A stretch of DNA of 64,000 nucleotides, from the NCBI GenBank assembly GCA_023404495.1, contig JAEYBE010000033.1, positions 72,032 to 136,031 of the forward strand. Direction: 5' to 3'. Of this stretch, positions 1 through 64,000 are shown one piece after another. The notes beneath the pieces were generated by a model, which saw only the letters and a list, made by a program, of their open reading frames with translations, searched no databases and was not told the DNA's origin. Both the position numbers and the translations under genes were made by a program. This DNA comes from Actinomycetes bacterium (GTDB lineage Bacteria > Actinomycetota > Thermoleophilia > Solirubrobacterales > JACPNS01). Within the stretch, counting starts at the first letter, position 1. Every line of letters begins with the position of its first letter.

Positions 1-49
1 CTTCAAATACCTCGAAAAACGAGGCTACCAGTGATTCGGTAGCTCGCTG

Positions 50-580
50 TCAGGTCTTTAATGCGGCCACGTAGGGCAAGTTGCGCAATTGCTCGCCGTG
101 ATCTAGGCCATAGCCGACGACAAACTTGTCGGGAATCTCGAATCCGACGTATCGCAGGTCCGGGTCGACCTTGAATCTGGCCGGCTTGATCAGCAGCGCG
201 CAGACCTCGAGCGACGCTGGATTGCGCGCATTCAGGTTCTTCAGCAAATATGAGAGGGTGAGACCGGAATCGACGATGTCTTCGACGATCAGCACGTCTC
301 GACCCTCAATCGGCGTATCGAGGTCCTTGAGGATCCGCACCACGCCGGAAGACTCAGTACTCGAGCCGTACGAAGAAACCGCCATGAAGTCGAGCTCGCA
401 ATCGACCTCGAGCTGGCGCATCAGGTCGGCGAGAAAGAAGACGGCACCCTTGAGCACGCCGACCAGCAACACGTTCTTGCCGGCATAGTCCTGGTTGATC
501 TGCGCGGCGAGCGCGCGGATGCGCTGACGCAGGTCGTCGGACTGAACGAGGATCTCGCCGATCTGTTCGCGGGCGGGCAC
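50..580 (-). CDS. hpt: hypoxanthine-guanine phosphoribosyltransferase
   Basis: 176-aa ORF with the type I PRTase PRPP loop VLIVEDIVDSGLT and Hpt-typical GVLKGAVFFLADL and KFVVGYGLD. It lies downstream of tilS, the usual synteny. Confidence 0.92.
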   Translation of the reverse strand: MPAREQIGEILVQSDDLRQRIRALAAQINQDYAGKNVLLVGVLKGAVFFLADLMRQLEVDCELDFMAVSSYGSSTESSGVVRILKDLDTPIEGRDVLIVEDIVDSGLTLSYLLKNLNARNPASLEVCALLIKPARFKVDPDLRYVGFEIPDKFVVGYGLDHGEQLRNLPYVAALKT

Positions 581-617
581 TGCGTCGAGTGTAGGCGCGC
601 GGAATCGCGCGTCCTGA

Positions 618-1628
618 TCAACCTTCGTCGATCACGCGCGCGCGGCCGCGACGGATCGCCAGACGCGCGCCTTCGACCTGCAGCTCGCGCAGCTCGCCGC
701 CAGCGCCCAGGCGCAGCGCTTCGGAAAGCAGCCTGGCGGCCTTGGGCACCGGCACCGGCCGCCGCTCTTCGACGTAGTGGCGCAGCACCGCGCCGCCGAT
801 CGCCGGCGGCAGCTCAGAGAGTCCGTCGAGGTCCAGTGCGCCGTCCTCGGTGGTCAGCTCTGCGGTCAGGCGTTGGGTGACGCTTGAGAGTTCGTAGCTT
901 TCCTGGCGCAGATCGGCGACGGTTTGCAGCAGATTGGCAAATGCCGCAGGGTGCAGCTCCTCGGCGTCTGCCAGCAACTTGCGGGCGCGCACGCGCGCAA
1001 ATCGCTGATCGTCATTGGATGCATCCTCGCGCCATGCCTCGCCTTTGGACGAGAGCCACTCGCGCAGCTCGCTGCGCCTGATCCCAAGCAATGGGCGCAC
1101 GATCCGCCCGCGGCGGGCAGGCATGCCGGTGAGGGCCCGGCGTCCGGGTGAGGCGAAGAGCCGGTAGAGCACGGTCTCGGCCTGGTCATCGGCCGTATGG
1201 GCTGTGACGATCGCCGCGTCCTCGCCGGCCTGCTCGGCAATGCGCTCCGCCGCCGAGTAGCGCAGCTCGCGCGCCCAATCCTGCAGGTTGCCGGTCTGCG
1301 GTGAGCCGGCGTCTGCAACCGTCAGATCGACGCCCAGCCGCCGGCAGAGCTCGCGGCAGAACTGCGCGTCGCCCTCACTCTCGGCCCCGCGCAGTCCGTA
1401 GTTGACGTGCAGCGCCCGCAGGCCTGCTGGCGGCGCAAGCTCGCTGAGCGCAAGCAGCAGGGCAACCGAGTCGCCTCCACCCGAGAGCATCGCCACGAAC
1501 GGTGTCGATTCTGTCGGCGCGCCGAGCGCCGCCAGCTCTTGGCGGATCACTTCTGGCACGCCCGCGCAGGTTCCTGAAGCTTTCTGGTGGTTCATACGAC
1601 ATTCGTCCATACGACGATCGTCCAGCAA
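618..1628 (-). CDS. tilS: tRNA(Ile)-lysidine synthase
   Basis: 336-aa ORF with the PP-loop motif SGGGDS ([13 protein letters not shown]) and tilS-hpt synteny. The start is uncertain because in-frame ATGs also occur at 1610 and 1595. Confidence 0.85.
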
Positions 1629-1675
1629 TCGCGCTGCATATATGGACTCGCGCGCGCGTGCACGACAACAACATC

Positions 1676-3286
1676 GTGCACGGTGTCAGCACAGTATCTC
1701 TCGGCGGCCTGTCCGCTCGCGCATGGAAGCGCATCGGACTCGTCGCCGTGGTGCTGACCGCACTCCTCGCCGTCGTTCCAGAAGCTCGCGCCGCGTCCGA
1801 CACCGTCGCGGCCAGCCAGCAGCTGATCGTCGGCTTTGAGAACGGAACGAGTCGCTCGGAATCTGCCGCGATCATCAATGACACCGATGTATCGATCGCA
1901 CAGCGGCTTCCGGGCGGCGCGCTCCTGGTCGATGTCGACCCGGGCGAGAATCCCGCAGGCGTCGCCGACCAGCTCGAGTCCGATGGCGCCGTGCGCTACG
2001 CCACGCCCAACTTCGTGGTGCGCGCTTCCGAGGTCGCCAGCGACCCGCTGATCGCCAACGGCAGCATGTGGAACCTGCTGCGCGTGCACGCCCCTGCCGC
2101 GTGGGCGGCGACAACCGGGAGCGGCGCGGTGGTCGCGGTGCTCGACGCCGGCGTCAACCTGACCAACCCGGACATCGCCCCGAGCCTCTGGACCAACCCC
2201 GAGGAAGTTGCCGGCAATGGCCTCGACGACGACAACGACGGATTCGTCGACGACGTCAACGGCGCGGACTGGATCGACCGCGACGGCGCCCCGACCGACA
2301 CCAACGGTCACGGCACGCACGTCGCCGGGACGATTGCCGCGGCCGCAGGAAACGGATTTGGCGGCGCCGGCGTTGCTCCCGGCGCCAAGCTGATGCCGCT
2401 GCGCTTTCTCGACTCGCGCGGCTCGGGCACCGTTGCCGACGCGATCTCCGCGATTCAGTTCGCGATCAACCACCGGGTTGATGTGATCAACGCCAGCTGG
2501 GGCGGCCCCGACTACTCCCCCGCCCTGCGCGACGCATTCGCGCGCGCCGGCGCCGCAGGGATCACCGTTGTCGCCGCCGCCGGCAACGACGGCGTCTCAA
2601 ACGATTCTTCGCCGACCTACCCGGCAGCCTTCAGCCTGCCGAACCTGATCGCCGTCGCCGCCAGCGACCGCCGCGACCAGCTCGCAGCGTTCTCAAACTA
2701 CGGCCGCGGCGTCGCGGTCGCCGCACCGGGCGTCGGAATACTCAGCACCGAGGGCGCCGGCATCGGAACGATGAGCGGCACTTCGATGGCAGCACCCCAC
2801 GTCGCAGGCATCGCGGCGCTCGTGCACTCCTTCAACGAGTATCTCCCCCCGACCAGCGTGATCGCCGCGATCAGCGCAGGCTCAATCAAGAACCCCGCAC
2901 TCACGGGCCGGGTCAGCAGCGGTGGCGTCGCCGATGCCGCAGGTGCACTCCAGGCTGTCGGCGCGGAGGTTGCCGACATCGATCGCGGCACTGCCCCCGG
3001 GTCGTTCAAGCTCCGCAAGCCGGGCAAGCGCGTGCGCATCAAGGGCCGCCGCGGGTACGTGCGCTTTGCCTGGTCGAAGTCGCGTGACTCGGACCTGGTC
3101 GGCTACGACGTCGTCGTCAACGGCAAGGTGCGCGCGCAGGTTCGCTCGACGCACGCCCGCATCAAGGTGCCGGCAGGCAGGCTTACCTGGAAGGTCGTCG
3201 CTGTGGACGCCCAGGGGAACAGCACGACCGCATCGCGCTCGTCAAAGAGCAACGGAAGAATTGCCGTGCTTCGCAAGAAGCGGTAG
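1676..3286 (+). CDS. secreted subtilisin-like serine protease (peptidase S8)
   Basis: Subtilase motifs VAVLDAGV (Asp), HGTHVAGT (His), AAAGNDG (Asn) and [11 protein letters not shown] (Ser). It has a signal-like segment [21 protein letters not shown] and a basic Ig/FN3-like C-terminal tail. The ORF opens at 1502, which would overlap tilS, so GTG 1676 was chosen and the start is uncertain. Confidence 0.85.
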
Positions 3287-3339
3287 TTGCGGCTTCGGGC
3301 GGGCGAATTCGGGGTAAACACTGGCGTTATGCTTCCGCC

Positions 3340-4152
3340 GTGCGCCAATGCCTGAAATTCGCTTTGGCCGTCGGCGCCGTGGCGGCTGCGGCGTGCGGTG
3401 CCTCGACTCCCCCCGTTGCCGCAGCGGCCTCACCTCCGACGTTATCCGGAATATCCGGCTCGCTCCAACCGAGGACGCTGAAGTTTCGTCCGACCAAACG
3501 CACACCTATTCAAATGACTCTCCGGTCCCAAGAGAGCTTCGTCGCTGGCACGCCGACACGCGTAACTCTCAAGGTGAAGTTCGTCGACGTCCCGATGTGG
3601 GTCCGCACCCGCGGGAAAGTGAGAAAGATTCCAGCGTTCAAGCTCTTCAGTCGCATGCACGTCCGGCCGTCGCTTATCGCGATGGCCGCATCGTGTCGGC
3701 CGCTGGGTGGAAAACTTGAGGTCTACGATCCGAAATGCGCGCCGGAAGGCAATGGAAAAGCTCTCGGCTCCAAGACAATAGACCTCCCGCCCGTTGGTGA
3801 CAAGTTCACACGTATTCGGTTCGACATCGGAACTAGCTATGCATTCGACATGACTTTTGATCGCAATGCTAGAAAGGCGAAGTGGCTCCGAAGGAACCAG
3901 TCGGTAACCTGGCGAGCGCTGGTGACGTTCCCGAGATGCCTCGCACCTGACGCCTCGGGTCGGTACTCGGACCTTCCGAGAATCGCCACCTCTCCCTGCC
4001 AGCCAGGCGACCTTTCCGTAGGTACCACCTACACGCTTGCTGGAAAGACTTGGCGAGGCTCGGGATCAGAAGCGTTCAGAACATTTGGGAGCAACAAGCG
4101 TGGCAGCGTGACGATCTTCCCAGCGGGATGGCCCGCGAATTCCGTATCGTGA
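3340..4152 (+). CDS. hypothetical exported protein (possible lipoprotein)
   Basis: 270-aa ORF with an N-terminal signal-like segment MRQCLKFALAVGAVAAAACGAS containing a Cys after an Ala run. I recognise no family motif. GC is lower than the flanks. Confidence 0.55.
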   Translation: MRQCLKFALAVGAVAAAACGASTPPVAAAASPPTLSGISGSLQPRTLKFRPTKRTPIQMTLRSQESFVAGTPTRVTLKVKFVDVPMWVRTRGKVRKIPAFKLFSRMHVRPSLIAMAASCRPLGGKLEVYDPKCAPEGNGKALGSKTIDLPPVGDKFTRIRFDIGTSYAFDMTFDRNARKAKWLRRNQSVTWRALVTFPRCLAPDASGRYSDLPRIATSPCQPGDLSVGTTYTLAGKTWRGSGSEAFRTFGSNKRGSVTIFPAGWPANSVS

Positions 4153-4170
4153 GACTGGTCGGCGCCGGAT

Positions 4171-4241
4171 TCAGCTCTCGCGCGTCTCGACGCGGAAGAG
4201 TTCGATCGAGTCGTCAAAGCCCTTCAGGCGCACGTTGCCGA
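4171..4241 (-). pseudogene. orphan 3'-terminal fragment (last ~22 codons) of a MerR-HTH/class III cyclase paralog
   Basis: It translates to GNVRLKGFDDSIELFRVETRES*, against IGNVRLKGFDDSVELFRVETRD* at the end of the intact cyclase gene (6588..7886). Similarity stops abruptly at 4241/4242 and nothing upstream resembles a cyclase. Confidence 0.75.
4180..4241. repeat. 62-bp direct repeat, copy A (cyclase 3' end)
   Basis: 59/62 identical to 6594..6655 in the same orientation, 2414 bp apart. Confidence 0.9.
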
Positions 4242-4360
4242 GGCAACGGCCATATCGCGGCCCCGAACATCGAGCGTGACCGCTCGGTTTCCTCAGCTGC
4301 GAGTACCAACGCTGGCTCATCGACACGCTTGACAGAAAGTTCCAGTCTCGATACCGTGTT

Positions 4361-5233
4361 TTGATCGCAATCCTGCCGAAAGGGGCATACGTGCGCGTCT
4401 TGCTCGGCGCATCGCTATTCGTGATCGCCCTCGTGGGTGGCACGGCCACCGAAGCCTCCGCTCGGTCTGGCTCGCCTGAAGCCCTACAAGCTTCAGTAGC
4501 GTCAACCGCTCAATCCGGCAAAGTTCTGTTCATTGCTTCGACAGCGACTTTCGCCCCGCCGAAGGGCAAGTCGCACGCAAAGACCTGCAAGGGCAGGGTT
4601 TCGATGAAGGTTTCGCTTGGGGGCCGGAGGCAATCTGTTGCGCACCCTAAACTGAAGACTGTCGGACAGGCGTGCGCCGCGACGGGACGTCTGGCGGTCC
4701 CGGCGAATACCGTCGGCAAGTCGAAGGTGTTCTTCTACTCCTTCGGCGGGAATAAGGCCGTCAAGAAGTGGAACCTTTCACCTCGGTTGCGCGTCACGCC
4801 GCCGTTGAAAACTGGCGAAATGTTCTCGCTGACCCCAGCAAAGTGGTCCTTCTTCTCCGGACATACGAGCCTGCAGAAGCCACAGAACTGGCAGTTCGAG
4901 AGCGACGCGGGCGGATTCGTTCGCTACACGAACCGCGGCGGCACCCTTCGGTTCGATTGCACGGACGCTGTGAAGATCTCGATCCTCTGGGTCGGAGATC
5001 GATTGATCACCAGTTCCCATTCCGCTGGCTCGGCTGTTGTCAAATTTGAAGGTCGCGAGTCCGACGACGTCGGTGCCCACTTTTTGGCGGTGACCGGAGA
5101 AGCGCGGTTTCTGACCAGCGCGTTTGCCGTTGGATCACTGAAATTCGAAGGCGACGTTCAGTCGCCGGACGGGAGTTGGCACAAATGTTCTACCGCCTCA
5201 ATGCCGGTCAGCGTCGTGCGGATTCTGTTTTGA
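4361..5233 (+). CDS. hypothetical exported protein
   Basis: 290-aa ORF (TTG start, with an alternative GTG near 4391). It has the hydrophobic N-terminal segment VRVLLGASLFVIALVGGTATEASA and no motif I recognise. GC is about 52-57%. Confidence 0.55.
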   Translation: MIAILPKGAYVRVLLGASLFVIALVGGTATEASARSGSPEALQASVASTAQSGKVLFIASTATFAPPKGKSHAKTCKGRVSMKVSLGGRRQSVAHPKLKTVGQACAATGRLAVPANTVGKSKVFFYSFGGNKAVKKWNLSPRLRVTPPLKTGEMFSLTPAKWSFFSGHTSLQKPQNWQFESDAGGFVRYTNRGGTLRFDCTDAVKISILWVGDRLITSSHSAGSAVVKFEGRESDDVGAHFLAVTGEARFLTSAFAVGSLKFEGDVQSPDGSWHKCSTASMPVSVVRILF

Positions 5234-5235
5234 TT

Positions 5236-6525
5236 TTGCGCGCAACGACAACCTCGCGGAAAGTCATCGTCCGATGTTTGCTCCCAGCTGTGCTCGTGAT
5301 CGTCGCGACGGGGTGGATCGCGGCTGCGCCAGCCGCGGCAGCGGACGCGAAGGTGAGCGGATTCAAGTCGAAAAAGATCGTCCTCGGCAAGTCGATCGCC
5401 GGTATCAGCATTCCGGGTAAGACACGTCAGCTCAAGTCCTCATTCGGCCAAGGCAAGCAGTGTCGAAAGACGAAGCAGACCATTTCGGTCCTGATGGGTC
5501 CGCAAAAGCTCCTTGAATGCGTCGCGCCGCTGCGCAGCGATCGACCGTTCGTCCTCGCGTCTGGACACGTAGGGAAGAGGGGCGATCTAATCGGCGTGGT
5601 CAGTGCATGTGGGTACTCCTCCAAAGCGATTGACCACCTCAACTGCAGGGGCGGATTAGGCGAAATGACGATAGATCCCGGCGGGTACAAACTCGGTTAT
5701 CCATTGAGCGCGATGGGACAATTGAGCAACTCATTTTTAGATGCGACGCTCGAGCCGATCAAGTCGACTCCCGCCCAGGGCGCCAATCAGGTCGCGTGGC
5801 CTACGAAGGTCCTTGCACGGCAGTATCGGCACAACATGACCCAGCTGTTCTTTGCTCCAACCAACGGCGAACTCATGTCGGTTGTGATGCGCTGGGTCCC
5901 CTGGCGAGATTTTAGGCCGAGCTCAAACGCGATTGTCTTGGGCGAAAGGATGGCCGGGCTGAAACTGGGCGACTCACTGGCCGAGATGAAGAAGCGAATC
6001 AGCTCGAAGGAGTCGTTCGGCCGCTTTTCGTTCTGCGGCCGGTACTCCGGCAGTCGTCGTTGGTGCAGCATAAAGAACACTGAGCTCGGTCCGGTTTTCG
6101 ACGCTGTAACCCACAAGGGCCGGGTCGTCTACCTGCGGTCCGAGTGCCAATCGCTGAAACTCGCAGGCTACGCCTTGCTGCTGGGGGTAAAGAATGTCGA
6201 GAACACCGGTACGTCCATGCCGTGCGCAGAGGACAAAGTCAACATGCCCATCGTGCCGATCTTCGCGAAGCTCGGACAATCGCTTCCCCAGGTCGAGGCG
6301 AAGCTCGCCGGTTTTACCAAGCTCGACTCTCAGCTGAGCGTCCCGGAAGGGATTGGTTCAAGCCTTCACCCAACGTACCTCGATGACTTTTTCAATGTCA
6401 GCCTGATCTTTGACTCGAACCAAAGCGAGACCATCTTCTTCCGCGACAGCGCGACCTCGCGGACCATCCTGCAGTTCAGTTCCTCAGGGCGCCTGTACAA
6501 GGTCACGATCGGCGCGCTCAAATGA
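5236..6525 (+). CDS. hypothetical exported protein with internal G-x-x-L-G-x-S repeats
   Basis: The ORF opens at 5176, overlapping the upstream gene. TTG 5236 directly follows the upstream stop and precedes the signal-like segment VIVRCLLPAVLVIVATGWIAAAPAAAADA. No family is recognised. Confidence 0.55.
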   Translation: MRATTTSRKVIVRCLLPAVLVIVATGWIAAAPAAAADAKVSGFKSKKIVLGKSIAGISIPGKTRQLKSSFGQGKQCRKTKQTISVLMGPQKLLECVAPLRSDRPFVLASGHVGKRGDLIGVVSACGYSSKAIDHLNCRGGLGEMTIDPGGYKLGYPLSAMGQLSNSFLDATLEPIKSTPAQGANQVAWPTKVLARQYRHNMTQLFFAPTNGELMSVVMRWVPWRDFRPSSNAIVLGERMAGLKLGDSLAEMKKRISSKESFGRFSFCGRYSGSRRWCSIKNTELGPVFDAVTHKGRVVYLRSECQSLKLAGYALLLGVKNVENTGTSMPCAEDKVNMPIVPIFAKLGQSLPQVEAKLAGFTKLDSQLSVPEGIGSSLHPTYLDDFFNVSLIFDSNQSETIFFRDSATSRTILQFSSSGRLYKVTIGALK

Positions 6526-6587
6526 GCTGAGCGCACGGCGGCCACACAACTACGAGACGATCGCCCTCATATGCGCGTTCGGGGCCC

Positions 6588-7886
6588 CTAGTCGCGCGTC
6601 TCGACGCGGAAGAGTTCGACCGAGTCGTCGAAGCCCTTGAGGCGCACGTTGCCGATCGACACGAAGCGCAGGCCCAGCGCTTTGCGGTTTCTGACGTGCT
6701 CCTTGACCTGTGCGGTGGCAAGCACTTCATCGGCATCGGTGCGGTTGAGCACGCGGGCGGCCATGTTGATCGCGCCGCCGAAGTAGTCGCCGTCGCGGTA
6801 GAGCGCCTCGCCGAAGTCGATACCGATGCGCAGCTTGAAGGCGTGGTCGTCCTCTTCGGCCATCTCGACCGCCCAGCGCGCAAGGTCGCCCGGCTCTGAG
6901 CCAACCACCATCGCGCCGTCGCCGGTCAGCTTGATCAGGCGGGCCGAGTCCGGCAGAGTCGTCTCGATGTGCTGGCGCAGGTGGTCGGCCTGCTCGAAGG
7001 CCTTCTCCACGCCCATCTGCTCCGTGTAACGGGTGAATCCCGCGATGTCGACGAAGCAGATCGCCACGTTGAGGCGGCCGTCCGTGTGGTTTGTGCCCTT
7101 GCCCTGGACGTTCTCGATCTGGACCTGCTCGGTGTATTCCTGGAGGAAGCGCGAGTGCATGTACTCAAAGAGCGGCGAGATGTGCGGCAGCACGCCGCCG
7201 ATCATCTCGCCCATCACGTCGCTTACCTCCTGGGCGTCTGCGCCCTGCTGGAGCAGCGGTTCGTGCACGAACATCCGCACGAGCCTCGCCTCGGCGTCGG
7301 CGATGTCGGCAAACGCCTTGGCGGCCACGCGGATCACCTGCAGCACGGCTCCCAGGGGTACGCCGGCGTCGAGCACCTCTCTGACCCTGCGCAGCGCCTC
7401 GACGTCCTGGTCGGTGACGTGGTCGGTGTTCTGGATCGACATGCCCAGCGATAGCCAGATCTGCTCGGCGATCGGCATCTTCACGCCAGCGGCCTTGGCG
7501 GCTTCTTTGAGCGAATAGTGCTTGGACTCGACCGCAAAGAGCACATCCACCCCGCCCAGCGCAAGCCGCCCGTCGGCCGCGGCGCGGACGATCTCTTCGA
7601 GCGGCTGGCCGCTCTTTCTGAGCTGGCTGACGATGCGGGCGTGCGCGACGGCGGCGCTGGTCCAGGTGCCCTCGTACTGCGGGATCGCCCCAGCTTTTAT
7701 CCAGCGGCGCAGCGTCGCGACCGAAACGCCTGCGCGTTCGGCGACTTCCTCGTCGGTGGTCAGCTGCGCGACCTGCGCGCGGAACTCCTCAGTGTTCTGG
7801 GGTTCCGGAAGGTCGTCGGGGTTTACCCGGCGGGTTGTTGGGGATGACTTGGGCATCGGGGGATTGATCGCCCGCGGTGGCTGCAT
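6588..7886 (-). CDS. MerR-type HTH domain fused to a class III adenylate/guanylate cyclase
   Basis: The N-terminus carries an HTH (AERAGVSVATLRRWIKAGAIP). The C-terminus has class III cyclase motifs VAICFVDIAGFTRYTE, LIKLTGDGAMVVG and RIGIDFGEALYRDGDYFGGAINMAARV. Confidence 0.85.
   Translation of the reverse strand: MQPPRAINPPMPKSSPTTRRVNPDDLPEPQNTEEFRAQVAQLTTDEEVAERAGVSVATLRRWIKAGAIPQYEGTWTSAAVAHARIVSQLRKSGQPLEEIVRAAADGRLALGGVDVLFAVESKHYSLKEAAKAAGVKMPIAEQIWLSLGMSIQNTDHVTDQDVEALRRVREVLDAGVPLGAVLQVIRVAAKAFADIADAEARLVRMFVHEPLLQQGADAQEVSDVMGEMIGGVLPHISPLFEYMHSRFLQEYTEQVQIENVQGKGTNHTDGRLNVAICFVDIAGFTRYTEQMGVEKAFEQADHLRQHIETTLPDSARLIKLTGDGAMVVGSEPGDLARWAVEMAEEDDHAFKLRIGIDFGEALYRDGDYFGGAINMAARVLNRTDADEVLATAQVKEHVRNRKALGLRFVSIGNVRLKGFDDSVELFRVETRD
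6594..6655. repeat. 62-bp direct repeat, copy B (inside the intact cyclase 3' end)
   Basis: 59/62 identical to 4180..4241. The three differences are two synonymous changes and one Val/Ile change in the cyclase reading frame. Confidence 0.9.
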
Positions 7887-7995
7887 CGGCCTTCCTGGCC
7901 GGGGCCTGCGCGGGACTTGACGTGATCACTTGAGCCCAAATAGTTTCGCAGGCCGCGATGACGGCGAGATCACCGATTCAGGCGACCAGAAAAGC

Positions 7996-8022
7996 GAAAA
8001 GCCCGCAAACTGCGGGCTTTTC
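7996..8022 (-). terminator. rho-independent terminator hairpin downstream of the Lys/Ala-rich protein gene
   Basis: GAAAAGCCCGCA-aac-TGCGGGCTTTTC forms a 12-bp stem and is followed by a T-rich run on the minus strand. Confidence 0.65.
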
Positions 8023-8047
8023 TGCCATCTGGCGGTGATTCTTGTGG

Positions 8048-8683
8048 CTACTTTGAGGCCGGTTTCTTGGCCGCAGGCTTGCGAGCGGCCGGCTTCTTGG
8101 CTGCGGGCTTCTTTGCCGCAGGCCTCTTCGCGGCCGATGCCTTTGCCGCCGGCTTCTTGGCAGCAGGCTTGCGGGCGGCGCTGGCCGACGTGCGGCTGGC
8201 GCTGCGAGCGGCTGGCTTCTTGGCTGCCGGCTTCTTCGCCGCTGGCTTCTTGGCTGCGGGCTTCTTGGCGGCAGGCTTGCGAGCGGCCGGCTTCTTGGCG
8301 CTCGTCGAGCGACGCTTTGCGGCAGCAGAAGACGCGGGCTTGCGGGCCGGCTTCTTCGGAGCAGCACCCGGGGTCGCCGCGCGCACGCGGGCCTCGAGGT
8401 CGTTGAAGCGGTCCTCGAGCGAATTGATCAGATCGCGCGCGCTTTCGAGTTCGTCGGACGCGCTCTTGCGGATCTCGTCGGATGCTTTGCGCAGCTCCTC
8501 ACCGACGTTCTTGACTTCATCGACGATCGACCGGGAGAACCGGTCGGCCGCATCTGTCACCTCATCAAGCACACCCTTGGCGCGCTTGCGGTCGAAGTTG
8601 TCTCCAAGGGTCGCCTCGAAAGTCTTCTCGACGGCGGATCGGAGTTGGTCGGTGATGCCCTGTGCGGACTTTTTCGTAGCCAT
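8048..8683 (-). CDS. coiled-coil protein with Lys/Ala/Pro-rich (AAKKP-repeat) histone-H1-like / HbhA-like tail
   Basis: ATG 8683 (MATKKSAQG...) was chosen inside the longer ORF 8048..8875. A ~105-aa helical, charged N-terminal part is followed by a ~105-aa tail of PAAKKPAAKKPAARKP repeats. Confidence 0.7.
   Translation of the reverse strand: MATKKSAQGITDQLRSAVEKTFEATLGDNFDRKRAKGVLDEVTDAADRFSRSIVDEVKNVGEELRKASDEIRKSASDELESARDLINSLEDRFNDLEARVRAATPGAAPKKPARKPASSAAAKRRSTSAKKPAARKPAAKKPAAKKPAAKKPAAKKPAARSASRTSASAARKPAAKKPAAKASAAKRPAAKKPAAKKPAARKPAAKKPASK
8051..8365. repeat. coding low-complexity tandem repeat (about 15-nt AAKKP units)
   Basis: Repeated cttcttggc[n]gc[n]ggc units occur, and a longer internal duplicate (caggcttgcgagcggccggcttcttggc) appears near 8073 and 8272. 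Confidence 0.8.
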
Positions 8684-8710
8684 AGACGGCATACGATACC
8701 GGCGATCGCG

Positions 8711-9472
8711 ATGGCGCGCCTCGAAGACATCGAACTGCCAGAAGGCGATGCAGCGGGGACGCTGCACCTGAATCCGGCCGCGCAGTTTCATCCCAATGTC
8801 TTGCTGCCCGGCGACCCCGCGCGAGCGATGGCGATCGCCACCGATCAGCTGACCGCCCCGCGCATGTTCAACCACCGCCGCGGGCTGTGGGGCTACTCGG
8901 GTGAAACCGAGGCCGGCACCGGATTCACGATCCAGGCCAGCGGAATGGGCGGGCCGAGCGCGGCCATAGTCGTAGAGGAACTCTGTGATCTTGGCGCCGA
9001 AGTGATCGTGCGGGTTGGGACCTGCGGGGCGCTTGATCCGGAGGTGCGGTTGGGTGACCTTGTTGTTGTGACGTCTGCTGTTAGCGACGACGGCGCAAGC
9101 CGGGCGCTCGGCGCTGAAGATGAGATTGAAGGAGACGCCGAGCTGCGCGGGTGGTTGATCGCCGAGGCCGGCTTGACTTCACGGCGGGTGCATGCCGGGA
9201 AGGTGGCGACGGTCGACCTCTTTTATGACCCGGCTGCTGATGATCGCCACCGGGCGCTGGTCGCTCGCGGCGCCGTCGCCCTAGAAATGGAGGCCGCGGC
9301 GGTGTTCGCCGTGGCGGCGCGACGAGGAGTTCGGGCTGCCTGCTTGCTCGGCGTCACCGACGAGCTCTATCCAGAGGACAGCCGCGCGCGCCTCGACCAC
9401 GACGCGATCGGCGAACTAGGTCGCGACCTAGGCGCCGTAGCTGTGGCGTCCGTGTCTGCCGCGCGGAACTAA
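8711..9472 (+). CDS. nucleoside phosphorylase, PNP/UDP family 1 (purine- or uridine-phosphorylase-like)
   Basis: Motifs GMGGPSAAIVVEEL, RVGTCGAL and LEMEAAAVFAVA. ATG 8711 was chosen to avoid overlap with the divergent gene. Substrate cannot be assigned. Confidence 0.75.
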   Translation: MARLEDIELPEGDAAGTLHLNPAAQFHPNVLLPGDPARAMAIATDQLTAPRMFNHRRGLWGYSGETEAGTGFTIQASGMGGPSAAIVVEELCDLGAEVIVRVGTCGALDPEVRLGDLVVVTSAVSDDGASRALGAEDEIEGDAELRGWLIAEAGLTSRRVHAGKVATVDLFYDPAADDRHRALVARGAVALEMEAAAVFAVAARRGVRAACLLGVTDELYPEDSRARLDHDAIGELGRDLGAVAVASVSAARN

Positions 9473-9484
9473 GCGGCGGATCTG

Positions 9485-9515
9485 CGCAAGTCTGCGCTCC
9501 GAGCGCAGACTTGCG
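9485..9515 (+). terminator. hairpin terminator after the nucleoside phosphorylase gene
   Basis: CGCAAGTCTGCGCT-ccg-AGCGCAGACTTGCG forms a perfect 14-bp stem starting 13 nt after the stop codon. There is no clear T-tract. Confidence 0.55.
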
Positions 9516-9823
9516 AACAAAACGCCCGTGAAATGGGATCTCGCGCGAAAGATACCTAGCTCGGGGGAGTAAACGAGTGGCCTCAAATCCATTAAAGAGG
9601 TCATGACCTCGGCGCACATACCCCAAAACTCTTCCCGCAAATTACTTGCTTTTTGGAGCGCCAGCGGATATACAAGACCCAGCGCACATCTCGGCGTCCC
9701 CATGGGACGTGTGCGTTCTATCTGGCAGCGCCGCCTCTCGCGCGGGGGAAACGTAAGGGCGGGAGGCGGCTGCGCCAATTCGCTCAACCCTGTTAGTCCA
9801 ACACGATCGGCCGTCGCTCGGGG

Positions 9824-11017
9824 GTGCCGATGACAGACTCGGCATCGCGCGTTGACGACGCGCCCACGGCCACTTCGCTCAATCGACTGGAGATCGACCG
9901 CCTAGCAACGGACATCGTTGCGGAGTACGGGCCGATGATCATGGGCGACGCATGCCGCTTCAGCGCCACGCGAGAGGATGCCGAAGACGCCTACCAGCGA
10001 GCGCTCGAGCTGCTACTGACCAAGGCGCCTTCAAATGACCGAGGCCAGTTGCTCCCGTGGCTGCGCACCGTCGTCCGCAACGAGGCGTTGCAGATCGCAA
10101 GGTCGCGGCAGAAGCGCGAGGTCGAAACCGCGCCACACAGGTTCGAGGGCGTCGAGTCGGCGCGGCGTGGCCCTGAATCAGCTGCAGAGGCCGCATCGGA
10201 GATCGAAATGGGATTCGAAGCGCTGGGGCGGCTGACCCAGGACCAGATCAAATGCATGCTCGCGCAAGCCGAAGGTCTTGAGTACCACGAAATTGCCGCA
10301 CGAACCGGATTCTCGAGGAGGAAAGTCACCCGGTGTCTCGAGCATGGGCGCGAGGCATTCGCAAAGCGTTTCGAGGCGATTGCTGCCGGGTCTGAATGCG
10401 AGCGCATGCAGCCGCTGATCCGGCGAGTGCTCCAGTCCGATGCTGCAGCGGCGCTCGAACTTCGTCCTCATCTCCGGCACTGCCTTGCCTGTCGCGCGCG
10501 GCTGCGGGCATATGAGTCGGCTCCTCGCGACGTCGCCGCCATGCTGCCGCCGGCAATCGTCATCACGCAACTCGCACCAACCGGCCTCCTCGCGCGGATT
10601 TCCGCCTGGTGGGAATCGTTGGCACTCCGATTCGCCTCGTTTGCCCCTGGCGGCACCGGCTGGTCCGAGATTGCCGTTGCGAAAAAGGTCGCCGCGATGG
10701 CGGCGATCGCCGCTGCCGCGTCGGGCGGAGGATTCGCCGCCGAGCGATACCTGCAACACGAAACAGGGTCGGCTTCGGACAGGGCGCCACGTGCCGGCAT
10801 CGCCGAGTCGCGCCCGATGTTCGACCCGCTGAGCGTGCCCGCACGAAAGCGCGATCGCCCTCGGAATCGCCGTAAGACCCGCTCCGATGACGCGAAAACA
10901 GAGGAAACCGCATCCGTGCCGCAGGCGGCGAATTCTGCAGCTCCGCCGGCGGCAACTCCAACCCCGGCCGACGACGGTTCGGCCGAATTCAGTCCCGAAT
11001 CGAGGTCCGCACCATGA
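9824..11017 (+). CDS. ECF sigma factor fused to a ZAS-type anti-sigma motif, a hydrophobic segment and a Pro/Ala-rich tail
   Basis: Sigma region 2-like DAEDAYQRALELLL...LLPWLRTVVRNEALQIARSR and region 4 HTH LTQDQIKCMLAQAEGLEYHEIAARTGFSRRKVTRCLEHGR. These are followed by HLRHCLAC (HxxxCxxC, nt 10469..10492), an Ala-rich hydrophobic segment (aa 283-306) and a disordered tail. The stop overlaps the next start (ATGA at 11014..11017). Confidence 0.8.
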   Translation: MPMTDSASRVDDAPTATSLNRLEIDRLATDIVAEYGPMIMGDACRFSATREDAEDAYQRALELLLTKAPSNDRGQLLPWLRTVVRNEALQIARSRQKREVETAPHRFEGVESARRGPESAAEAASEIEMGFEALGRLTQDQIKCMLAQAEGLEYHEIAARTGFSRRKVTRCLEHGREAFAKRFEAIAAGSECERMQPLIRRVLQSDAAAALELRPHLRHCLACRARLRAYESAPRDVAAMLPPAIVITQLAPTGLLARISAWWESLALRFASFAPGGTGWSEIAVAKKVAAMAAIAAAASGGGFAAERYLQHETGSASDRAPRAGIAESRPMFDPLSVPARKRDRPRNRRKTRSDDAKTEETASVPQAANSAAPPAATPTPADDGSAEFSPESRSAP

Positions 11018-14000
11018 GCCGTACGATCAAGCTAAGAACCTGTCACTTTGTCCTGAGTTGCTTCGTAGCGCTGACGTTGGTCGTCGTGTCAACACAGTCC
11101 GCCAACGCCGGCACGTACACGGTCAACCCGATTCCCTGTTCGACCGCCAGCCCAACATCAGGTCAAGACGGCTGGGCCTTCGGTGCGTACTGCGGGAATT
11201 TCAGCGCCTTCTACATGCAGCTGAACTCTACTCCCGACCACCCGGTCGGCTCTCCGGGCACGATCTTCTACACGAAGTACGGACGCGTGCGCAGCGGCGC
11301 AAGTATCACGCAGCTGACGCTCACACGCAGCTCCTCCGGACTTGAGCCCGACGCCCAAGGAACGCCGCGCATCACGCCAAGCTTTTGCCTGCGCACATCC
11401 GGCCTAGCTGACGGATGGACTGCTGCAAGCGACGGCGGTTGCGCAGTTCTCCCACTCAACAACAACGGTCAACCCGCGCTGACAGACAGCGGCAGCTTTA
11501 CGAACCTCACATACAACTCCAACTGCGGAGGCAACTGCGACGGCTTTCAAGTCCGCGCTCGCTCTGGCGCCACCGGCGGCTACCTGGGCATTTCAGGTAT
11601 TTCCGCAATCGTGGATGACACCACGAATCCCACAACTTCGATTGCGGCAGGCCCAGCGGCGAACTCAAATCAGTGGGTTCGCGGCGCGACTGTCGCAATC
11701 GCCGCCGACTCGTCGGACACCGGCGGCGGGATCAAGTCGACCGCCCTCACCATCCAGAGTCCGCTTACGACACTGAAGACGGTCTCCGCGAGCTGCGATT
11801 TCGCCACTTGGAACCCTTGCCCAACGACACGGAACTGGACCTCGACCTTCGACTCAACGCAAACGCAGGACGGCACCTACACGGCTCGCTACACCGCAAC
11901 CGACGCGGGCGACCGCACCGCCAGCAGCGCAAACTTCTCACTGCGCATCGACAACACCAATCCGGAGACGCCCAAGGACATCGAATCCCAAACCACCGGC
12001 ATGAACGGTTGGAGCTCATCAAACTCTTTCGCCGCCAGCTGGACGAATGGCATCGAAGTCGCCGAGACTCAGACGCAGTCAGGAATCAGCGCCGTCGTGG
12101 TCGACGTTGAGCCGACAACCGGATCTCAGACTGACCCGGCGGCCGTGGAAGTGCCGGTAGGGGGGAGCGCTTCGGGGATCTCCGCGACGCTTGACTCCGT
12201 CTCGGGAGTTACCGTGCCGACCGAGGGCGCCTGGACGCTTGAGCTTGCCCTCAAGGACCGCGCCGGCAACGTCTCGCCAGTTGGAGCCGGCAGTGACCCG
12301 GCGACTGACGGCAAGACGTCGATTGGTTGGGACACACTGCTCCCCGGATCTCCGGATGGTCAGGCAAATGGCTGGATCAGCCGCGATGAACTTGCAGCTG
12401 GGTTTGATCAGGAGTTCTCGTACGTGGCGCCAGTCGGTGCTCAAGCACCTGTCTGCGGCTTCGCCGGCGCGATCGACAAAAACATCAACGGCACCACCGG
12501 AACCTCAATCAACGTCCCTGGCGGTGGCGACGCGAAGACGTGGCGCCTCCCCGGCACACTCGATGAAGCCACCCACTACGTCCACCTTCGCGCCGTCAGT
12601 TGCAACGGGACCGTTTCTCAAGCAACAACCACTGTCGCAGCTCCCGTCGACCGCACCGACCCAGTCGGCTCGATCGACGGAGTTGAGGACGGCAATTGGT
12701 ATCAGGACGGCAAGGCCGTGACCCTCAGCGCGGTCGACACCCTTTCTGGCATGGCGCCAGCCGACCCGATCGAACCAAAGTCAACCGCTGGCGCATACCT
12801 CTCATACCGCGTTAACGGAAGCGGTCCAGCAGACGACGATTCTCCTCGCGGAGGCTCCACAGTCGTAAACGTCACCGGCGAAGGCCAGAAGACCCTCGAG
12901 TTCTCCCCGGTCGACTTCGCGAGCAACAGAGCTGTCGCGAAGACTGTCAACTTCGGCATTGACGCAACCGACCCGATCGGCTACGTCAAGTACCCGAACA
13001 GCGCCAAGCCCACGCTGCTTGAAGCATCGCTCAGCGACGTGCCTTCGGGCGTCTCCTACGCGGTCTTCTCAATCAAGAGGCAAGGGGGAGGATCCTGGGA
13101 AGACCTCCCTACCGGAACCACCGCCCAGGGCGGATCCAATGTTCTCGCCTCGGCGCGCTTCCCGGACACCGAGAAAGACGCCGGCACATATGACGTGCGG
13201 GTCCGCGCCTATGACCAGGCAGGCAACGCGCTGGCCACCCAGCGCTACCAGAACGGCCAGGTTGCAACGGTCGAAAACCCGATGAGGAGCAAGACCGAAA
13301 TTGACGTGAAGCTCTTCAAGGCACTTCGCACCTGCACGATCACCAAGAAGAAGAGCGGCAAGAAGACCAAGTGCATCGTCAAGAAGTGCACCAAGAAGAG
13401 CAAGGGCACGTGTTATCGCGTTCTGCGCGGTCGCGTTGTGCTCGTCGGCGGCTCCAAAGCCGTCACGTCCGAGTTCAAGCGCGGAGCACAGGCCGTTGGC
13501 GTCCTTTCCGACGAGAACGGCAAGCCGCTGGCAAACACCGACGTCAAGATCTCCACGACCGAGAAGTTCTCGGGCAAGCAGTCACTTGTCGGCGAGACTC
13601 GGACCGATTCCAACGGCATCTACAGCCTGCGCGTTCCGGCCGGCACCAACCGCACCGTTCGCGCCACATATGAGGGCAGCGAGACCCGCCGGCCGACTTC
13701 AACCACCGGCGAGCTCTCGACCCGAGCCAAGATGACGATAAAGCTCAGCAAGAAGCGCGCCCGCACGGGCCAGAGCGTCACCTTCTCCGGCAAGGTCACT
13801 CCGTTTGACGCAGTCATTCCCAAGGGCGGCAAGATTGTCGCGCTGCAGTTCTACGCAGCCAAGAAGTGGCGGCCAGCTGTTGGCGTTGCCCACACCGACG
13901 CAAACGGCAAGTTCAGGATCAAGTACACGTTCGACGGAGCGAAGGTGAAGGCAAAGATCATCTTCCGCGTTGTTGCCCCTTCAGAAGATGGCTGGGGTCA

Positions 14001-14046
14001 CGCCTACAGCGTGTCTAAGCCGAAGGTGATTCGCCTGAACTTCTAG
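11014..14046 (+). CDS. large secreted multi-domain protein with Ig-like repeats and a CarboxypepD_reg-like module
   Basis: 1010 aa with the signal peptide MSRTIKLRTCHFVLSCFVALTLVVVSTQSANA. Module boundaries recur as D-x-T-x-P (VDDTTNPT, IDNTNPET, VDRTDPVG, IDATDPIG) with D..SG[IVM] motifs. It also has a Lys/Cys-rich linker CTITKKKSGKKTKCIVKKCTKKSKGTC and a C-terminal GVLSDENGKPLANTDVKI...TDSNGIYSLRVPAG module. Confidence 0.7.
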   Translation: MSRTIKLRTCHFVLSCFVALTLVVVSTQSANAGTYTVNPIPCSTASPTSGQDGWAFGAYCGNFSAFYMQLNSTPDHPVGSPGTIFYTKYGRVRSGASITQLTLTRSSSGLEPDAQGTPRITPSFCLRTSGLADGWTAASDGGCAVLPLNNNGQPALTDSGSFTNLTYNSNCGGNCDGFQVRARSGATGGYLGISGISAIVDDTTNPTTSIAAGPAANSNQWVRGATVAIAADSSDTGGGIKSTALTIQSPLTTLKTVSASCDFATWNPCPTTRNWTSTFDSTQTQDGTYTARYTATDAGDRTASSANFSLRIDNTNPETPKDIESQTTGMNGWSSSNSFAASWTNGIEVAETQTQSGISAVVVDVEPTTGSQTDPAAVEVPVGGSASGISATLDSVSGVTVPTEGAWTLELALKDRAGNVSPVGAGSDPATDGKTSIGWDTLLPGSPDGQANGWISRDELAAGFDQEFSYVAPVGAQAPVCGFAGAIDKNINGTTGTSINVPGGGDAKTWRLPGTLDEATHYVHLRAVSCNGTVSQATTTVAAPVDRTDPVGSIDGVEDGNWYQDGKAVTLSAVDTLSGMAPADPIEPKSTAGAYLSYRVNGSGPADDDSPRGGSTVVNVTGEGQKTLEFSPVDFASNRAVAKTVNFGIDATDPIGYVKYPNSAKPTLLEASLSDVPSGVSYAVFSIKRQGGGSWEDLPTGTTAQGGSNVLASARFPDTEKDAGTYDVRVRAYDQAGNALATQRYQNGQVATVENPMRSKTEIDVKLFKALRTCTITKKKSGKKTKCIVKKCTKKSKGTCYRVLRGRVVLVGGSKAVTSEFKRGAQAVGVLSDENGKPLANTDVKISTTEKFSGKQSLVGETRTDSNGIYSLRVPAGTNRTVRATYEGSETRRPTSTTGELSTRAKMTIKLSKKRARTGQSVTFSGKVTPFDAVIPKGGKIVALQFYAAKKWRPAVGVAHTDANGKFRIKYTFDGAKVKAKIIFRVVAPSEDGWGHAYSVSKPKVIRLNF

Positions 14047-14191
14047 GTCAGCAAGCTTCAGCGTGATGCACTTGAGTGCCCTGGCCTATCCGGCCGCGGC
14101 GCTCTGGCGAAGCCGTGTGTTCGACATGTTCTTTGCGAGCTCGGTGCGCGCAAGGACCACGCGCCTCACGCCGATATAACAACAACTAGTC

Positions 14192-17100
14192 ATGTTCGCC
14201 AGAGAAGCCACCCGCCGCCTGATTGCGATGCAAGCCTTTGCCCTTGCTCTGGGCATAACTGTCGCGATCCAGCTCACGACCAGGGCAAGCTCCGCTCCGG
14301 CAACTCCTCCGGCCGCCAAGGTGAGCGCGCAGACCTATGCCCTTGCAGCTGAGTCACAGACGATCCTGGTGAACATTCGCCTGACCAAGACGACGCTGAT
14401 CGCCAGTCTCTCCGATGACGCCAAAGCCCTTCTTGCCACCACCCAGGGCACGACCGCGGCTCGCCGCGCGGCGCAGCGAAACCCGCAAGTGAAATCAAAC
14501 GCCGAGGTCGTTGCCGCTTCGATCGCCGAGAGTTCTCGCAACGCAGCTCTTCCGGCAATTCGCCGCGCAGCAAAAGGAGGCATCGCGCAGAGCAACGTGA
14601 TGCAAGACCTGATCGCCCGCCGCGGCGCGAAGGTCATCTCTGCATCGCCGCTGCCAAACCAGATCGTTGCAAGGATTCCGGCGTCGCTGCTCGCCGAGCT
14701 TGAACGCAATCCGAATGTTGCCAGTGTGACGACAGCCAAGCTGCCAGTGTGGATGAGCGGACCCGGTGATGAGTCCTACGTCTGGCGCAACGCCGGCTTC
14801 ACAGGCCAGGGCAGCTCGCTAGACGGCAAGGGCAGCCCGGATTTCGTCGTCGTCGACACCGGCGCTCGCACGACGCACAACTACTTCAAATCTCGGCTTC
14901 CGGAAGATTGCCCAACCTGCGACGGCACCGGGCCATCCCGCATCACATCACCAGTCGTTCGCAACGACTTCTCCGGTTCCAAGCACACCAACGTGATCGT
15001 CGGGCAAGTCGCAAGTACCGCGCTGAGTACTTCCGCCGACACCGGTATGGCCTACGGCATCGACAAGGTCTACGACGCATACCAGGCATACAGTCCCTAC
15101 CTCTGGCTGCTTGGAATCAGCGCACCCAGACCAAGCAATTACTCGACCAGCCTCCCCGCCAGCGACCCTGGCCTTGGCGGCCTAGACGATCTGCCGGAAG
15201 TTTTCAATTACAGCGCCGGCATCTACGAGGACACGACAGACCTGAACACCGACTGGCGCTTTTTTGATTCGCTTGAAGCCAATTACGGGATGCTCACCAC
15301 CGTTAGCGCCGGCAACTGCGGTATCGCCACACCATCTTTCACAAACTGCGCCGACGGGCCGCACCGCGTCTCCACTCCCACCACCAACTACAACGTCCTC
15401 AGCGTCGGCGCCATGCAATCGCCCACCGTATATCCAGACACTTCCGGCTACGAGGCCTGGGAAAACACATCGCCAGGACCGACATGGGGGGGACGCAAGA
15501 AGCCCGACGTGATCACATCGCCGTTCAGCACCGGCGGCAACGCTTCTCAGCTCAACGACACCGGCGACGCAACCGGAATCGGCTCCGGCACCAGCTACGC
15601 CGCCCCCAAAGCCGCAGCCGGCGCACTCCTTCTCGCATCAGTCGGCGTCTACAAGCCCACCGCACAAAAAGCCATTCTGATCAACTCGGCAACGCCAGTG
15701 CAAGGCCAGACCTACTGGATGCCGCGAACCGGCTGGGGGGCGCTGAGCCTCGACAAGGCCTTCACCCAGCGCGGCAATTACGCCAACGCTGAAGTCCACG
15801 GCGCAGGGCCAAACTCCGCCCGCTTCTTCGAGACGACCGGAGTTTCGGTAGGAGACAGGGCCACGCTGGTCTGGAACCGCCGCACCGGCACCGAGTCGGT
15901 GCTCGACCCCAGCTATTACAACCTCACCAACCTCGACCTCTCGCAGATCTCGCCAGCTGACTCCACTGGCGCAACAGTGACCTCGACTGGCGGATCCGAT
16001 GCGGCGGACACGGTCGACACCGACCAGACCTTCACCGACGACAACCCGATGCCCGGCAACGGAGACGACGGCGGCGACAACGTTGAGCAGATCCGCTCTA
16101 CAGCCACGGGAACGCAGATCCTCAAGGTCAAGGCACTCTCGAGCGTCGACGGCGCCACCACAGAGCCCTTCTCGATCGCCGCGCGCAATCCCGTGAATGC
16201 GATCGCCAGCCCGATCGCCAGCGTCGATGCATCGCCAAGCACGGCTCTCGCCGGCCCTGGCCAAAGCGTCACGATAAATGCGACCAGTTCCAATCCATCA
16301 AGCGCGCTCGCCCTCACCGGCGCCCAGGCGACAATCAACTTGCCCGGTGGAGTTTCGCTCACCGCCGGCACAGCCACGCAAAGTCTCGGCACGCTGGCCT
16401 CCGGCTCACCGGCCGCGGCCAGCTGGACCGTGCAGGGCTCTGCCACCGGCGTAAAGAACATCACCGTCACCACAAGCGGCACTGCCTACGGAGAAACCTT
16501 CGCGGGATCCGACGCAGCAGACTTCACAGTCGACGCCGACCCGCCAATCTTGACGCTCGATTCCAAGCCGCAGTTCTCGCCGAGCAGCTCGCCGAGCTTC
16601 TCTTGGTCTGCCGCTGATGCACTCAGCTCAGTCGCGAGCTACGACGCAGAGGTTCAGATCGACGGCGGCAGCTGGACACAGGTGCTTGATGCCAGCACCG
16701 ACACTTCTTACGAGGCCTCAGGCTCAGATGGCCAGCTCGTCGCAGTGCGCGTTCGCGCGCGCGACACCTTTGGAAACCTGTCGGACTGGTCTGAAGCATC
16801 AACAACGATCGACACCTCGCCGCCGGTCGTCAACTTCGGGCCCTCCAGCTCGCCGGTCCGCGGGGCTATCGCCGTGCCGGTCTCCGTCTCGAGCGCAGGT
16901 TCTCCCGTCACGAGCTCCTCCTACTCCTTCGCGCCCGGCGCGACAGCCGCGGCCCTACCGCTTCCCGCCAGTCCGACGTACTTCAACAAGCTCGACTCGG
17001 CCGTGCAAGCAACGCTGATTGTTACGGCAACAGATGCGCTCGGCCGCGCGACCACCCGCAGCCAGATCTACACCGCCGGACCCAAGCGACTCGCGCCCGC

Positions 17101-17368
17101 ACTGCGCATCTCAAGCGCCAAGGCCAAGCGCCGAGTTGCAACCGTTTCGGGGACGATCGCCAAAGAGGCCGCCGGCACCATCTTCGTGACAATCCAGCGC
17201 ACCACCAAGAAGGGGACGCGCCGCGTCGTCAAGGAAGTACGCGCCTCCGGTGGCCGATACAAGGCGAAGATCCGCCTAAAGCCTGGTCGCTACAAGGCGA
17301 CGGTGCTTTGGCCAGGGTCGACGTCACTCACGCGTCAATCGTTGACGCGCCAACTGACCGTCCGGTAG
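14192..17368 (+). CDS. secreted S8-family subtilase with C-terminal CARDB/FN3-like and basic Ig-like domains
   Basis: 1058 aa. Motifs are FVVVDTGA (Asp), a divergent His region SKHTNVIVGQ, TVSAGNCG (Asn) and GSGTSYAAPKAAAGALLL (Ser). It has an N-terminal hydrophobic signal and an I9-like propeptide. There is no LPXTG. Confidence 0.75.
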   Translation: MFAREATRRLIAMQAFALALGITVAIQLTTRASSAPATPPAAKVSAQTYALAAESQTILVNIRLTKTTLIASLSDDAKALLATTQGTTAARRAAQRNPQVKSNAEVVAASIAESSRNAALPAIRRAAKGGIAQSNVMQDLIARRGAKVISASPLPNQIVARIPASLLAELERNPNVASVTTAKLPVWMSGPGDESYVWRNAGFTGQGSSLDGKGSPDFVVVDTGARTTHNYFKSRLPEDCPTCDGTGPSRITSPVVRNDFSGSKHTNVIVGQVASTALSTSADTGMAYGIDKVYDAYQAYSPYLWLLGISAPRPSNYSTSLPASDPGLGGLDDLPEVFNYSAGIYEDTTDLNTDWRFFDSLEANYGMLTTVSAGNCGIATPSFTNCADGPHRVSTPTTNYNVLSVGAMQSPTVYPDTSGYEAWENTSPGPTWGGRKKPDVITSPFSTGGNASQLNDTGDATGIGSGTSYAAPKAAAGALLLASVGVYKPTAQKAILINSATPVQGQTYWMPRTGWGALSLDKAFTQRGNYANAEVHGAGPNSARFFETTGVSVGDRATLVWNRRTGTESVLDPSYYNLTNLDLSQISPADSTGATVTSTGGSDAADTVDTDQTFTDDNPMPGNGDDGGDNVEQIRSTATGTQILKVKALSSVDGATTEPFSIAARNPVNAIASPIASVDASPSTALAGPGQSVTINATSSNPSSALALTGAQATINLPGGVSLTAGTATQSLGTLASGSPAAASWTVQGSATGVKNITVTTSGTAYGETFAGSDAADFTVDADPPILTLDSKPQFSPSSSPSFSWSAADALSSVASYDAEVQIDGGSWTQVLDASTDTSYEASGSDGQLVAVRVRARDTFGNLSDWSEASTTIDTSPPVVNFGPSSSPVRGAIAVPVSVSSAGSPVTSSSYSFAPGATAAALPLPASPTYFNKLDSAVQATLIVTATDALGRATTRSQIYTAGPKRLAPALRISSAKAKRRVATVSGTIAKEAAGTIFVTIQRTTKKGTRRVVKEVRASGGRYKAKIRLKPGRYKATVLWPGSTSLTRQSLTRQLTVR

Positions 17369-17487
17369 TCGCTCCAGTTCCGACGTCCAGCGAACAGATT
17401 CATCGGCGGCCGCGCAACTGCGCCCAATTCGCTACGAAGAAGTCCGCCCGCGTTCGCATAGGCGCAACGTAGGTAAGCGGCAAATCC

Positions 17488-17521
17488 TCCAAGCGGCCAC
17501 CCCGCGGGGTGGCCGCTTGGA
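17488..17521 (+). terminator. perfect 34-nt palindrome (terminator-like hairpin), copy 1
   Basis: TCCAAGCGGCCACCCCG|CGGGGTGGCCGCTTGGA lies 120 nt after the subtilase stop and sits within a 59-nt repeat (17475..17533). Confidence 0.6.
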
Positions 17522-17683
17522 AGAAATCTGGCTTGAAACGGCCGGACGCCATTTGAGCGACGGACACCACGCACGCCCGTTCTAGCGACGCCGATCGCAG
17601 AAATTTCACAACCACACCCCCACCCCCTCACGGATCACAGGTCAAAGGGCCAACAAGCCCAATTCGATCTGGAGGAAACCCCA

Positions 17684-18256
17684 ATGTCCACAACCATCAA
17701 CAACCGCGCATGGCTAACTCGTGCAGCCGTCGCAATCACAACTATCGCTGTCGCAATGCTCCTCGCATTCGCCGGCACGGCAAGCGCAGCCCTCAAGGGC
17801 AAGACCACCCTGGCCCTCGACCCCGGTGCCGCTGGCGCGCTCACCTCGCTCGGCGTAAGCGTCGCTCCCGTCGCCCCTGCAACCGCTGGCGCTGACGGCG
17901 TCTCCTTCCCCATCACCGGTGTTGGCGGCAGCCTCATCCCGCCGGCGCTGAAGGTCAAGCACAGCGGCGGACTCTCGCTCACGGCCGGACCGACGACGGT
18001 CAGCCTCACCAACTACACGATCCTGATCGACCGGTCGCCGGATCTGGTTGCGACGGTCAATGGCGGCCCGCGCGTCTCGATCCTCAAGCTTGACCTCTCG
18101 AAGGCTCGGCTCGGGATCGGCGGTGGCGGCCTGACGCTCGGACCGGTCAAGGCCAGCCTCACCCAGTCAGCGGCCAGCGCACTCAACGGCGCGTTCGGTG
18201 TGAGTGCATTCACGAAGGGCCTGGTGCTCGGCAACGCGACGGTGAAGATCGGCTGA
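17684..18256 (+). CDS. hypothetical secreted protein
   Basis: 190 aa with a GGAGGA RBS 8 nt upstream and the signal peptide AVAITTIAVAMLLAFAGTASA. The mature part is Gly/Ala/Leu/Thr-rich and no family is recognised. Confidence 0.6.
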   Translation: MSTTINNRAWLTRAAVAITTIAVAMLLAFAGTASAALKGKTTLALDPGAAGALTSLGVSVAPVAPATAGADGVSFPITGVGGSLIPPALKVKHSGGLSLTAGPTTVSLTNYTILIDRSPDLVATVNGGPRVSILKLDLSKARLGIGGGGLTLGPVKASLTQSAASALNGAFGVSAFTKGLVLGNATVKIG

Positions 18257-18297
18257 TCTCACCGCAGACGGGCCTGTCGCAAACAAGCGGCAGATCT

Positions 18298-18331
18298 TCC
18301 ATGAGGCGACCCCGCGGGGTCGCCTCATGGA
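18298..18331 (+). terminator. perfect 34-nt palindrome (terminator-like hairpin), copy 2
   Basis: TCCATGAGGCGACCCCG|CGGGGTCGCCTCATGGA lies 42 nt after the stop and sits within a 59-nt repeat (18285..18343). Confidence 0.6.
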
Positions 18332-18447
18332 GTTAATTTGGCTCCAAATGGCGGGGCCGATTCTCGCGGCCGGCCCCGCAAATCGCTCGGCCAGCGCCCC
18401 GCGAAAACCCCCACCACGCAAATTCGGCGAAATTCACCCAATATTGG

Positions 18448-18476
18448 TTGCAAACATTCGTCCATATGTTTATACC
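18448..18476 (+). promoter_or_regulatory. candidate sigma-70-type promoter (TTGCAA-N17-TATACC) for the CBS-domain gene
   Basis: The hexamers have 17-nt spacing in a locally AT-rich stretch. The inverted repeat AAACAT-N8-ATGTTT lies within the spacer. Confidence 0.35.
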
Positions 18477-18662
18477 AATCGGTATTTTTCGCATACCCTT
18501 GCATCGGGACGGAGTTCACGGGGGGTTCCGTGGATTTGCGCGGAGGTGTCTTCTGACCTAGGCGCTCTGGATCAGAGGCACTTCTGCGACGTCCCACTTT
18601 TCTTTTTCCGCGGCGAGAGCTCGTGCCTCCGCCGCGGTTCTTATTGCGCAATACTGGAGCCT

Positions 18663-19337
18663 ATGGAAGCCGGCAGCATCAACACAACCCTGCTCAGCTC
18701 GGCCACTGTTGGCGAGGCTATGGGCGCCGTGCACCTGGTGCTTGCGAACACCCCTGTATCTATCGCCGCCGGTCACTTCATGCAGAACCGCGGCCGCGCG
18801 CTGGTGGTCGACACGGGCGATGACTCGCCATCGATCTTTACGGAGTTCGATGTCGTGAAGATGGTCGCGGCCGGCGTCAGCCCCGAAGGCAAGACGGTCT
18901 CCGACTTCCACACTCGCACGGCGGTCGCCGCGAAGCCTTCCTGGTCGCTCGAGCGCGCGCTGCACACGATGATGGTCGGGCAGTTCCGCCACCTTGTCGT
19001 GATGGACGGCGGCCAGGTTGTCGGGATGCTTGCGATGCGCGACATTCTTGATCTGGTTGTCGAGCACGCCGAGGAGCCCGAGGCGATCGGCGAGAACGAG
19101 ACGGTCGAGATCGCGGCGGTCGTCCCCGACGACTCGACTCGCCTGCTGCACAACTTGCGCCGTAGCGCCAAGCAGCACTGGGTTGCGATCAAGTGCGACT
19201 GCGAAGTCGATTGGATCGACGTCGTGATCGGCCAAGCCGAAGAGCGCCAGGATCTCTCGGCCGACGAGCTGCAAGAACTCTGGGAACAGCGTCCGCCCTG
19301 CCCCACGCTAAACAGCATGGGCGGCGGCGGCGATTAG
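18663..19337 (+). CDS. CBS domain pair protein with a C-terminal extension
   Basis: ATG 18663 (GGAG 6 nt upstream) was chosen inside the longer ORF from 18327. Two CBS-like units are present (GRALVVDTGD..IFTEFDVVKMV and FRHLVVMDGGQVVGMLAMRDILD). Confidence 0.7.
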   Translation: MEAGSINTTLLSSATVGEAMGAVHLVLANTPVSIAAGHFMQNRGRALVVDTGDDSPSIFTEFDVVKMVAAGVSPEGKTVSDFHTRTAVAAKPSWSLERALHTMMVGQFRHLVVMDGGQVVGMLAMRDILDLVVEHAEEPEAIGENETVEIAAVVPDDSTRLLHNLRRSAKQHWVAIKCDCEVDWIDVVIGQAEERQDLSADELQELWEQRPPCPTLNSMGGGGD

Positions 19338-19401
19338 CCTCCCCAAGAACTTTTCCAGACTGCCCTTCCTTATTGACACCATGTCATATAAGCTCTAGCG
19401 C

Positions 19402-20277
19402 GTGAACGTCGAAAACACATTCAACGGTAAGTCGGTGCTGGTCACCGGAGCAGCCAGCGGCATCGGCCGCTCGATCGCGGAGCAGTGCGCAGGGCACGGC
19501 GCCTACGTCCTACTGACCGACGTGGTCGAGTCGGTCCAAGAAGTGGCCGACCAGATCGGTCGCGGCGCAGAGTCGATGATCGTCGACGTATCCGATCGCG
19601 ACCAGGTCGCGGCGGCAATCGATCACGTGGTCGAGCACCACGGCGCGATTGACTTCATCTTCAACAACGCGGGCGTCGCGATCTTCGGTGAAGTCGAAGA
19701 GGTCACGCTCGACGATTGGGACAAGATCATCGACGTCAACTTGAAGGGCGTCGCCTACGGCGTCAAGCTCGCCTACGACCAAATGGTCAAGCAGGGCAGC
19801 GGCCACATCATCAACACCGCTTCTGCCGCCGGGCTCGTGCCGGTGCCGCTGCAGACGCACTACGTCGCGACCAAGCACGCGGTCGTCGGCATGGGCAAGA
19901 CGCTTGAGCTCGAGGCACCCGAGAAGGGCGTGCACCTGACCACCTTCTGCCCGGGGTTCATCGACACCGGGATGATGACCAACAACACGCTGCGCGGAAC
20001 GATGGACGTGCCCGAGGTGCGCAAGCTTGTGCCGGTGCCGGCGATGTCCTCGGATCGCGCGGTGAAGAACCTGCTCAAGGGCGTCGCCAAGAAGCGTCGC
20101 TTCGTGATCACGCCGTTCTACGGGCGCCTTGGTTGGTGGCTTGAGCGTTACGCGCCGGGCCTCTCGCGCATGCAGCACCAGTCGTTCTACCGGCAGACGG
20201 TCAAGCGCGCCGCCAAGCAGCGCGCCAAGGCCGGCGCGGTCAAGCAGACGGAAGCGCCGCCGAAGATTCCGGCGTGA
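19402..20277 (+). CDS. short-chain dehydrogenase/reductase (SDR)
   Basis: Cofactor motif TGAASGIGRS, NNAG, and catalytic YVATKHAV (YxxxK). Confidence 0.9.
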   Translation: MNVENTFNGKSVLVTGAASGIGRSIAEQCAGHGAYVLLTDVVESVQEVADQIGRGAESMIVDVSDRDQVAAAIDHVVEHHGAIDFIFNNAGVAIFGEVEEVTLDDWDKIIDVNLKGVAYGVKLAYDQMVKQGSGHIINTASAAGLVPVPLQTHYVATKHAVVGMGKTLELEAPEKGVHLTTFCPGFIDTGMMTNNTLRGTMDVPEVRKLVPVPAMSSDRAVKNLLKGVAKKRRFVITPFYGRLGWWLERYAPGLSRMQHQSFYRQTVKRAAKQRAKAGAVKQTEAPPKIPA

Positions 20278-20878
20278 GCTCGCCCCAGGCGAGTCGCGGT
20301 CGCTCGTAGGCTGCGGCCAGCGTCGTCTCCCCCAGTTGCTCTACCGCCCTGAGGGTGATCTCGCCGCAGGCGACCGCGTCCGAGAGCGCGTTGTGGTGGT
20401 CAAGCTCGATCCCCAGGTACTCGCTGAGCGTGCTGAGCTTGTGGTTCTCTGGAAGCGCGGTGATCTCCGCGACCGTCGCGTCTTCTGGCAGTGATTTCGG
20501 TCTGCGGGGCCAGGCGTTGCGCGCGAGCTGCATCGAGCACCCGTAGCGGATGCTCGGGGCGGCGAGGTTGGCACGGGTGAGCTCGCTCCTGAGCACGCCC
20601 ATGTCGAAGTTGGCGTTGTGGGCGATCAGCGGATAGCAAGCCGCGTAGTGGATCAGCTCTGGCCAGATGTCCTCGAAGGTCGGCGCGTCGCGCACGTCTT
20701 CGGGGCGGATCCCGTGGATGCGGATCGCGCCGTACTCCCAGCGCCGCGGAGAGATGCGCGGATTGATCAGCGTGTAGCGCTCGTCGATCTTGGCGCCGTC
20801 CTCGAAGTGCGCGATCCCGACGGCGCAGGCAGCGCCCCAGGTTGCCGTCTCAAAATCGATCGCGACGAACGAGTCCAT
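20240..20878 (-). CDS. DnaQ-like DEDDh 3'-5' exonuclease
   Basis: Exo motifs FVAIDFETAT (I), LIAHNANFDMGVL (II) and HNALSDAVACG (III). Confidence 0.85.
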   Translation of the reverse strand: MDSFVAIDFETATWGAACAVGIAHFEDGAKIDERYTLINPRISPRRWEYGAIRIHGIRPEDVRDAPTFEDIWPELIHYAACYPLIAHNANFDMGVLRSELTRANLAAPSIRYGCSMQLARNAWPRRPKSLPEDATVAEITALPENHKLSTLSEYLGIELDHHNALSDAVACGEITLRAVEQLGETTLAAAYERPRLAWGELTPESSAALPSA

Positions 20879-20923
20879 GCGAGCAAACTACAGAGCGCGC
20901 ACGTCGGGCCGGCCGGTGCAGCC

Positions 20924-22036
20924 TCAGTACGAGATCAAGTCGATGTGGAAGATTGGGCTGGCCAGCGAGTCGCTCGCGACGCGGATCGATCCCGAGCCGA
21001 AGCGCCCAGCGGATCGCAGCGCCTTGACGCGAATCGAGCATCCGGTGTCAGGCAGCAGAGCAGCGCCGCAGTCGTTGCTGACGATCCTGAACGGACCGCT
21101 ACCGACCGAGATGCGGTTGACCTGCACGGACTGCGCGCTGGGATTGCGGAATCGAAGCGTTTTCACCCGCTGAGGTCCGCGCTTGCGCAAGAACCTCACC
21201 CACTCCGTCGGAGCGATCTGGCGTTGCATGAACTGCGCGACGTAGGTCGAGTAGCTCGAGACCCGTGTAAAAACGTTGAAAGGATTCGAGCGGCAGCGGC
21301 GAGCGGTGAAGCTCGTGATGCCGACGAGCAGGCCATCGTTGACCAGCGGCCCGCCACTGTCGCCGTTGCAGACGCTCTTGTCCGGATCCGACGCCTGGCC
21401 AGCGCAGATCATCGACGCCGGAATCTGGCTCTTCCAGCTGCGGCGGCACGAATCGAGCGAGCGGATCTGGAGCTGGGCGGTGCGCATGATGTCCTCTGCG
21501 TCGCGGCGCGATTGGCTGCGCAGACCCCAGCCGGAGATCGTGCCGAGCGCGCCCTCGGCAGGCATCCAGTCGCTCGGTGCCAGCGGGATCGTCTGCTGGG
21601 TGCTCGGTCGCGCGAGCTTGATCAGCATCAGGTCGGCCTTCAGGTTGTTGAGGCCGTAGATCCACTTTGGGTGCTGGTAGGTGCCGATGATCGGGATCAC
21701 TTCGCCGTGGGTCTCGTCGGTCAGGTCGGCGCGCCCGACGACGACGAAGCGCGGGACGACGTTGTCGATCAGGGTGTCCTTGCAGTGGGCCGCCGTGAGC
21801 ACCCACTGCGGCGCGATCAGCGATCCGCCACAGAGAAACGTGTCGATGTTCTGTTTGCGCAGGAGCCCGACTTGGTACGGAAATTCGCTGTCAAAGCGCT
21901 CTTGCGATACCGGCACGCCGCCGACCACGGAGGTCTGGGCCGAGTGCGCCGACGCCGACGCCGGGATCGCAAACAAAAAGAGAGCCGCGACGAAGACCGC
22001 GGCCCGAAGTTTGTGGCTCAGAAATGTTGCACGCAT
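20924..22036 (-). CDS. secreted trypsin-like serine protease (S1) with a C-terminal Ig-like (choice-of-anchor-D/ASH-like) domain
   Basis: LTAAHC (His), GDSGGPL (Ser) and the signal peptide LRAAVFVAALFLFAIPASASA. ATG 22036 was chosen within the ORF that extends to 22096. Confidence 0.8.
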   Translation of the reverse strand: MRATFLSHKLRAAVFVAALFLFAIPASASAHSAQTSVVGGVPVSQERFDSEFPYQVGLLRKQNIDTFLCGGSLIAPQWVLTAAHCKDTLIDNVVPRFVVVGRADLTDETHGEVIPIIGTYQHPKWIYGLNNLKADLMLIKLARPSTQQTIPLAPSDWMPAEGALGTISGWGLRSQSRRDAEDIMRTAQLQIRSLDSCRRSWKSQIPASMICAGQASDPDKSVCNGDSGGPLVNDGLLVGITSFTARRCRSNPFNVFTRVSSYSTYVAQFMQRQIAPTEWVRFLRKRGPQRVKTLRFRNPSAQSVQVNRISVGSGPFRIVSNDCGAALLPDTGCSIRVKALRSAGRFGSGSIRVASDSLASPIFHIDLISY

Positions 22037-22067
22037 TGGTGGCGGGAGCGTACCTGACGCAGCGACC

Positions 22068-22109
22068 GACAAAGATGCAGCTTTGTCGTACGACAAAGCT
22101 GCATCTTTG
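22068..22109 (-). terminator. perfect 42-bp palindrome between ahcY and the S1 protease gene
   Basis: ACAAAGATGCAGCTTTGTCG-TA-CGACAAAGCTGCATCTTTGT lies 10 nt downstream of the ahcY stop on the minus strand. Confidence 0.6.
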
Positions 22110-22118
22110 TAGTAGTGG

Positions 22119-23567
<1,449 letters not shown>

Positions 23568-23603
23568 CTGCGAGTGGTCTCCTTCAGGAGGTTGCGTTCG
23601 TTG

Positions 23604-24002
23604 TTATTTGGTGCTGTGAATTGCGTCTAGAAGTTGTTGGTGCTTTTGCTGCTCGAACGAGAGCCAGTCGCCGGCCGGAACTTCTTCCGGCTTCTCGGCG
23701 GTCTGATCGAGCCAGTCGTTCACTGCTCTGTCGACTTCTGGCTCATCGCGCAGTCGTTGCATGAATCCAACGTCTGCGATCTCGAGCTGTTTGCCTTTGA
23801 GCAGTTCGCGCAGCGTGCGAAGCCGCTGCAGCTCGCCCGGGCCATAGAGCCGGTAGCCCCCACCGGAACGCGGTGGAACGACCAGCCCAACACTCTCGAT
23901 GTAGCGCAGCATGCGCGGCGACCAACCGGTGGTCTCGGCAGCTTCGTTGATCGTGAGGGCGTCGGACGGGACGACTGGGGTTTCGGTGGCCGGGGAAGCC
24001 AT
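23604..24002 (-). CDS. MerR family transcriptional regulator
   Basis: HTH LTINEAAETTGWSPRMLRYIESVGLV...GGYRLYGPGELQRL. Its stop is only 36 nt upstream of the ahcY start. Confidence 0.85.
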   Translation of the reverse strand: MASPATETPVVPSDALTINEAAETTGWSPRMLRYIESVGLVVPPRSGGGYRLYGPGELQRLRTLRELLKGKQLEIADVGFMQRLRDEPEVDRAVNDWLDQTAEKPEEVPAGDWLSFEQQKHQQLLDAIHSTK

Positions 24003-24032
24003 CGGGAGAACCTTACCAGAGTTGTGTGAAGG

Positions 24033-24263
24033 TTACTGCCTTGCTTCGAACCAAGCGATTCCCTCTCGCTCTACGGCAGCGAAGAACTGATCGCCTGTCC
24101 GCTCATAGTGAGCTAGTCGGCGTCGCGCATGCTCGAGGCGTTCAACGAGCTCGTCCGGGGGAATCTTGCGGCGACTCTCTGCGGCCACCATACGCTCCAA
24201 GAACTCTCCGGATCGCATTAGCTGATCGATCTCTTCGAAAGCCGCAGACACGGAATGGCTCAT
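24033..24263 (-). CDS. hypothetical small helical protein
   Basis: 76 aa from ATG 24263 (the ORF extends to 24284). It is charged and helical (EELVERLEHARRRLAHYERTGDQFF) and no family is recognised. Confidence 0.4.
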   Translation of the reverse strand: MSHSVSAAFEEIDQLMRSGEFLERMVAAESRRKIPPDELVERLEHARRRLAHYERTGDQFFAAVEREGIAWFEARQ

Positions 24264-24271
24264 AGATCCCA

Positions 24272-24553
24272 CTATAACCCCCACTCTCCCTCGCCCACCG
24301 CGCCAATCGAGATGCCAACTTGGAGACCGGACTTGAAGGCATTTGAGATCACCTCAGCGTTCGAGGCTAGCCATGGGGCATTCCCGACCGCTTCGCTCAA
24401 GAACGTCCTGGTGATGAGGACGACCGCGCCATCGAACCGAGGGTCGGTCTGAAGTTCGCGCAATATCGCGCGCGCTTCCCCTCTGAGTCGACCGGCGATT
24501 GCGCCTTCGCGGGCGTAGAACTCAAGCGTGGTTATCAGCCGAGTGCGATCCAT
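24272..24553 (-). CDS. hypothetical small protein
   Basis: 93-aa ORF immediately upstream of, and possibly overlapping, the 24033 ORF. A 60-nt sample has about 53% GC. No family is recognised. Confidence 0.4.
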   Translation of the reverse strand: MDRTRLITTLEFYAREGAIAGRLRGEARAILRELQTDPRFDGAVVLITRTFLSEAVGNAPWLASNAEVISNAFKSGLQVGISIGAVGEGEWGL

Positions 24554-24656
24554 CGCCAGAACCTATCCCGCGACGTTCGGCGCGGCCGCTTCACTCCCGA
24601 ACTTTTTGCACTTCCGTAACTGAATCGTTCGCACCGCGTCGCAAACGACGCAAAAA

Positions 24657-25691
24657 TCAAGCAGTGATCGAAATCATCCGCTCGATCGGCGCCCGGGCTC
24701 GCTCGGCGATCGCGGGGTCGACCTCGACGACGAACTTGTCGTCGCGCAGCGAGTCGCGCAGGCCTTCGAGTGTGATCGCTTTCATGAACCCGCAGACCGC
24801 GCCCTCGGTCGCCGGAACGAACTCCTTGTCGGGGGCCGCGAGCTTCAACGGGTGGAAGATCCCCTCCTCGGTCGCCACGAAGAACTTCTTGGCGTTGCTC
24901 TTCTTGGCGTGCTCGATCATTCCGCCGGTCGAGAGGATGAAGGTGCGCTCAGGGTCGATGTCGCCGCAGGCGAGATACTCCATCGCGCTGGTCGAGCAGC
25001 CGCACTCCGGGTGGATCATCAACTCCGCGTCGGGATTGTCGTCGAGCATCGTCTGAAGCTCGGCCGGCCGAATGCCAGCGTGGACGTGGCACTCGCCCAT
25101 CCAGACTTTCATCGGGCGCTTGGTCATCTTCTCGACGTAGCTGCCCAGGAACATGTCCGGACCGAAGAGGATCTCCTCGCCTTCGGGAATCGCGTTGACC
25201 ACGTTCACGGCGTTTGAGCTGGTCACGCAGTAGTCGGTCTCCGCCTTGACCTCAGCGGTCGTATTGACGTACATCACGACCTTCGCGCCCGGGTTCTCGG
25301 CCTTCCAGTCGCGCAACTGCTGCGCCGTGATCCCGCTGGCCAGCGAGCAACCTGCCCGCGTGTCGGGAATCAGCACGGTCTTCTCGGGGCTCAGCACCTT
25401 CGCCGTCTCGGCCATGAAGTGGACGCCGCAGAAGACGATTCGATCGGCGTCGGTCTTGGACGCTTCGATCGAGAGCCCCAGCGAATCGCCGGTGTAGTCG
25501 GCGACATCCTGCACCTCGGGCACCTGGTAGTTGTGCGCAAGGATCACGGCGTTTTTCTCGCGCGCAAGCTCGCGCACCTCGGCCGAGAGCTCCGCAATCT
25601 GCTCTGCGCTCGGCGGCGCGGGCAGGGGCGGCGGGACGACTGGAAGCATGAATGCCTCCGCCTTCTGTGGCTGCGTGACTGTGTCGGTCAT
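24657..25691 (-). CDS. nadA: quinolinate synthase
   Basis: 344 aa with typical NadA sequence blocks (ILAHNYQVPEVQDVAD..GDSL, VFCGVHFMAETAKVL, MYVNTTAEVKA, ECHVH, IHPEC). Confidence 0.93.
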   Translation of the reverse strand: MTDTVTQPQKAEAFMLPVVPPPLPAPPSAEQIAELSAEVRELAREKNAVILAHNYQVPEVQDVADYTGDSLGLSIEASKTDADRIVFCGVHFMAETAKVLSPEKTVLIPDTRAGCSLASGITAQQLRDWKAENPGAKVVMYVNTTAEVKAETDYCVTSSNAVNVVNAIPEGEEILFGPDMFLGSYVEKMTKRPMKVWMGECHVHAGIRPAELQTMLDDNPDAELMIHPECGCSTSAMEYLACGDIDPERTFILSTGGMIEHAKKSNAKKFFVATEEGIFHPLKLAAPDKEFVPATEGAVCGFMKAITLEGLRDSLRDDKFVVEVDPAIAERARAPIERMISITA

Positions 25692-25805
25692 GACCGCTAC
25701 GACTCCGTCGGTATGTTCCGCCTCGAAGCCGATTCTGGATTCGCAGGACGGAATGTATTGGGTGCGAACAGTCTAGGTCAAGCGTCGACCGCTCGCGTCG
25801 CCTGT

Positions 25806-27281
25806 CTAGCGAAGCCGCGCGCTGACGGACTTCGAGTGCGCTGCCATCACGGTGTTGCCGCCAAAGTCCGCCGTCAATGTGACCCTGCGCTTGCGCTGCT
25901 TGGCCGGCAGCGTGAGACCGAAGTTCGAGCGGCAACTGACTCTCCCGCCGCGCGTGACCTTGCGTGTCGTGTTGGCCAGAACGCGCTTGCCTCCCTTTAC
26001 CCGCAGATTGATTTCTCCGCGGCAGACCGATGCCCGGGCAACGCCGACGGGCATGTCAAACGCGACACGAAAGTCGGTCCGGATTCGCTTACCGCCGTTC
26101 ACACCGCGCGCGCGACGGACCTGCTCGATCGACAGCCCGGGCCGCGCCCGCGCGCCGGTTCCATGCAGCGAGAGCAGCAACTTCGGCGTGCTCAGCACGT
26201 TGGTCGAGAGCTCGATCGTCGCCGAGCGCGTACCCGCCGCCGATGGCGTGAAGGCAACCCTCACCGCGCAGCTCGAGCCGATCGCAATGCTTCCCGCTGC
26301 AACGCAATCCTCGCTCACTGTGTACGCCGAGGTGTCGCCCTTGACATCCGCCGATGTGATCCGCAACGGGCCGACGAAGTTGTTCGTGATCGTGAACTCG
26401 TTGGTCATTGAAGTGCCGAGGCGCACTGGTCCGAATGAGGCGATCGTCCCCGGAGCGATGCTGACCTCGGGGGCGCCAATCGTCGTGCGAATCCATTCGC
26501 GCAGCTTCGAGACGCGGGCGTAGACGCCGGGGTACGGCGCCAGACCGCAACCTTCGCCCCAGCTGACGATGCCCACCTGCAACGGTCCGTCGACCGGACT
26601 GTCGTAGATCAGCGGACCGCCGCTGTCGCCCTGGCAAGCGTCGCGCGCCGGCGGCGGAGCAAAGTGGGCGGCGCAGACCATCGTGTCAGACCAGGGATCG
26701 ATGCCGAAAGCAGTCGCGCACGTATCGTCGGAGGTGATCTCAACACCGGCCTCGTAAAGCTCGTTGGGGAGGTTGTGAATCCCTTCGGCGGGATCGATGT
26801 CGCCCCACCCGGCGACGCGCACGGTTGCTCCTTCGGTGGGATCCTGTGCTGCGGTTGCCAGCGCAATCAGCGGTGCCGAAGACGGACCGCTCAGGTGAAG
26901 CAACGCAACGTCGTAGCCAGCGTCGGCAGAGCCATCAAAATCCGGGTGGATCATCGCCTGATCGACCTTGATGAACTCCCCGCCGCTCAAGAGATCGTTC
27001 GTTCCGAGCAGCACCCAGTGTTCGGCGAACGGATTGCTGTACACGCAATGCGCGGCGGTCAGCACCCACTGACGCTGGACGAGAGTGCCGCCGCAGTCCT
27101 GCGTGCCGTAAGGGTCCTCGGGGTCAGCCAGGACCGCAGCGATGAAGGGCCACGCCGTGCTGTGGTTGGCGACCGGATTACCGCCCACGACATCAGCGGT
27201 CGGCGCGGCCTGCGCGAGCTGCGCCGGACTGGCCAACACGGCACATAGCGCGACCATTGCCGCGAGCCACCACCGCGCCAT
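25806..27281 (-). CDS. secreted trypsin-like serine protease (S1) with choice-of-anchor-D/ASH-like and basic C-terminal domains
   Basis: LTAAHC, GDSGGPL and the signal peptide MARWWLAAMVALCAVLASPAQLAQA. ATG 27281 was chosen within the ORF that extends to 27338. Confidence 0.8.
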   Translation of the reverse strand: MARWWLAAMVALCAVLASPAQLAQAAPTADVVGGNPVANHSTAWPFIAAVLADPEDPYGTQDCGGTLVQRQWVLTAAHCVYSNPFAEHWVLLGTNDLLSGGEFIKVDQAMIHPDFDGSADAGYDVALLHLSGPSSAPLIALATAAQDPTEGATVRVAGWGDIDPAEGIHNLPNELYEAGVEITSDDTCATAFGIDPWSDTMVCAAHFAPPPARDACQGDSGGPLIYDSPVDGPLQVGIVSWGEGCGLAPYPGVYARVSKLREWIRTTIGAPEVSIAPGTIASFGPVRLGTSMTNEFTITNNFVGPLRITSADVKGDTSAYTVSEDCVAAGSIAIGSSCAVRVAFTPSAAGTRSATIELSTNVLSTPKLLLSLHGTGARARPGLSIEQVRRARGVNGGKRIRTDFRVAFDMPVGVARASVCRGEINLRVKGGKRVLANTTRKVTRGGRVSCRSNFGLTLPAKQRKRRVTLTADFGGNTVMAAHSKSVSARLR

Positions 27282-27347
27282 GCCTCGAACTTCCCAATCC
27301 CTGGCCATCGTCCAAAGGCTATATCGCCGGCCGGGCAAATGTCGTTA

Positions 27348-27376
27348 TTGACACTACGTTCAATATCGGCTACGAT
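27348..27376 (+). promoter_or_regulatory. near-consensus sigma-70 promoter TTGACA-N17-TACGAT for the esterase gene
   Basis: Exact -35 TTGACA (27348..27353), a 17-nt spacer and -10 TACGAT (27371..27376), about 100 nt upstream of ATG 27475. Confidence 0.5.
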
Positions 27377-27474
27377 CCTCTTGACCGTCAGTCAAACTCT
27401 GCGCTGGATCGGGGGATCCAGGGCGGATATTCACCCCGGCCGGCGACGGACGGGGCAAGGGGAGATCGAAAATC

Positions 27475-28965
27475 ATGCTCACATCACGCACGTTCGGCAG
27501 AGTGCATCTGCCGATTCGCAACCTCACGATCGGTGCGATCATCGCCGCACTTCTGGCCGCACTGCTTTTGCTTGCAGGCGCCAGCGCAGCGCGCGCCGAT
27601 GCACCAAGCCTGACCTCGCGCAACGGCATCACGGTCACTGGCAACCGCTGGATCACATCACGCACCTTCGAGGTGGATGTCTCTAGCGCCTACGTCACTG
27701 CAAGTGCGGTCAACGGGCCACATCGGATTCGCGTGACACTGCCCAGCAACTACTTCCAAGCGCCCAGCGCCCGCTATCCCGTGGTCTACCTCCTGCATGG
27801 CGGAGCCGGCGGCAACTCCGCGCAGTGGACGACCGGCGGCGGAGCGGCGGAGGCGATCACCAACGGCAAGCAGGTGATCACCGTGATGCCCGACGGGGGA
27901 AAGGTCGGATGGTTCACCAACTGGCTCGACCAGTCCAAAGGCGCGCAACGCTGGGCCGACTTCTATCTCGACCAGGTGATTCCGTTCATCGACGGAAACC
28001 TGCGCACGATCGCGACCAAACAGGGTCGTGGCATCGCAGGACTTTCAATGGGCGGCTACGGCGCGGTGCGTCTGGCACAGGATCGTCCGGATCTCTTCGG
28101 TTCGGTGGCGAGTTTCTCCGGCGCGCTAGACCTCGAAAACAGCGGCACGCAAATCGTCATCTGTGAACAGGCGGTCGAGAATGGTTATGGCTGCAACGCA
28201 CCGTTTGGCAGCCAGTGGGCCACATACAACCCGGTCAAACGTGCGGCTCGCCTGAAGAATCAGAACATTCAGATTCTGCTCTACGCGGGTTCGGGCATCC
28301 ACGATGCCGACGTGCTCGAGCGGACCGTCGGCTGGTCGACTGAAGTCTTCAGCCGCGCGCTGAACGCGCAGGGCATCCCGCACTTCTGGTGGATGTATGG
28401 CCGGCCGGGTCCATCGGTTCCATTCGGCTGCGACGGCGGTCACAACTTCAGCTGCTGGAACTTCGCCTTCAACGACGCGCTGCCGCGCATGCTCGGCACG
28501 CTCTCACCGGCGACGAACCAGCCGCCTCCACCCGCGCCGCCGGCTCCCGGAACGAACATCATCGTCAACGGTGGCTTCGAGGGCTCAATTTCACCATGGG
28601 CCTGCTCGGGTCAGTGCGGCCGCGACTCCGGCGGACTTGCGCGCTCAGGCTCGGGCAACGGCTGGGTGCGCAACACCAGCGGCTGGAACAACCTCTTCCA
28701 GACGCTTCCCGCGCAGGCAAACCGCAACTACCGCGTGACCGCCTGGATCCGCACATCGGCCAACAACACCGACGGCTACTTCGGTCTGCGCACGCCCTCA
28801 GGCCAGGTGCTCGGTGAACGCAAGTACGGAAGATTCGACAACTACACCCAGATCACGTTCGACGTGAACTCAGGTGCCAACACAGAGATTGTCGTCTTCG
28901 CCGGGCTGTGGGCGAACGGCGACACATGGGCGCAGGTCGACGACGTATCGGTCGTCGCGCTCTAG
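27475..28965 (+). CDS. secreted esterase (esterase D / antigen-85-like fold) fused to a C-terminal carbohydrate-binding-like module
   Basis: Signal peptide, YPVVYLLHGGAGG and the nucleophile elbow GLSMGG. A PPPPAPPAP linker is followed by NIIVNGGFEGS...WAQVDDVSV, which is typical of CBM4/9-like jelly rolls. Confidence 0.75.
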   Translation: MLTSRTFGRVHLPIRNLTIGAIIAALLAALLLLAGASAARADAPSLTSRNGITVTGNRWITSRTFEVDVSSAYVTASAVNGPHRIRVTLPSNYFQAPSARYPVVYLLHGGAGGNSAQWTTGGGAAEAITNGKQVITVMPDGGKVGWFTNWLDQSKGAQRWADFYLDQVIPFIDGNLRTIATKQGRGIAGLSMGGYGAVRLAQDRPDLFGSVASFSGALDLENSGTQIVICEQAVENGYGCNAPFGSQWATYNPVKRAARLKNQNIQILLYAGSGIHDADVLERTVGWSTEVFSRALNAQGIPHFWWMYGRPGPSVPFGCDGGHNFSCWNFAFNDALPRMLGTLSPATNQPPPPAPPAPGTNIIVNGGFEGSISPWACSGQCGRDSGGLARSGSGNGWVRNTSGWNNLFQTLPAQANRNYRVTAWIRTSANNTDGYFGLRTPSGQVLGERKYGRFDNYTQITFDVNSGANTEIVVFAGLWANGDTWAQVDDVSVVAL

Positions 28966-29024
28966 CCCAGGAAAGAGGTCATCGCGGCGCCGGTTGGTCC
29001 CCCCGGCCGGCGTCGCGAACGACT

Positions 29025-29648
29025 TCAGCCTTGATCCGCGGCGACGCGACGTGCCGTGCCGACGATCCCATCGAGCGCACCGACGAGCAGGTCGCAAAGC
29101 TCCTGCTCGCTCATGTCGCGCTTTCGCAACCAGTCTGCCGTCACGATCCGCGCGAACGCGAGCCAGCCCCAGATCGATCGGCTGAGCATGTCCGACGGCA
29201 CCTCGTCTTCTGAGCCCGGGCCGCCGGGCATGTCGCCCATCGCGCCGACCATCTGGCCGATGATCCGCTCGGCCGCCTCGCGAAAGACAGCGTCGATCTT
29301 CGCATCCCCTGCTGACCATGTCGAAAGGATCACCTCAACGCCTTCGGTCTCAGAGGCCCAGGCCACAAACTCGGCGACTGCCGCCAGTTCGCGCTCGCGC
29401 GGCGGAAGCGCGGGGTCGGGCGTGGTTCGGGCGACCAGGCCCGCCATCAACGACCGCACGACCGCGATGTAGAGGCCGCGTTTGCTCTCGAAGTAGTAGA
29501 ACGCCAGGCCTTTGGCCACCCCGGCCTCGGCGACGATGTCGTCGACGCGAACCTCCTCATAGGGTCGCTTGAGGAACTGTCGCGTCGCCGCCGTCAGCAG
29601 TGCCTCGCGGAGCTCGGGCCGCTGACTCCCTGCCGCCGAGTCGGCCAT
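29025..29648 (-). CDS. TetR family transcriptional regulator
   Basis: N-terminal HTH YEEVRVDDIVAEAGVAKGLAFYYFESKRGLY. Its start codon directly abuts the nadC stop. Confidence 0.85.
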   Translation of the reverse strand: MADSAAGSQRPELREALLTAATRQFLKRPYEEVRVDDIVAEAGVAKGLAFYYFESKRGLYIAVVRSLMAGLVARTTPDPALPPRERELAAVAEFVAWASETEGVEVILSTWSAGDAKIDAVFREAAERIIGQMVGAMGDMPGGPGSEDEVPSDMLSRSIWGWLAFARIVTADWLRKRDMSEQELCDLLVGALDGIVGTARRVAADQG

Positions 29649-30479
29649 CTAGGACTCGATGATCATCGAGAGATCCAGTGCGGGCGCCCCGTGGGTGAGC
29701 GAGCCCATCGAGATGAAGTCAACGCCGGTCTCGGCGGCCGCGCGAACGTTTTCGACGCGATAGCCGCCGGAGGCTTCGAGCTTGGCCCGGCCGGCGACCT
29801 GCGCGACCGCCGCGCGGAGTTCGGCCGTGTCCATGTTGTCAAGCAGAAGGTGATCCGCGCCAGCCGCGAGCGCCTCGTCGATCTCGGCCGGATTTCGAAC
29901 CTCGATCTCTAGCGCGAGCTGCGAGCCATCCCGGCAGCGCCCGATTGCCGCGCCGATTCCGCCGGCCGCCGCGATGTGGTTCTCCTTGATCAGGATCGCG
30001 TCGAAGAGGCCGATGCGATGATTGGTCGCGCCGCCCGCCGCCACCGCGGCCTTCTCCAGCGCCCGCATGCCCGGCGTGGTCTTTCGCGTGTCGAGGATCT
30101 TCGCGTCCGTTCCCTCAATCGCCTTGACCGCCTTCGCAGCTGCTGTAGCCACGCCGGAGAGATGCATCATGAAGTTCAGCGCGGTGCGCTCGGCCGTCAG
30201 TAGCGATGCCGCACGACCCGAGATCGTCGCGACCTCACCGCCGTCGCTCCAGATTCCCTCTGATTTGACGCGGGCGTACTCGGCCGTTGGGTCGATCTCG
30301 CGGAACACGTATTCCGCGACATCGTGGCCGAAGATCACGCCCGGCTGCTTCTGGCGGATCGTCGCAGTCGCAGGCTCAAGCAAGTCGACGGTCAGCTCGG
30401 TGGTGATGTCCCCCTCCCCGACGTCTTCAGCGATCGCCATGGCGACCAACTGTGCGTAGTCCTCGCGCGCGAGGGTCAT
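29649..30479 (-). CDS. nadC: nicotinate-nucleotide pyrophosphorylase (quinolinate phosphoribosyltransferase)
   Basis: Motifs ERTALNFMMHLSGVAT, ILDTRKTTPGMR and LIKENHI. ATG 30479 (MTLARED...) was chosen inside the ORF that extends to 30593, because that ORF would overlap prfB. Confidence 0.9.
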   Translation of the reverse strand: MTLAREDYAQLVAMAIAEDVGEGDITTELTVDLLEPATATIRQKQPGVIFGHDVAEYVFREIDPTAEYARVKSEGIWSDGGEVATISGRAASLLTAERTALNFMMHLSGVATAAAKAVKAIEGTDAKILDTRKTTPGMRALEKAAVAAGGATNHRIGLFDAILIKENHIAAAGGIGAAIGRCRDGSQLALEIEVRNPAEIDEALAAGADHLLLDNMDTAELRAAVAQVAGRAKLEASGGYRVENVRAAAETGVDFISMGSLTHGAPALDLSMIIES

Positions 30480-30483
30480 CGTG

Positions 30484-31623
30484 CTAGCCGTCCTTCGCGC
30501 TTCCCGCGCGCTCGCTCGGTCGTCCAGCGGCCCGGCGCGAGAGCTCGGCATGGACGAACCCGTCGAGGTCGCCGTCGAGCACACGTTGAACATCGCCCAT
30601 CTCGAAGTTCGTGCGATGGTCCTTGACCATCGAGTACGGATGCAGCACGTAACTGCGAATCTGCGAACCGAAGTTGACGTCGATCGCCTCGCCCTTTTCG
30701 GCGGCCAGCTCGGCAGCCCGCTTCTCCTCTTCGAGCGCGACGATCCGCGCCCGGAGCATCTTCATCGCCGTGTTCTTGTTTGCGCCCTGCGAGCGCTCGT
30801 CCTGGCACTGAACGACGATGCCGGTCGGCCGATGCGTGATGCGCACGGCGCTATCGGTCTTGTTGACGTGCTGGCCGCCCGCACCGGAGGCGCGGTAGGT
30901 GTCGATCTGCAGGTCTGATTCGTCGATCTCGACGTCGAGGTCGTCATCAACCAGCGGGGCGACTTCAACTCCTGCGAATGATGTCTGCCGGCGATGTGCC
31001 GAGTCGAACGGGCTGAGGCGCACGAGGCGGTGGACGCCACGTTCGGCGGCGAAGAGGCCATACGCGTTCTCGCCGTGCACGAGAAACGTGGCCCGGGTGA
31101 TCCCGGCTTCCTGTCCGGCGTTGACTTCCTTGAGCTCGACCTTGAAGCCGCGCCCTTCGGCCCAGCGAGTCATCATCCGCAGCACCATCTCCGCCCAGTC
31201 CTGGGCGTCGGTACCGCCGGCGCCATCCTGGATCGTCACCACGGCGTCCCCTGCGTCGTACTCGCCGGAGAAGAGTCGCTCCTCCTCGAGCACCGCCATG
31301 CGCTTCTCTAGGTCGGCGAGTTGCTCTTCGAGCTCGTCGGCCATCGACTCGTCTTCTGCTGCCATCTCGGCGAGCGCGGTGAGATCCTCGACTTCGGAGG
31401 AGACGGCGTCGAACTCTTCAACCTTGCGATTGGCGCGCGAGTACTCGGCGTTGATCTTGGCCGCCTTCTCTTGGTCGTCCCAGAATCCCTCGGCACCCAT
31501 CTCAGACTCCAGCGCTTCGACGCGGGCGACCAGCGTAGGCCGGTCCAGCGCATCGGCCAACAGCTTCAGCTGACCCTGAACCGCGGAAATGCGTTGTTGG
31601 AGTTCGTGCTCGTCGAGTGCCAT
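30484..31623 (-). CDS. prfB: peptide chain release factor 2
   Basis: SPF tripeptide (RLSPFDS) and GGQ (SGAGGQHVNKT). It reads uninterrupted from ATG 31623 (MALDEHELQQ), so there is no +1 frameshift site. Confidence 0.93.
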   Translation of the reverse strand: MALDEHELQQRISAVQGQLKLLADALDRPTLVARVEALESEMGAEGFWDDQEKAAKINAEYSRANRKVEEFDAVSSEVEDLTALAEMAAEDESMADELEEQLADLEKRMAVLEEERLFSGEYDAGDAVVTIQDGAGGTDAQDWAEMVLRMMTRWAEGRGFKVELKEVNAGQEAGITRATFLVHGENAYGLFAAERGVHRLVRLSPFDSAHRRQTSFAGVEVAPLVDDDLDVEIDESDLQIDTYRASGAGGQHVNKTDSAVRITHRPTGIVVQCQDERSQGANKNTAMKMLRARIVALEEEKRAAELAAEKGEAIDVNFGSQIRSYVLHPYSMVKDHRTNFEMGDVQRVLDGDLDGFVHAELSRRAAGRPSERAGSAKDG

Positions 31624-31674
31624 TCGCAGGGCAAGGCTATCGGCGTCGTCCTCGCGGGCGCATAGTCTTGCCCG

Positions 31675-32385
31675 ATGGGAACAGACGTTCGCAGCGCACC
31701 GACTCGCATCGCCGCCGTCAGCGTCGGCGTACTGTGGGGTCGCAAGCACCGCGACCGGCGCCCGGAACAACTGCCGGTGACCGAAATCGGCGTCGCGATC
31801 TTCGACCGCTCGGGCGCAGAGATCTCTCTGGAAGAGCGGTCGGTGCTCTCCGGCTCGCAGCTCACCGACGCGCCGGAGCGCTTGCTCGCGCTGGAGCTCC
31901 CGCTCGTCGGATACAACGCGCTGCGCTTTGACTGGGTGGCACTCGACGCCCTGTCTGGGGCGGGCCGATTGATCGCGCACACGATCGACATCTACTCGGC
32001 GCTCTATCCATGCGTTTCGGAGATTGTCGACGCGGAGGGCGTCTCGGCCTTCCCCGTGAACGGCGAGTACGGCGTACTCCACCCCCACCGTGTCGCCGAG
32101 ACGAATCTCGGGTATCTGCCCGGCGGCGGAGAGGATCCAGTCGGCGAAGCTGAGCTTGCGGCCGAGCTCTGGCACCACCTGCTGACCAACGAGCGCGCTG
32201 TGCTGGCGGGTCGCACGCTTCCGCTGGAGGCCGAACAACTCGAGGTTCTGCGCGGCGCGCAACCGGCGATCGGCGATGAGTCCCACTGGCGCGCGATGCT
32301 TGCCAAGCGTCCGGAACCCACGCCGTTTCGCAGGCGTACTCGCCATCCGGTCACATTTCCGCGCGTAGACCAGCGCTACGTGTGA
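31675..32385 (+). CDS. hypothetical protein, possibly a degenerate RNase H-like/DEDD exonuclease fold
   Basis: 236-aa ORF with high GC3 in this frame (17/20 in a sampled stretch, against 12/20 for the antisense frame). LVGYNALRFDWVAL resembles the Exo II motif of YprB/PolB-exo-like proteins. There is no clear DxE motif and the start is uncertain. Confidence 0.45.
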   Translation: MGTDVRSAPTRIAAVSVGVLWGRKHRDRRPEQLPVTEIGVAIFDRSGAEISLEERSVLSGSQLTDAPERLLALELPLVGYNALRFDWVALDALSGAGRLIAHTIDIYSALYPCVSEIVDAEGVSAFPVNGEYGVLHPHRVAETNLGYLPGGGEDPVGEAELAAELWHHLLTNERAVLAGRTLPLEAEQLEVLRGAQPAIGDESHWRAMLAKRPEPTPFRRRTRHPVTFPRVDQRYV

Positions 32386-32431
32386 CATTCGTAGCGCTTT
32401 TATTGCGCTTGTAGCGCTTTATTAGCGCTAC
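32372..32431 (+). promoter_or_regulatory. candidate VapB operator array (four AGCGCTAC/GTAGCGCT boxes)
   Basis: AGCGCTAC at 32372, GTAGCGCT at 32391 and 32411, and AGCGCTAC at 32424. A 20-bp tandem unit GTAGCGCTTT(T)ATT.GCGCT. also occurs. The array sits directly upstream of vapB. Confidence 0.45.
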
Positions 32432-32449
32432 TTGCTGTATTCTGGACCG

Positions 32450-32698
32450 ATGGCCACGATTCAGATTCGCAATCTCCCCGAAGAGACCGTTCGCGCCTGG
32501 AAGGTGCGCGCCGCGAAATCCGGCAAGTCGCTCCAGGAGTACATGCGGGAGTACCTGACCGCCGAAGCGGAAAAGCCGACGGTCGAAGAGTTGGTCGAGC
32601 GCATGGAACTGCGAGCAGCCCAACGGCAGGCGCAGGGCTCCGGAATCGATCTACCGCTCGAGGAGACGCTCAAAGGCATCAAGGAAACCTGGGACTGA
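32450..32698 (+). CDS. vapB: ribbon-helix-helix antitoxin (VapB/FitA-like)
   Basis: MATIQIRNLPEETVRAWKVRAAKSGKSLQEYMREYL is a typical RHH N-terminus. The gene ends 2 nt before the PIN gene. Confidence 0.75.
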   Translation: MATIQIRNLPEETVRAWKVRAAKSGKSLQEYMREYLTAEAEKPTVEELVERMELRAAQRQAQGSGIDLPLEETLKGIKETWD

Positions 32699-32700
32699 GC

Positions 32701-33093
32701 TTGATCGTCGTCGACTCGTCCCTCCTGGTGAACGCTTTCGGCGGAGCCGGTCCGCTGGCGGCGAGTGCTCGGGCCGCGCTGTTCTCCGAAGAGCCGGCAG
32801 CACCCTTTCATGTCGACATCGAGACGCTGTCAGCATGGCGACGCCAGGTCAGGACTGGATCGATTCCGCTAGCGTGGATCGAAGAAGCCCGCAACGACCT
32901 TCGAGACGCTCCGATTCTGCGCATTCCCCATGAACCGCTCCTCGATCGAATCTGGGAGCTCCGCGAGAATGTCACGCCGGCCGACGGGGCATACGTCGCG
33001 ATGGCGGAAGAGCTGGGCGTTCGATTGGTCACCTGCGACGCGCGACTGACGCGCGCCCCAGGCACCCGCTGCGAGTTCGAACTGATCGAGTAG
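32701..33093 (+). CDS. vapC: PIN-domain ribonuclease toxin
   Basis: 130 aa with a TTG start. It has the N-terminal IVVDSS acidic motif and later conserved acidic residues (ADGAYVAMAEE, TCDARL). Confidence 0.8.
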   Translation: MIVVDSSLLVNAFGGAGPLAASARAALFSEEPAAPFHVDIETLSAWRRQVRTGSIPLAWIEEARNDLRDAPILRIPHEPLLDRIWELRENVTPADGAYVAMAEELGVRLVTCDARLTRAPGTRCEFELIE

Positions 33094-33101
33094 CCGTAAA
33101 G

Positions 33102-35969
<2,868 letters not shown>

Positions 35970-36013
35970 AGGGGCTTACTTTACCCCTGAAGCGCGCCGC
36001 TCCTGCCTGTCGG

Positions 36014-36379
36014 TCAGGCGGTCAGGCCCGGCGGCTGCGCACCCATCGCCTTTGCGGTGCTGCGCTGGGCGGTGCGCCGCGCGCGGCGCTTGGCGGCCAG
36101 CTTGTCGACCTGACGGGCGAGCTCGTCGGACACCTCGTGCATGGCGTGCTTGAGATCGAATGAGCGGTCAGAGGCGCGCAGCGTCTTGCCCTTCACGTGC
36201 AGCGTCGCATCGACGCTGAAGTGATCCGGAATCGCCGGGTTGTGGTCGTCCTTGAACTCAAGCTCCAACCGCGCGAGGTCGGAGACCATCTTGTCGACCT
36301 TCTCGAAGCGGCGCGCCGCGTACGCGCGCAGTTCTTCGGTGATTGCGATCCCGTTGCGTGACCTGATCTCAATCTGCAT
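36014..36379 (-). CDS. hpf: ribosome hibernation promoting factor / RaiA family (short form)
   Basis: MQIEIRSRNGIAITEELRAYAARRFEKV... fits the S30AE family and the gene has the conserved position next to secA. ATG 36379 was chosen inside the ORF that extends to 36436. Confidence 0.8.
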   Translation of the reverse strand: MQIEIRSRNGIAITEELRAYAARRFEKVDKMVSDLARLELEFKDDHNPAIPDHFSVDATLHVKGKTLRASDRSFDLKHAMHEVSDELARQVDKLAAKRRARRTAQRSTAKAMGAQPPGLTA

Positions 36380-36531
36380 GTCCAACCAACTCCCAATCTC
36401 GTGTTGCAATGACTTCGGAAGCTGAACGGACTGCACTCGCGCGACGCCTGACCGACCGGCTGCGGAGCTGCGGCGCTGGGGGGCGCCGCCGTCCGGTCAG
36501 ACTTGCCGGGGCGGTGGCTCCACCCTCGCCC

Positions 36532-37242
36532 TCACGCGACCGCGAACGCGACTGCGCGAAGCGGCCCTCGGCCGGCCTCGGGCTGTCGTTCTCGAATCGC
36601 CTGAGTGCATACCTCCAATGTAATGCCTGTGGTGGCTACGTCGTCGCACACAACAACGTTCGTCGGCAGCGGCCCTAAAGGGTCCAGTCCCGAGTGCCGA
36701 AGCGCGCGCCGGTCCAGCGCGATGGAGGTGGCGGGAAAGGCCAGTCGCTCGCGGCGGTCCAGTTGCGATTGTGGCGGTCGCGAACCGTCTCGGACGAGCC
36801 ACTCCGCCGCACGGGCACCGGTGATAGCGGCGATCTCGCGGGCGAGCAAGAGCGACTGGTTGTAGCCACGGGCCCGCCGCCTGGCCGGATGAGCGGGCAC
36901 GGCGATTATCCAGTCCGCATCGCAGAGCCAGTCGCCGACGCGCCCGACCATGAGCTCGGCCATCTCAGCGGCGAGCGCCACCGCGCCGGCGAATTTCAGC
37001 GACCCGACGAGCGTCCGGGCCGTGCCCTCGTAGGCAAAGGCCGCCGCGACGCCGTTGCGCCGAGTCGGGCGGGGTGACCGCGCCAACGCGCTCCGGCACA
37101 CGGCGCAGATCCAACGATCGACTTCGGTCGGCCTGCCGCATCCCGAACAGCGCGGAGGTGCGATCAAGGCAGAGAGTCTTTGGATCGCGGGCGGGCTCAC
37201 GAGGGGATGATCCCGTCCGACGTGTGACGCTTCAAGACACAA
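36532..37242 (-). CDS. comF: ComF family phosphoribosyltransferase-like protein
   Basis: N-terminal Cys cluster CSGCGRP...CAVCRSAL and C-terminal PRTase loop VVVCDDVATTGITL, with hpf-comF synteny. The start is uncertain. Confidence 0.75.
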   Translation of the reverse strand: MCLEASHVGRDHPLVSPPAIQRLSALIAPPRCSGCGRPTEVDRWICAVCRSALARSPRPTRRNGVAAAFAYEGTARTLVGSLKFAGAVALAAEMAELMVGRVGDWLCDADWIIAVPAHPARRRARGYNQSLLLAREIAAITGARAAEWLVRDGSRPPQSQLDRRERLAFPATSIALDRRALRHSGLDPLGPLPTNVVVCDDVATTGITLEVCTQAIRERQPEAGRGPLRAVAFAVA

Positions 37243-37259
37243 ATGTCAAACTTCAGCCA

Positions 37260-37559
37260 ATGAGCCGCGAAGAAATCGTCACAGCGACCGGGATCGTGAT
37301 GTTCTTCTGGGACTCCGGCGACGAGGAGCGGCATCTGCTCGTCAACATCGAGCCGGATGATCACCACAAGCCCGACGCGTTCGAGCTGACCGGTGACCTA
37401 CGCGACTCGGCGATCGAGAAGATCGCCGAAGGCGCGCGCGTCGAGGTCGACTATCTGGTCGAACACCACGAGGTCGTCGATCCGGACGGCGCGACGACAC
37501 TCGACTCGAGCCGGCCGAACATCGTCGAGGTTCGGATCGACCTGACTAGCGGAGCTTGA
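37260..37559 (+). CDS. hypothetical small acidic protein
   Basis: 99 aa from ATG 37260 inside the longer ORF 37074..37559. No motif is recognised. It converges on and overlaps the zincin gene by 14 nt. Confidence 0.4.
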   Translation: MSREEIVTATGIVMFFWDSGDEERHLLVNIEPDDHHKPDAFELTGDLRDSAIEKIAEGARVEVDYLVEHHEVVDPDGATTLDSSRPNIVEVRIDLTSGA

Positions 37560-38598
37560 TTTCGACCTTCGCGACGCCGGTCTTGCCCTTGGCGAAAATT
37601 CCGATGTCCCAAAGCCCTGGCGCGATGAACGTCGTCAGCGAATCACTGCGGCCGCGCTTGGTCGAGCGGTCCCAGACCTTGTTGGACTTCGCGGGGAAGA
37701 TGAAGATGTCGAAGTCGCGCCCCTTGGCGCCCTTGACGGTCACCTTGGTGAGACTGAAGAACGACGTGGAGATGCGCTTCCAATAGACCTTCTTGCGCTT
37801 GATCTTCTTCGAGAAGTTCTTGGTCGAGACAAGCAACTTGTTGTCAATGTCGAACTTCATCGCCTTGAGCTGGTCGGCGTTGGGCTCCTTGGCGCTTGAA
37901 AGCTGCCAACCGGTGATGCCGTTGAGCACGACGAAGTCTTCGGCGAAGAGCTCGGGGAGCAGGTGCTCCCAGTCCGTGCCGGAGCAGAAGAACCTGTCCG
38001 CGTCCGTCGTGTTGGAGGCGGTCACACGGGTGAAGAACCAATCGCGCGTGCCGTCGGTCGAGATCGTGCAGCCGTTGCCGAAGCCGAACGCACGAAGCTG
38101 GGCGAGATTCGCGATCTGGTTGTCGACGTGGTGGCCGTACTCGTGGACCAGCGAGTGCAGCCAGTCAGTGTCGTTGGTGCCAAACCAAAGTTCGCCATAT
38201 CCGTTGGCCATCGGTCGATAGCAAGCGATCGCCTGCGTGTCGCCGCATGTCGAGTCCATCTCGCTGAGCGGGATCGCGTGGACCGTGAGCTTCGAGATCT
38301 CGGACTTGTGGTAAATCGAGTTCAGCGCGGCGGCGGCCGGATCAAGATCAAAGCCGGGGACGGTCGTATCAATCGTGAACTGACGACCTGAGCCGTCGGT
38401 GTAGGTCGCGCTGGCGACTGCCTTTGGAGCGGCCGCAATGCGCGCTCCCGCAGGCAGAATCGCATCCTTGACCTCGCGCTTGGCCTCGACCTTCGTGAGG
38501 TCGATCTTGCCGGCGGGCTCGGCGGCGGTTGCCGGCGGCGCGACGAACGCCGCCGCGCAGAGCGCGGCGGCGAATGTCAGGCCAGGCTTCAGGCGCAA
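37546..38598 (-). CDS. secreted putative zinc metalloprotease (HExxH) with a basic beta-sandwich (PPC-like) C-terminus
   Basis: 350 aa with a TTG start and the signal peptide MRLKPGLTFAAALCAAAFVAPPATAAEP. It carries the zincin motif LVHEYGHHV and a C-terminal KKIKRKKVYWKR...FDIFIFPAK...GVAKVEIKL. GC is low (42% in the sample 37801..37860). Confidence 0.65.
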   Translation of the reverse strand: MRLKPGLTFAAALCAAAFVAPPATAAEPAGKIDLTKVEAKREVKDAILPAGARIAAAPKAVASATYTDGSGRQFTIDTTVPGFDLDPAAAALNSIYHKSEISKLTVHAIPLSEMDSTCGDTQAIACYRPMANGYGELWFGTNDTDWLHSLVHEYGHHVDNQIANLAQLRAFGFGNGCTISTDGTRDWFFTRVTASNTTDADRFFCSGTDWEHLLPELFAEDFVVLNGITGWQLSSAKEPNADQLKAMKFDIDNKLLVSTKNFSKKIKRKKVYWKRISTSFFSLTKVTVKGAKGRDFDIFIFPAKSNKVWDRSTKRGRSDSLTTFIAPGLWDIGIFAKGKTGVAKVEIKLR

Positions 38599-39092
38599 GG
38601 AGGCACCCCGTTGGCGATCAGCTCTTCGTCTGTTGCGAGATTGAATGAGAACTGATCGGAGTTCTTCAGCAGGGCGCCGGTCGTCGGTGAGCGGAATGTT
38701 CCCTTGATCTTGAAGTACACCGTCGTACCGGAGGCAGCGGTGATCGACTTCGAGGTCTTCTTCCAGCCGTTCTTCTTTGTGAGCTTCACCGATCCGGAGG
38801 CGAAAGAAACTCCGTTCTGGTCGCGCACCGAGTAGCTGAACTTGACGCTCTTTGGGTACGGCGAGTTCTTGCGCGTGAACTTCGCACCGAACTTGACGGC
38901 GAAGCGCACTTGCCCGGCGGCGGGCCTGCAGGCGTCGACGAACTTGTAGGTCGGGGTGACGTAGAGCTTGACGGTCTTCGCCGAAGCAGCTGAGGCAACC
39001 GAGAGGCTGGCTGCGATCGCCACGACGAGTGTGGCCAGGAGGATCAGTTTCTTGCGCACGAGTGAGCCTTTCACGAGAAGGTGTTCACTCAA
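38589..39092 (-). CDS. small secreted protein, paralog B (Cys-bracketed)
   Basis: 167 aa with a signal peptide ending ASAASA. It resembles the 39136 gene product (LTKKNGWKKTSKSITAASG vs LKKSTGYKKRSKRFTVPAG, and LATDEELIANGVPPCA vs LAPTREELDQLGVVYC). Its stop overlaps the zincin start by 10 nt. Confidence 0.6.
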   Translation of the reverse strand: MSEHLLVKGSLVRKKLILLATLVVAIAASLSVASAASAKTVKLYVTPTYKFVDACRPAAGQVRFAVKFGAKFTRKNSPYPKSVKFSYSVRDQNGVSFASGSVKLTKKNGWKKTSKSITAASGTTVYFKIKGTFRSPTTGALLKNSDQFSFNLATDEELIANGVPPCA

Positions 39093-39135
39093 TTATCGCC
39101 TACGGCGCGCGAAAGTTGCGGTCGCGTCCAGCTGA

Positions 39136-39582
39136 CTAGCAATAAACCACGCCGAGCTGGTCGAGTTCTTCTCGAGTCGGTGCCAGGTCGGTGGACGATT
39201 TACCGAATTGGCGCGTTCGGCCGCCCACGCGGTATGTGAAGTTGACTCGCATCGAATACTCGTGGCCAGCCGGGACCGTGAAGCGCTTGGACCGCTTCTT
39301 GTAGCCGGTCGATTTCTTCAGGTTGATGACGCGAGAGGCGATCGTCCATCCAGTCGTCTTGTCGATGATCTGGTACGCGGCCCGGATCCGCTTGGGCGGC
39401 GCAATTCCGTTGTAATCCACTTTCCCATCAGCGACGAAGCGGTAGCTGATGCGGTCCTCGTCGACCCTGCAGCCGTCGACCTCGCCGTACTGCACGAATA
39501 CTTTGATCGACCAGGCCTGCGCAGCGGGCACAGGCGCCAGCAGGACTGCGAGCGAAGCGAGCAAAACAATTTTCTTGAGCAC
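39136..39582 (-). CDS. small secreted protein, paralog A (Cys-bracketed)
   Basis: 148 aa with the signal peptide MLKKIVLLASLAVLLAPVPAAQA. One Cys lies near the mature N-terminus and one is the last residue. Confidence 0.6.
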   Translation of the reverse strand: MLKKIVLLASLAVLLAPVPAAQAWSIKVFVQYGEVDGCRVDEDRISYRFVADGKVDYNGIAPPKRIRAAYQIIDKTTGWTIASRVINLKKSTGYKKRSKRFTVPAGHEYSMRVNFTYRVGGRTRQFGKSSTDLAPTREELDQLGVVYC

Positions 39583-39649
39583 GGCGGTTCCCCCACGGGC
39601 GAATACTTGAGATTGGGTATCGGCAGGTGCAGCGCCTACCTAAAACCCA

Positions 39650-40666
39650 TCACTCGCCGGGCGGGCGCAGACTTGCGGCGATGTCACCGCGGCCGAGGAT
39701 CGCCCCGATCGCCATCGCGTCGGCCGGGACCTCTCCGCCCGGGAAAACAATCGTGTCGCGCAGCGCCGAGCCTGCGCCGATCTTCGCGCCGTCCCCGATC
39801 ACCACTGGGCCCTGAAGAATCGCGCCGGCACCGATCGAGACGTCCTGTCCGATCCAGACAGGCCCTTCCACAAGCTCTGCGGCATCGAGCGCGCCGCTGG
39901 TCGCCGAAAACACCGCGTCGCTGCCGCCGGTGCCCTCGATGCCAAGGTCCAGCGCCCCCGTGAGCGCGTCAAAGGTTCCCTCCCGGAGCTCGCGCAGCGA
40001 GCCCACGTCGTTCCAGTATTCCTCGATCTCGTGGATATGAAAGGGAATGTCGTTTTCGAGCAGCACTGGGAAGACGTCCTGCGCCCAGTCGACAAATTCG
40101 GTCTCGGGGAAGTAGTCGAAGATCTCCGGGCTAAAGACGTAGATCCCGCAATTGCCGAGATCCGAGAGCGCCTCGTCGGGTTCCGGCTTCTCCTGGAAGC
40201 CGGTGATCCGCCCCTCGGCGTCGTGCAACACGACTCCGTACTCACGGGTGTCGGCCACCCGCTTGACGGTCAACGTCGCGACGCCGCCCGCGCTCTTGTG
40301 GCGCTCGATCAGCTTCGTCAAGTCGATGTCGGTGAGCGCGTCGCCGCTGATGATCAGGAACGGCTCGCCGCCGTCGGTCAATGAGTCCTTCACCGCACGC
40401 ACGCCGCCGGCCGTGCCCATCAGTTCCGGCTCGAAGTTGTATTCGAGGTTCACGCCAAAAGCAGACCCGTCGCCAAAGTAATTGCGAATCGTGGCTGGGT
40501 AGTAGTGGAGGTTTGCAACGGCGTCGGTGAATCCGTGCTTTGCGACCAGATTCAGCAGGTGCGCCATGCACGGCTTGTCGATCACCGGCACCATCGGCTT
40601 CGGGATCCCCAGGGTGATCGGCTTGAGACGAGTTCCGAGTCCTGCGGCGAGAACCATCGCTTTCAT
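39650..40666 (-). CDS. NDP-sugar pyrophosphorylase (mannose-1-phosphate guanylyltransferase-like) with a left-handed beta-helix C-terminus
   Basis: MKAMVLAAGLGTRLKPITLGIPKPMVPV is the signature G-x-G-T-R-L motif. ISGDALTD and a C-terminal hexapeptide-repeat region are also present. ATG 40666 was chosen. Confidence 0.8.
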   Translation of the reverse strand: MKAMVLAAGLGTRLKPITLGIPKPMVPVIDKPCMAHLLNLVAKHGFTDAVANLHYYPATIRNYFGDGSAFGVNLEYNFEPELMGTAGGVRAVKDSLTDGGEPFLIISGDALTDIDLTKLIERHKSAGGVATLTVKRVADTREYGVVLHDAEGRITGFQEKPEPDEALSDLGNCGIYVFSPEIFDYFPETEFVDWAQDVFPVLLENDIPFHIHEIEEYWNDVGSLRELREGTFDALTGALDLGIEGTGGSDAVFSATSGALDAAELVEGPVWIGQDVSIGAGAILQGPVVIGDGAKIGAGSALRDTIVFPGGEVPADAMAIGAILGRGDIAASLRPPGE

Positions 40667-40671
40667 CTGAT

Positions 40672-41967
40672 TCAGCTTCCTTTCGAGTGGTCGGGCGGCG
40701 GCGCTGCGGCCGACTGATCCCATGAAGTCAGGTACTGCTGCTGCTCTGCGGTGAGCGTGTCGATCTCGACGCGCAGCGATTCGAGCTTGAGGCGGGCGAT
40801 CGCATCGTCGATCTCCGGCGGGACGGCGTGCACTTGACGCGCCATCGCCTTGCCGTGTCTTGCCAGATGTTCGACCGCCAGCGCCTGATTGGCGAAACTC
40901 ATGTCCATCACGGCCGGTGGATGACCCTCGCCAGCAGCGAGGTTGACGAGCCGCCCGTCGGCGAGAAGGTATACGCGGCGGTCACCCGAGAGTGTGAAGC
41001 GTTCGACGAGCGGGCGCACTTCGGCATGTTCCTGGGCGCGTTCGAATAAATCCGCCTTGTTTATCTCGATGTCAAAGTGACCTGCGTTGCAGACGATCGT
41101 CCCGTCGCCCATCACGTCGAAGAGCTCGCCGGCCACGGCGTCGCGTCCTCCGGTGACCGTGACGATCACGTCCGCGCGCGAGGCCGCTTCGATCGCAGGA
41201 AGCACGGTGAAGCCATCCATCGCGGCCTCAAGCGCGCGCTGGGGATCGACCTCGCAGACGATCACGTTGGCGCCGAGGCCCTTGGCGCGAGAGGCGATTC
41301 CCTGTCCGCAGGCGCCATAGCCGATCACTGCGACCACGCGACCGGCAATCAACAAGTTCGTCGCGCGCAGGATTCCGTCGAGCGTCGACTGGCCGGTGCC
41401 GTAGCGCGTGTCAAACAGCTTCTGTGTGCGCGACTCGTTGACGGCGATCACTGGATACGCGAGGCCGCCTTCGCGCTCAAGCGCCTTCAGGCGGATCACG
41501 CCGGTCGTTGTCTCCTCGGTGCCACCAAGCACGTCGTCCAGCAGTTCGCGGCGCCCGCCGTGAAGCGCCCCGACGAGATCTGCCCCGTCGTCGAGCGTGA
41601 TCTGCGGCGCGGTGTCGCAGACGGCATTGATGTGACGCTGATAGGCCGGGGCATCTTCGCCATTGACCGCGAAGACGGCCGCTGAATCGCGCTCCGAAAG
41701 CGCTGCGGCGACATCATCCTGGGTTGAAAGGGGATTGCTCGCGCAGATCGCAAGCTGCGCGCCGCCGGCGATCAGCGCCCGGGCGAGATTCGCGGTCTCC
41801 GCCGTGATGTGCAAACAGGCGCCGACGCGGATGCCGTCCAGTGGACGTTGCTCGGAGAATCGCTCAGCGATACGCGAGAGCACCGGCATTTCATTGCCGG
41901 CCCAGTCGATACGCATCGCGCCGGCATCGGCGAGCGCGAAGTCAGCGATGTCAGCTGCCGGGGTCAT
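40672..41967 (-). CDS. adenosylhomocysteinase-family paralog (short form without insertion or C-terminal tail)
   Basis: 431 aa. Motifs ACLHITAETANLARAL, TLDDGADLVG, GYGACGQGIA, AGHFDIEINK and DGRLVNLAAGEGHPPAVMDMSF. Confidence 0.85.
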   Translation of the reverse strand: MTPAADIADFALADAGAMRIDWAGNEMPVLSRIAERFSEQRPLDGIRVGACLHITAETANLARALIAGGAQLAICASNPLSTQDDVAAALSERDSAAVFAVNGEDAPAYQRHINAVCDTAPQITLDDGADLVGALHGGRRELLDDVLGGTEETTTGVIRLKALEREGGLAYPVIAVNESRTQKLFDTRYGTGQSTLDGILRATNLLIAGRVVAVIGYGACGQGIASRAKGLGANVIVCEVDPQRALEAAMDGFTVLPAIEAASRADVIVTVTGGRDAVAGELFDVMGDGTIVCNAGHFDIEINKADLFERAQEHAEVRPLVERFTLSGDRRVYLLADGRLVNLAAGEGHPPAVMDMSFANQALAVEHLARHGKAMARQVHAVPPEIDDAIARLKLESLRVEIDTLTAEQQQYLTSWDQSAAAPPPDHSKGS

Positions 41968-41980
41968 TCAAACCTGCGGC

Positions 41981-43042
41981 TCAACCGGCGCTCGTCGGAC
42001 GCCCGAGCTGGTCTTTGAGATCTTCGATCAGCGGAACCGGCGTCGGGTCGACGCCGCGCAGCACCGCCAGGTACAGCGAAGTCAGGTCGCCCAGCAGGAC
42101 GTGCGCGAACATTCGCTCAGAACGAGTCTCTCCCGAGACTTCAATCGTCTGCGCCTGCGCGCGATGCGCGCTTGCGATCTCGGAGACAACTCGAATCCGT
42201 TCGGCGATTCGCGGGTGCTGGTCTCTGTCGGCGAGAAACCAGGCCGTGTTCTCGGCCAGCTCCGTCGCCCCTTCCCAGCCACAGATCTCATTGTGGTTGG
42301 CCTCTGGGAGCGACGCGCTCCATGCCGGGTACTTCGCGTTCTCGTTTATCTGGCACTTCCACCGATACGCCACCGGGACCGTCAGATCGGCCCCGTAGAT
42401 GATCGGCAGCCGGCCGAAGGCGCTGCGCGCCAGGTGCATCGCCGTCTCGTCCTCGCCGCCCGGTGCCCAGCTGGAGCCAAGCGTTTTGAGCAGCTCGGCC
42501 GCCGCGTTGAACTCATCATGGATCGCTGCGGGCGCGAGTCCGTTGGCGATCGCGATCTCCGCCACGGCGACCACGCCATATGCGACGGCAGCGCGCGGCT
42601 GAAAGATCCCGGGAAGTCCGATCACGGGGATGCCGGAGGCGTGTGCGGCCTCCGAGAGCGGGCCACCCGAGCTGACCACATAGAGGCGGGCGCCAGAAGC
42701 CTTTGCCTGCTCGAAACAGGAGAGAGTCTCTTCTGTCGAGCCCGAGTAGGAGCTCAATACAACCGCGTCATCTTCGCCAACCCAGGAGGGGAGCGCGTAG
42801 CCGCGTGCGGTGACCAGCGGCCCACCCGCTCGCGGTCCGATCAGCGTCGCGGCGAGATCCGCCCCGATTGCAGAACCCCCCATCCCGCAGACAACCATCG
42901 CGCGGGCCTTGGCGGGCTGAAGAAATGCGCTCTCCGCGCGCCACATCGCGTCGGTGATGTGGTCCGGCATCGCGAGCATGTCGGCGAGCAGCCCCGAACT
43001 GTCCACGGCAGCGACTGCCTCAGCTGTCAAAGCGTCGTTCAC
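41981..43042 (-). CDS. SIS-domain bifunctional phosphoglucose/phosphomannose isomerase-like protein
   Basis: SIS motifs VCGMGGSAIGADL and LSSYSGSTEETL, with a second SIS-like half. It overlaps the upstream gene by 4 nt. Confidence 0.75.
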   Translation of the reverse strand: MNDALTAEAVAAVDSSGLLADMLAMPDHITDAMWRAESAFLQPAKARAMVVCGMGGSAIGADLAATLIGPRAGGPLVTARGYALPSWVGEDDAVVLSSYSGSTEETLSCFEQAKASGARLYVVSSGGPLSEAAHASGIPVIGLPGIFQPRAAVAYGVVAVAEIAIANGLAPAAIHDEFNAAAELLKTLGSSWAPGGEDETAMHLARSAFGRLPIIYGADLTVPVAYRWKCQINENAKYPAWSASLPEANHNEICGWEGATELAENTAWFLADRDQHPRIAERIRVVSEIASAHRAQAQTIEVSGETRSERMFAHVLLGDLTSLYLAVLRGVDPTPVPLIEDLKDQLGRPTSAG

Positions 43043-44127
43043 GAAGCGATGCCCTCCCCCGCCTCAATTCGCGCCGCCCCGACGACCGCGCCCGGATCGA
43101 TCGACGCACCTTCGCCGATCACGCTTCCGTCGGTGATGTTCGCTCCGTAGCCCAGCAAGACAGATGGCCCCACTATCGAGTCTTCCACCGCGGCGCCGGG
43201 CGCGAGTCGCGCGTCGTCCATCACAACGGATCGCTCGATGCGGCAGTCGGCCGCCACGTCGACGCGCTCGCCGACAACGGTGTCCGGTCCGATACGGCTG
43301 CCCGGCGCGAACTCAGCGCCGGCGCCGACCACGACAGGTGCGGTCACTTCGACGCCGGCAAGATCCACGTCGCTGGCGAAGACATTGCCCTGGGCGTCGC
43401 GCAGCGGGTCAAGGTACGAGCGCACGCGCCCGCTGAGCAGGTCACGCGTGGCTTCGACGTAGCGTTCGGGCGTACCGAGATCGAGCCAGTATCCGTCGGC
43501 GTCGTACGCGTAGATGCCATCGCCGACCAGTTGCGGGAATACGTCGTGCTCGAACGAGCGGTTCTCGCCGGCGGGGATCATCTCCAGCACGTCGCGCTCG
43601 AGCACATAGGCCCCGGCGTTGATTCGCGGGTCCGCGGGCGCGTCCTCGCGACGCGGCTTCTCAAGAAACGCCTCGACGCGGTGCTCGCTGTCGGTCAGCA
43701 CCACGCCGTATGCGGTCGGATCCTCCACGGGCACCAGGGCGAGCGTCGCCCGGGCGCCGGTCGCCTGATGCTGAGCGATTTCAGCGGAGAGGTCGTAGTC
43801 GGCCAGCGTGTCGCCATTCAGAACCAGGAATCGCTCCTCGAGCCGGTCCTCCGCGAACTTCACAGCACCGGCGGTGCCCAACGGCTCGGGCTCCTCGACG
43901 TAGGTGATCGAAACACCAGGATGGCCGGCCGCGTCGAGCGCACTGCGCAGGCCGTCGGCCTTGTAGCCGACCGACATCACCACATCGGTCACGCCGTGCC
44001 CGTGCAGCCAATCGATCATGTACCAGAGCATCGGCCGATTGACCATCGGCACAGCCGGCTTTGGCATCGTGCTGGTCAGCGGACGCAGGCGCGTGCCCTG
44101 GCCGCCGGACAGGATCACGGCTTGCAC
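43039..44127 (-). CDS. NDP-sugar pyrophosphorylase (mannose-1-phosphate guanylyltransferase-like)
   Basis: MQAVILSGGQGTRLRPLTSTMPKPAVPM, EPEPLGTAGA, LNGDTLAD and a C-terminal hexapeptide-repeat region. Confidence 0.8.
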   Translation of the reverse strand: MQAVILSGGQGTRLRPLTSTMPKPAVPMVNRPMLWYMIDWLHGHGVTDVVMSVGYKADGLRSALDAAGHPGVSITYVEEPEPLGTAGAVKFAEDRLEERFLVLNGDTLADYDLSAEIAQHQATGARATLALVPVEDPTAYGVVLTDSEHRVEAFLEKPRREDAPADPRINAGAYVLERDVLEMIPAGENRSFEHDVFPQLVGDGIYAYDADGYWLDLGTPERYVEATRDLLSGRVRSYLDPLRDAQGNVFASDVDLAGVEVTAPVVVGAGAEFAPGSRIGPDTVVGERVDVAADCRIERSVVMDDARLAPGAAVEDSIVGPSVLLGYGANITDGSVIGEGASIDPGAVVGAARIEAGEGIAS

Positions 44128-44135
44128 GGTTGGGC

Positions 44136-45503
44136 CTACTCCGCGGCGGCGCTGGCGACGGCGGGCGCCTCTTGCTCGCTGAGCAATCCCGTGGCCGGGC
44201 GGCCGACGCCCTCGTAGGCAAACCCGGCAGCGGCGACGGCGTCGCCATCGAGCAGGTTGCGCCCGTCGATCACCAGTGGCGTGCGCATCGCTGCGCGCAC
44301 CTGATCGAGATCGAGCTCAGCGAACTGCGGCCACTCGGTGACGATTACAGCGGCGTCCGCGCCTTCGAGGGCAGCCAGCGGTGAGTCTTCGATCTCAACC
44401 CCCGGAAGCAGCTCGGCCGCGCGTCCGGCTGCGACCGGATCGAACGCGCTGACGATCGCTCCCTCGCCGCGCAGGCGCGCCGAGAGCACGAGCGAGGAGG
44501 CCTCGCGCATGTCGTCGGTGTTGGGCTTGAAGGAGAGACCAAGCAGCGCGATCTTCTTGCCGACGAGTGAGTCGCCGAGGTGCTTCTTGAGCTTCCCGAT
44601 CACGCGACGCTTCTGAAGTTCGTTGACCTCGATCACTGCGTTCAGGAGCTGGAAGTGGTAGCCGGAGTTGCCGGCGAGCTGCTTGAGCGCGGTGACGTCC
44701 TTCGGGAAGCAGCTCCCGCCATAGCCGATTCCGGCCTGCAGGAACTTCGGCCCGATGCGGGCGTCGAGGCCCATGCCGCGGGCGACCTCGGTGACGTCGG
44801 CGCCGACCTCTTCGGAGACGTTGGCGATCTCGTTGATGAAGCTGATCTTGGTCGCAAGAAAAGCGTTGCTGGCGAGCTTGATCATCTCGGCCGAGGCAAT
44901 GTCGGTGCGAACAATCTCACCGCCGAGCGGCTTGTAGATCGCCTCAACGGCGTCGCCGGCCCATGTTCCTGGCAACTCAGTGCCGATGTCGGAGCCGATC
45001 ACGACGCGGTCGGGATTCATGAAGTCGTCGACCGCCGTGCCCTCCTTGAGGAACTCCGGGCAGGAGACGTAGGCGAGGTCGTGCTTGTCGCGGCGGATCG
45101 CGGCGCCAGTACCGACGGGCACTGTGCTCTTCATGATCAGCGCGTGCTCGTTGGAATCGCCGACCTCGCGGACCACGGTCTGGACGCGCGAGAGGTCGGC
45201 GTCGCCGGAGTAGGTCGGCGGCGTGTCGACGCAGACGAACATCAAGCGGGTGCGATCGAGCACCTCGCCCATGTCCGTCGTGAAGGTCATGTGGTCGATG
45301 TTCTTCTTGAGCAGCTCGGGCAGTCCCGGCTCGTGGATCAGCAGCTCGCCGCGGCTGAGCGCGTCGACCTTTTCCTGGACGATCTCACGCACGACCACCT
45401 CGTGGCCGAGCTCGGCGAAGCAGCAGGCGGTCACAAGACCGACCCAGCCGGCGCCGATCACGCCGATCGGCGGCTTTTCGCTGGTTTCAAGCACGTTTGT
45501 CAT
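44136..45503 (-). CDS. ugd: UDP-glucose 6-dehydrogenase family protein
   Basis: N-terminal Rossmann motif GVIGAGWVGLVTA, catalytic GGSCFPKD, and a C-terminal UDP-binding domain. Confidence 0.9.
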   Translation of the reverse strand: MTNVLETSEKPPIGVIGAGWVGLVTACCFAELGHEVVVREIVQEKVDALSRGELLIHEPGLPELLKKNIDHMTFTTDMGEVLDRTRLMFVCVDTPPTYSGDADLSRVQTVVREVGDSNEHALIMKSTVPVGTGAAIRRDKHDLAYVSCPEFLKEGTAVDDFMNPDRVVIGSDIGTELPGTWAGDAVEAIYKPLGGEIVRTDIASAEMIKLASNAFLATKISFINEIANVSEEVGADVTEVARGMGLDARIGPKFLQAGIGYGGSCFPKDVTALKQLAGNSGYHFQLLNAVIEVNELQKRRVIGKLKKHLGDSLVGKKIALLGLSFKPNTDDMREASSLVLSARLRGEGAIVSAFDPVAAGRAAELLPGVEIEDSPLAALEGADAAVIVTEWPQFAELDLDQVRAAMRTPLVIDGRNLLDGDAVAAAGFAYEGVGRPATGLLSEQEAPAVASAAAE

Positions 45504-45543
45504 GCCCGGGAGGGTAGTAGTTGGCCCAATTGGCGGCGAAAGC

Positions 45544-47040
45544 TCAGTTGTACAGGCGCAGCGACTCGGCGAGCGCCATCATCTGCTTGCCATTGAGCTT
45601 GCGCGAGAGAGTGTTTGCGACCCAATAGGACGCATCACCGCGGTGGAAGGCGACAAGCGCGAGCTTGCTGCCTTCGTAGTAGAGCTTGTATTCGCGTCCG
45701 CCGACTCTGCGCGTGACCGACGGGTTCTTGAGAATTGGCGGGTCCTTCCAGTTGACGCCCTGCACGCCGTAGTAGTCGCCCGCGGAGCCCGACAGCTTGG
45801 CCACGATGCGGTACGCCGAGACGCGCTTGCCGTCGGCGGTGGTCATGCGGTAGTCGCGCGTGCTCTGGTCTTGATAGCTCGCGCCATTGACCAGCGCAGT
45901 CGGGTAGAAGACAGGCAGGTTGATGCGGCCGGAGGCCAGCGAGGCCTGCTTGCGTCCGGCCATCTTTGCCGGCGTCATTGAGCCCGGCAGGGACTTTGAT
46001 CGCTTTGCCTTTGTCGACTGCGGTTTGGCGGTCTCGCCATCGCCGCCGGCGTCCGCGTCAGAGGACACCGTGCCGCGCTGCTTTGGCCCCTTGATGAACG
46101 ATCGGGCGGCCTTCTTGATCGCCTCGTTTGAGGCGACCACATAAGAGACGCCCCCGATCGTCGGCGTGGTCACTCCGGGGATCTCGACTTGGTAGACCGG
46201 CTTGCCCGATGATTTGACCGCGAGCGTGAGCATGCGCTGGAGGTTTTTGCCGCTGGAGAGGCTGTTGTCGGTGTGGATGTTGCTGGCGATGATCTTCTTC
46301 AGATCCTTCGCGCTGGTGAAGAGCTTGGTCACTCCGACTTGTTGCTTGGCCTGTCGCAAGAACCCCTGCTGGCGCGCCTCGCGGAAGATGTCGCTGTCGT
46401 AATGGCGGAAGCGCACGTAGTCGAGCGCGCGATAGCCGCAGAGCTTCTGGTAGCCGGCTTTGATGTCGATCGCAGCAAACTGCTCGCCGTAGACGCGCCC
46501 TACGTTGCTGTGGAAGTACTTGCGGTCGACGTCGATGTAGACGCAGTCGACTGCATCGACGGCCTTGGCGAATCCGCCGAAGTCGACCTCGGCGACGTGA
46601 TTGACCTTGAGCCCGAAATTCTCCTTGATCGTGCGCACCACCAGCTTTGGTCCGCCGAGCGAATAGGACTCGTTGAACTTGGTGACGCCTCGCCCGGGGA
46701 TCGACACGCGCAGGTCTCGCGGGATCGAGAGGACTGTCGTGACGTTCTTGTTCGGGTCGAGCCGGACGAGCATCATCGTGTCCGAACGCGCCTTGAGGCC
46801 CAGCCGCTTGTCGTCCTTGCGGGTGTCGGCGCCGATCAGAAGCAGGGTCTGCGGCCCGCCCGTGGCGCCATCGAGGTACTTGCTGATGCCCTTGATCTCA
46901 TTCTGCTTGAAGACCGTGGCGATGTCCTGGCGCTGGCTGAAGGCAGTCAGCGACGCGACGATCGCGGCGATCGCAATCATCAGCACCGAGCCGAAGAGAT
47001 AGCGCTTCCAGGGCGCAAAGCGTTCTGGTTCGTCAAACAC
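45544..47040 (-). CDS. LytR-CpsA-Psr (LCP) family cell-envelope glycopolymer transferase
   Basis: N-terminal TM helix, LLLIGADTR...RSDTMMLVRLDP...SIPRDL, and a C-terminal LytR_C-like domain. Confidence 0.85.
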   Translation of the reverse strand: MFDEPERFAPWKRYLFGSVLMIAIAAIVASLTAFSQRQDIATVFKQNEIKGISKYLDGATGGPQTLLLIGADTRKDDKRLGLKARSDTMMLVRLDPNKNVTTVLSIPRDLRVSIPGRGVTKFNESYSLGGPKLVVRTIKENFGLKVNHVAEVDFGGFAKAVDAVDCVYIDVDRKYFHSNVGRVYGEQFAAIDIKAGYQKLCGYRALDYVRFRHYDSDIFREARQQGFLRQAKQQVGVTKLFTSAKDLKKIIASNIHTDNSLSSGKNLQRMLTLAVKSSGKPVYQVEIPGVTTPTIGGVSYVVASNEAIKKAARSFIKGPKQRGTVSSDADAGGDGETAKPQSTKAKRSKSLPGSMTPAKMAGRKQASLASGRINLPVFYPTALVNGASYQDQSTRDYRMTTADGKRVSAYRIVAKLSGSAGDYYGVQGVNWKDPPILKNPSVTRRVGGREYKLYYEGSKLALVAFHRGDASYWVANTLSRKLNGKQMMALAESLRLYN

Positions 47041-47136
47041 TGGGGATTACGTTAGAGGTCGGGGGTGCGGCTGACGGCCGTTGGCGCGCCGCGCGAGGTC
47101 AGTAGTCAAACACGCGTGACGGCAGAATGGACCGGT

Positions 47137-48195
47137 TCAGACGGTTCGCCTCAGTGGCGGAGCGGGCACGTAGTGGGTCGACCTTCCGCCGCCGGCAACA
47201 TCGAGCAACCCGGCATCGACCAGGCGACGCAGGTCAAGACTCGCCGTCGGAACGGCGATGTCCGCCTCCTGCGCGTACGCCGAGCGCGTCAGTCGGCCAG
47301 ACAGGGCCTGCTCAAGCGCGATCACGATTCGGTCAGGCCAGCCCCTCTCCTCAACCAGCAGCTCAAGTCGATGCCAACGGTCGGCCGACGCACCGATCAA
47401 TTCAAGCCGATCCTTGATCTGGGCCCAGTGGGCGTCCAGGCAGAAGTCAAGCCACTCGTCAGCCGGGCGATCAGGATCGAACTTTCCGTGTTGCGCCGAA
47501 GCGAGGGCTGCGTAGTAGTCGGTCGTGTGCGCCGCCAGGTACTCCTCGATCGAGCCGAATTCCGGCGCCGTTTCGCCGCTCAGCGCGATCGCCAGCGACT
47601 GCACAACTCGCGAGGTTCTGCCGTTCCCGTCTTCGAACGGGTGGATCGACACGAGATTCAGGTGAGCCATGGCCGCCGTGACGAGTGGATGTGACTTCGC
47701 TGCCCCAATCCAGTCGATGAACTCTTCGAGAAGCCCGTTCAGTTCGCCGGCTGGCGGTCCCTCAAATGCCATGGATCCACTTGGTCCAGTCACGAAGATG
47801 GGACCCTCGCGTACCAATCCCGGTCGAGCGTCGGGTTGGAAGCTACAGACGTCGAAGTGGAGATCCAGAATCGCGCGGCGGGACCAGCGAAATCCGCTGT
47901 CTGCGGCCATCGCTCCCACATGCTGCATAGCCAGTGCGTATGCGGAAAACGCAAGTTCGTCGTCGCCCACCGGTGCCGAATCATCGAGCAGCTCGAGTGC
48001 GCGCGCCGGAGAAGTCGAGAACCCTTCGATCCGCGTTGAGCTTGCGTAGGCGATTGCGCGAGAGGTGCGCCGGAGTGCCTGCACCCAGCGCTCGCTCGGC
48101 ACCAGTCGCGCGCCAAGCTCGGCCCTAAGCGAGTCGATCGCATCGAGCTTTCGGCCGCGTTCTGGCGTGATTTTCGGTGTGGCGTACAACGACAT
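47137..48195 (-). CDS. Fic family protein (class II, with an N-terminal inhibitory helix motif)
   Basis: Fic motif HPFEDGNGRTSR (nt 47608..47643) and inhibitory-type motif STRIEG matching [ST]xxxE[GN] (nt 48022..48039). The C-terminus is wHTH-like. Confidence 0.85.
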   Translation of the reverse strand: MSLYATPKITPERGRKLDAIDSLRAELGARLVPSERWVQALRRTSRAIAYASSTRIEGFSTSPARALELLDDSAPVGDDELAFSAYALAMQHVGAMAADSGFRWSRRAILDLHFDVCSFQPDARPGLVREGPIFVTGPSGSMAFEGPPAGELNGLLEEFIDWIGAAKSHPLVTAAMAHLNLVSIHPFEDGNGRTSRVVQSLAIALSGETAPEFGSIEEYLAAHTTDYYAALASAQHGKFDPDRPADEWLDFCLDAHWAQIKDRLELIGASADRWHRLELLVEERGWPDRIVIALEQALSGRLTRSAYAQEADIAVPTASLDLRRLVDAGLLDVAGGGRSTHYVPAPPLRRTV

Positions 48196-48205
48196 GACAC
48201 CAGTA

Positions 48206-48231
48206 TATACGAATATACGTTTATTCGTATA
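48206..48231. promoter_or_regulatory. AT-rich 10-6-10 inverted repeat directly upstream of fic
   Basis: TATACGAATA-tacgtt-TATTCGTATA has perfect arms and lies 11 nt upstream of the Fic start codon, in the only AT-rich patch of this intergenic region. Confidence 0.45.
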
Positions 48232-48246
48232 ACTAGTGTGCCGCCG

Positions 48247-49386
48247 CTACACCGCGCGGATGTGGCCGCGGGCACCCTGCTGCTGCGCGGCGATCTTCTG
48301 GGCGAAGCCGACCAGCGAGCGGCGATAGTCGGCCAGCGAGCGCAACGAGACGAACTCGTTGGGTCCGTGGTGGCCATCGCCGACGGGGCCGAACTCCACC
48401 GCGGGGATCCCTTGCGCCAGGAATGCAGTGGCCTCGGAGCTCCCGTCGCGGCCGACCAGCTCTGCGCCATCGACGCCGCAGTCGGCAAGTGACTGATGGA
48501 GCGCGACCACATACTCGTTGTCGTTGGCGACGTATGCCGGTTCACGCTCGAAGATCACCTCCACCGCGATGTCCTCGATCGCGCGCACGTCCTCGAGGAT
48601 CTGCTCCGGGTCCTGGCCCGGGACGTAGCGAATGTCGACGTCCATCACGCAGGAGTCAGGCACCTTGTTGATCGCATCTCCGCCCTCGATGCGTCCGAGA
48701 TTGATGCTCGGCCGGTCGAAGAAGTCGCTGCTCTGGCGGGCGAAGTCGAGCCCTTCGATGCGCCGGAAGACGTCGTTGGCCTTGAGCACGGCGTTGTCGC
48801 CGAGCCACGGCGTCGAGCCGTGCGCCGAAGTACCGCTGACGGTCACCCGCAGCGCCAGCACGCCCTTGGCCTGGACGCCCACATGAAGGTTCGTCGGCTC
48901 ACCGGTGATCGCAAAGTCGCCGCCGTAACCGCGCTCGACCAAGACATCGGTGCCGCGAATCCCCATCGACTCCGACTCCTCGTCCGCGACGCAGACGAAT
49001 CGAACCTGGACGCCTGGCTCATCGCGCAGATCGCGCAGCGCGCACATCATCGCCGCCAGCGCCGCCTTCATGTCGTAGGCGCCGCGACCGATCAGTTCGT
49101 CGCCCTCGACGCGCGGTTTGAACTGCCCGGGCTTGCCGGGCACGACATCGATGTGACCGTGGAAGACCAGCACCGGACCGCTTCCCTGGGTACTGGTGAT
49201 GATCACCGGCAGGCCGGCGACCTCCATCTCCTCGATCTCGAATCCATTGGACTCAAGCCAGCCCTTGATGAAGCTGACGCCCGTCGTGATCCCCTCGGGA
49301 GACGAGGTGTCGTACGCCATCAGGCGCTTGGCGAGGTCGTGCTCGTCCACGCCCGCGAGCTTATACGTCTTGCCCGCCCGTAGCAT
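48247..49386 (-). CDS. M20 family metallopeptidase (ArgE/DapE/CPG2-like)
   Basis: Metal-ligand motifs VFHGHIDVVP, GAYDMK and CVADEESES. Specific activity cannot be assigned. Confidence 0.8.
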   Translation of the reverse strand: MLRAGKTYKLAGVDEHDLAKRLMAYDTSSPEGITTGVSFIKGWLESNGFEIEEMEVAGLPVIITSTQGSGPVLVFHGHIDVVPGKPGQFKPRVEGDELIGRGAYDMKAALAAMMCALRDLRDEPGVQVRFVCVADEESESMGIRGTDVLVERGYGGDFAITGEPTNLHVGVQAKGVLALRVTVSGTSAHGSTPWLGDNAVLKANDVFRRIEGLDFARQSSDFFDRPSINLGRIEGGDAINKVPDSCVMDVDIRYVPGQDPEQILEDVRAIEDIAVEVIFEREPAYVANDNEYVVALHQSLADCGVDGAELVGRDGSSEATAFLAQGIPAVEFGPVGDGHHGPNEFVSLRSLADYRRSLVGFAQKIAAQQQGARGHIRAV

Positions 49387-49396
49387 GGCTTTTCAG

Positions 49397-51739
49397 ATGA
49401 CGCGCGTCCTCTATGCCATCGGCGGATTCTGCTCACGGCGATCGTGGATCGTGATCGTGCTCTGGCTCGTGCTCGCGATCGGCTTGGGCGTGCTCGCCAA
49501 GTCGCTCGGCGAGAACCTCAACAACAATCTCACGCTCCCGGGCACCGACAGCCAGGCGGCGACCAGCCTGCTGCAGGAGAAATTCCCGGAGCAGTCCAAC
49601 GCCGGGGTGCCGATCGTCTTCGTCGCTCCGAGCGGGAGCAAACTGACCGAGTCGCGCTACAAGCAGGCGATCGAAGACGCCTACGCGTCCTACAAAAAGG
49701 ACGACTCGGTGCGAAGCGCCACGAGCCCCTTCTCGCAGGCCGGCTCGAGCCAACTCGCAAAGAGTGGCGATGTCGCCTACATCGAGCTGACTTTGAAGAC
49801 GACTCCGAGCGACATGACGCCGGAATCCGCTCAGGCGATCCTCGACGTCGCCGGTCCGGCGAAGAGCGAAGGACTGAGAGTCTGGGCAGGCGGCTACGTG
49901 GGTGACGACCTGTCGACGCCGACGAGCGACATCTCGGAGGGCGTCGGGCTGACGGCAGCCGTGATCATCCTGCTGCTGACCTTCGGGACTCTTGTCGCGA
50001 TGGCGATGCCGATCACCACAGCCATCCTCGGCCTTGCGACAGGACTCAGTCTGCTGACGATCGTCGGCCATGTCGTCGACGTCCCATCCTCTGCCCCGGC
50101 GCTTGCCACGATGATCGGCCTTGGAGTGGCGATCGACTACGGGCTCTTCATCGTCACGCAGCACCGCGCCCTGATGGCCGGCGGGCTCGAACCGCGCGAG
50201 GCGGCGGCACGAGCGGCGGCAACCGCCGGCGGGGCCGTGGTGTTCGCGGGTTCGACCGTGATCGTCGCGCTGCTTTCACTGCTGGTTGCTGGCATCCCGA
50301 TCGTCGGCGCGCTCGGCTACACCTCGGCAATCGTCGTGCTCGTGGCGATGCTTGCGGCAATCACCCTGCTGCCGGCCGTACTCGGTGGCACCGGGCGGCA
50401 CATCGAGAGCTTCAAGTTGCCCTGGGTCAAACGCGGCGGTGCGGCCGCCAGCGGCGACGAGGCCTCGCACGGTCGAGGATGGACCCGCTTTGCGAACTTG
50501 ATCTGCGACCACCCGGCGGTCTCGATCGCGGTCGCACTAGTGCTGGTCGCAGTGCTCACCTACCCGGCACTTTCGCTTTCGCTTGGATCGACCGACGACG
50601 GCACGGCGCCAAGCGGATCGCAGGCGCGCGAAAGCTATGACGCGCTGGCCAAGGGCTTTGGCGAAGGTGCGAACGGCCCGCTGCTGATCGCCGTCTCGCT
50701 CGATCCACCGGCCAAGAACGATCAGAAGTCGCTCGATGCGCTGGAGCAGAAATCTGCGCTGGCACCCGCCGGAAGCCAGTCTGAAAGCGCGGCCGACGAG
50801 GAGGCGCTGCTGGCGTCGAAGGCCTCCGATCCGCGTCTGCAGTCGCTGATGAGCGACATCCAGAAGACCAGCGGTGTCGCCTCGGTAAGCGAGCCCGACG
50901 TCAATTCGAGTGGCACGGCGGCGATTTACAGCGTCGTTCCAGATAGCGCGCCGTCCGCGTCGGCAACGACAGATCTGGTCAAGCGGCTGCGCGAGGATGT
51001 CCTGCCGTCATCCACCAAGGGCGAGGGGCTGACGGCCCACGTCGGCGGCCAGACCGCCGGCTACATCGACCTTGCGACGCAGATCTCGGACTCGCTTCCG
51101 CAGGTGATCGCGCTCGTGCTCGCGCTGAGCTTTCTGCTGCTGATGGTCGCTTTCCGGTCGATCCTCGTGCCACTGAAGGCGATCGTCATGAATCTGCTGT
51201 CGATCGGAGCGGCCTTCGGAATCGTCAACTACGTCTTCTCGCACCACTGGACCACCGGCGCCGTCGGGCTCGGCGAGGAAATCGCGATCGTGTCGTTCGT
51301 CCCGCTGATGATGTTCGCGATCCTCTTCGGGCTCTCGATGGACTACGAGGTGTTCCTGATGTCGCACATGCGCGAGCGCTACCTGGCGACCGGCGACGCG
51401 CGAAGGGCCGTGGTTGAAGGACTGGCGGGCACGGCGCGGGTGATCACCTCGGCGGCGCTGATCATGGTCGCTGTCTTCTGCGCATTCATCCTCAGCGACG
51501 ACCCCGACATCAAGGAGTTCGGCGTGGGCATGGCGGCAGCCGTGCTGGTGGACGCCACGATCATCCGCTGCCTGCTGGTGCCGGCGCTGATGCGGATCTT
51601 TGGCGACGCAGCCTGGTGGTACCCGCGCTGGCTGGAGAAGATCACGCCCCAGATGTCGATCGAGGGCAAGCAGTGGTTTGAGGAGCGCGACGCGCGCGCG
51701 ACCGCAGCGGCTGCAGCGGCTGCAGCGGCGAACGACTGA
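49397..51739 (+). CDS. MMPL/RND-superfamily membrane transporter
   Basis: About 780 aa with two homologous halves, each having multiple TM helices and a periplasmic loop. MMPL-typical blocks are IDYGLFIV and GLSMDYEVFLMSHMRE. The start is ATG 49397 or 49385, and the ORF opens at 49196 inside the divergent gene. Confidence 0.85.
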   Translation: MTRVLYAIGGFCSRRSWIVIVLWLVLAIGLGVLAKSLGENLNNNLTLPGTDSQAATSLLQEKFPEQSNAGVPIVFVAPSGSKLTESRYKQAIEDAYASYKKDDSVRSATSPFSQAGSSQLAKSGDVAYIELTLKTTPSDMTPESAQAILDVAGPAKSEGLRVWAGGYVGDDLSTPTSDISEGVGLTAAVIILLLTFGTLVAMAMPITTAILGLATGLSLLTIVGHVVDVPSSAPALATMIGLGVAIDYGLFIVTQHRALMAGGLEPREAAARAAATAGGAVVFAGSTVIVALLSLLVAGIPIVGALGYTSAIVVLVAMLAAITLLPAVLGGTGRHIESFKLPWVKRGGAAASGDEASHGRGWTRFANLICDHPAVSIAVALVLVAVLTYPALSLSLGSTDDGTAPSGSQARESYDALAKGFGEGANGPLLIAVSLDPPAKNDQKSLDALEQKSALAPAGSQSESAADEEALLASKASDPRLQSLMSDIQKTSGVASVSEPDVNSSGTAAIYSVVPDSAPSASATTDLVKRLREDVLPSSTKGEGLTAHVGGQTAGYIDLATQISDSLPQVIALVLALSFLLLMVAFRSILVPLKAIVMNLLSIGAAFGIVNYVFSHHWTTGAVGLGEEIAIVSFVPLMMFAILFGLSMDYEVFLMSHMRERYLATGDARRAVVEGLAGTARVITSAALIMVAVFCAFILSDDPDIKEFGVGMAAAVLVDATIIRCLLVPALMRIFGDAAWWYPRWLEKITPQMSIEGKQWFEERDARATAAAAAAAAAND

Positions 51740-51741
51740 CG

Positions 51742-52665
51742 CTAAGGAACCAGGACGATCTTGCCCGTCGTGCGTCCGGTCTCGATCAGCTCGTGAGCCT
51801 TGTCGGCCTGCTCCAGTGAGATGACCGCGGCGAGCTCGACCTTGAATTTTTGATCGGCGATCAGCTTGACGATCTCGTGGAGGTCGTCGGCGCTCGGGCT
51901 GACCAGCACCCCGTGGTACTCGAGTTCGTGCTCGGCCGCGAGCTTTGGGAGGTCTTCGTCGCGATACTCGACGATCGTCACCAGCCGGCCGCCTTCTTTG
52001 AGCGTCGGGATAGAGGCGCGCGCCGTACCCGAACCGACCGTGTCGAGCACGACATCGAGGCTGCCGGCCAGGAGTTTCGCGAAGTCGACCTCGTTGTAGT
52101 CGATCACCTCATCGGCGCCGATGCTCTCCAGGAAGTCGTGTTTTGCAAGGCTCGCCGTCGTGATCACGTGGGCGCCGCGCGCCTTGGCGATCTGGATCGC
52201 CATGTGGCCGACGCCGCCGGCGCCGGCGTGGATCAGCACTCGCTCGCGATCTGAGACGTTCGCTGCCCGCACCAGCGCCTGCCAGGCGGTCTCGGCTGCC
52301 AGCGGAATCGCCGCCGCCTCGTCGTGCGTGATCGTGGGCGGCTTGGGCAGCAGTTGATCGGCCGGGGCGGTGACGTACTCGGCGTAACAGGCGGCCTCTG
52401 CCGGGAACCTGATCAGGCCGAAGACCTCGTCGCCGGGCTCAAATCCGTCGCCGCTGGCGACTACCCCGCTGACATCCCAGCCGAGCGTGAACGGCGGTTC
52501 GCCCAGCAGTCCGCTGCCACGGCGCACCTTCGTGTCGACCGGGTTGACGCCGATCGCCCGCACTTCGATCAAGACCTCGCCGGGGCCAGGCTGCGGCCTC
52601 GGCGCATCAATCTCGAGCTGAAGGACATCCGGGCCGCCGACTTCGTCCTGTGTGACCCTGCGCAT
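51742..52665 (-). CDS. NADPH:quinone oxidoreductase / zinc-type alcohol dehydrogenase superfamily (MDR)
   Basis: GEVLIEVRAIGVNPVD and the cofactor motif VLIHAGAGGVGHMAIQIAK. ATG 52665 was chosen inside the ORF that extends to 52923. Confidence 0.85.
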   Translation of the reverse strand: MRRVTQDEVGGPDVLQLEIDAPRPQPGPGEVLIEVRAIGVNPVDTKVRRGSGLLGEPPFTLGWDVSGVVASGDGFEPGDEVFGLIRFPAEAACYAEYVTAPADQLLPKPPTITHDEAAAIPLAAETAWQALVRAANVSDRERVLIHAGAGGVGHMAIQIAKARGAHVITTASLAKHDFLESIGADEVIDYNEVDFAKLLAGSLDVVLDTVGSGTARASIPTLKEGGRLVTIVEYRDEDLPKLAAEHELEYHGVLVSPSADDLHEIVKLIADQKFKVELAAVISLEQADKAHELIETGRTTGKIVLVP

Positions 52666-52676
52666 CGCTCGCAGGC

Positions 52677-53573
52677 CTAGACGCTCTCGGGCGAGAACGT
52701 GTCGCACTGCGCCGGCTCGCCGGTCTCGTATCCGACCTTGAACCATTCGGCGCGCTGCTGGCTGGTTCCGTGCGTGAACGATTCGGGGCGCACTCCCTGA
52801 CCGGAGTTGCGCTGGAGCGTGTCGTCGCCGACCGACTCGGCCGCGCCGAGCGCTTCTTCCAGGTCTCCATCCTCGAGGTCGCCCTGCTGGTACACGCGGT
52901 GAGCCCAGATGCCGGCGTAGCAATCGGCCTGCAGTTCCATGCGAACCGAGAGCTCGTTGGCCTGGCCCGGGTCCTCGCGTTGCGCAGCACGGACCTGCTC
53001 TTCAGTTCCCAACTGCTGCTGGACGTGGTGCCCAAGCTCATGGGCGATCACGTACGCCCAAGCCAGATCGCCGGAGGCGCCGAGCTGCTCCTGCATCAGC
53101 TTGTAGAAGCCGAGGTCGATGTACACGCGCTGGTCGGCCGGGCAGTAGAACGGTCCGACCGCGCTGCTCGCCGAGCCGCAACCGCCGGTTGAGACGCCGC
53201 GGCGGTAGATCACCATCTTCGCCTTGTCGTACGGCTCGCCGGACTGCTGGAAGGCCTGCTGCCAGCCCTGCTGCGCCGTCACAAAGACGTAGGACGAGAA
53301 GTCCTTGAAGTCTTTCTCGGGATCCTGATCTGACGGAATGCCTTTGGCGTTCTGCGAGCTGACGGCCGTGTCGGTGGGGAACGCCTGGCCGATGTCAAAG
53401 CCCGACCCTTCGCCGCCAAGCAGCTGCATCCCGATCACGATGATCACGACCAGCAAGCCGATTCCGCCGCCGGCCTTGCCGACCGGGATCCCGCCCATGC
53501 TCGGCCCGCCACCGGACGAGGAGCCACGGGCGTCGATTACATCGCCGTCATCGTCAACCTTCCGCCAGCGCAT
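52677..53573 (-). CDS. YpfJ-like neutral zinc metallopeptidase
   Basis: N-terminal DVIDARGSSSGGG, a TM segment and HELGHHVQ. The architecture is typical of the YpfJ family. Confidence 0.8.
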   Translation of the reverse strand: MRWRKVDDDGDVIDARGSSSGGGPSMGGIPVGKAGGGIGLLVVIIVIGMQLLGGEGSGFDIGQAFPTDTAVSSQNAKGIPSDQDPEKDFKDFSSYVFVTAQQGWQQAFQQSGEPYDKAKMVIYRRGVSTGGCGSASSAVGPFYCPADQRVYIDLGFYKLMQEQLGASGDLAWAYVIAHELGHHVQQQLGTEEQVRAAQREDPGQANELSVRMELQADCYAGIWAHRVYQQGDLEDGDLEEALGAAESVGDDTLQRNSGQGVRPESFTHGTSQQRAEWFKVGYETGEPAQCDTFSPESV

Positions 53574-53698
53574 GCGGCGATCCTAGCCACGCAAAAGCAC
53601 GCAAATACCGGCCAACCTTTGGCACCTGGTGCCAAAGGTTGATCGCAAATAGCGAGGTTTTCGTGGCGCGGTGCGGAGGACGCGCTTGCGGCTGGGGC

Positions 53699-54109
53699 CT
53701 AGGCGCCTTCGGCGATCTCTACGTAGCGGGTCCAGCGGGAGACGTCGCGCTGGGCGCGCTCCTGATCGGCTGAGCCGTCTTCGGCCGCCGAGAGACGCTC
53801 TGAAGCCTCTTCGAGGCGCGTGCGCAGGTCGGCAAGGTCGAGCTCCTCAACGGGGATCGCCTCTTCGACCAGCATCAGCAGCGAGTTGTCTGCCATCTGG
53901 AGGAAACCGTCGCCCTGCGCGAAGCGCTTGATCTCGGTCTCGCTCTCGTAGATGCGCAGCTCGGTCGGGTCGAGCATCGCCATCAACGGCTCGTGGTTCG
54001 CGCGGATACCGATCGAACCGACGAGCGTGCGGGTGGAGACCATCTCGGCGGTGCCTTCGTAGGCAGCGCCTTCCGGGGTCATGATCTGTACGGGAAACGT
54101 GGTCGCCAT
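53699..54109 (-). CDS. atpC: F1 ATP synthase subunit epsilon
   Basis: 136 aa in the position after atpD, with typical N-terminal beta-sandwich sequence (VQIMTPEG...). Confidence 0.9.
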   Translation of the reverse strand: MATTFPVQIMTPEGAAYEGTAEMVSTRTLVGSIGIRANHEPLMAMLDPTELRIYESETEIKRFAQGDGFLQMADNSLLMLVEEAIPVEELDLADLRTRLEEASERLSAAEDGSADQERAQRDVSRWTRYVEIAEGA

Positions 54110-54115
54110 GAGGGA

Positions 54116-55558
<1,443 letters not shown>

Positions 55559-55581
55559 TCAGGTAGTGATCGGTGACGGGG

Positions 55582-56501
55582 CTAAACGCCCTCGGCCCCG
55601 CCGACGACTTCCAAGATTTCCTGTGTGATCGCAGCCTGACGCTGCCGGTTCATTTCCAAAGTGAGGTTCTTGATCATCTCCGACGCGTTGTCGGAGGCGG
55701 ACTGCATTGCGGTCATCTTCGCGCCCATCTCACTGGCGGCGCTCTCGAGCAGCGCGCGGAAGATCGTGATCTCGACGAAGTCCGGGATCAGGCGCTTGAG
55801 CAGCTCTTCCGGCTCGGGCTCGTAGAGCCAGAGCGCGTGCCCGGGCTGCGAGTCCTCTTCGCCTTCCTCGGATGCGCCGCCGGACTCTCCGGAGAGGCCG
55901 CCCTCGAGGATCTCCGCCTGCTGCAGTGGCAGGACGCGCTGCCCGGTGACGACCTGGGAAAGCGGCGAGATGTAGCTGTTGTAGATGATGTCGACGGAGT
56001 CGATCTTGCCGTCGATGTAGTCGGCCATCAGTTCCTCCGCGATGTTGCGCGCGTCGGCGAAGGCCGGGCGATCGGTGAAGCCGGTGTGGGCCGACTTGAC
56101 CGTGAGGTTGCGGAAGTTGAGCGAGCTGTCGATGCGACGGCCGACCGCGTAGAGCGTGACTTCCTTGCCCTCTTCGATCAGCTCGTTGTAGCGGACGATG
56201 CCGCGACGGATGATCTGCGAGTTGAACGATCCGGCCAGACCGCGGTCACCCGCGATCAGCACGAGACCGACGTGCTTGACCTCTTCGCGCTCGGTCAGGA
56301 TCGGGAGCTGCGGGACGTTGCCCGCGGCCTCGGCGGCCTGGCGCGTCATGCGCGTGAGGACGTCCGCGTAGGGACGCAGCGCCTGGATGCGCTGCTCGGC
56401 GCGGCGCAGGCGAGCGGCGGCGACCATCTGCATCGCAGAAGTAATCTTCTGGATGTTCTTGACCGAACCGATGCGGTTCGCGGTGTCGCGCTGGGACGCC
56501 A

Positions 56502-56502
<1 letters not shown>
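55582..56502 (-). CDS. atpG: F1 ATP synthase subunit gamma
   Basis: 306 aa with IKNIQKITSAMQMVAAARL at the N-terminus and ITQEILEVVGGAE at the C-terminus. Confidence 0.95.
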
Positions 56503-58118
<1,616 letters not shown>

Positions 58119-58146
58119 TTGAAGACTCCTGAAGATTCCTGGTGGT

Positions 58147-58683
58147 TTAGGCGGCCGCAGCCGAGACTTGTTTACGAAGGCGCTCGAGACGTCCCTTGAT
58201 GGACGCGTCGAGGACCATGTTTCCTACCTGAAGGACGAGGCCGCCGATGATGTCGTCGTCGACCTTGCCAGTCAGTTCGACCTTGCGGCCGGTCTGTTGC
58301 TCCACGCTCGAGCCGATCTTCTCGATCGTCTCTTGCGGCAGGTCGACGGCACTGGTGACCGTGACCGGCAGGAGCTTGTTGTAGTCGGCCCAAAGGGCCT
58401 CGTACTGGGTACGAATTCGTTGGATCGCCGGAAGGCGGTGCCGTTCGGCGAGCAGCTTGAGGAAGTTGACGAACTCCGGTTCCGCGCCGTCGAGGATGCG
58501 CGCGATGCCGTCAGCCTTCTCCTCGCCCGAGAAGTACGGGGAGAAGAGAAAGAGCCGCAGCTCGGCGTTCTGGTCGAGCGCCGATGCGAACTGGTCGAGC
58601 TGCGACTTGATCGAATCGACCTTGCCGCGCCCTTCAGCCGCCTCGAATAGCGAAGTGGCGTAGATGCGTGCGATTTCTTCCAT
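58147..58683 (-). CDS. atpH: F1 ATP synthase subunit delta (OSCP)
   Basis: 178 aa with the OSCP-like start [13 protein letters not shown] and the expected operon position. Confidence 0.9.
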
Positions 58684-58701
58684 CTGCTCGTTTCAGCCTG
58701 T

Positions 58702-59295
58702 TCAGTTCTGCGACGCGTTGCCGGTGAGGGCCGTGAAGTCGACCTCTTTGAGTGCTTCCTCGACCAGGCGCTGCTGGTCATCGCCGGTCAGCGACTTGCG
58801 TGTGACGCGCTCGGTCGCTTCGACCGTCATCGCCGCGACCTCGCGGCGCAAGTCCTGCAGCGCCTTCTGGGTCTCGAGCTGGATCTCGGCGCGGGTCTGC
58901 TTGAGCAGTTCCTCGCGCTCCTGGTCCGCCTTCTTCTGCGCGTCAGCCTCGCGCTGGTCGGCGGCGGTACGGGCTCGGGCGATGATCTCGTCGGCCTGAA
59001 TGCGGGCCTCGGAGAGTCGCTGGCGATAGTCGGCCAGCAGATCGTCGGCCTCCTTGCGGGAGTCCTCGGCGTACTTGATCGAGTCGGCGATCATGTTCTG
59101 GCGACGCTCGATCGCCTCGGTGATGCGCCCGAAGCCAAAGCTCTTGGCGGTGCGCAGGACCAGGAACGTGATGCCGAAGGTGAGCAGCACCCAGATCATC
59201 AGGCCGATGCTCGGCATGACGAGGAAGTTGCCGCTCTCCTCCTCCGCGCCAGTGGACGCGAACGGGAGAACTGATGTTGCCAGTGCGTGAATCAC
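58702..59295 (-). CDS. atpF: Fo ATP synthase subunit b
   Basis: A single N-terminal TM helix is followed by a long charged helix (EARIQADEIIARARTAADQREADAQKKADQ). The start is uncertain. Confidence 0.88.
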   Translation of the reverse strand: MIHALATSVLPFASTGAEEESGNFLVMPSIGLMIWVLLTFGITFLVLRTAKSFGFGRITEAIERRQNMIADSIKYAEDSRKEADDLLADYRQRLSEARIQADEIIARARTAADQREADAQKKADQEREELLKQTRAEIQLETQKALQDLRREVAAMTVEATERVTRKSLTGDDQQRLVEEALKEVDFTALTGNASQN

Positions 59296-59323
59296 GGGTT
59301 GACCTTCGTTTCCGGGAAGCCCC

Positions 59324-59590
59324 TTACGCGATGAAGAAGGCGACGAACGACATGACCAGCGCGTAGAACACGATCGCCTCGGTGAGGGCGAATCCGATCC
59401 ACATGGTGCCCATGATCTCGTCCTTCATCTCCGGCTGACGGGTGATCGACTCGATCGTCTTACCGAAGATGTAGCCGACGCCGACGCCCGGGCCGATGGC
59501 TCCGAAACCAGTGCCAAGACCCAGTGCGAGGGCCTTTGCCGCGTCGACGCTCTCGGTGCCGGCGGCGAGGATGGGTGCGATGTTGCTCAT
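59324..59590 (-). CDS. atpE: Fo ATP synthase subunit c
   Basis: 88-aa two-TM hairpin with a Gly-rich helix 1 (GLGTGFGAIGPGVGVG) and the carboxylate in FALTEAIVFYAL. Confidence 0.95.
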   Translation of the reverse strand: MSNIAPILAAGTESVDAAKALALGLGTGFGAIGPGVGVGYIFGKTIESITRQPEMKDEIMGTMWIGFALTEAIVFYALVMSFVAFFIA

Positions 59591-59604
59591 TGTTGGATTG
59601 CTCC

Positions 59605-60531
59605 TTAGTGACCTTCGGAGACTGCGTCCCCGATGTAGATGGCTGAGAGTGTTGAGAAGATGAACGCCTGAAGCGTGGTGACGAGCATCACGTCCAGGAA
59701 GTAGATGAACACGGCAAGCGGCACCGTGAGCGGGAAGACATACGGCAGCCCGAGCAGAATCACCATGCCGCCACCCATGATCAGGATGATCATGTGGCCC
59801 GCGAGCATGTTGGCGAAGAGTCGGGCGGTCAGCGAGACGAGCTGGAGAAACTTCGAGAGCGCCTCGATCGGGAAGATGATGATCAGCGCGGGCTTCGGCG
59901 TGCCGGCCGGCACCCAGCCCTTGACGTAGCCGATCGGGCCCTTCGCCTTGACACCCTCGACCTGTACGCCGATCCAGACGATCAGCGCCAGGGTCAGCGG
60001 AATCGCGACGTTGGCGGTGGCGGCGTAGAGCGCGAAGGTTGGGAGCGTGAAGCCGAGGAAATCGACGGTGTGCTCGGTGTTGATCGGCATCGGGATGAAG
60101 CCGAGCGCGTTGCAGAACCAGATGAACAGGAACATCGTCGCAAGGAACGGGAACCAGCGCGCGGCCACCGACTGCTTGTGGATGTTGCGGTCGGTCACCG
60201 TGTTGCGTGCGACGTCGTAGAAGATCTCAACCGAAGCCTGGATCTTGCCGGGCTTGTCGCGCGTCTCGGGGTTTGACATCTTGCGCGAGACGAACCAGAC
60301 CGTGAAGAACGTGCAGATCGACGCCAGCAGCAGCATGAAGACGGCCTTGTTGATCGACATGTCGATCCCGCCGATGTTGATCTCGACCCAGGGGTCGAGC
60401 TTGAATTCGTTCTGCGGCTTGAAGTCCTCGTTGATCTCCGCGAACGCACTGGCCGGCACGACCAGCATGGCGCCGATCGCGAGGATCGCGGCGGAGAGCT
60501 GGAAGCGGATACGAGACAACGAGTTGCGCAT
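59605..60531 (-). CDS. atpB: Fo ATP synthase subunit a
   Basis: Polytopic membrane protein with the conserved Arg region LSLTARLFANMLAGH. Confidence 0.95.
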   Translation of the reverse strand: MRNSLSRIRFQLSAAILAIGAMLVVPASAFAEINEDFKPQNEFKLDPWVEINIGGIDMSINKAVFMLLLASICTFFTVWFVSRKMSNPETRDKPGKIQASVEIFYDVARNTVTDRNIHKQSVAARWFPFLATMFLFIWFCNALGFIPMPINTEHTVDFLGFTLPTFALYAATANVAIPLTLALIVWIGVQVEGVKAKGPIGYVKGWVPAGTPKPALIIIFPIEALSKFLQLVSLTARLFANMLAGHMIILIMGGGMVILLGLPYVFPLTVPLAVFIYFLDVMLVTTLQAFIFSTLSAIYIGDAVSEGH

Positions 60532-60538
60532 TTGCTGA

Positions 60539-60961
60539 TCAGGCCTTGTCTGTCGGACGGGTGAAGTGAAAGAAGAGCTTGTTCACGAAGTAGATCGAGA
60601 ACAGCGCGATCATCAGCAGCGCGCAGGCCAGGCCCGCGTCGTCGCCGGCGATCAGGTAGGCGGCAAGGATCGTCCCGGCGGCGATCCATGCGCGAACCAG
60701 CGAGCCCCCAACCACCAGGCCGACCTGGTGGCGGGCCTCAGTGGCGTGCAGCGCGCGGTACTCCATGTAGCCGATGACGATCGCCTGGACGAACCAGCCG
60801 ACCGCCGCGACCGCCCAGCCGGCGATCGGCCAATCGGCGAGCAGGAAGACCGGCAGCGCGATGCCGAGGAAGATGAAGTCGGGGAAGCGCAGCACAGTGC
60901 GCAGTGCGCCCGGGCCGGCTGGCCCTTGGTGGTTGCCCTCGGCTACTACTGCAGCGGACAT
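60539..60961 (-). CDS. small polytopic membrane protein upstream of atpB (AtpI-like position)
   Basis: 140 aa with about 4 TM helices, 7 nt upstream of atpB. The assignment rests on position only. Confidence 0.5.
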   Translation of the reverse strand: MSAAVVAEGNHQGPAGPGALRTVLRFPDFIFLGIALPVFLLADWPIAGWAVAAVGWFVQAIVIGYMEYRALHATEARHQVGLVVGGSLVRAWIAAGTILAAYLIAGDDAGLACALLMIALFSIYFVNKLFFHFTRPTDKA

Positions 60962-61327
60962 GAGTCGGTTCCGCGGCGGCCGTGCGCCGGGCGAGCGATG
61001 ATTGAGCTTTGCCGGCCGGTCAGCCGAGTCTCACCACAACGAGGACGAGCTGCGCGCGCGGCGCGGTCCCGGCGCTTGGCGAGTGCGAAGCAGTCCGCGA
61101 AACTGCGCGCCGATGATCCATCGTTGTGGGAGGGAGAGTTCATTTGGGGATGTCTGAGGCTCGGGTAGCGCCGCCTCTTCAGCGGCCGCGGCAGGGCGGT
61201 CAGGCCACTTGCCTCATCAAGCTTCGGTGAGAAAGATACAACATCGCACAAAGTCTTCTCGTGCGCTTTGTAACGCGGTTTTTCGGGGTTGTCGGCGGCG
61301 ACCAGACGGGTATGTAGATTGGTGTCG

Positions 61328-61756
61328 ATGGCCACAGCCGTTACATACGAAACTCGCAAGGACCCGGGCCTGCTGATCCGGATTCTCGCCACTGCGGTGG
61401 TTTGCTTTCTCGGACTCTGGATCGCATCGCTGCTCGACCTCGTGAGCTACGGCGAAAACATCCTCAATCTCGTACTCGCGGCGCTGGTACTTGCGGCCGG
61501 CAACCTCTTGGTGCGCCCGTTCCTGATGCTGCTGTCGATCCCGTTCATCATCGTCACGCTCGGGCTGTTCATCTGGCTGATCAACGCGTTCATGCTCTGG
61601 GTGACTTCGCTGCTGATTCCGCCATTCGACCTTTTCGGCTTCTGGAAGACGATCGGCGCGGCGTTCATTCTCTGGATCGCAAACATGCTGCTCGGCGGGA
61701 TCATGCGCGACTTCATCGAGAAGCCGCAGCGTGAGACCGTTTTGTTTGACGATTAG
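61328..61756 (+). CDS. 4-TM membrane protein of the phage-holin-IV/YvlD (DUF360)-like type
   Basis: Four hydrophobic helices and the LFIWLINAFMLWVTSLLIP pattern. ATG 61328 was chosen within the ORF that opens at 61289. Confidence 0.55.
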   Translation: MATAVTYETRKDPGLLIRILATAVVCFLGLWIASLLDLVSYGENILNLVLAALVLAAGNLLVRPFLMLLSIPFIIVTLGLFIWLINAFMLWVTSLLIPPFDLFGFWKTIGAAFILWIANMLLGGIMRDFIEKPQRETVLFDD

Positions 61757-62922
61757 TCGCGGTCGAGCGCCGGGAATTCACCGGTCGCGAGCTCCTCGGC
61801 GACCTCAGCATCGACCTCTTCCGGCGTCGTGCCGCTGCCGCGCCTGCGCAGTCTGCGCCCCCTGAACCGGCGCAACTTGAGGATCTCGAGCACCACCACG
61901 AGATAGAAGCTGGCAATCAGCACCAGCACGCCGACGCCGAGCAACACCAGCGTCCACCCCGTATCGAGGTTGCCGCGGCCGTCTGAGTAGGGGATGAACC
62001 TGAGCGCCAGCGCGAGCGTCGCAAGGCAGAGCGTCCAGGCGTAGAGATAGAGCACGGTTCTTCGCTGGGAGAAGCCGATATTGACGAAACGATGGTGGAA
62101 ATGCCATCGATCGGCTTGGTAGATCGGCTGGCCGTACTTGATTCGCTTAGCAACGACGAAGCCGGTGTCGAGGATCGGCACGGCGAGGATCACCAGTGGG
62201 AAAAAGAGCGCAACTGCGGCGGCCGTCTTGAGCACGCCTTGGATCGCGATGCACGCCAGCAGATACCCCAGGAGATTCGACCCGGCGTCGCCCATGAAGA
62301 TCGTCGCCGGGTAGAAGTTGTGGAAGAGGAAACCGAGCGATGCGCCGGCAGTACACGCCGCGAGGATCCCCGCCGAGTAGCGCTCGAGCGAGAGCGTGAT
62401 GATCGCGAAGGTCGCAGCGCCGATGAAGCACACGCCAGCCGCCAGGCCGTCGGCCCCGTCGGTGAGGTTGACGACGTTGATCACGGCGACGATCCCGAGC
62501 ATCGTCAGCGGCTCGGCCCAGACGCCGAGGTTGACCGGGTCGATGAACGGAAGCGTGAAGTGATCGACCACCACACCAGAGAAGACGGGGATCGCGGCGC
62601 CGCAGAATTGCCCGGCGAGCTTGACCAACGGCGGCAGATCGAAGATGTCGTCAAGCGTGCCGACCAGCGCAATCAGGAGCGCACCGGCGATGATGCCTTC
62701 GCTCTCCGTGCTGTCGGGCAGGAAGATCAGCGACGCCACCAGCAGGCCCGAGAGAATCGCAAGGCCACCGAGGCTCGGCATGTCGTGGTCGTGCAGCGAT
62801 CGATCGGAGACGTGCGCTACCGCCCCGACACGGAAGGCGAGCTTCGCCGCCAGCGGCGTGATGGCGAACGAGACGATCGCGGCGACCGCGAACGCGGTCA
62901 GGGCCTGTAGCTCAGGAGACAC
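61753..62922 (-). CDS. wecA: UDP-GlcNAc:undecaprenyl-phosphate GlcNAc-1-phosphate transferase (MraY/WecA family)
   Basis: Polytopic protein with GTLDDIFDLP, NLTDGADGLAAG, IFMGDAGSNLLG and a conserved position upstream of the atp operon in Actinobacteria. Confidence 0.88.
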   Translation of the reverse strand: MSPELQALTAFAVAAIVSFAITPLAAKLAFRVGAVAHVSDRSLHDHDMPSLGGLAILSGLLVASLIFLPDSTESEGIIAGALLIALVGTLDDIFDLPPLVKLAGQFCGAAIPVFSGVVVDHFTLPFIDPVNLGVWAEPLTMLGIVAVINVVNLTDGADGLAAGVCFIGAATFAIITLSLERYSAGILAACTAGASLGFLFHNFYPATIFMGDAGSNLLGYLLACIAIQGVLKTAAAVALFFPLVILAVPILDTGFVVAKRIKYGQPIYQADRWHFHHRFVNIGFSQRRTVLYLYAWTLCLATLALALRFIPYSDGRGNLDTGWTLVLLGVGVLVLIASFYLVVVLEILKLRRFRGRRLRRRGSGTTPEEVDAEVAEELATGEFPALDRD

Positions 62923-63760
62923 CTAGCTCCTTGATGATGCCTTGCACCTCGGCCACTGCTACTTCAACGTCGGACGGCCTGAACGACAGCTCACGCGCAC
63001 GAACCGGGTACTCGTCGCGCCAGTTCTCGGGAATCTCGATCGTCGGGGGCCATTCCTGCTTGCCGCGTGCCGCGAAGATCTCCAAACAGGCATCACGTGT
63101 CGCTGAGCGCTCGAATTCGTCAAGGCTTCGCCAGAGCTGGATGATGTCAATCAGGTCTCGAGAGCGGTCGTTCGCTGCGGTCGGGTGTGAGTGGTCGGTG
63201 CACGCGTGAAGTTTCTGCGCTATCGAATACCGAGCGGTGACGGCCGGTAGTTCTTGCACTTTGCCTAGTCCCACCGCACGGGGATCGATCGTGTTTACTC
63301 GGATCAACCGGGTCTCATCGCCAGCGGCGCCCTCGGCCATCCCGATCTCAAGGCGAATCGTCTGTAAGGCGTCGCCAAGATATGAGACCTTCACGTCACA
63401 GCGGTATGAACCAGTTTCGGCGATTGGCTCGAGATCCGAGGCAATTCGAAATCCAAATCCGTCCCAGCCGCCTGCGAGCGCATCGCGAAGCAGGTCGCCC
63501 ATCCGCCGGCGCTCGGCGCGGTAGCTGAGATCAAGATCCCGCGTCGGGCGCGCGGCGTCACCGAACTCAAGTTCCATCGAGACCCCACCCTTCACAGCGA
63601 AAAGCGCATCGCCACGTTCATCACGCTGGCTCGTAAGCGCCACCAACACGGCGAGATTCGCTAGCTGCCGGCGCTTGTTCAGATAGTCCATTTCGTCGTT
63701 CGCGAGATTTCGCAACCGCTGCTCCAGCGCCCGACGGTGCTTGGGCGGCCCCTCAGGCAC
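62912..63760 (-). CDS. abiEii: AbiEii/AbiGii-family nucleotidyltransferase toxin (type IV TA)
   Basis: 282 aa. FAVKGGVSMELEFGDAARPTRDLDLSY matches the G-G...D-x-D nucleotidyltransferase motif of AbiEii. It overlaps the upstream antitoxin-like ORF by 8 nt and the wecA start by 11 nt. Confidence 0.75.
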   Translation of the reverse strand: MPEGPPKHRRALEQRLRNLANDEMDYLNKRRQLANLAVLVALTSQRDERGDALFAVKGGVSMELEFGDAARPTRDLDLSYRAERRRMGDLLRDALAGGWDGFGFRIASDLEPIAETGSYRCDVKVSYLGDALQTIRLEIGMAEGAAGDETRLIRVNTIDPRAVGLGKVQELPAVTARYSIAQKLHACTDHSHPTAANDRSRDLIDIIQLWRSLDEFERSATRDACLEIFAARGKQEWPPTIEIPENWRDEYPVRARELSFRPSDVEVAVAEVQGIIKELGVS

Positions 63761-64000
63761 TGTGCGTCCTCTGGTTAAGGGACGTGATCAACTCCGCCTG
63801 CTGATCAAACGTGATCAGCGCGTGATTGCGCGCCCTGTCGATCGATTGCCGCACCAAGCCAATCGGTGATCGATCTTCGAGCATTTGCTTGATGCACCAG
63901 TACGGCGTGACTACGGGTACGCCTTCTATGCGCGCAACCATCTCCGGCCGCAGGTCTGAGCGGTGCTCGCGGAGCATTTCCGGCCACTCTCGCGTCGTTC
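63753..64000 (-). CDS. abiEi: AbiEi-family antitoxin, C-terminal part (N-terminus beyond the window edge)
   Basis: EGVPVVTPYWCIKQMLED resembles the G[IV]PVT..ERT..D block of AbiEi. The frame stays open to position 64000 with no stop, so the ATG at 63977 is probably internal. Confidence 0.6.
   Translation of the reverse strand, partial: TTREWPEMLREHRSDLRPEMVARIEGVPVVTPYWCIKQMLEDRSPIGLVRQSIDRARNHALITFDQQAELITSLNQRTHSA

Follow-up and report, generated by a model that had tools for sequence, protein, structure and literature searches.

A 71-base copy of the 3' end of a cyclase gene (copy A), found at 4171..4241 of the window (the whole 64-kb stretch of DNA analysed here), most likely marks the addition of secreted-protein genes between two conserved genes by ordinary recombination between different versions of this slot, rather than by a mobile element. 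More specifically, we favour the merger of two alleles of a hypervariable islet by integrase-independent recombination, and give this reading a probability of about 0.5.

The duplicated end belongs to a conserved gene on the minus strand (6588..7886), the right flank of the islet, which encodes a MerR-HTH/Ad_Cy_reg/class III cyclase (MerR_1, Ad_Cy_reg and Guanylate_cyc domains). This cyclase has 71 orthologues at E<=1e-100, and its amino acid identity across the related loci is 67-98%. The conserved left flank is a plus-strand S8 subtilase gene (1502..3286; Peptidase_S8, E 5e-56, with a Fervidolysin N-pro domain), for which the gene caller picks a later start, giving 542 aa. The two genes are convergent, and their synteny is kept in all 19 related loci, which come from Thermoleophilaceae/Solirubrobacterales genomes (20 loci including the studied one).

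A repeat search recovers the two gene ends as a 64-nt direct repeat (4178-4241 and 6592-6655; 61/64, 95% identity) with its copies 2414 nt apart. The 62-bp repeat (59/62) of the sequence-only reading is thereby borne out, being 2 nt longer on the left. A degenerate 51-nt repeat pattern matches at copies A and B only in the 64-kb window, and not once in 100 shuffles. Copy A is an orphan, in-frame 3' end of a MerR-cyclase allele, 71 nt long on the minus strand, that reads ...LGNVRLKGFDDSIELFRVETRES (the peptide end is also written …GNVRLKGFDDSIELFRVETRES) and finishes in ETRES with a TGA stop at 4171-4173; it is convergent with the gene orfL and lies 18 nt downstream of the orfL stop. Copy B (6588..6655, minus strand) is the live, functional end of the cyclase, reading ...SIGNVRLKGFDDSVELFRVETRD (also written …GNVRLKGFDDSVELFRVETRD) and finishing in ETRD with a TAG stop at 6588-6590. 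With both stops placed, the earlier assignment of copy A as the orphan and copy B as the real gene end holds, and the same differences between them are recovered: two synonymous changes (CTG/CTC, Leu; TTT/TTC, Phe), one Ile/Val change (ATC/GTC) and, beyond these three mismatches, one codon indel and the different stops. The longest exact run common to both copies is 28 nt. Similarity to the cyclase breaks off abruptly at 4241|4242, and nothing cyclase-like lies upstream of copy A.

Copy A is 94% identical to the cyclase end of L001, the closest relative, with a match that extends to GAGAGCT, and copy B ends as L001 does minus one GAG (CGCGA[GAG]CTAG). Both copies have GAA and ACG, against GAG and CTG in L001, which suggests that the two parents were close relatives. 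The RES C-terminus of copy A is that of the two closest lineages (L001 and L002) and is consistent with a displaced resident end; its Ile codon and AGC-TGA ending are also present in a natural allele, L023. The RES and RD endings, the Ile and Val variants, and the TGA and TAG stops are each found among cyclase orthologues, and both gene ends look like natural alleles.

As judged from sequence, the gap between subtilase and cyclase is a small hypervariable islet, which in relatives is either empty or occupied by one or two fast-evolving secreted-protein genes. In the studied genome it spans 3287..6587 (3301 bp, 59.3% GC) and holds three genes at the same position between the conserved genes. 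The whole of this segment is missing from L001 (cyclase 98% identical in amino acids), which aligns to the window over 9186..6592 and 3259..3 only; at this empty site, the subtilase and cyclase genes meet in overlapping stop codons (GCTAGC), with no sequence between them. The slot is likewise empty in 8 more of the 19 related loci, carries the orfA family (see below) in 9, including two such genes in L025, and carries an unrelated gene of 488 aa in the remaining one. None of the nine relatives with the orfA family has flanking repeats there, and a duplicated cyclase or subtilase end is present at the slot in none of the 19. No third copy of the repeat was found at the subtilase boundary (p=0.8). 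Only one of the 20 loci bears such a scar, so a recurrent process is not demonstrated, which counts against the merger.

These comparisons change the outline of the segment. The sequence-only reading had described a low-GC cassette lying between the repeats, inserted from about 4242 to 6655. Its 60-nt samples are reproduced (52.5% at 5641-5760, 65.0% at 7201-7260) and the low GC stands, but the bounds do not: the tract runs from about 3300 to 6590, at 59.3% overall vs 66-69% in the flanks, and takes in orfL, which lies left of copy A. The empty site is missing all of 3287-6587, including the gene at 3340-4152, which contradicts the proposed insert and places copy A inside the variable segment instead of at its edge. 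Empty sites had indeed been anticipated, but in the form of a cyclase joined to copy A and the 3340..4152 flank; that junction was not found, and a cyclase joined to orfL is seen in no relative.

The first islet gene, orfL (3340..4152, plus strand), begins 53 nt after the subtilase stop and is a 270-aa ORF (212 aa from 3514 according to the gene caller) with a predicted lipoprotein-like signal peptide and a weak coding signal (GC1/2/3 of 0.55/0.58/0.65). It has no match in Pfam, NCBIfam or PHROG and no plasmid match, no relatives were found, and it is carried by same-sample contigs only. Together with copy A, it would make a well-shaped "subtilase-orfL-cyclase end" unit. Beyond the breakpoint lies a non-coding orfA leader of 149 nt (4242..4390, plus strand), with TTGACA (4328-4333), a 17-nt spacing and TACCGT, and an AAAGGGG ribosome-binding site before the GTG at 4391; a consensus scan called no promoter, and the leader resembles no locus and no subtilase end.

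The next two genes had both been taken for orphans, which is right for orfB and wrong for orfA. The product of orfA (4391..5233, plus strand; 280 aa, signal peptide) is a diverged member of a secreted-protein family of about 300 aa. A word-indexed search matched nothing except orfA itself; BLASTP matches it to the islet proteins of nine relatives (L002, L003, L015, L017, L018, L020, L022, L025 and L026) at E 1e-6 to 1e-18 and 26-32% identity, and the family HMM covers residues 3-278. As orfA is a full-length member, at least part of the supposed cassette is a resident kind of gene and not foreign cargo. The product of orfB (5236..6525, plus strand; 429 aa, or 446 aa from 5185 according to the gene caller) also has a signal peptide, and the gene has a good coding signal (GC1/2/3 of 0.54/0.47/0.74). 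It is an ORFan, with no relative at E<=0.001 besides itself among 1.84 billion representative proteins and no family match; like orfL, it is known from one sample only. The spacer from the orfB stop to the cyclase stop is 62 nt (6526..6587), with no terminator called.

What the two parental alleles were, which way the DNA moved and how it recombined are inferred, as follows. One allele would have been subtilase-orfL-cyclase, with a cyclase ending in ETRES-TGA, and the other subtilase-orfA-orfB-cyclase, with a cyclase ending in ETRD-TAG; the two would have been joined to each other rather than one replacing the other. DNA arriving from a close relative would have undergone homologous exchange on one side, within the cyclase (or, equivalently, the subtilase), and an illegitimate join on the other, at 4241|4242, which lies 71 nt ahead of the stop codon in one cyclase allele. 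This process would be homology-facilitated illegitimate recombination (HFIR); the same product is expected if a circularised fragment enters by a RecA-type single crossover, and neither route would require an integrase. An intact cyclase (copy B) would be kept, and copy A, the final 71 nt of the other allele, would be stranded between orfL and the orfA promoter region as a scar, probably without a function of its own. Neither parental arrangement was found in any public genome or metagenome, and HFIR is rare in experiments (PMC5361080; PMC3240628), both of which count against the merger.

The locus has the features that such a process would leave: a conserved syntenic anchor (cyclase, subtilase) adjoins the added DNA, the joint at 4241|4242 is abrupt and non-homologous, and a remnant with the look of a resident end is retained. 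A palindrome at the junction (4233..4248; CGTTGCC-GA-GGCAACG, 7-2-7) has a right arm that starts exactly at the breakpoint, where the cyclase similarity stops. Just 0.12% of window positions have a 7-nt inverted repeat placed in this way; the hairpin energy is unexceptional (z=-0.3). Such a position would fit processing of the ends at an illegitimate joint. The islet is also fixed in position while varying in content, and the history of its genes appears incongruent with that of the flanks, as measured by pairwise identity matrices only: adjacent cyclases are 74-93% identical, whereas the orfA-family proteins are only 19-59% identical, and the pairwise rankings disagree (for example, family vs cyclase identities of 43% vs 91% for L020/L022 and 58% vs 82% for L018/L026). 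Such discordance is the outcome expected from allele exchange through conserved flanks.

Two known systems resemble this arrangement. For T6SS effector-immunity arrays and Rhs loci, HFIR has been proposed to displace a resident module and leave a remnant (PMC5361080). As in the Vibrio cholerae T6SS arrays and in Rhs/CDI displacement (PMC5361080), a conserved gene would serve here as the homologous anchor, a module is added, the displaced resident seems to be kept as a remnant with a short piece of the conserved gene, and no integrase is involved. In those systems, however, the variable part is the conserved gene's own C-terminal toxin domain, whereas here the gene end is a bystander flank; their orphans accumulate in arrays and are selected for immunity, whereas here there is a single scar; and their toxins contrast with secreted proteins that have no assigned function. 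HFIR is inferred here. Replacement flexible genomic islands, which are swapped when their conserved flanks recombine homologously (Lopez-Perez et al. 2014, PMC4033161), likewise occupy a fixed position between syntenic core genes, differ in content among relatives, have an atypical composition and encode apparently exposed or secreted products. The islet is much smaller (0-3 genes), and its outcome is additive with a scar, whereas those islands are replaced cleanly. On the merger reading, the scar is a tidy but ordinary case of genome patchwork.

Site-specific integration would give the same topology as the merger, that of attL and attR, and from sequence alone the action of a recombinase in trans would look alike, which counts against the merger. 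Here, an orfA-orfB element whose attP included the last ~64-71 nt of the cyclase would have entered the 3' end of that gene, with orfL already downstream; copy B would be attL and copy A attR, and the integrase would either have been lost later or never have been present, the element having moved in trans. [quoted passage not shown] Several features fit: the segment is low in GC and bounded by direct repeats, one of which reconstitutes the 3' end of a live protein-coding gene; the lineage-typical RES ending of copy A is expected of a displaced native end; and recombinase sites could be represented by the palindrome, with its 2-nt centre, and by a 10-nt inverted match close to either end of the cassette. 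We nevertheless consider this origin unlikely. The sequence-only reading was correct that no recombinase is left in the window: no integrase, transposase or recombinase domain occurs among its ~55 ORFs. No integrase or transposase, and no integrase-bearing or repeat-flanked element, is found at the slot in the 19 related loci, and no tRNA was found in the window or at the slot in relatives. Neither phage or plasmid records nor PHROGs show similarity to the 3.3-kb segment, and the junction of the hypothetical circle is not markedly structured (z=-1.9). Unlike in a CIME, the limits of the empty site differ from those set by the repeats, the two repeats are 95% rather than fully identical and have different stop codons, no related integrase-bearing element is known for the site, and the cargo includes a family resident at the locus. 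Of the earlier proposal of an integrated att-flanked cassette, what survives is an insertion relative to close relatives, the existence of an empty site and an ending of copy A that fits a displaced resident end. Because of the residency of the orfA family, the empty-site mismatch, and the lack of integrase elements or duplicated ends in relatives, the evidence favours integrase-independent recombination between two resident islet alleles.

Other mobile elements were considered and rejected. For a transposon, IS or MITE, there is no transposase, the duplication (64-71 nt) is not a short target duplication, and the only inverted match is the 10-nt one, 17 nt and 1 nt in from the ends, which pairs GGCCCCGAAC at 4259-4268 with its inverse, GTTCGGGGCC, in the 6526..6587 spacer. 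For an integron cassette, an integrase is missing, folding of the joined ends gives z=-1.9 and no extended hairpin, and there is no Rfam match.

Local rearrangement within one genome, in which the cyclase end was copied in situ by a short duplication or gene conversion (for example, if replication switched templates at the palindrome during islet remodelling) and then acquired three substitutions and one codon, is distinctly improbable. The two copies are each other's closest match (61/64, with GAA and ACG shared against L001), palindromes like the one at the junction promote template switching, and tandem duplication does happen in the islet (L025). However, the sequence between the copies duplicates nothing, so tandem duplication does not fit, and the simultaneous insertion of 2.35 kb is left without a mechanism. 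The differences between the copies are all in frame, with both endings being natural alleles, and seem better explained by divergence within working genes, although three sites have little statistical power.

It is very unlikely that the cyclase 3' end is a dedicated attachment site for integrase-less cassettes of ORFan secreted-protein genes, with a recombinase encoded elsewhere in the genome, crossover at the 4233-4248 palindrome and a carried gene-end copy that restores the target; if true, Thermoleophilia would have a system that captures cassettes at a protein-coding gene. We give hardly any credence to an assembly chimera of two co-existing metagenomic strains with different islet alleles: the source is a MAG-type scaffold and such alleles would share k-mers at the cyclase end (the 28-nt run), but a chimera needs shared sequence at 4241|4242, beyond which the sequence matches nothing, and each copy retains its own differences. 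Furthermore, at both copies and at every junction the window agrees at 100% identity with two assemblies made with different pipelines, an ENA scaffold (L012) and an independent Logan assembly (L013, run SRR13366727), which makes an assembler-specific artefact unlikely; only one arrangement of the segment is on record.

The cyclase gene was examined for a donor-derived tract of altered divergence, and for the peak of synonymous substitutions at the boundary of replacement islands. Its last ~150 nt are 15.9% divergent from L001 vs 6.9% elsewhere, with a change-point near 6735 (permutation p 0.03), but the same segment is fast-evolving in most of the pairs compared, at about twice the rate.

The 3' end of the MerR-cyclase gene is present twice in the window. 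The gene itself (6588-7886, minus strand) encodes a 432-aa protein with MerR-HTH, Ad_Cy_reg and class III cyclase matches in a domain scan, and its terminus (copy B) reads ...GNVRLKGFDDSVELFRVETRD-TAG on the minus strand. The orphan end (copy A; 4171-4241, minus strand) reads ...GNVRLKGFDDSIELFRVETRES-TGA, with cyclase similarity breaking off sharply at 4241|4242. A repeat search of the window extends the 62-bp direct repeat of the sequence-only reading to 64 nt with 61/64 identity (4178-4241 versus 6592-6655); a degenerate 51-nt pattern of this repeat has two matches in the window and none in 100 shuffles. Of the three mismatches, as had been tallied, two are synonymous and the third is an Ile/Val difference; a one-codon indel accompanies them. 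These mismatch types had been read as a sign of divergence while both copies were coding, an argument that is statistically weak because it relies on three sites only: we estimate that neutral change would yield at least two synonymous differences among three in approximately 18% of cases.

Comparison with L001, the closest relative among the database loci (cyclase 98% identical at the protein level and approximately 91% at the DNA level), relates the two ends to each other. Copy A matches the L001 cyclase end as far as GAGAGCT (the ...RES ending is common to L001 and a second locus, L002) and is followed by an 18-nt spacer and then the orfL stop codon. Copy B is the L001 end less one GAG (CGCGA[GAG]CTAG). 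Both copies carry GAA and ACG in place of the GAG and CTG of L001, and are therefore each other's closest relatives. RES, RD, the Ile/Val variants and both stop codons are each found among natural cyclase orthologues; on these grounds, copies A and B look like the termini of functional alleles that stem from closely related genomes. The last 150 nt or so of the cyclase gene differ from L001 by 15.9%, compared to 6.9% elsewhere (change-point near 6735, p 0.03), but this decides nothing about an imported tract because 6656-6735 evolves at about twice the gene-body rate in most pairs compared. The adjacent 80 nt (6736-6815, the GDYFGGAINMAARV region) are 90-99% identical across relatives at the nucleotide level, while gene bodies are only 78-92% identical, which suggests unusual constraint on synonymous sites.

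L001 aligns to window positions 9186..6592 and 3259..3, and lacks 3287-6587 (3,301 bp). In this locus (2598-2612), the convergent cyclase and subtilase stop codons overlap in the palindrome GCTAGC, as they do in the likewise empty L007 (around 3519); any insertion there must regenerate both stops. An empty site thus exists, as the sequence-only reading predicted, but its limits are not those of the proposed orfA-orfB cassette (4242-6655): the missing segment includes orfL (3340-4152, plus strand), to the left of copy A, and copy A therefore sits within the variable segment. The low-GC tract coincides with the span missing in L001, at 59.3% GC for 3287-6587 compared to 68.8% for 618-3286 and 66.2% for 6588-9472; the GC values sampled earlier were correct on recomputation. 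GC3 is 0.65-0.74 in orfL, orfA and orfB versus 0.79-0.88 in the flanking genes. Tandem accretion at an att site was considered and rejected: the degenerate third repeat expected at the subtilase edge (3287-3345) is absent, local alignment being no better than with shuffles (p 0.8).

The related loci compared number 19: 11 Thermoleophilaceae/Solirubrobacterales MAG loci from a one-genome-per-species scan and 8 distinct loci located through the context of cyclase orthologues. All share the gene order hpt, tilS, subtilase, cyclase (convergent with the subtilase), histone-like protein and PNP, and they differ in the content of the slot between subtilase and cyclase. The slot is empty, with gaps of -2 to approximately 56 nt, in nine loci (L001, L004, L005, L006, L007, L008, L009, L011 and L023). 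In eight others (L002, L003, L015, L017, L018, L020, L022 and L026) it holds one gene for a secreted protein of approximately 300 aa, on the subtilase strand and with its stop codon abutting that of the cyclase; L025 has two tandem paralogues of this gene, and L010 has an unrelated 488-aa gene. The L025 paralogues (4440-6212; 277 and 295 aa, 36% identical) indicate that the islet also grows by local gene duplication. In L002 (10759-11760) the gene is broken over two reading frames (ORFs of 124 and 333 aa), which points to a frameshifted pseudogene or else to a sequencing error in the MAG, and L003 has an additional 328-aa gene that is parvulin/SurA-like as judged by eye only. None of the 19 loci has a duplicated cyclase or subtilase end.

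This locus-resident family includes orfA. Its best start is a GTG at 4391 (gene 4391-5233, plus strand), preceded by AAAGGGG and followed by a signal peptide. The predicted protein is 26-32% identical to the resident family (BLASTP E values of 1e-6 to 1e-18) and the family HMM spans residues 3-278, identifying orfA by sequence as a full-length, very diverged member. Family members are 19-59% identical while the neighbouring cyclases are 74-93% identical, and the two rankings differ in places (L020/L022, 43% versus 91%; L018/L026, 58% versus 82%); this fast-evolving family may be under diversifying selection. A single-sequence AlphaFold2 model of orfA was unusable (pLDDT 31). The second gene, orfB (5236-6525, plus strand; 429 aa), has a good codon signal and a secreted-type signal peptide; a search of 1.84 billion representative proteins turned up no relative of it, which makes it a genuine ORFan. 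The coding signal of orfL is weaker than that of orfB and its N-terminus is lipoprotein-like; no relatives were found in a word-indexed search and there were no Pfam, NCBIfam, PHROG or plasmid matches. Neither orfL nor orfB was accepted as a distant orfA-family member (family HMM E values of 0.16 and 0.018, respectively, at Z=1), and 4242-4390 was rejected as the remnant of a donor subtilase end, having no blastn or tblastx similarity to any locus. A promoter/terminator scan of 3200-6800 called nothing at the junctions; TTGACA-17-TACCGT is a weak candidate for an orfA-leader promoter.

The slot behaves like a miniature version of the replacement-type flexible islands whose alleles are exchanged through conserved flanks (PMC4033161). 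We consider it about an even bet (probability approximately 0.5) that the window records a merger of two such islet alleles, by homology on one side and an illegitimate joint on the other. An exchange of alleles would have failed and become additive: homologous recombination on one side, with the cyclase or, equivalently, the subtilase as the anchor, and an illegitimate join at 4241|4242 on the other would place subtilase-orfL-cyclase(RES-TGA) and subtilase-orfA-orfB-cyclase(RD-TAG) alleles in tandem, and the terminal 71 nt of one of the two cyclase alleles would remain as an isolated piece at their junction. Such an outcome would be expected from homology-facilitated illegitimate recombination, a mechanism put forward for the displacement arrays seen at T6SS effector-immunity loci and Rhs loci (PMC5361080). 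A RecA-type single crossover integrating a circularised fragment would give the same product. The repeat, the empty site, the locus-resident character of orfA and the lack of recombinases are directly established; we infer the two parental alleles, the direction of transfer and the enzymology, and neither parental allele was found. When strain variants were sought by exact matching of the orfL, orfA and cyclase proteins, the only matches were contigs from the same sample, and a scan of JGI metagenomes gave one distant match.

Site-specific integration at the cyclase 3' end, with the repeats as att sites and the integrase lost or acting in trans, accounts for the topology and could assign a role to the palindrome CGTTGCC-GA-GGCAACG (4233-4248) at the inner edge of copy A. 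The right arm of this palindrome begins exactly at the breakpoint, a coincidence that applies to 0.12% of window positions; the stability of the hairpin is not unusual. We nevertheless regard integration as unlikely, since no relative has an integrase-bearing element at this site, the cargo family is resident at the locus, the boundaries of the empty site and of the repeats disagree, and there is no likeness to mobile elements. Pfam scans of approximately 55 ORFs covering the window revealed no integrase or transposase, bearing out the earlier statement that no recombinase is left there, and no recombinase lies at the slot in any of the 19 related loci. The 3.3-kb segment lacks phage or plasmid similarity, NCBIfam and PHROGs searches returned nothing relevant, and no tRNA, tmRNA or Rfam matches were obtained. 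A recombinase adjoining a copy of the 64-nt sequence or CGTTGCCGAGGCAACG would favour the att model.

A perfect 10-nt inverted match (GGCCCCGAAC / GTTCGGGGCC; 4259-4268 and 6577-6586) lies near both ends of the orfA-orfB segment, set in by 17 nt on the left and by 1 nt on the right, with no evident function; when the comparison is limited to the outermost 60 nt at each end, its chance probability is approximately 0.003-0.01. Terminal inverted repeats were rejected, the match being just 10 nt long, and so was an attC-like fold: the joined ends, as in a hypothetical excised circle, fold at z=-1.9 and show no marked structure.

A purely local duplication or template switch is improbable, as it leaves unexplained the 2.35 kb of unique sequence that separates the copies. 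We would give still less credence to a trans-acting cassette-capture system aimed at the cyclase 3' end via the junction palindrome. An assembly chimera is the least plausible explanation: the sequence at the joint is unique, and two concordant assemblies, the ENA scaffold L012 and the independently assembled Logan contig L013 (run SRR13366727), match the window at 100% identity throughout the region, which makes an assembler artefact unlikely.

The merger of islet alleles would offer a single-nucleotide view of a tiny hypervariable slot growing by addition rather than replacement in an uncultivated actinobacterial lineage. It would also show that no mobile element is needed to produce att-like direct repeats of a gene end, a pattern open to misreading by island-finding heuristics; a duplicated gene end with low-GC ORFans is not by itself a sign of an integrative element. 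The slot products are secreted proteins, encoded beside a secreted subtilase, and the ORFan orfB and the fast-evolving subtilase-linked family are of mild interest for surface-protein turnover or gene birth. The case adds one more example, from a lineage that has received little study, to known phenomena (recombination scars, displaced gene ends and hypervariable islets), and leaves current views of recombination and of mobile elements unchanged.

Beyond the slot, the same Pfam scans identified housekeeping genes (SecA, RF2, NadA/NadC, the ATP synthase operon and others) and a few toxin-type genes among them: PIN domain (32701-33093, plus strand), Fic/DOC (47137-48195, minus strand) and AbiEii nucleotidyltransferase toxin (62912-63760, minus strand). 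The histone-H1-like, Lys/Ala/Pro-rich protein at 8048-8683 (minus strand; Pfam HC2 at 34.6 bits, under the family cutoff of 40) has a tail whose coding sequence consists of 15-nt tandem units (AAKKP-type repeats); all relatives keep the gene in synteny, with tails of varying length. Between the PNP and histone-like genes, L020 (3350-4345) and L022 (1807-5017) have a beta-lactamase-fold gene, and L022 also an AAA_14/DUF4143 ATPase gene, both absent from the window. Another variable spot is 9824-17368 (plus strand), comprising an ECF-sigma-like gene and two secreted proteins of approximately 1000 aa that give faint matches to Big_13 and CarboxypepD_reg: several relatives keep the block, and L015 and L016 have five other genes instead, one with an SLFN_AlbA_2 domain. 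Two S-adenosylhomocysteine hydrolase paralogues (22119-23567 and 40672-41967) and two trypsin-like secreted protease genes (20924-22096 and 25806-27338), all on the minus strand, lie by our account within 20 kb. Three neighbouring ORFs at 37546-39582 (minus strand; 350, 167 and 148 aa) lack Pfam matches and have an unusually low first-position GC (0.49-0.58).

Follow-up and report, generated by a model that had tools for sequence, protein, structure and literature searches.

A single-chain ECF sigma factor and ZAS anti-sigma domain encoded beside an Ig-like exoprotein in a Thermoleophilia genome

The window, by which we mean the whole 64,000-nucleotide stretch of DNA analysed, comes from a soil actinobacterium of the class Thermoleophilia and contains a gene whose single product joins an ECF sigma factor to a zinc-binding (ZAS) anti-sigma domain, a probable membrane helix and a disordered tail ending in an EFxP peptide. 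The scenario that we favor, with moderate confidence, is that the anti-sigma part inhibits the sigma factor in cis and that the extension is removed to activate it. The recurrent unit is the sigma fusion together with an Ig-like exoprotein. An earlier note on this DNA had recognized the fusion; the C-terminal EFxP peptide, a two-hairpin 5' leader RNA and conserved promoter-like blocks in front of the sigma gene are features beyond it. The features of the locus are as follows.

9551..9606 (+), conserved DNA block TAC..GGGAGT-N21-TTAA..ATG; positions unchanged across 14 orthologous loci
9645..9674 (+), bipartite promoter-like element CTTGC(T)-N17-TATACA; 14 loci
9675..9783 (+), structured 5' leader RNA with two hairpins (~9681-9716 and 9723-9776); covariation
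9830..11017 (+), ECF sigma/ZAS anti-sigma fusion gene, 395 aa from ATG 9830 (mechanical reading frame from GTG 9824)
9917..10354 (+), ECF sigma core, regions 2 and 4; Pfam, TIGR02937, SigE, AF2 and Foldseek
10391..10639 (+), class I anti-sigma domain with ZAS zinc motif; motif, conservation, zf-HC2 family matches and AF2
10670..10741 (+), Ala-rich, weakly hydrophobic helix, a putative single transmembrane segment (aa 283-306)
10742..11014 (+), disordered Pro/Ala/Arg-rich tail ending in a conserved peptide
10970..10999 (+), C-terminal peptide DDGSAEFSPE (aa 383-392)
11014..14046 (+), gene of a 1010-aa secreted multi-beta-sandwich (Ig-like) protein, p1010; ATGA overlap with the sigma gene
14192..17368 (+), gene of a 1058-aa secreted S8 subtilase; profile of orthologs, triad and motif
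17485..17524 (+), perfect GC-rich hairpin of 15 bp that lacks a U-run, 117 nt past the end of the subtilase gene
17684..18256 (+), gene of a 190-aa secreted protein
18297..18332, strongest terminator-like hairpin, 3' of the 190-aa gene

The three large reading frames were found where the note had placed them (9824..11017, 397 aa; 11014..14046, 1010 aa; 14192..17368, 1058 aa), as were the ATGA overlap of the sigma stop and the p1010 start at 11014..11017 and the 145 nt spacer between p1010 and the subtilase gene. Translation of the fusion likely begins at ATG 9830, because the database protein (P0001) has 395 aa and the ortholog alignments begin there. The GC content of the block is 61-62%, not the 53% of the note's 60-nt samples, compared with ~64% in the window, and GC3 is 0.71-0.75 compared with 0.8-0.9 in the adjoining genes. 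The hairpin reported near 17488 is present and is a possible terminator, but the strongest terminator-like hairpin lies further on, after the 190-aa gene. That gene was not found in any orthologous locus and is probably outside the conserved module.

Sigma regions 2 and 4 are matched by Pfam Sigma70_r2 (aa 32-97; E 1.4e-7, above the Pfam cut-off) and Sigma70_r4_2 (aa 132-177; E 2e-3, below the cut-off), and the fusion protein also matches TIGR02937 (E 6e-11) and Mycobacterium tuberculosis SigE (E 8e-12). Foldseek matches of the fusion model are ECF sigma factors, with superpositions that are poor overall (TM 0.3-0.4). The AF2 model has pLDDT values above 90 over sigma2 and sigma4 and over anti-sigma helices I-III, a confidence that would be compatible with inhibition in cis. 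The extension that follows sigma4 is, judged by its motif and conservation, a class I zinc-binding anti-sigma domain. It contains the HLRHCLAC motif (aa 216-223, nt 10469..10492) seen earlier, and C192, 23 residues upstream, is a candidate fourth zinc ligand, completing the motif C192-x23-H216-x3-C220-x2-C223 (nt 10397..10492); all three Cys residues are invariant among 120 homologs, and H216 is kept in at least 90% of them. Four helices are predicted by AF2 (aa ~190-203, 207-219, 221-240 and 255-272; pLDDT 77-96). The zf-HC2 identity of this part is family-level evidence: Pfam zf-HC2 has no match in the window protein itself but does match 68 of the 120 family members, and standalone zf-HC2 proteins match the fusion over aa ~190-250 at E 1e-10.

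The hydrophobic stretch described at aa 283-306 is present but marginal. Its Kyte-Doolittle 19-residue maximum is 1.49 and the family mean 1.58, and 47 of 119 members reach the 1.6 threshold; the charge bias around it is weak (2.6 versus 2.0 K/R) and its AF2 pLDDT is below 50. A KK pair is conserved in front of the helix and a GGG run lies within it (G302-G303, at least 90% conserved), and membrane tethering through this segment is plausible. The Pro/Ala/charged tail, given earlier as ~90 aa, has 91 (A16, R12, P12, S11). Within its terminal peptide six residues (G385, S386, E388, F389, P391 and E392) do not vary among 21 orthologs, and EF.P occurs in the last 15 aa of 108 of the 120 homologs, forming the exact C-terminal end in 57. 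The motif codons differ synonymously among relatives, and the EFxP motif is under protein-level selection. No confident docking of the tail or peptide was seen in the AF2 model (pLDDT 56-59).

A plausible sequence of events is that the anti-sigma helices would keep sigma2 and sigma4 of their own chain inactive, and that the sigma factor would be freed on removal or unfolding of the extension, as has been demonstrated for IutY and is proposed for ECF48, ECF52 and ECF53. An extracytoplasmic partner or protease may use the EFxP peptide as a handle, and the Ig-like protein, being the neighbour found again in independent contexts, would most likely be a dedicated partner or the immediate output of the sigma factor.

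Because the helix is marginal and its flanking charge bias weak, the tail could instead be cytoplasmic. The whole fusion would then be soluble, the Ala-rich helix would be no span, the ZAS domain would sense thiol or oxidative stress like RsrA and RshA, and EFxP would serve as a degron or as the place where a cytoplasmic protease or adaptor docks. Hydropathy below 1.6 in 72 of the 119 members agrees with this, as does the high Arg content of the tail (9% across the family; 12 R and 3 K among the 91 aa here), not a usual trait of exported segments; the full C-H-C-C zinc site is conserved, and soluble ZAS factors acting by conformational change are well known. However, the helix keeps its position and character (KK, ~14 A/V/T/I residues, GGG) throughout the family, segments that span the wall typically have long Pro/Ala linkers, ECF48/52/53 are described with one or two transmembrane helices, and the neighbours of the sigma paralogs consistently have envelope or secreted functions. 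We consider a cytoplasmic location unlikely and prefer the membrane-tethered arrangement.

The proteins encoded downstream, p1010 and the subtilase, both begin with signal-peptide-like N-termini, that of p1010 ending in ANA before G. Matches of p1010 in Pfam and NCBIfam are weak and all below curated cut-offs (Big_13, CarboxypepD_reg and an OmpL47-type barrel), and its AF2 model (pLDDT 84.7) is all-beta with ~10 domains, for which Foldseek returns Ig/FN3/MG domains in series as well as S-layer proteins and adhesins. There are 30 homologs, and the organism-named matches (5 of 30) are all from Solirubrobacterales or Thermoleophilaceae MAGs. Of 13 orthologs, at least 6 have the sigma gene joined to the p1010 gene by an ATGA or GTGA overlap, and in two paralog loci, L052 and L087, such an overlap is seen with genes of Big_13/CarboxypepD_reg proteins. 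One interpretation is that p1010 is an RseB-like or receptor-like partner which, outside the cell, would bind the EFxP tail and control the release of the sigma factor, such that the pair is a signalling unit. The frequent translational coupling among orthologs speaks for this, as does independent coupling to Big_13/CarboxypepD_reg neighbours in paralog loci L029, L052, L055 and L087, of which L029 shares one MAG with ortholog locus L009. Moreover, the p1010 N-terminal domain is replaced in L013, L014, L016, L018 and L019 (tblastn matches from aa 190-234), which is what a ligand-facing module might show. Nonetheless, some 50 of the 54 paralog loci have no such neighbour and yet keep the EFxP motif, and co-transcription is equally compatible with a plain operon of a sigma factor and its target, and we hold this specific role for p1010 to be a minority possibility.

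The identity of the subtilase as an S8 enzyme is supported at the family level, but Pfam Peptidase_S8 (PF00082) has no match in the window's 1058-aa protein itself, which the profile misses because of large insertions; the ortholog in locus L006 carries PF00082. A four-ortholog profile matches SubHal (8e-12), KP-43 (1wmd; 2e-11), human S1P (4e-7) and subtilisin prosegments (1.6e-4 to 5e-3). The protein is ordered as an I9-like propeptide (aa ~122-182), a divergent catalytic domain and beta-sandwich C-terminal domains, with catalytic residues D222, H265, N375 and S468, of which the triad and oxyanion Asn are invariant, and with the motif GTS[YF][AS]AP in 12 of 12 orthologs. By these comparisons it is a divergent, catalytically intact S8 subtilase.

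The earlier proposal that this enzyme is a dedicated site-1 protease, cutting the extracytoplasmic tail to start regulated intramembrane proteolysis as an analogue of SREBP/S1P, is unsupported, and we regard it as improbable. It is true that the subtilase is secreted, that its catalytic residues are kept in 12 of 12 orthologs, that the gene is present in 11 of 11 sufficiently long orthologous loci, that the disordered tail of the AF2 model is a plausible substrate and that the profile matches human site-1 protease, although the last is generic S8 similarity. However, the orthologous group always lies at one chromosomal position, with the Ig-like gene tightly coupled and the subtilase gene next; the trio is syntenic in 11 loci, with partner identity down to ~30%. 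Since one larger block of synteny surrounds the trio in every case, simple vertical inheritance could account for the conservation of the trio, which confounds the adjacency. None of the ~54 paralog loci with the ZAS, helix, tail and EFxP architecture adjoins a subtilase gene, and 42 adjoin sugar-transferase genes instead. Hairpins with T-rich tails separate the Ig-like and subtilase genes in L001, L018 and L010, with only that of L001 satisfying the consensus terminator scan. The bacterial site-1 proteases DegS and PrsW are not S8 enzymes. No S8 member is among those named in the literature retrieved, which has Prc for a fused sigma factor (PMC8999054) and signal peptidase for RsiP. It is more probable that the subtilase is a secreted product encoded at the same locus than that it is the protease which activates the sigma factor.

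That a frameshift in assembly or annotation joined separate genes, the default expectation for ZAS anti-sigma factors and a reading for which nothing else was found in favor, is already refuted as far as the sequence data go and may be set aside: an identical 395-aa protein is present on independent ENA, NCBI and Logan assemblies, sigma4 passes directly into anti-sigma helix I without a spacer in the AF2 model, and the architecture is common to more than 100 homologs, with sigma and HxxxCxxC in a single chain and frame in 119 of 120 (33-72% identity to the window protein), the sole apparent split gene being a contig-edge truncation and the short matches contig-edge or start-call truncations. 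In GTDB species genomes 472 relatives were found, of which the best 80 are all Thermoleophilia MAGs (Solirubrobacterales and Thermoleophilaceae), and the family appears restricted to this class.

Upstream of the sigma gene, the block at 9551..9606 is present once per window or locus and no consensus RNA structure was found for it. Its geometry, AGT-N20-AT(G/T)(T/A)A, is that of the motif AGTcAAAC-N15-AATGTAGCGG located 5' of 18 paralog sigma genes, and it resembles the ECF consensus loosely; the block is a candidate family-specific promoter or operator of ECF type, which may be autoregulatory. One ECF-type promoter common to 9824, 14192 and 17684, for which the note had proposed a search, is not supported, in that the block precedes the sigma gene only, and the spacer between p1010 and the subtilase is unconserved among orthologous loci. 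The element at 9645..9674 has invariant halves and spacing with a variable spacer sequence in 14 loci, from which we infer a promoter; it was not flagged by a consensus scan because it matches TTGACA/TATAAT at ~7 of 12 positions and its -10 lacks the final T. In the leader that follows, the second hairpin has an invariant GGGGG loop, and RNAalifold gives 27 pairs, with compensatory double changes in 12. Leader cells are paired at 94.6%, a value reached by none of 500 shuffles and compared with 35-53% in slid controls. A covariance model matches only 5' of the orthologous sigma gene, in 15 loci (59-114 bits on the + strand, at most 28 bits on the - strand), and no Rfam match was obtained even at E<=10.

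Several known systems provide a context for this locus. The catalytic Ser region and next beta-barrel domain of the subtilase are shared with KP-43 and SubHal (PDB 1wmd, 5fax), its best structural-sequence relatives, to which it adds the I9-like propeptide, ~400 aa of beta-sandwich domains and a basic C-terminus. Membrane ZAS factors of the RslA/SigL, RsdA and RskA type and the soluble RsrA and RshA have the same HxxxCxxC, upstream ligand and four-helix domain, but are separate polypeptides encoded beside the sigma gene, whereas here the domain is fused directly after sigma4. The Pseudomonas putida hybrid IutY (ECF243), shown experimentally to be released by Prc (site-1) and RseP (site-2) (PMC8999054), similarly combines a sigma domain, one transmembrane segment (putative in the window protein) and a C-terminal extracytoplasmic regulatory part; it differs in being FecI/FecR-type, Gram-negative, TonB-receptor coupled and without a ZAS motif, and its protease is S41 rather than S8. 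ECF48 and ECF53 have a C-terminal zinc finger (probably ZAS) and one or two transmembrane helices with predicted proteolytic regulation (PMC8999054); they resemble the window protein in this fusion and were compared by description only, in which no mention was found of a C-terminal EFxP, an Ig-like/subtilase context or an RNA leader. Also close in layout is ECF52, for example SCO4117 of Streptomyces coelicolor, with an ECF sigma, zf-HC2, a transmembrane helix and a proline-rich extracytoplasmic extension, for which proteolytic release is proposed and which has two promoters, one with its own motif (PMC5826349; PMC8999054). The window protein is likewise a single actinobacterial chain with a zinc finger, putative transmembrane helix and Pro-rich extension, preceded by two conserved promoter-like blocks, but its tail is 91 aa with an EFxP end, and no Streptomyces is present among the best 80 of 472 genome matches. 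The earlier note was thus correct in recalling fused actinobacterial groups, namely ECF48, ECF52 and ECF53; ECF52 membership is not supported, as the defining carbohydrate-binding module was not found. The fused sigma/ZAS/transmembrane design is already described in Actinobacteria, and what is new here is a Thermoleophilia-restricted variant with its own tail motif and RNA leader.

The three open reading frames lie where the earlier note placed them: the sigma fusion at 9824..11017 (397 aa), the Ig-like protein at 11014..14046 (1010 aa) and the subtilase at 14192..17368 (1058 aa). The ATGA overlap of the sigma fusion stop with the start of the 1010-aa gene is located at 11014..11017, a 145 nt spacer lies ahead of the subtilase gene, and the hairpin noted downstream is a perfect 15 bp stem at 17485..17524. 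The true start of the sigma fusion is probably ATG 9830, because the database copy (P0001) is 395 aa long and the orthologues align from there. The GC content of the block had been put at 53%, but is 61-62% as measured, versus about 64% for the window, and its GC3 is 0.71-0.75 versus 0.8-0.9 in neighbouring housekeeping genes. Horizontal transfer as a reading of the low GC is ruled out, as the block is just 2-3 points below the window and is syntenic across the order.

ECF (group 4) members of the sigma-70 family contain only the sigma2 and sigma4 regions in a core of about 170-190 aa, and the sigma fusion is organized in this way. Sigma70_r2 (aa 32-97) scores above the Pfam cut-off, and region 4 (aa 132-177) is recognisable and weak, as are the Pfam matches to Sigma70_r4_2 and Sigma70_ECF; the TIGR02937 match scores 42.3 bits relative to a cut-off of 42.9. 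Among 120 aligned homologues the r2 and r4_2 models match 118 and 101, respectively. Mycobacterium tuberculosis SigE matches the sigma fusion at E 8e-12, and the closest solved relatives, including those from Foldseek, are all ECF sigmas (Mtb SigE, AlgU, RpoE, SigL, SigH, SigK and SigW).

Class I anti-sigma domains of the ZAS subtype carry HxxxCxxC with an additional Cys or His ligand about 23-26 residues ahead, and the corresponding arrangement here is C192-x23-H216-x3-C220-x2-C223. The HLRHCLAC previously noticed corresponds to aa 216-223, and with C192, 23 residues ahead of it, the C-H-C-C zinc site is complete and of RsrA/ChrR type. All 120 aligned homologues keep C192, C220 and C223, and H216 is conserved in at least 90%. 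For the zf-HC2 assignment that had been proposed for checking, the window protein itself has no Pfam match to PF13490 even at E<=10, but PF13490 matches 68 of the 120 aligned family members (best 2e-9). Standalone zf-HC2 proteins match the window protein at E 1e-10 when only its C-terminal half is used in the search, and it is therefore a divergent member of the zf-HC2 domain family.

The fusion of both domains in one polypeptide stands. Searching 5.8 billion proteins with the sigma fusion gave 244 relatives, of which 120 were listed (270-467 aa), and in 119 of the 120 aligned homologues a single chain carries both HxxxCxxC and the sigma domains. Assemblies from ENA, NCBI and Logan, independent of one another, encode exactly this protein, and the sole seemingly split version, P0151, begins 64 nt from a contig end. 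A frameshift artefact, the concern raised in the earlier note, is ruled out by these observations.

An AlphaFold2 model built on the 120-sequence alignment has pLDDT values above 90 over sigma2, sigma4 and anti-sigma helices one to three, with the fourth helix at about 80; four helices (pLDDT 77-96) are predicted directly after sigma4, the hydrophobic helix is of low confidence, and the tail is disordered. Class I anti-sigma domains are helical and pack between sigma2 and sigma4, and the anti-sigma helices of the sigma fusion may dock there in cis.

The putative TM helix is kept in both position and style within the family, with KK, about 14 Ala/Val/Thr/Ile residues, and GGG. Its Kyte-Doolittle 19-residue maximum is 1.49 in the window protein, with a family mean of 1.58 and values of at least 1.6 in 47 of 119 members; the charge bias across it is weak, and membrane insertion of this Ala-rich helix is plausible. 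The tail is 91 aa in the window protein (13% Pro, 18% Ala) and is variable and of low complexity, with 20% Ala, 18% Pro and 9% Arg family-wide. Close to its end is a conserved peptide:

aa 383-392 of the sigma fusion (window 10970..10999): conserved C-terminal peptide DDGSAEFSPE

Six residues of DDGSAEF-x-PE are invariant among 21 orthologues, and the EFxP motif falls within the last 15 residues in 108 of 120 homologues, including paralogues in unrelated genomic contexts. It is exactly C-terminal in 57 of the 120, and 34 have at least one additional EFxP in the tail. The third codon positions of the motif vary freely, so that selection is on the peptide. AlphaFold2 predicts no docking of EFxP onto the folded part of the sigma fusion (pLDDT 56-59).

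We infer a mechanism in which the ZAS domain would hold its own sigma inactive in cis, with the chain possibly anchored in the membrane by the Ala-rich helix, and in which the sigma would be activated once the C-terminal extension is removed, perhaps by proteolysis, or unfolded. The EFxP-tipped tail would be the input element and the Ig-like protein most likely the dedicated partner or first output. The alternative that the sigma fusion is wholly cytoplasmic and controlled by redox or a degron is a serious rival in view of the low hydrophobicity of the helix and the many Arg residues of the tail, though we regard it as unlikely. Among fused sigma/anti-sigma proteins this Thermoleophilia family is a minimal version, without a sensor domain and with just a disordered tail that ends in a strictly conserved EFxP. 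If a signal is received by this tail, the short peptide is the obvious candidate to do so; it lends itself readily to mutation and testing, and so gives a handle on regulators of a class not yet studied.

A scan that took one genome for each GTDB species identified 472 relatives, the best 80 of which are all from Thermoleophilaceae or Solirubrobacterales metagenome-assembled genomes (MAGs). Within the orthologous group (sigma identity to the window protein of at least about 40%), the order of sigma fusion, ~1000-aa Ig-like protein and ~1060-1160-aa subtilase is present in every contig that is long enough (11 orthologous loci), even where the Ig-like and subtilase partners are just ~30% identical. 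These loci also share a wider neighbourhood, with MerR-cyclase and PNP_UDP phosphorylase genes upstream and CBS, SDR, RNase T and trypsin genes downstream, and the adjacency of the trio may therefore reflect simple vertical inheritance. One Solirubrobacterales locus (L015, 8058..9700) has a sigma gene truncated just before HxxxCxxC and two small genes (90 and 181 aa) in place of the Ig-like and subtilase genes, with the leader and flanking genes kept. This would be a naturally unfused sigma core, or else a pseudogene; as evidence for co-loss of the genes it is discounted, since one contiguous deletion or replacement accounts for it.

The paralogues, as an independent source of information, have different neighbours. 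None of 54 paralogous loci has a subtilase neighbour, and 42 of them carry divergently transcribed Bac_transf sugar-transferase genes upstream, often together with Wzy_C(-like), PMT_2 and PQQ beta-propeller genes, which suggests that these sigma paralogues control an envelope polysaccharide locus. The Bac_transf neighbours number from one to several (for example, L062 2377..3861, L075 3065..5122, L022 2393..3865 and L044 6416..8905). In four of the 54 (L029, L052, L055 and L087) the next gene downstream encodes a Big_13/CarboxypepD_reg Ig-like protein, overlapping the sigma gene in ATGA fashion in L052 and L087, and L029 is in the same MAG as the orthologous locus L009. The Ig-like partner thus recurs in paralogues and the recurrent unit is the sigma fusion plus an Ig-like exoprotein; the subtilase belongs to a single locus, itself lineage-specific. 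This two-fold family context, of envelope-polysaccharide and Ig-like exoprotein loci, hints at surface-remodelling regulons in an abundant uncultured soil lineage.

The 1010-aa protein has a signal-peptide-like N-terminus and weak, sub-cut-off Pfam/NCBIfam matches to Big_13, CarboxypepD_reg and an OmpL47-type barrel. It has only 30 homologues, and the five of these with named organisms are all from Solirubrobacterales or Thermoleophilaceae MAGs. A PDB search with its sequence gave no match; its confident AlphaFold2 model (pLDDT 84.7) shows about ten beta-sandwich domains in a row, similar to chains of the titin-like, MG-domain, S-layer and adhesin kinds. At the N-terminus, a Cys-rich beta domain (aa ~33-200, window 11014..11650) is unalignable in L013, L014, L016, L018 and L019, in all of which tblastn matches begin at aa 190-234, and this distal exoprotein domain has therefore been exchanged from lineage to lineage.

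S8 peptidases are defined by an Asp-His-Ser triad order with an oxyanion Asn in canonical motifs, and the 1058-aa protein contains D222 (DTG), H265 (GSKHTN), N375 (AGNCG) and S468 (GTSYAAP). All four residues are invariant among four subtilase orthologues, and GTS[YF][AS]AP is present in 12 of 12. A profile of the orthologues matches PDB subtilases (SubHal, KP-43 and human S1P among them) at E values down to 8e-12, and subtilisin prosegments match at aa ~122-182. PF00082 is present in the L006 orthologue; the window protein has no match to Pfam Peptidase_S8, and by itself matches just NCBIfam IteS at 1.7e-5, with PADLOC defence models returning nothing beyond weak IetS-like S8 similarity. The 1058-aa protein is a true subtilase, catalytically competent by its sequence. 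Neither it nor the 1010-aa protein has a sortase signal, and the two are not similar by BLASTP.

The locus lies between two more secreted proteases, a fervidolysin-like S8 subtilase on the upstream side (4361..6525, +; named from the Pfam labels of its L001 counterpart) and a trypsin-family protease downstream (20924..22096, -), and both are syntenic in the orthologous loci. With secreted proteases so common in this region, it is less striking than it looks that one adjoins the sigma gene. Also conserved in syntenic loci is a 275-aa protein (8048..8875, -) whose N-terminal half is coiled and whose C-terminal part is a long array of AAKKPAAKKP repeats, a histone-like Lys/Ala/Pro-rich tail.

Conservation is higher in the 280 nt ahead of the sigma gene than in the coding regions, and this stretch contains the following three elements:

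9551..9606, +: conserved DNA block TAC..GGGAGT-N21-TTAA..ATG, upstream of the putative leader promoter
9645..9674, +: invariant bipartite promoter-like element CTTGC-N18-TATACA
9675..9783, +: two-hairpin 5' leader RNA of 109 nt, supported by covariation

The first has no RNA structure and has AGT-N20-AT(G/T)(T/A)A geometry, as does a motif, AGTcAAAC-N15-AATGTAGCGG, located upstream of 18 paralogous sigma genes; it is a candidate family-specific promoter and may be autoregulatory. The second has a loose likeness to the housekeeping consensus, and a scan of 9000..19000 for consensus sigma-70 promoters found no sites; both promoter assignments are putative, with transcription predicted to start near 9680 and/or 9602. 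The leader has 27 base pairs, 12 of them with compensatory double changes, and 94.6% of cells are paired, a value reached by none of 500 shuffles and compared with 35-53% in slid controls. GGGGG in the loop of hairpin 2 and CUCGG in hairpin 1 are invariant. Its covariance model scores far better on the + strand, and all of its matches, in 15 Thermoleophilia loci including L017, which was outside the seed, lie ahead of the orthologous sigma gene. Rfam 15 has no gathering-score match across the window and none at E<=10 for 9470..9840, and a metagenome pattern scan for further leaders gave two chance matches, both of which fail the covariance model. The leader is thus a new candidate cis-regulatory element of a sigma factor gene. 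A 75-codon frame from ATG 9603 is open in most loci, and is broken or shifted in L005, L012 and L018; these indels break the frame while the nucleotides stay conserved, and it is therefore rejected as coding.

The sigma and Ig-like genes overlap, and their co-transcription is strongly suggested. The Ig-like/subtilase spacer is not conserved among loci, and those of L001, L018 and L010 contain T-tailed terminator-like hairpins (only that of L001 conforming to the consensus used to scan for terminators), with another seen by eye in L006; the window's own spacer has none. Co-transcription extending to the subtilase gene is therefore uncertain, and is not conserved. The shared promoter envisaged ahead of the sigma, subtilase and 190-aa genes was not found in motif searches, and there is no second copy of the block, the bipartite element or the leader before the Ig-like, subtilase or 190-aa genes. 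That 190-aa secreted protein (17684..18256, +) has no counterpart in the orthologous loci and seems to have been inserted in this lineage between the subtilase and CBS genes; the region's strongest terminator-like hairpin (18297..18332, 16 pairs) follows it. At the other end, a perfect 13 bp inverted repeat (GCGCAAGTCTGCG...CGCAGACTTGCGC, 9483..9514, +) directly 3' of the PNP_UDP-family gene is probably the terminator of that gene and the upstream limit of the sigma locus.

These relationships bear on the wiring proposed in the earlier note, in which the subtilase is the site-1 protease for the sigma fusion. Sigma/anti-sigma systems based on regulated intramembrane proteolysis (the RseA/DegS/RseP, RsiW/PrsW and IutY/Prc types) involve a site-1 cut in the extracytoplasmic part and then a cut by an S2P (M50) protease; here, with Pfam annotation covering the immediate neighbours of the locus, the link seen is a genomic association with an S8 protease. 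Adjacency speaks for the proposal, but it is contradicted by the paralogues, which keep the tail and the EFxP motif without a subtilase, and by the terminators between the Ig-like and subtilase genes in several orthologues; we consider it quite improbable. Were the link real, an S8 site-1 protease would be known in bacterial signalling for the first time, and present evidence is against it. Still harder to credit is a full bacterial counterpart of the eukaryotic SREBP/S1P system, in which a membrane-tethered fusion would display EFxP at the cell surface, the translationally coupled Ig-like protein would bind or shield it, the S8 enzyme would make the site-1 cut that sets sigma release in motion and the leader, of a kind not described before, would gate expression.

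To our knowledge, no class of ECF regulators is as poorly understood as the fused sigma/anti-sigma proteins, with experimental data only for SCO4117 and IutY. Three actinobacterial groups with fused ECF, zinc-finger and TM segments, ECF48, ECF52 and ECF53, have been described (PMC8999054; PMC5826349), of which SCO4117 is the only studied member, with proteolytic activation proposed (PMC5826349; PMC8999054); IutY is an experimentally processed sigma/anti-sigma hybrid (PMC8999054). ECF52, in the Huang 2015 / Pinto & Mascher definition as quoted in PMC5826349, has a zinc finger, one or more TM helices, a long Pro-rich extension and a C-terminal carbohydrate-binding module. The window protein shares the zinc motif, but its helix is marginal (KD 1.49), its tail is 91 aa, and it ends in EFxP in place of the carbohydrate-binding module, there being no Pfam or NCBIfam domain beyond aa 190; the ECF52 membership considered in the earlier note is thus not borne out on the carbohydrate-binding module. 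Compared by their descriptions, ECF48, ECF52, ECF53 and IutY work alike on paper with the window protein, which is a variant within the known kind of fused sigma and does not amount to a new kind. It is set apart by the EFxP peptide, the restriction to Thermoleophilia (best 80 of 472 relatives), the coupling to Ig-like exoproteins and the structured leader, none of which we found described. Its value lies mainly in EFxP and the leader RNA as testable handles, rather than in the proposed subtilase wiring.

Follow-up and report, generated by a model that had tools for sequence, protein, structure and literature searches.

The locus comprises three co-directional open reading frames on the minus strand, encoding two small secreted proteins (small1 and small2) and a secreted zincin-like protein (the zincin). 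Its features are listed in Table 1, with positions in the window (the whole stretch of 64,000 nucleotides that was analysed). The genes occupy a slot with the order NTP-transferase, small gene(s), zincin, a convergent gene encoding 99 amino acids, comF, hpf and secA. A preliminary description of this DNA had noted the tight packing of the three genes on one strand, with a gap of 43 nt and an overlap of 10 nt, and the ORF coordinates agree with this. It had also placed the operon between comF and a sugar-nucleotide operon, overlooking the convergent gene that precedes comF.

The gap of 43 nt between small1 and small2 applies to the starts as listed. The GTG at 39059 is the more likely start of small2, because AAAGG lies 8 nt upstream of it and the same start is called in homologs; the gap then becomes 76 nt. 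The overlap of small2 with the zincin gene suggests that their translation is coupled. In relatives the small gene and the zincin gene overlap by up to 10 nt or lie up to 25 nt apart. Scans of the region from 36 to 41 kb for promoters, terminators and Rfam families gave no matches.

Table 1. Features of the locus, with positions in the window and the strand on which each lies
Feature	Position	Strand	Description
small1	39136..39582	-	148-aa secreted protein; GTG start preceded by GGGGGA ribosome-binding site
small1 signal peptide	39582-39514	-	residues 1-23; from sequence reading
small1 conserved Cys	C38 39471-39469; C-terminal C148 39141-39139	-	family trait
small2	38589..39092	-	small1 paralog; 156 aa from GTG 39059 (the more likely start) or 167 aa from TTG 39092
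small2 signal peptide	39059-38979	-	from sequence reading
small2 conserved Cys	38930-38928 and 38597-38595	-	second is the penultimate residue
zincin	37546..38598	-	350-aa secreted HExxH metallopeptidase-like protein; TTG start
small2/zincin overlap, 10 nt	38589..38598	-	TGA stop 38591-38589; TTG start 38598-38596
zincin signal peptide	38524..38598	-	residues 1-25, ATA end before AEP; N-terminal hydrophobic segment across family alignment
zincin catalytic domain	37834..38523	-	residues 26-255; acidic, pI 4.9
HEYGHH	38128..38145	-	part of invariant HEYGHHxDN; modelled helix, residues 146-159
ELFAEDF	37933..37953	-	E216, E220 and D221 invariant; modelled helix, residues 214-225
zincin C-terminal domain	37546..37833	-	residues 256-350 and stop codon; basic PPC-like beta-sandwich, pI 11.0
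conserved 99-aa gene	37260-37559	+	convergent; between zincin and comF

Base composition and conservation of the locus

The GC content of the trio is 60.7%, compared with a mean of 64.1% for the window (SD 1.9% for segments of such size), and lies in the lowest 4%. The individual genes have 59.5, 58.9 and 62.0%, and the neighbouring secA 61.1%. At the third codon position GC is 77–86% in the trio and 75–84% in the neighbours. The deficit lies at codon positions 1 and 2, reflecting a lysine-rich composition. The low GC content reported in the preliminary description came from three 60-nt samples (41.7, 56.7 and 55%). These values are numerically right, but are unrepresentative of the genes as a whole (58.9–62.0%), whose GC3 is as in the neighbours.

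Fifteen related loci preserve the slot, 12 with the zincin and three without. The slot is kept in relatives with only 53–61% identity between the zincins, which indicates vertical inheritance within one Thermoleophilia lineage. No tRNA or flanking repeats were found at the locus, none of the genes in the slot with a Pfam annotation is a mobility gene, and every homolog with a named taxon belongs to the Thermoleophilia. The suggestion that the genes had been acquired is not supported. A recently arrived foreign island would fit the GC content of the genes, 3–5 points under the window mean, and the one 60-nt stretch at 42%. Against these stand a GC3 equal to that of the neighbours, the same genes in the slot of the 12 zincin-bearing relatives (and the same small genes in the three others), the lack of tRNA, repeats and annotated mobility genes, and the purely Thermoleophilia distribution of taxon-named homologs. 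This origin is barely credible, and is effectively refuted. The trio is an exoprotein operon that has been passed down vertically in one lineage of Thermoleophilia, and is specific to uncultured Thermoleophilia. Short GC samples hinted at a foreign origin where GC by codon position and synteny show a native locus. The other part of the suggestion, a secreted module, is supported.

The zincin and the small-protein family

The zincin belongs to a family of at least 54 sequence clusters and well over 100 metagenomic relatives. All 54 homologs derive from unnamed metagenomes or from metagenome-assembled genomes of Thermoleophilia or Solirubrobacterales, and no Pfam domain was found among them. HEYGHH is invariant in 34 homologs. 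The zincin itself matches no curated peptidase family in Pfam or NCBIfam; the best sub-threshold matches among the 34 homologs are to DUF4932 (E 0.016), Peptidase_M10 (E 0.044) and Reprolysin_5 (E 0.25), all far weaker than matches at curated thresholds; one DUF4932 match scored 11.6 bits where the cut-off is 28.7. Sequence searches of solved structures, with the zincin alone and with its profile, gave nothing significant, and a full-text literature search for HEYGHH returned no relevant paper.

AlphaFold2 models the full-length zincin with a pLDDT of 88.6 and a pTM of 0.84. The fold search with this model was swamped by matches to the C-terminal domain, and the catalytic domain was modelled separately (pLDDT 90.9, pTM 0.91). 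The top 50 Foldseek matches of this domain in the PDB are all gluzincins (families M34, M1 and M9), but they are weak, with TM scores of 0.44 or lower, identities of 10–19% and none at E 1e-3 or below. The best is anthrax lethal factor (E 8e-3, probability 0.96, TM 0.44), and a viral library gave similarly weak zincin-type matches. HEYGHH is predicted to supply two zinc ligands and the catalytic glutamate. By analogy with thermolysin-type gluzincins, the ELFAEDF helix is predicted to be the ‘glutamate helix’ of the ExxxE/D type that carries the third ligand. The catalytic domain also contains four conserved cysteines (C118, C126, C177 and C205).

The C-terminal domain, which ends in KLR, matches the jelly-roll domain of Tk-SP (E 4e-7) and GOLD domains by fold, and collagenase PPC and collagen-binding domains with target TM scores of 0.68 (5sv5) and 0.75 (1nqj). 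At the sequence level these relationships are faint. Eight of the 34 members match Pfam PPC (PF04151), all below threshold (best 18 bits, E 0.005, against a gathering cut-off of 25.9), and the zincin profile gives a weak match of this domain to the C-terminus of Tk-SP in the PDB (E 0.07). The zincin is a secreted member of an uncurated family, with a catalytic domain modelled in a gluzincin-like fold. The preliminary description had recognized HEYGHH, the signal peptide and the basic beta-sandwich C-terminus, all of which are confirmed, the last by a pI of 11.0 for the C-terminal 95 residues and by the model. The zincin fold that it expected is likewise that of the model, with the weak gluzincin neighbours noted above.

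The small proteins are 29% identical over their full length (BLASTP E 2e-12), and by their sequences are old paralogs. The mature proteins comprise 125 aa with a pI of 9.8 (small1) and 129 aa beginning at KTVKLY with a pI of 10.2 (small2). As read from the sequence, the signal peptides of both, and that of the zincin, are Sec-type, with a basic n-region and a hydrophobic core followed by AQA, ASA or ATA; none of the three has a lipobox or a twin-arginine motif. The small proteins form an orphan family with about 40 representatives, all of which have a signal peptide. Exactly two cysteines are conserved in each member (about 55 members), one ∼15 residues into the mature chain and the other 0–8 residues from the C-terminus. 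We infer that these form an intramolecular disulfide after Sec export. The paralogy, the signal peptides and the cysteine near each end had all been described beforehand, and the last proves to be a trait of the family. Two shared sequence blocks described at the same time fit approximately; the middle block of small1 differs, reading LKKSTGYKKRSK, and the C-terminal block can be aligned in small2 only with a one-residue gap.

No Pfam or NCBIfam family matches the small proteins. Pfam searches with 16 divergent members gave scattered matches, some to beta-sandwich domains and all with E above 0.04, and a profile of the family found nothing significant among the sequences of solved structures. 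A protein identical to small1 (P0064) is present on public contigs. The idea that the small proteins derive from a copy of the zincin C-terminal domain that became detached was rejected, as a profile–profile comparison aligned only the signal peptides.

All three are real genes under purifying selection. The ratio dN/dS against the L002 ortholog is 0.22 for small1 and 0.04 for small2, and that of the zincin is 0.09. Positive selection on small1 is rejected overall, given the dN/dS of 0.22 against a relative of 91% identity. The dS of small1 is 1.36, twice that of its neighbours.

Association of the small genes with the zincin gene

At all 12 distinct loci in the clade of this zincin, the gene directly upstream of the zincin gene, on the same strand, is a small gene; the operon encodes one or two small proteins and then the zincin. 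No locus of this clade was seen with a zincin and no small gene. Within the small-gene array the copy number and the type of paralog vary while the slot stays fixed; the paralog that adjoins the zincin is of the small2 type here, and of another type in eight or more other loci. The three zincin-less loci (samples SRR26372211, SRR13076524 and SRR22840552) retain the slot with one small gene or two, intact in signal peptide and in both cysteines, and show no trace of a zincin, although their contigs are short and a zincin elsewhere in these genomes is possible. No small partner was found at about 95 loci of distant zincin clades, which sit in quite different gene contexts; a metagenome scan anchored on the zincin yielded distant clades only. 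The co-occurrence that the preliminary description proposed to look for thus holds for every zincin locus of the clade, and does not extend to the distant clades or, in the reverse sense, to the three loci without a zincin.

We tentatively favour a reading in which the small proteins bind the zincin and restrain it, in the manner of potempins. The disulfide between the two cysteines would fasten the C-terminal tail onto the rest of a beta-rich domain. The small protein, which is basic, would bind the co-transcribed zincin at its acidic catalytic domain, keeping the zincin latent, or shielding the cell's own envelope, until the zincin is released. The basic PPC-like tail might hold the zincin on an anionic surface or substrate, and the second paralog might be a spare copy that has diverged in specificity. 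Many of the small secreted beta-proteins with disulfide bonds in Actinobacteria inhibit enzymes, among them SSI, SMPI and tendamistat.

Several observations argue for restraint. One is the position of the small gene directly upstream at all 12 loci, and another the one-sided dependence, in that a small gene accompanies every zincin of the clade but may itself occur with no zincin beside it. The charges are complementary (pI about 10 for the small proteins and 4.9 for the catalytic domain), and the signal peptides on all three proteins, with cysteine pairs in both families, fit export. The divergence of the zincin is also correlated with that of the adjacent small protein beyond species divergence (partial Mantel r 0.46–0.56, p about 0.001–0.002, with the NTP-transferase gene as control for species divergence), whereas r is about 0 for the zincin and its convergent neighbour. 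The correlation is weakened by the known tendency of partial Mantel tests to be liberal, and because two fast-evolving proteins may correlate trivially. Finally, co-transcribed secreted inhibitors encoded upstream of their targets are documented (PMC9890683).

Other observations count against restraint. The 12 loci are all syntenic by descent, so their co-occurrence represents few independent events, the distant zincin clades manage with no small partner, and the paralog adjoining the zincin differs between lineages. The ancestry of the loci leads to an explanation that we consider unlikely, in which the three products are neighbours only, being co-transcribed exoproteins of unrelated function that are adjacent because they share one ancestral arrangement. 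The loss of the zincin where small genes stay, and the different contexts of the other zincin clades, would agree with this. Yet the junction has remained tight, from the overlap to the 25-nt gap, despite 40–70% divergence of the proteins; the correlated divergence exceeds that with neighbouring genes, and the zincin is found alone in no locus.

The three zincin-less loci also bear on the favoured reading. The dN/dS of their small genes is 0.34–0.42, compared with 0.16–0.26 for the neighbouring genes of the same pair. Relaxed constraint on the small genes is not clear from this, as the dN/dS of the neighbours is raised too in that pair. When set against neighbouring genes, the small genes are no less constrained here than at loci with the zincin, and so a function that needs no adjacent zincin is required. 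The small proteins might accordingly be the autonomous products of the slot: basic proteins stapled by a disulfide and seated on the cell wall, which is anionic, or on some other surface. The zincin would then be an accessory enzyme that joined them in one clade, processing or turning over the small proteins or acting on the same surface, to which its PPC-like tail would also bind. This alternative, which we think rather unlikely, would explain the intact small genes of the zincin-less loci and the varying copy number and paralog type in a fixed slot. It would also suit the strongly basic character that the small proteins have in common with the zincin C-terminal domain (pI 10–11), and an enzyme in need of its substrate would equally never occur without a small gene. 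However, binding partners are more typically encoded with tight translational coupling and an upstream position than are an enzyme and its substrate, and the small proteins show no obvious site of cleavage or signal for maturation. Neither Pfam matches nor reading of the sequences revealed wall-anchoring features in them (LPXTG, lipobox, SLH or LysM), and the short contigs leave room for a zincin elsewhere in the genome.

The upstream, coupled position and the constant presence of a small gene beside the zincin could also be explained by an intermolecular chaperone or foldase, that is a pro-domain acting in trans on the folding of the exported zincin. This is highly improbable. The zincins of the distant clades share the catalytic core and have no such partner, the small genes persist under constraint at loci that lack the zincin, and the small proteins evolve much faster (30–41% identity, compared with 53–61% for the zincin, across the same loci).

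Returning to restraint, its most specific form is doubtful but can be stated. The small proteins would be a new family of metallopeptidase inhibitors and their target a new gluzincin family confined to Thermoleophilia, the two making up a self-protection pair of monoderm bacteria that is analogous to the potempin system yet unrelated to it. Through the terminal disulfide, the active site would be offered either the C-terminal tail or a conserved basic loop (L-K-K-x-x-G-Y/W-K).

Soil and freshwater are rich in Thermoleophilia, which are almost uncultured. To our knowledge their secreted proteins are essentially uncharted. The locus contributes two protein families outside curated libraries, one of gluzincin-like zincins and one of small secreted proteins bracketed by cysteines. 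Should the latter prove to be inhibitors, they would supply a new scaffold for inhibition and extend the upstream-guard type of operon to a second case, this one outside Bacteroidota. If they are not, the three genes still make a compact system, all of it expressible and open to test.

Comparison with known systems

Serralysin with Inh (AprA with AprI) and the Streptomyces proteins SSI and SMPI illustrate small exported inhibitors of secreted proteases, mostly disulfide-bonded and beta-rich, and the Inh and AprI genes lie in the protease operon. Like these, small1 and small2 are small and exported, and, as with Inh and AprI, their genes share an operon with a protease-like gene. They differ in having no Pfam similarity to these inhibitors, and in gene order and target family.

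The zincin resembles the gluzincins of MEROPS clan MA(E), such as anthrax lethal factor (M34), the M1 aminopeptidases and the Vibrio M9 collagenases, in having the HExxH helix after a beta-sheet and an invariant ExxxE/D helix downstream. Unlike known gluzincins it has the motif HEYGHHxDN, a spacing of ∼59 residues to the glutamate helix and two conserved cysteine pairs. Its C-terminal beta-sandwich of ∼95 residues matches those of proteases with PPC or jelly-roll domains (the subtilase Tk-SP and the clostridial collagenases ColG and ColH) by fold, and weakly by sequence. Compared with other PPC domains it is unusually basic (pI 11), and scores 18 bits or less against the Pfam PPC threshold of 25.9.

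The closest parallel in gene arrangement is with the potempins, small exported proteins by which Tannerella forsythia guards against its own KLIKK peptidases (PMC9890683). The gene for a potempin (98–132 residues) lies directly upstream of that for the secreted peptidase and is co-transcribed with it; the potempins are outer-membrane lipoproteins of this diderm Bacteroidota species, with an OB-fold or an eight-stranded beta-barrel (PMC9890683). The preliminary description had known of no described family with such an arrangement. No curated family covers any of the three proteins, but for the arrangement the potempin/KLIKK operons are analogous (PMC9890683). There are clear differences. Small1 and small2 are encoded in an Actinomycetota host and lack a lipobox, their signal peptides ending in AQA or ASA and the first cysteine lying ∼15 residues into the mature chain, and no sequence similarity to potempins was detected. 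The small genes here also occur without a peptidase gene. The zincin does not have the KLIKK-type C-terminal domain for type IX secretion, and has the PPC-like end in its place. In both systems, as judged here from the genes, a small ORF lies immediately upstream of that for a secreted peptidase on the same strand. The small proteins are paralogous in both, and several KLIKK peptidases are zinc metallopeptidases, as the zincin is predicted to be.

Gene layout and origin of the operon

The operon encodes two small secreted proteins (small1 and small2) and, 3′ of both, an HExxH protein (the zincin). All three ORFs lie on the minus strand, and, as stated in the preliminary description, the end of small2 overlaps the zincin ORF by 10 nt. 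The 43 nt gap that it gave between small1 and small2 is less secure. GTG at 39059 is the more likely start of small2 than TTG at 39092, because AAAGG precedes it by 8 nt and the called length of most homologs is 155–157 aa; the gap would therefore be 76 nt. Each protein begins with a signal peptide, as had been claimed, and of the Sec type (in order of listing MLKKIVLLASLAVLLAPVPAAQA; MRKKLILLATLVVAIAASLSVASAASA; MRLKPGLTFAAALCAAAFVAPPATA), and direct reading of the three sequences found no lipobox or twin-arginine motif. Compared with L002, the closest of the related loci in other genomes and metagenomes (L-numbers), whose NTP-transferase is 97% identical to that of the window, the three genes have dN/dS of 0.22 (small1), 0.04 (small2) and 0.09 (zincin), with 0.03–0.09 for housekeeping neighbours. 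The three are real genes.

Locations of the features, with base composition and, across the 12-locus set with L002 left out, identity to the window copies
Feature	Position	Strand	Content	GC (%)	GC3 (%)	Identity (%)
small1	39582–39136	minus	148 aa ORF	59.5	77	24–41 (small proteins)
small2	39092–38589	minus	167 aa ORF from TTG; stop 38591–38589	58.9	80	24–41 (small proteins)
zincin	38598–37546	minus	350 aa ORF from TTG	62.0	86	53–61
whole trio				60.7	not comparable across genes in different frames	
zincin residues 26–47	38472–38523					
convergent ORF	37260–37559	plus	99 aa			61–82
hpf	36014–36436					72–93
secA, adjoining	33102–35969			61.1	81	
NTP-transferase						83–86
six neighbouring genes				61–69	75–84	
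window mean				64.1 (sd 1.9 for 2-kb windows)		
HELGH protein	52677–53582	minus	301 aa			
L002	5122–5571		small1			
L005	8765–11766		pair of ~490 aa genes			
L108	7807–10715		pair of ~490 aa genes			
L109	7796–10752		pair of ~490 aa genes			
L004	5132–6755		distant zincin clade			
L018	about 4300–5880		distant zincin clade			
L011	about 3150–4550		zincin homolog and upstream ORFs			
L114/L115	4001–5009 (L114)		two small genes, zincin absent			
L116/L117	4001–4468 (L116)		one small gene, zincin absent			
L118/L119	253–1322 (L119)		two small genes, zincin absent			

The operon had been described as acquired and of low GC. The three 60 nt samples behind this are numerically correct but unrepresentative of the genes, whose GC3 equals that of their neighbours. 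The GC deficit therefore sits at codon positions 1 and 2, in the Lys-rich composition of the proteins. No tRNA or flanking repeat was found at the locus, and no mobility gene among the Pfam-annotated genes of the slot that it occupies. Foreign origin is essentially excluded, and neither the acquired nor the low-GC label is borne out; the trio is firmly a native, lineage-specific exoprotein operon.

The nearest GTDB species representative to the window is an uncultured Thermoleophilaceae genome. Gene order is identical in 12 distinct loci with zincins 53–91% identical (the window, L002/L003/L006, L001, L005, L007–L010 and L108–L111). Sugar-nucleotide genes, the last of them an NTP-transferase, lead into a single small gene or a pair; then come the zincin, a ~97 aa gene in convergent orientation, a comF-like gene and hpf. 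The window, L002, L008 and L111 carry two small genes and the remaining loci one, so that the zincin is accompanied in 12/12. Divergence from the window across these loci forms a gradation, running from the NTP-transferase to the small proteins. After hpf comes secA where the contig is long enough, three loci having two inserted genes of ~490 aa first. These pairs have no Pfam matches; that of L005 is followed by secA, and in L108 and L109 the sequence stops at a gene without a Pfam match, short of any secA. No such pair is present in the window, where hpf directly adjoins secA.

The convergent ORF, absent from the preliminary description, shares 14 nt with the zincin gene at the 3′ end of the latter and encodes an acidic protein (pI 4.3) with no signal peptide and no match in Pfam or NCBIfam. 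A counterpart is called in this position in every inspected related locus reaching that far, zincin present or not; comparison of seven loci gives 61–88% identity to the copy in the window, and dN/dS is 0.15. The ORF is a real, uncharacterised gene. Between the window and L002, small1 is only 66% identical with dS of 1.36, out of line with the flanking genes (91–97%, dS 0.39–0.63), which suggests that recombination with a more distant lineage replaced the allele, as opposed to fast evolution alone.

The zincin and its distant relatives

None of the 54 zincin homologs found contains a Pfam domain, and every named one belongs to a metagenome-assembled genome of Thermoleophilia, Solirubrobacterales or Thermoleophilaceae. 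Invariant residues include H152-E-Y-G-H-H-x-D-N160, E216-x-x-A-E-D221, C118 and C126; C177 and C205 are nearly invariant. In the confident full-length AlphaFold2 model (pLDDT 88.6, pTM 0.84) HEYGHH lies on helix 146–159 and ELFAEDF on helix 214–225, with an eight-strand β-sandwich from residue 258 onward. The protein is divided in charge, with pI 4.9 for the catalytic domain and 11.0 for the tail, in keeping with the basic β-sandwich C-terminus first described. High-TM Foldseek matches to the whole model are confined to this C-terminal domain, and comprise the Tk-SP jelly roll, collagenase PPC and collagen-binding domains and GOLD domains; sub-threshold Pfam PPC matches occur in 8/34 members. 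The catalytic domain (residues 26–255) was therefore modelled separately (pLDDT 90.9, pTM 0.91). All 50 PDB matches listed are gluzincins, none reaching E 1e-3, and comprise anthrax lethal factor (the top match, with E 8e-3, probability 0.96 and TM 0.44), M1 aminopeptidases and Vibrio M9 collagenases. A viral library gave equally weak zincin-type matches. From these weak neighbours and the motif pair on the modelled helices, the protein is predicted to have a zincin fold of the gluzincin kind, as the motif had implied, far from solved or curated families. It presumably binds zinc and is catalytic.

Just past the signal peptide, residues 26–47 are modelled with block pLDDT of 96–97 and hold the nearly invariant V43 and D45, kept even in distant clades. 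They could be a short pro-segment in the active-site cleft, giving latency of the aspartate-switch type. A second, unrelated HExxH protein in the window (HELGH) is a clear member of PF04228, a putative neutral zinc metallopeptidase family (E 5e-102).

The wider superfamily, at 26–39% identity, extends to another 16 genome loci and to metagenomic relatives numbering at least 147, from which 80 loci were kept. They lie in contexts other than the slot, and no small-family gene was found anywhere in them, ~70 having enough upstream sequence to tell. L004 and L018 (28–33% identity) represent a different conserved context; in both metagenome-assembled genomes the zincin is preceded by a pair of small ORFs that lack signal peptides (called at 84 and 91 aa in L004), and in L004 convergent aspS and then hisS follow. 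Upstream of the 39%-identical homolog in L011, an ORF reads by eye like an ECF sigma factor (...EDAEDLVQDTYARVL...), followed by a possible anti-sigma ORF.

The small proteins, with and without the zincin

The paralogy proposed for small1 and small2 is borne out by 29% full-length identity (E 2e-12). Neither matches Pfam, NCBIfam or PDB sequences. A word-indexed search gave only 11 relatives, and exhaustive profile searching, which covered 1.84 billion cluster representatives, gave 48 matches at E ≤1e-3. At E ≤1e-10, 38 of 39 are single-domain proteins of 119–167 aa; the few long matches look like low-complexity sequence. The family is very diverse (14 groups at ~38% identity), and the duplication is old, since small1 and small2 belong to separate groups and orthologs of each occur elsewhere. 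A signal peptide is common to all full-length members, as are exactly two conserved cysteines, one ~15 residues past the predicted cleavage site and the other within the last 0–8 residues, extending the Cys-bracketed arrangement first noted. Oxidation of exported proteins is known in Actinomycetota, and an intramolecular disulfide probably joins the pair. The fold may be β-rich, as suggested by alternating hydrophobic and polar blocks and by several of the scattered sub-threshold Pfam matches, which are to β-sandwich domains. The mature proteins are basic (pI 9.8 for small1, 10.2 for small2).

Reverse look-up, from small-protein relatives rather than the zincin, found three distinct zincin-less places in the same slot. 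Six-frame translation of these places yields no fragment that fits the zincin profile at E ≤1, and the small genes are intact. Their dN/dS of 0.34–0.42 is ~2–2.6 times the value for the NTP-transferase of that pair, inside the range for loci with a zincin (1.3 and 7.5 times). Small genes can therefore stand alone and remain under constraint, but no zincin of this clade is seen without one. Paralog-type order at these loci differs from the window, the small2 type of L114 being farther from the would-be zincin position. In gene content the slot acts as a small, variable array.

A possible functional link

Tentatively, the small proteins may be inhibitors or guards of the zincin. They would act like the potempins, whose operons with KLIKK-peptidases in Tannerella forsythia are a precedent for a binding partner or guard (PMC9890683). 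Favouring this, the small gene is always upstream of the zincin and tightly coupled to it, the dependence is one-sided (zincin on small gene), and the basic small proteins complement the acidic catalytic domain in charge. Zincin and small-protein divergence are also correlated once species divergence is controlled for (partial Mantel r 0.46–0.56, p ~0.001–0.002, in a test known to be liberal), the convergent-gene control giving r ~0; that the two are unrelated neighbours is unlikely. Against a guard, small genes survive without the zincin and the zincin-adjacent paralog type changes between lineages. Only slightly less likely than a guard role, the small proteins might work on their own, bound to a surface, with the zincin processing or accompanying them. 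That the small protein is a trans-acting foldase is highly improbable.

Were the small proteins shown to represent a new scaffold for inhibitors, the finding would gain interest. Secreted zincins with PPC-type tails are known already, as are operons in which a protease gene is preceded by one for a small protein. Both families here lie outside curated libraries, and in fold the modelled zincin resembles solved gluzincins only remotely. As a description, the two new families, one gluzincin-like and the other of small proteins with a cysteine near each end, are solid.

Follow-up and report, generated by a model that had tools for sequence, protein, structure and literature searches.

SAH hydrolase (SAHH) is among the most conserved enzymes known, and the lysine in its active site is, to our knowledge, regarded as invariant. 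[quoted passage not shown] Long-type enzymes, such as M. tuberculosis Rv3248c (3ce6/2ziz), carry an insertion, a C-terminal tail and the K186/D190/N191 triad, whereas the short ('archaeal-type') subgroup is defined by having neither the insertion nor the C-terminal Lys/Tyr tail (PMC10978960). The short architecture is found in the enzymes of Synechocystis sp. PCC 6803 (7o5l/7o5m), Sulfolobus acidocaldarius (7r39) and Thermotoga maritima (3x2e), as well as in the S-inosyl-L-homocysteine (SIH) hydrolases (SIHHs) of M. jannaschii (MjSIHH), M. maripaludis (7r3a) and P. furiosus (7r37). A short fingerprint tells the two preferences apart, HxExK being that of SIH-preferring and HxTxE(Q) that of SAH-preferring enzymes (PMC10978960). 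In addition, eukaryotes have the SAHH-like AHCYL1/IRBIT and AHCYL2, which are reported to be without hydrolase activity; AHCYL1 reportedly senses SAH (Huang et al. 2022, as related in PMC13406329).

The locus described here departs from the hydrolases among these systems in the lysine itself. The window, i.e. the whole 64-kb stretch of DNA that was analysed, comes from a soil actinobacterium carrying two SAHH-family genes. As the sequence-only reading had it, open reading frames and family HMMs place a 431-aa short copy at 40672..41967 and a 482-aa long copy at 22119..23567, both on the minus strand. The short copy contains both PF05221 and PF00670 (Pfam) and passes the NCBIfam equivalog cut-offs of NF004005 (575 bits against 275) and TIGR00936 (562 bits against 497.6). 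Its top PDB sequence match is 7o5l (E=2.7e-145, aligned over residues 5–417), in keeping with full-length homology to the Synechocystis enzyme at 53–57% identity, and its identity is 53–60% to short-type SAHHs from cyanobacteria, Chloroflexota and archaea and ~50% to the SIHHs. The AF2 model (pLDDT 92, pTM 0.85) bears out the two-Rossmann-domain fold of the family, with Foldseek TM scores of 0.91–0.95 and an rmsd of 1.7–2.0 Å to 7o5m, 7r37 and 7r39. Pairwise alignment agrees with the earlier observation that the ~40-aa insertion and the C-terminal Lys426/Tyr430 tail occur in the long copy and neither in the short. The two copies are only 34% identical, which argues against the recent in-genome duplication that had been considered at the outset; this candidate was rejected, the copies being also of different SAHH types. 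The short paralog, instead, diverged from the long copy anciently.

The changes that set the short copy apart are few. The reference was a set of 159 other short-type SAHHs drawn from many phyla, in which 97 alignment columns show an invariance of 98% or more. Of these columns the short copy holds 94, and its three changes are K186Q, N191T and W223A only. The first two lie in the segment T181-Q182-K183-L184-F185-D186-T187 (codons 41407..41427, minus strand), which reads TQKLFDT where the canonical pattern is T-K-x-x-x-D-N and which sits on helix 180–203 of the AF2 model. Thus, by comparison with 7o5l and human 1li4, Q182 stands in place of the catalytic Lys186 and T187 in place of Asn191, whereas both canonical residues are present in 159/159 of the other short-type SAHHs and in 120/120 long-type homologues. 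An alignment artefact at residue 186 was rejected, as the stretch from N181 to YGTGQS contains no gaps and has the same length with both HMMER and MAFFT. This most informative difference had been overlooked in the sequence-only reading, which had drawn attention to two other motifs. One of them, the glycine-rich NAD loop GYGACGQG (41299..41322, minus strand), is indeed atypical, for it contains the third change: the equivalent of Trp223, a residue kept by 156 of the 159 other short-type SAHHs (canonically GYGWCG[KR]G), is alanine. The other, DDGAD, does not distinguish the protein, since essentially all of its 120 closest short-type homologues have it. Both motifs are present in the short copy as described, together with HITAET, GHFDIEI and GRLVNL..GHP.

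In the rat enzyme, Takata et al. (2002) targeted Asp130, Lys185, Asp189 and Asn190; the K185N and N190S mutants reportedly have a kcat of ~0.5% of wild type or less, in a mammalian enzyme with the long-type tail, not a short-type one. The rat K185N mutant (1xwf) was also returned by our structure search. By analogy with these two mutants, we infer that hydrolase activity of the short copy is lost or reduced. Among the 42 sequences of the clade to which the short copy belongs, position 186 is Q, P, G or A, so that no side chain is required there. Compensation by the adjacent Lys183 was judged unlikely: the corresponding position varies (R/H/K/S) and, being one step along helix 180–203, should not face the ribose as residue 186 does.

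The divergence, as judged from the alignment, falls in the redox machinery (Lys186, Asn191 and the NAD-loop Trp223) and not in the nucleobase pocket. The fingerprint H-I-T-A-E-T (41794..41811, minus strand) is of the HxTxE, SAH/adenine type, not HxExK, and the nucleoside-binding set is kept throughout (His55, Thr57, Glu59, Asp131, Glu156, Thr157, Asp190, His301, His353, Met358 and Phe362). The NAD site is likewise intact in its GxGxxG loop, Glu243, Thr157–159 and Asn346, the loop Trp223 being the one loss. This conservation extends to the clade as a whole, where H55, T57, E59, D131, E155, E156, T157 and D190, as well as H301, F302, N346, H353, M358, F362, the GxGxxG glycines and E243, are the same in 42/42 members; at T158 and T159 the only replacements are conservative ones, Thr to Ser, in 2/42 and 3/42, respectively. 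The short copy resembles the short-type SAHHs in fold, in having neither insertion nor tail, and in HxTxE and the other ribose, adenine and NAD contacts, but differs from them in lacking Lys186, Asn191 and Trp223 and in coexisting with a long-type SAHH.

The Lys-less state delimits one clade of 42 sequences (signature xDT), with Thr191 in all 42. It recurs in a Conexibacter/Baekduia clade, where 121/121 sequences have Glu186, Asn190 and Asp191, and the fuller set E186/R187/N190/D191 is seen in 120/120. In neighbour-joining (NJ) analyses run with the signature columns left out, the xDT clade was monophyletic in 89/100 bootstraps, the Conexibacter/Baekduia clade in 100/100 and all Thermoleophilia short copies together in 100/100, whereas the two Lys-less clades were joined as one group in 0/100. 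Loss of the lysine is thus convergent, having arisen independently in the Conexibacter/Baekduia clade. Trp223 also tends to be lost in both clades, and root-to-tip distances are longer there (0.45 and 0.48 versus 0.36), the short copy evolving faster than its Lys-bearing orthologues and than the long copy. Purifying selection on the gene is strong, as its dN/dS of 0.066 (against L004) indicates; the values of neighbouring genes are similar (0.026–0.196). The scan of genome contigs, by the design of its pattern, gave four Thermoleophilia loci only, and wider taxa were covered by protein searches. In other phyla, short-type ahcY adjoins metK and is there clearly a methyl-cycle enzyme.

The long copy is a canonical actinobacterial-type SAH hydrolase, with all catalytic residues, the K186/D190/N191 triad, the ~40-aa insertion and a C-terminal KPEHYRY tail. 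It scores 622 bits on TIGR00936 (cut-off 497.6), has M. tuberculosis 3ce6/2ziz as its top PDB match (E=3.4e-221; ~70% identity to the M. tuberculosis SAHH) and is 85–97% identical in relatives; its GC3 (0.93) exceeds that of every other gene in the window. An early suggestion that this copy might be a pseudogene was accordingly rejected. A MerR-family regulator gene (23604..24002, minus strand) lies 36 nt upstream, a pairing also seen in L084, L087 and L088. Lys-less short copies were found with a long copy on the same contig in six pairs (P0003/P0130, P0004/P0140, P0008/P0147, P0019/P0138, P0034/P0148 and P0052/P0156), and Lys-bearing short copies pair likewise (P0053/P0160 and P0055/P0152). 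In those pairs, the long copy is 85–94% identical versus 68–82% for the short copy. In the contigs compared, wherever these are long enough to show it, an intact and far more conserved long copy accompanies the Lys-less one. Housekeeping SAH hydrolysis presumably falls to the long copy.

The genes around the short copy, all on the minus strand, are those of sugar-nucleotide metabolism, and the spacings reported earlier agree with the coordinates. Upstream, the stop of a SIS-domain bifunctional PGI/PMI-like gene (41981..43042) is 13 nt from the ATG of short ahcY (41967); downstream, 5 nt separate the short ahcY stop (40672) from the ATG (40666) of a ManC-like NDP-sugar pyrophosphorylase gene (39650..40666, below the equivalog cut-off in HMM searches), and a Shine-Dalgarno-like AAAGGAAG lies within the final short-ahcY codons. 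Pfam and NCBIfam also agree on the further upstream genes that had been named before, i.e. a second, ManC-like pyrophosphorylase with an LbH domain (43039..44127), a UDP-glucose 6-dehydrogenase family gene (Ugd, 44136..45503) and an LCP (LytR-CpsA-Psr) glycopolymer transferase gene (45544..47040). ComF-like PRTase, HPF and SecA genes (33102..37242) form the downstream end of the syntenic block, in an order shared by L004, L006, L084, L085, L086 and L088. The whole order, LCP-Ugd-ManC-PGI/PMI-AhcY-pyrophosphorylase-ComF-HPF-SecA, is conserved across Thermoleophilia. It is the same in lineages with a canonical Lys-bearing short copy (L086, L085 and L007), and the ManC-PGI/PMI ... ComF-HPF-SecA block of Conexibacter and Baekduia holds the long copy as well. 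The neighbourhood is therefore inherited synteny: the sugar-gene setting reflects a gene order that Thermoleophilia have inherited and does not speak for a role in glycan methylation. A sahH-manA-pmmA synteny exists in mycobacteria. No Rfam family, SAH and SAM riboswitches included, reached its gathering score anywhere in the window.

Without the lysine on which the reaction depends, the second copy is unlikely to be an ordinary hydrolase. We favour, with a probability of about 0.55, the reading that it is a repurposed ligand-binding paralog, catalytically impaired or rewired, beside a long copy that serves as the housekeeping enzyme. In outline, the protein folds as an SAH hydrolase and keeps its pockets for NAD and an adenine nucleoside (adenosine or SAH). 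What it lacks is Lys186 with Asn191, the two residues that remove the 3'-OH proton and later give it back as NAD-dependent oxidation and reduction proceed, and its NAD loop is remodelled by the change of Trp223 to Ala. Most likely, an adenosine/SAH-type ligand and NAD(H) would be bound, with turnover of SAH very slow or nil, and the protein may be retained for a role that depends on binding, such as SAH/adenosine sensing or buffering, or an action on, or together with, the canonical enzyme. A sensor, buffer or regulatory role is suggested by analogy with eukaryotic AHCYL1 only. Against this reading, the annotation HMMs score the short copy well above their equivalog cut-offs, D190 in this clade or E186 in that of Conexibacter may serve as a compensating base, and the fact that the C4'/C5'-acting residues D131, H55 and H301 are preserved is easier to explain by residual catalysis than by ligand binding alone.

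An unlikely alternative is that the short copy is an ordinary second SAH hydrolase isozyme of the short, cation-independent type, co-expressed with housekeeping sugar genes, in which the changes at Lys186 and Asn191 are tolerated or compensated. The passed cut-offs, the identity to the active Synechocystis enzyme, the retention of all remaining catalytic and binding residues, the strong purifying selection and the metK-adjoining relatives in other phyla are what such an isozyme would show. It would nonetheless have dispensed with two residues kept by every other homologue in both reference sets, with no side chain required at position 186 and a variable basic neighbour one helix position away, although mutation of the same two residues reportedly cripples the rat enzyme; the accompanying long copy, moreover, evolves much more slowly and has the top GC3 in the window. 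It is distinctly unlikely, in our view, that the protein remains active with rewired chemistry or on another nucleoside substrate, for instance a ligand modified at the ribose 3' position or a dehydrogenase-type reaction with dissociable NAD, the lysine base being replaced by D190 here, by E186 in the Conexibacter clade or by some other group. Such chemistry would fit the conserved replacements (T191 in 42/42; E186/R187/N190/D191 throughout the second clade), the convergent remodelling of positions 186, 191 and 223, the retained C4'/C5' residues and the loss of a bulky NAD-loop Trp, which could alter how the cofactor is held. Residue 186, however, is not fixed in the 42-sequence clade, no new neighbour gene appears where the lysine is lost (L086 versus the window), and the nucleobase and homocysteine-gate residues (HxTxE, H301-F302, H353, M358 and F362) are unchanged, so that no new ligand is indicated. 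The earlier proposal of a diverged substrate thus fares unevenly: the active site is altered and the divergence ancient, but the nucleobase pocket is unchanged.

The more specific functions proposed earlier fare worse. It is very improbable that the short copy is dedicated to clearing the SAH left by methylation of a cell-envelope glycan made by the operon. The operon-like 13-nt and 5-nt spacings and the upstream LCP and Ugd genes had prompted the idea, but a search of the annotated genes in the 64-kb window for methyltransferase domains found none, the synteny is common to Lys-bearing orthologues and, in Conexibacter/Baekduia, to the long copy, and dedicated SAH removal is poorly suited to a protein that has lost the catalytic lysine. 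An S-inosyl-L-homocysteine hydrolase, as in methanogens and Thermotoga, has hardly any probability left, even though the protein is of the short 'archaeal' type and has the SIH-preferring PfuSAHH and MmaSAHH among its best structural matches. The fingerprint is H-x-T-x-E here and in all 42 clade members, the 14 HxExK sequences of the comparison set keep K186 without exception (14/14), unlike the short copy, and among the genes annotated in the 64-kb window none was noticed that would encode an SAH deaminase. As for a decaying pseudogene, redundant beside the long copy, the lost catalytic residues and the faster evolution are what decay would produce, and yet the notion is scarcely tenable given intact ORFs in 42 + 121 sequences (163), down to ~70% identity, the low dN/dS and the 90 of 97 family-invariant columns that the clade still holds.

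Returning to the repurposed paralog that we favour, its likeness to AHCYL1/IRBIT and AHCYL2 lies in standing beside a canonical SAHH, a coexistence borne out in the window and by the same-contig pairs of relatives, with fold and NAD domain kept and binding, not turnover, as the probable mode of action. The likeness would be a functional analogy only: the short copy is of independent origin, belongs to the bacterial short type and has no N-terminal IRBIT extension, its SAHH alignment starting from residue 5. At somewhat less than even odds, we propose that Thermoleophilia hold an unrecognised class of SAHH paralogs that dropped Lys186/Asn191 at least twice independently while keeping the pockets, and that serve either as a counterpart of AHCYL/IRBIT (SAH/adenosine sensor, buffer or regulatory partner) or in a new nucleoside transformation. 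A search of the available literature gave nothing usable on bacterial SAHH pseudoenzymes, on K185N/N190S data or on the PfuSAHH C221W mutant. With the Lys-less paralogs, bacteria may have their first analogue of the eukaryotic AHCYL pseudoenzymes, and the group would offer a natural experiment in how a redox-cycling hydrolase turns into a binding protein or acquires new chemistry.

Current pipelines label all such paralogs adenosylhomocysteinase, so that methyl-cycle reconstructions of Thermoleophilia may count one enzyme too many. The comparison also corrects an over-reading of gene context, in which a sugar-nucleotide neighbourhood was taken as a functional clue. Since cultured hosts exist (Conexibacter woesei and Baekduia soli), the question is directly testable. 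In these two species, short and long ahcY stand in tandem; the gene for the canonical long SAHH comes just ahead of the short paralog, which in Conexibacter and Baekduia directly follows MerR and long ahcY in what is, by appearance, one operon.

Two AdoHcyase-family genes lie on the reverse strand of the window, a short copy at 40672..41967 (431 aa) and a long copy at 22119..23567 (482 aa), and the open reading frames and family HMMs (PF05221 and PF00670 in each, both above the NCBIfam adenosylhomocysteinase equivalog cut-offs) confirm the positions and lengths given by the sequence-only reading. The two share only 34% identity in pairwise alignment, which also bears out that the ~40-aa insertion and the C-terminal tail (...[10 protein letters not shown]) of the long copy are both missing from the short one. 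Among solved structures, the long copy is closest to M. tuberculosis SAHH (3ce6/2ziz; alignment over the full length, E=3.4e-221), and the short copy to short-type enzymes, namely that of Synechocystis (7o5l, E=2.7e-145) and further ones from Pyrococcus, Methanococcus, Sulfolobus and Thermotoga. GC3 is 0.93 in the long copy, the highest of all window genes, and 0.77 in the short copy. Among named genomes, MAGs of Thermoleophilaceae and Solirubrobacterales come closest (class Thermoleophilia, phylum Actinomycetota). Housekeeping SAH hydrolysis is presumably the job of the long copy.

The short copy was aligned with human SAHH (reference sequence 100% identical to 1li4), the Synechocystis enzyme, 120 close homologues and 77 short-type sequences of other phyla, and compared first at 43 functionally annotated positions and then across every alignment column. 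The N-[DE]-x-x-T-K-x-x-x-D-N of every canonical enzyme is N-E-S-R-T-Q-K-L-F-D-T in the short copy; thus, within T-Q-K-L-F-D-T (41407..41427, reverse strand), Lys186 (human numbering) is replaced by Gln and Asn191 by Thr. The segment is ungapped between invariant anchors, and therefore there is no alignment ambiguity. The motifs quoted in the sequence-only reading were all correct; the loss of K186 and N191 had been overlooked. Takata et al. in 2002 reportedly mutated exactly Asp130, Lys185, Asp189 and Asn190, and the K185N and N190S mutants are each said to have ~0.5% of kcat left. Lys186 hydrogen-bonds the 3'-OH and acts as acid/base while NAD+ oxidises, and NADH re-reduces, C3' (PMC4647836; PMC7765604). 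A structure of the rat K185N mutant is present in the PDB (1xwf).

The short copy retains 94 of the 97 columns that are ≥98% invariant among 159 other short-type SAHHs, and exactly three are changed: K186, N191 and W223. The last is the Trp in the NAD loop GYGWCG[KR]G of short-type enzymes, where the short copy has GYGACGQG. No other ribose, adenine, gate or NAD contact is changed, with H55, T57, E59, D131, E155/156, T157-159, N181, D190, H301, F302, N346, H353, M358, F362, GxGxxG and E243 all kept. These contacts are invariant throughout the 42-member Lys-less clade that holds the short copy (x-D-T at 186/190/191), except N181 (35/42) and T158/T159 (Ser in a few). PDB entry 9ifb (2026) is a C221W mutant of Pyrococcus furiosus SAHH, for which our literature search found no paper; judged from the numbering, C221W may be the NAD-loop position of Trp223 in bacterial short-type enzymes, and others may be probing the equivalent residue.

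All 42 x-D-T sequences form one group from which Lys is absent throughout, residue 186 being Q in 38, P in 2, G in 1 and A in 1. A search seeded with the Baekduia soli short copy found a second Lys-less group, including Conexibacter woesei and Baekduia alba, with E186-R187 ... N190-D191 in 121/121 sequences (the 120 hits and the copy at the Baekduia soli locus); both pockets are otherwise intact there too. In NJ bootstraps (100) computed with the signature columns removed, the x-D-T clade was monophyletic in 89/100, this E-N-D clade in 100/100, all Thermoleophilia short copies in 100/100, and the two Lys-less clades joined in 0/100. Therefore, one short copy was acquired or inherited by the lineage, and the Lys was lost at least two times independently; P0052, a homologue in which residue 186 is Thr, may represent a third. 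W223 tends to be lost in both Lys-less clades as well, and their root-to-tip distances are longer (0.45 and 0.48 versus 0.36).

Among the best 150 matches in a 50%-identity representative library, K-D-N is found in 101; the others include the E-N-D group and scattered, much more degenerate SAHH-like proteins, and thus degenerate SAHH homologues are not unique to the x-D-T clade. Many SAHH-like proteins in the database set P0361-P0510, 35-50% identical to the query, have heavily degenerate substrate pockets, e.g. Pro in place of His55 and R/A/S/V in place of Lys186 (P0385, P0388, P0402, P0404, P0420). Our literature search found no publication on degenerate SAHH homologues, and divergent SAHH-fold families without description appear common in metagenomes.

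Eight contigs carry both short and long matches, paired by identical bp size of the source contigs: P0003/P0130 (66,703 bp), P0004/P0140 (629,467 bp), P0008/P0147 (926,069 bp), P0019/P0138 (899,502 bp), P0034/P0148 (72,023 bp), P0052/P0156 (53,701 bp), P0053/P0160 (17,471 bp) and P0055/P0152 (136,117 bp), short copy named first. Five of these short copies are x-D-T, one has Thr186 (P0052) and two are still canonical (P0053, P0055); identity to the window copies is 85-94% for the long and 68-82% for the short members. In Baekduia soli and Conexibacter woesei, MerR, long ahcY and short ahcY stand in tandem, the two ahcY genes being 39-58 nt apart. A small MerR-family regulator gene (23604..24002, reverse strand) also lies directly upstream of the long ahcY in the window, and this pairing suggests that transcription of the canonical SAHH gene has a regulator of its own. 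The same position is occupied by MerR in every Thermoleophilia locus seen (L084 9621-10004, L087 9552-9944, L088 6103-6501); in Conexibacter the MerR gene and the start of ahcY overlap by 4 nt, and P0186 and P0187 (614 aa) are MerR-AdoHcyase fusions or run-on gene calls.

The short ahcY is flanked by gaps of 13 and 5 nt, as previously noted, within the recurrent order LCP-Ugd-ManC-like-SIS PGI/PMI-[short ahcY]-NDP-sugar pyrophosphorylase-...-ComF-HPF-SecA-PrfB, present at every Thermoleophilia locus examined (L004-L007, L084, L085, L086, L088). One of these, the MAG L086/L087, has a K-D-N short copy and is laid out like the window, its MerR-long ahcY unit also lying ~18 kb off, past SecA-PrfB-NadC-NadA; therefore, the neighbourhood is older than the Lys loss and did not change with it. 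Mycobacterium and Streptomyces presumably keep a long sahH in a comparable secA ... sahH ... manA/SIS/pmm ... manC ... LCP region. In other phyla, Lys-bearing short-type ahcY genes occur in PtsI-PGI-NTP-transferase-metK-ahcY-PFK clusters, which fits a housekeeping role of the canonical short type in the methyl cycle. MAGs of Krumholzibacteriia, Planctomycetia and Omnitrophota (L010 4861-11248, L014 31-5266, L049 3084-11849) show PtsI, SIS PGI/PMI, NTP-transferase, metK, ahcY (Lys186) and PFK (and FBA); thus, linkage of ahcY to PGI/PMI-like and nucleotidyltransferase genes recurs well beyond Actinomycetota.

The short copy is an old second copy that, in the x-D-T clade, kept its pockets and gave up the 3'-redox residue pair. 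Given the lost residues, the purifying selection, the convergent origin of the Lys-less state and its co-occurrence with a long copy, all of them observed, we infer as most likely, at roughly 55%, a loss of activity and a role that depends on binding, with SAH scarcely turned over, if at all; the protein might, by analogy with eukaryotic AHCYL1, be a sensor, a buffer or a partner to the canonical SAHH. It is unlikely that the short copy is an ordinary isozyme whose active site is compensated. In the AF2 model (54 homologues in the input, pLDDT 92, TM 0.91-0.95 on Synechocystis SAHase), residues 180-203 are a single helix, which would place residues 182 and 186 (human 186 and 190) on one facing; the adjacent Lys183, a position that is R/H/K/S in the clade, does not share it. 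Somewhat less likely still is an enzyme rewired to do different chemistry, or to act on a different substrate, at the ribose 3' position, for which the strictly conserved replacement residues and the retained C4'/C5' catalytic residues would speak.

The functional ideas of the sequence-only reading do not hold. Support of glycan methylation by the surrounding operon is effectively excluded: none of the annotated genes in the 64-kb window has a methyltransferase domain, and the synteny predates the Lys loss. Even less credible, and likewise effectively excluded, is an S-inosyl-homocysteine hydrolase. A pseudogene is the least probable of all, again to the point of exclusion; dN/dS against the 92%-identical orthologue at locus L004 is 0.066 (neighbour genes 0.026-0.196), and the short copy is a functional gene, not one in decay.

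The SAHH family itself is thoroughly known. No description of a Lys-less variant was found in the literature, and such copies are annotated everywhere as plain adenosylhomocysteinase. The variant consists of conserved, convergently evolved SAHH paralogs without the catalytic lysine, beside a canonical copy in the pairs seen; these would surprise an SAHH specialist, and the cultured hosts make the question testable.

Several other features of the window were observed. No riboswitch or other Rfam family reached threshold in it. A DeoD-like purine nucleoside phosphorylase-family gene (8645..9472, forward strand, below equivalog cut-offs) and a phosphoribosyltransferase gene (50..580, reverse) could process adenosine or adenine freed from SAH. 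A MerR-HTH/adenylate-cyclase-regulatory/cyclase fusion protein is encoded at 6588..7886 (reverse), and a gene for an AbiEii-type nucleotidyltransferase toxin is located close to the end of the window (62912..63760, reverse). Between the pyrophosphorylase gene and comF are three genes in a row (37546..39582, reverse) that have signal-peptide-like N-termini and match no Pfam family; the content of this slot differs among L006, L085 and L086. A PIN/FitA-like RHH toxin-antitoxin pair (32701..33093, forward, and adjacent) is inserted between secA and prfB. The RF2-like (PCRF/RF-1) ORF at 30484..32388 (reverse) is 634 aa long, as opposed to 333-381 aa in L084, L085 and L087, and may have an N-terminal extension or be an artefact, unrecognised as such, of a programmed frameshift or a fusion.
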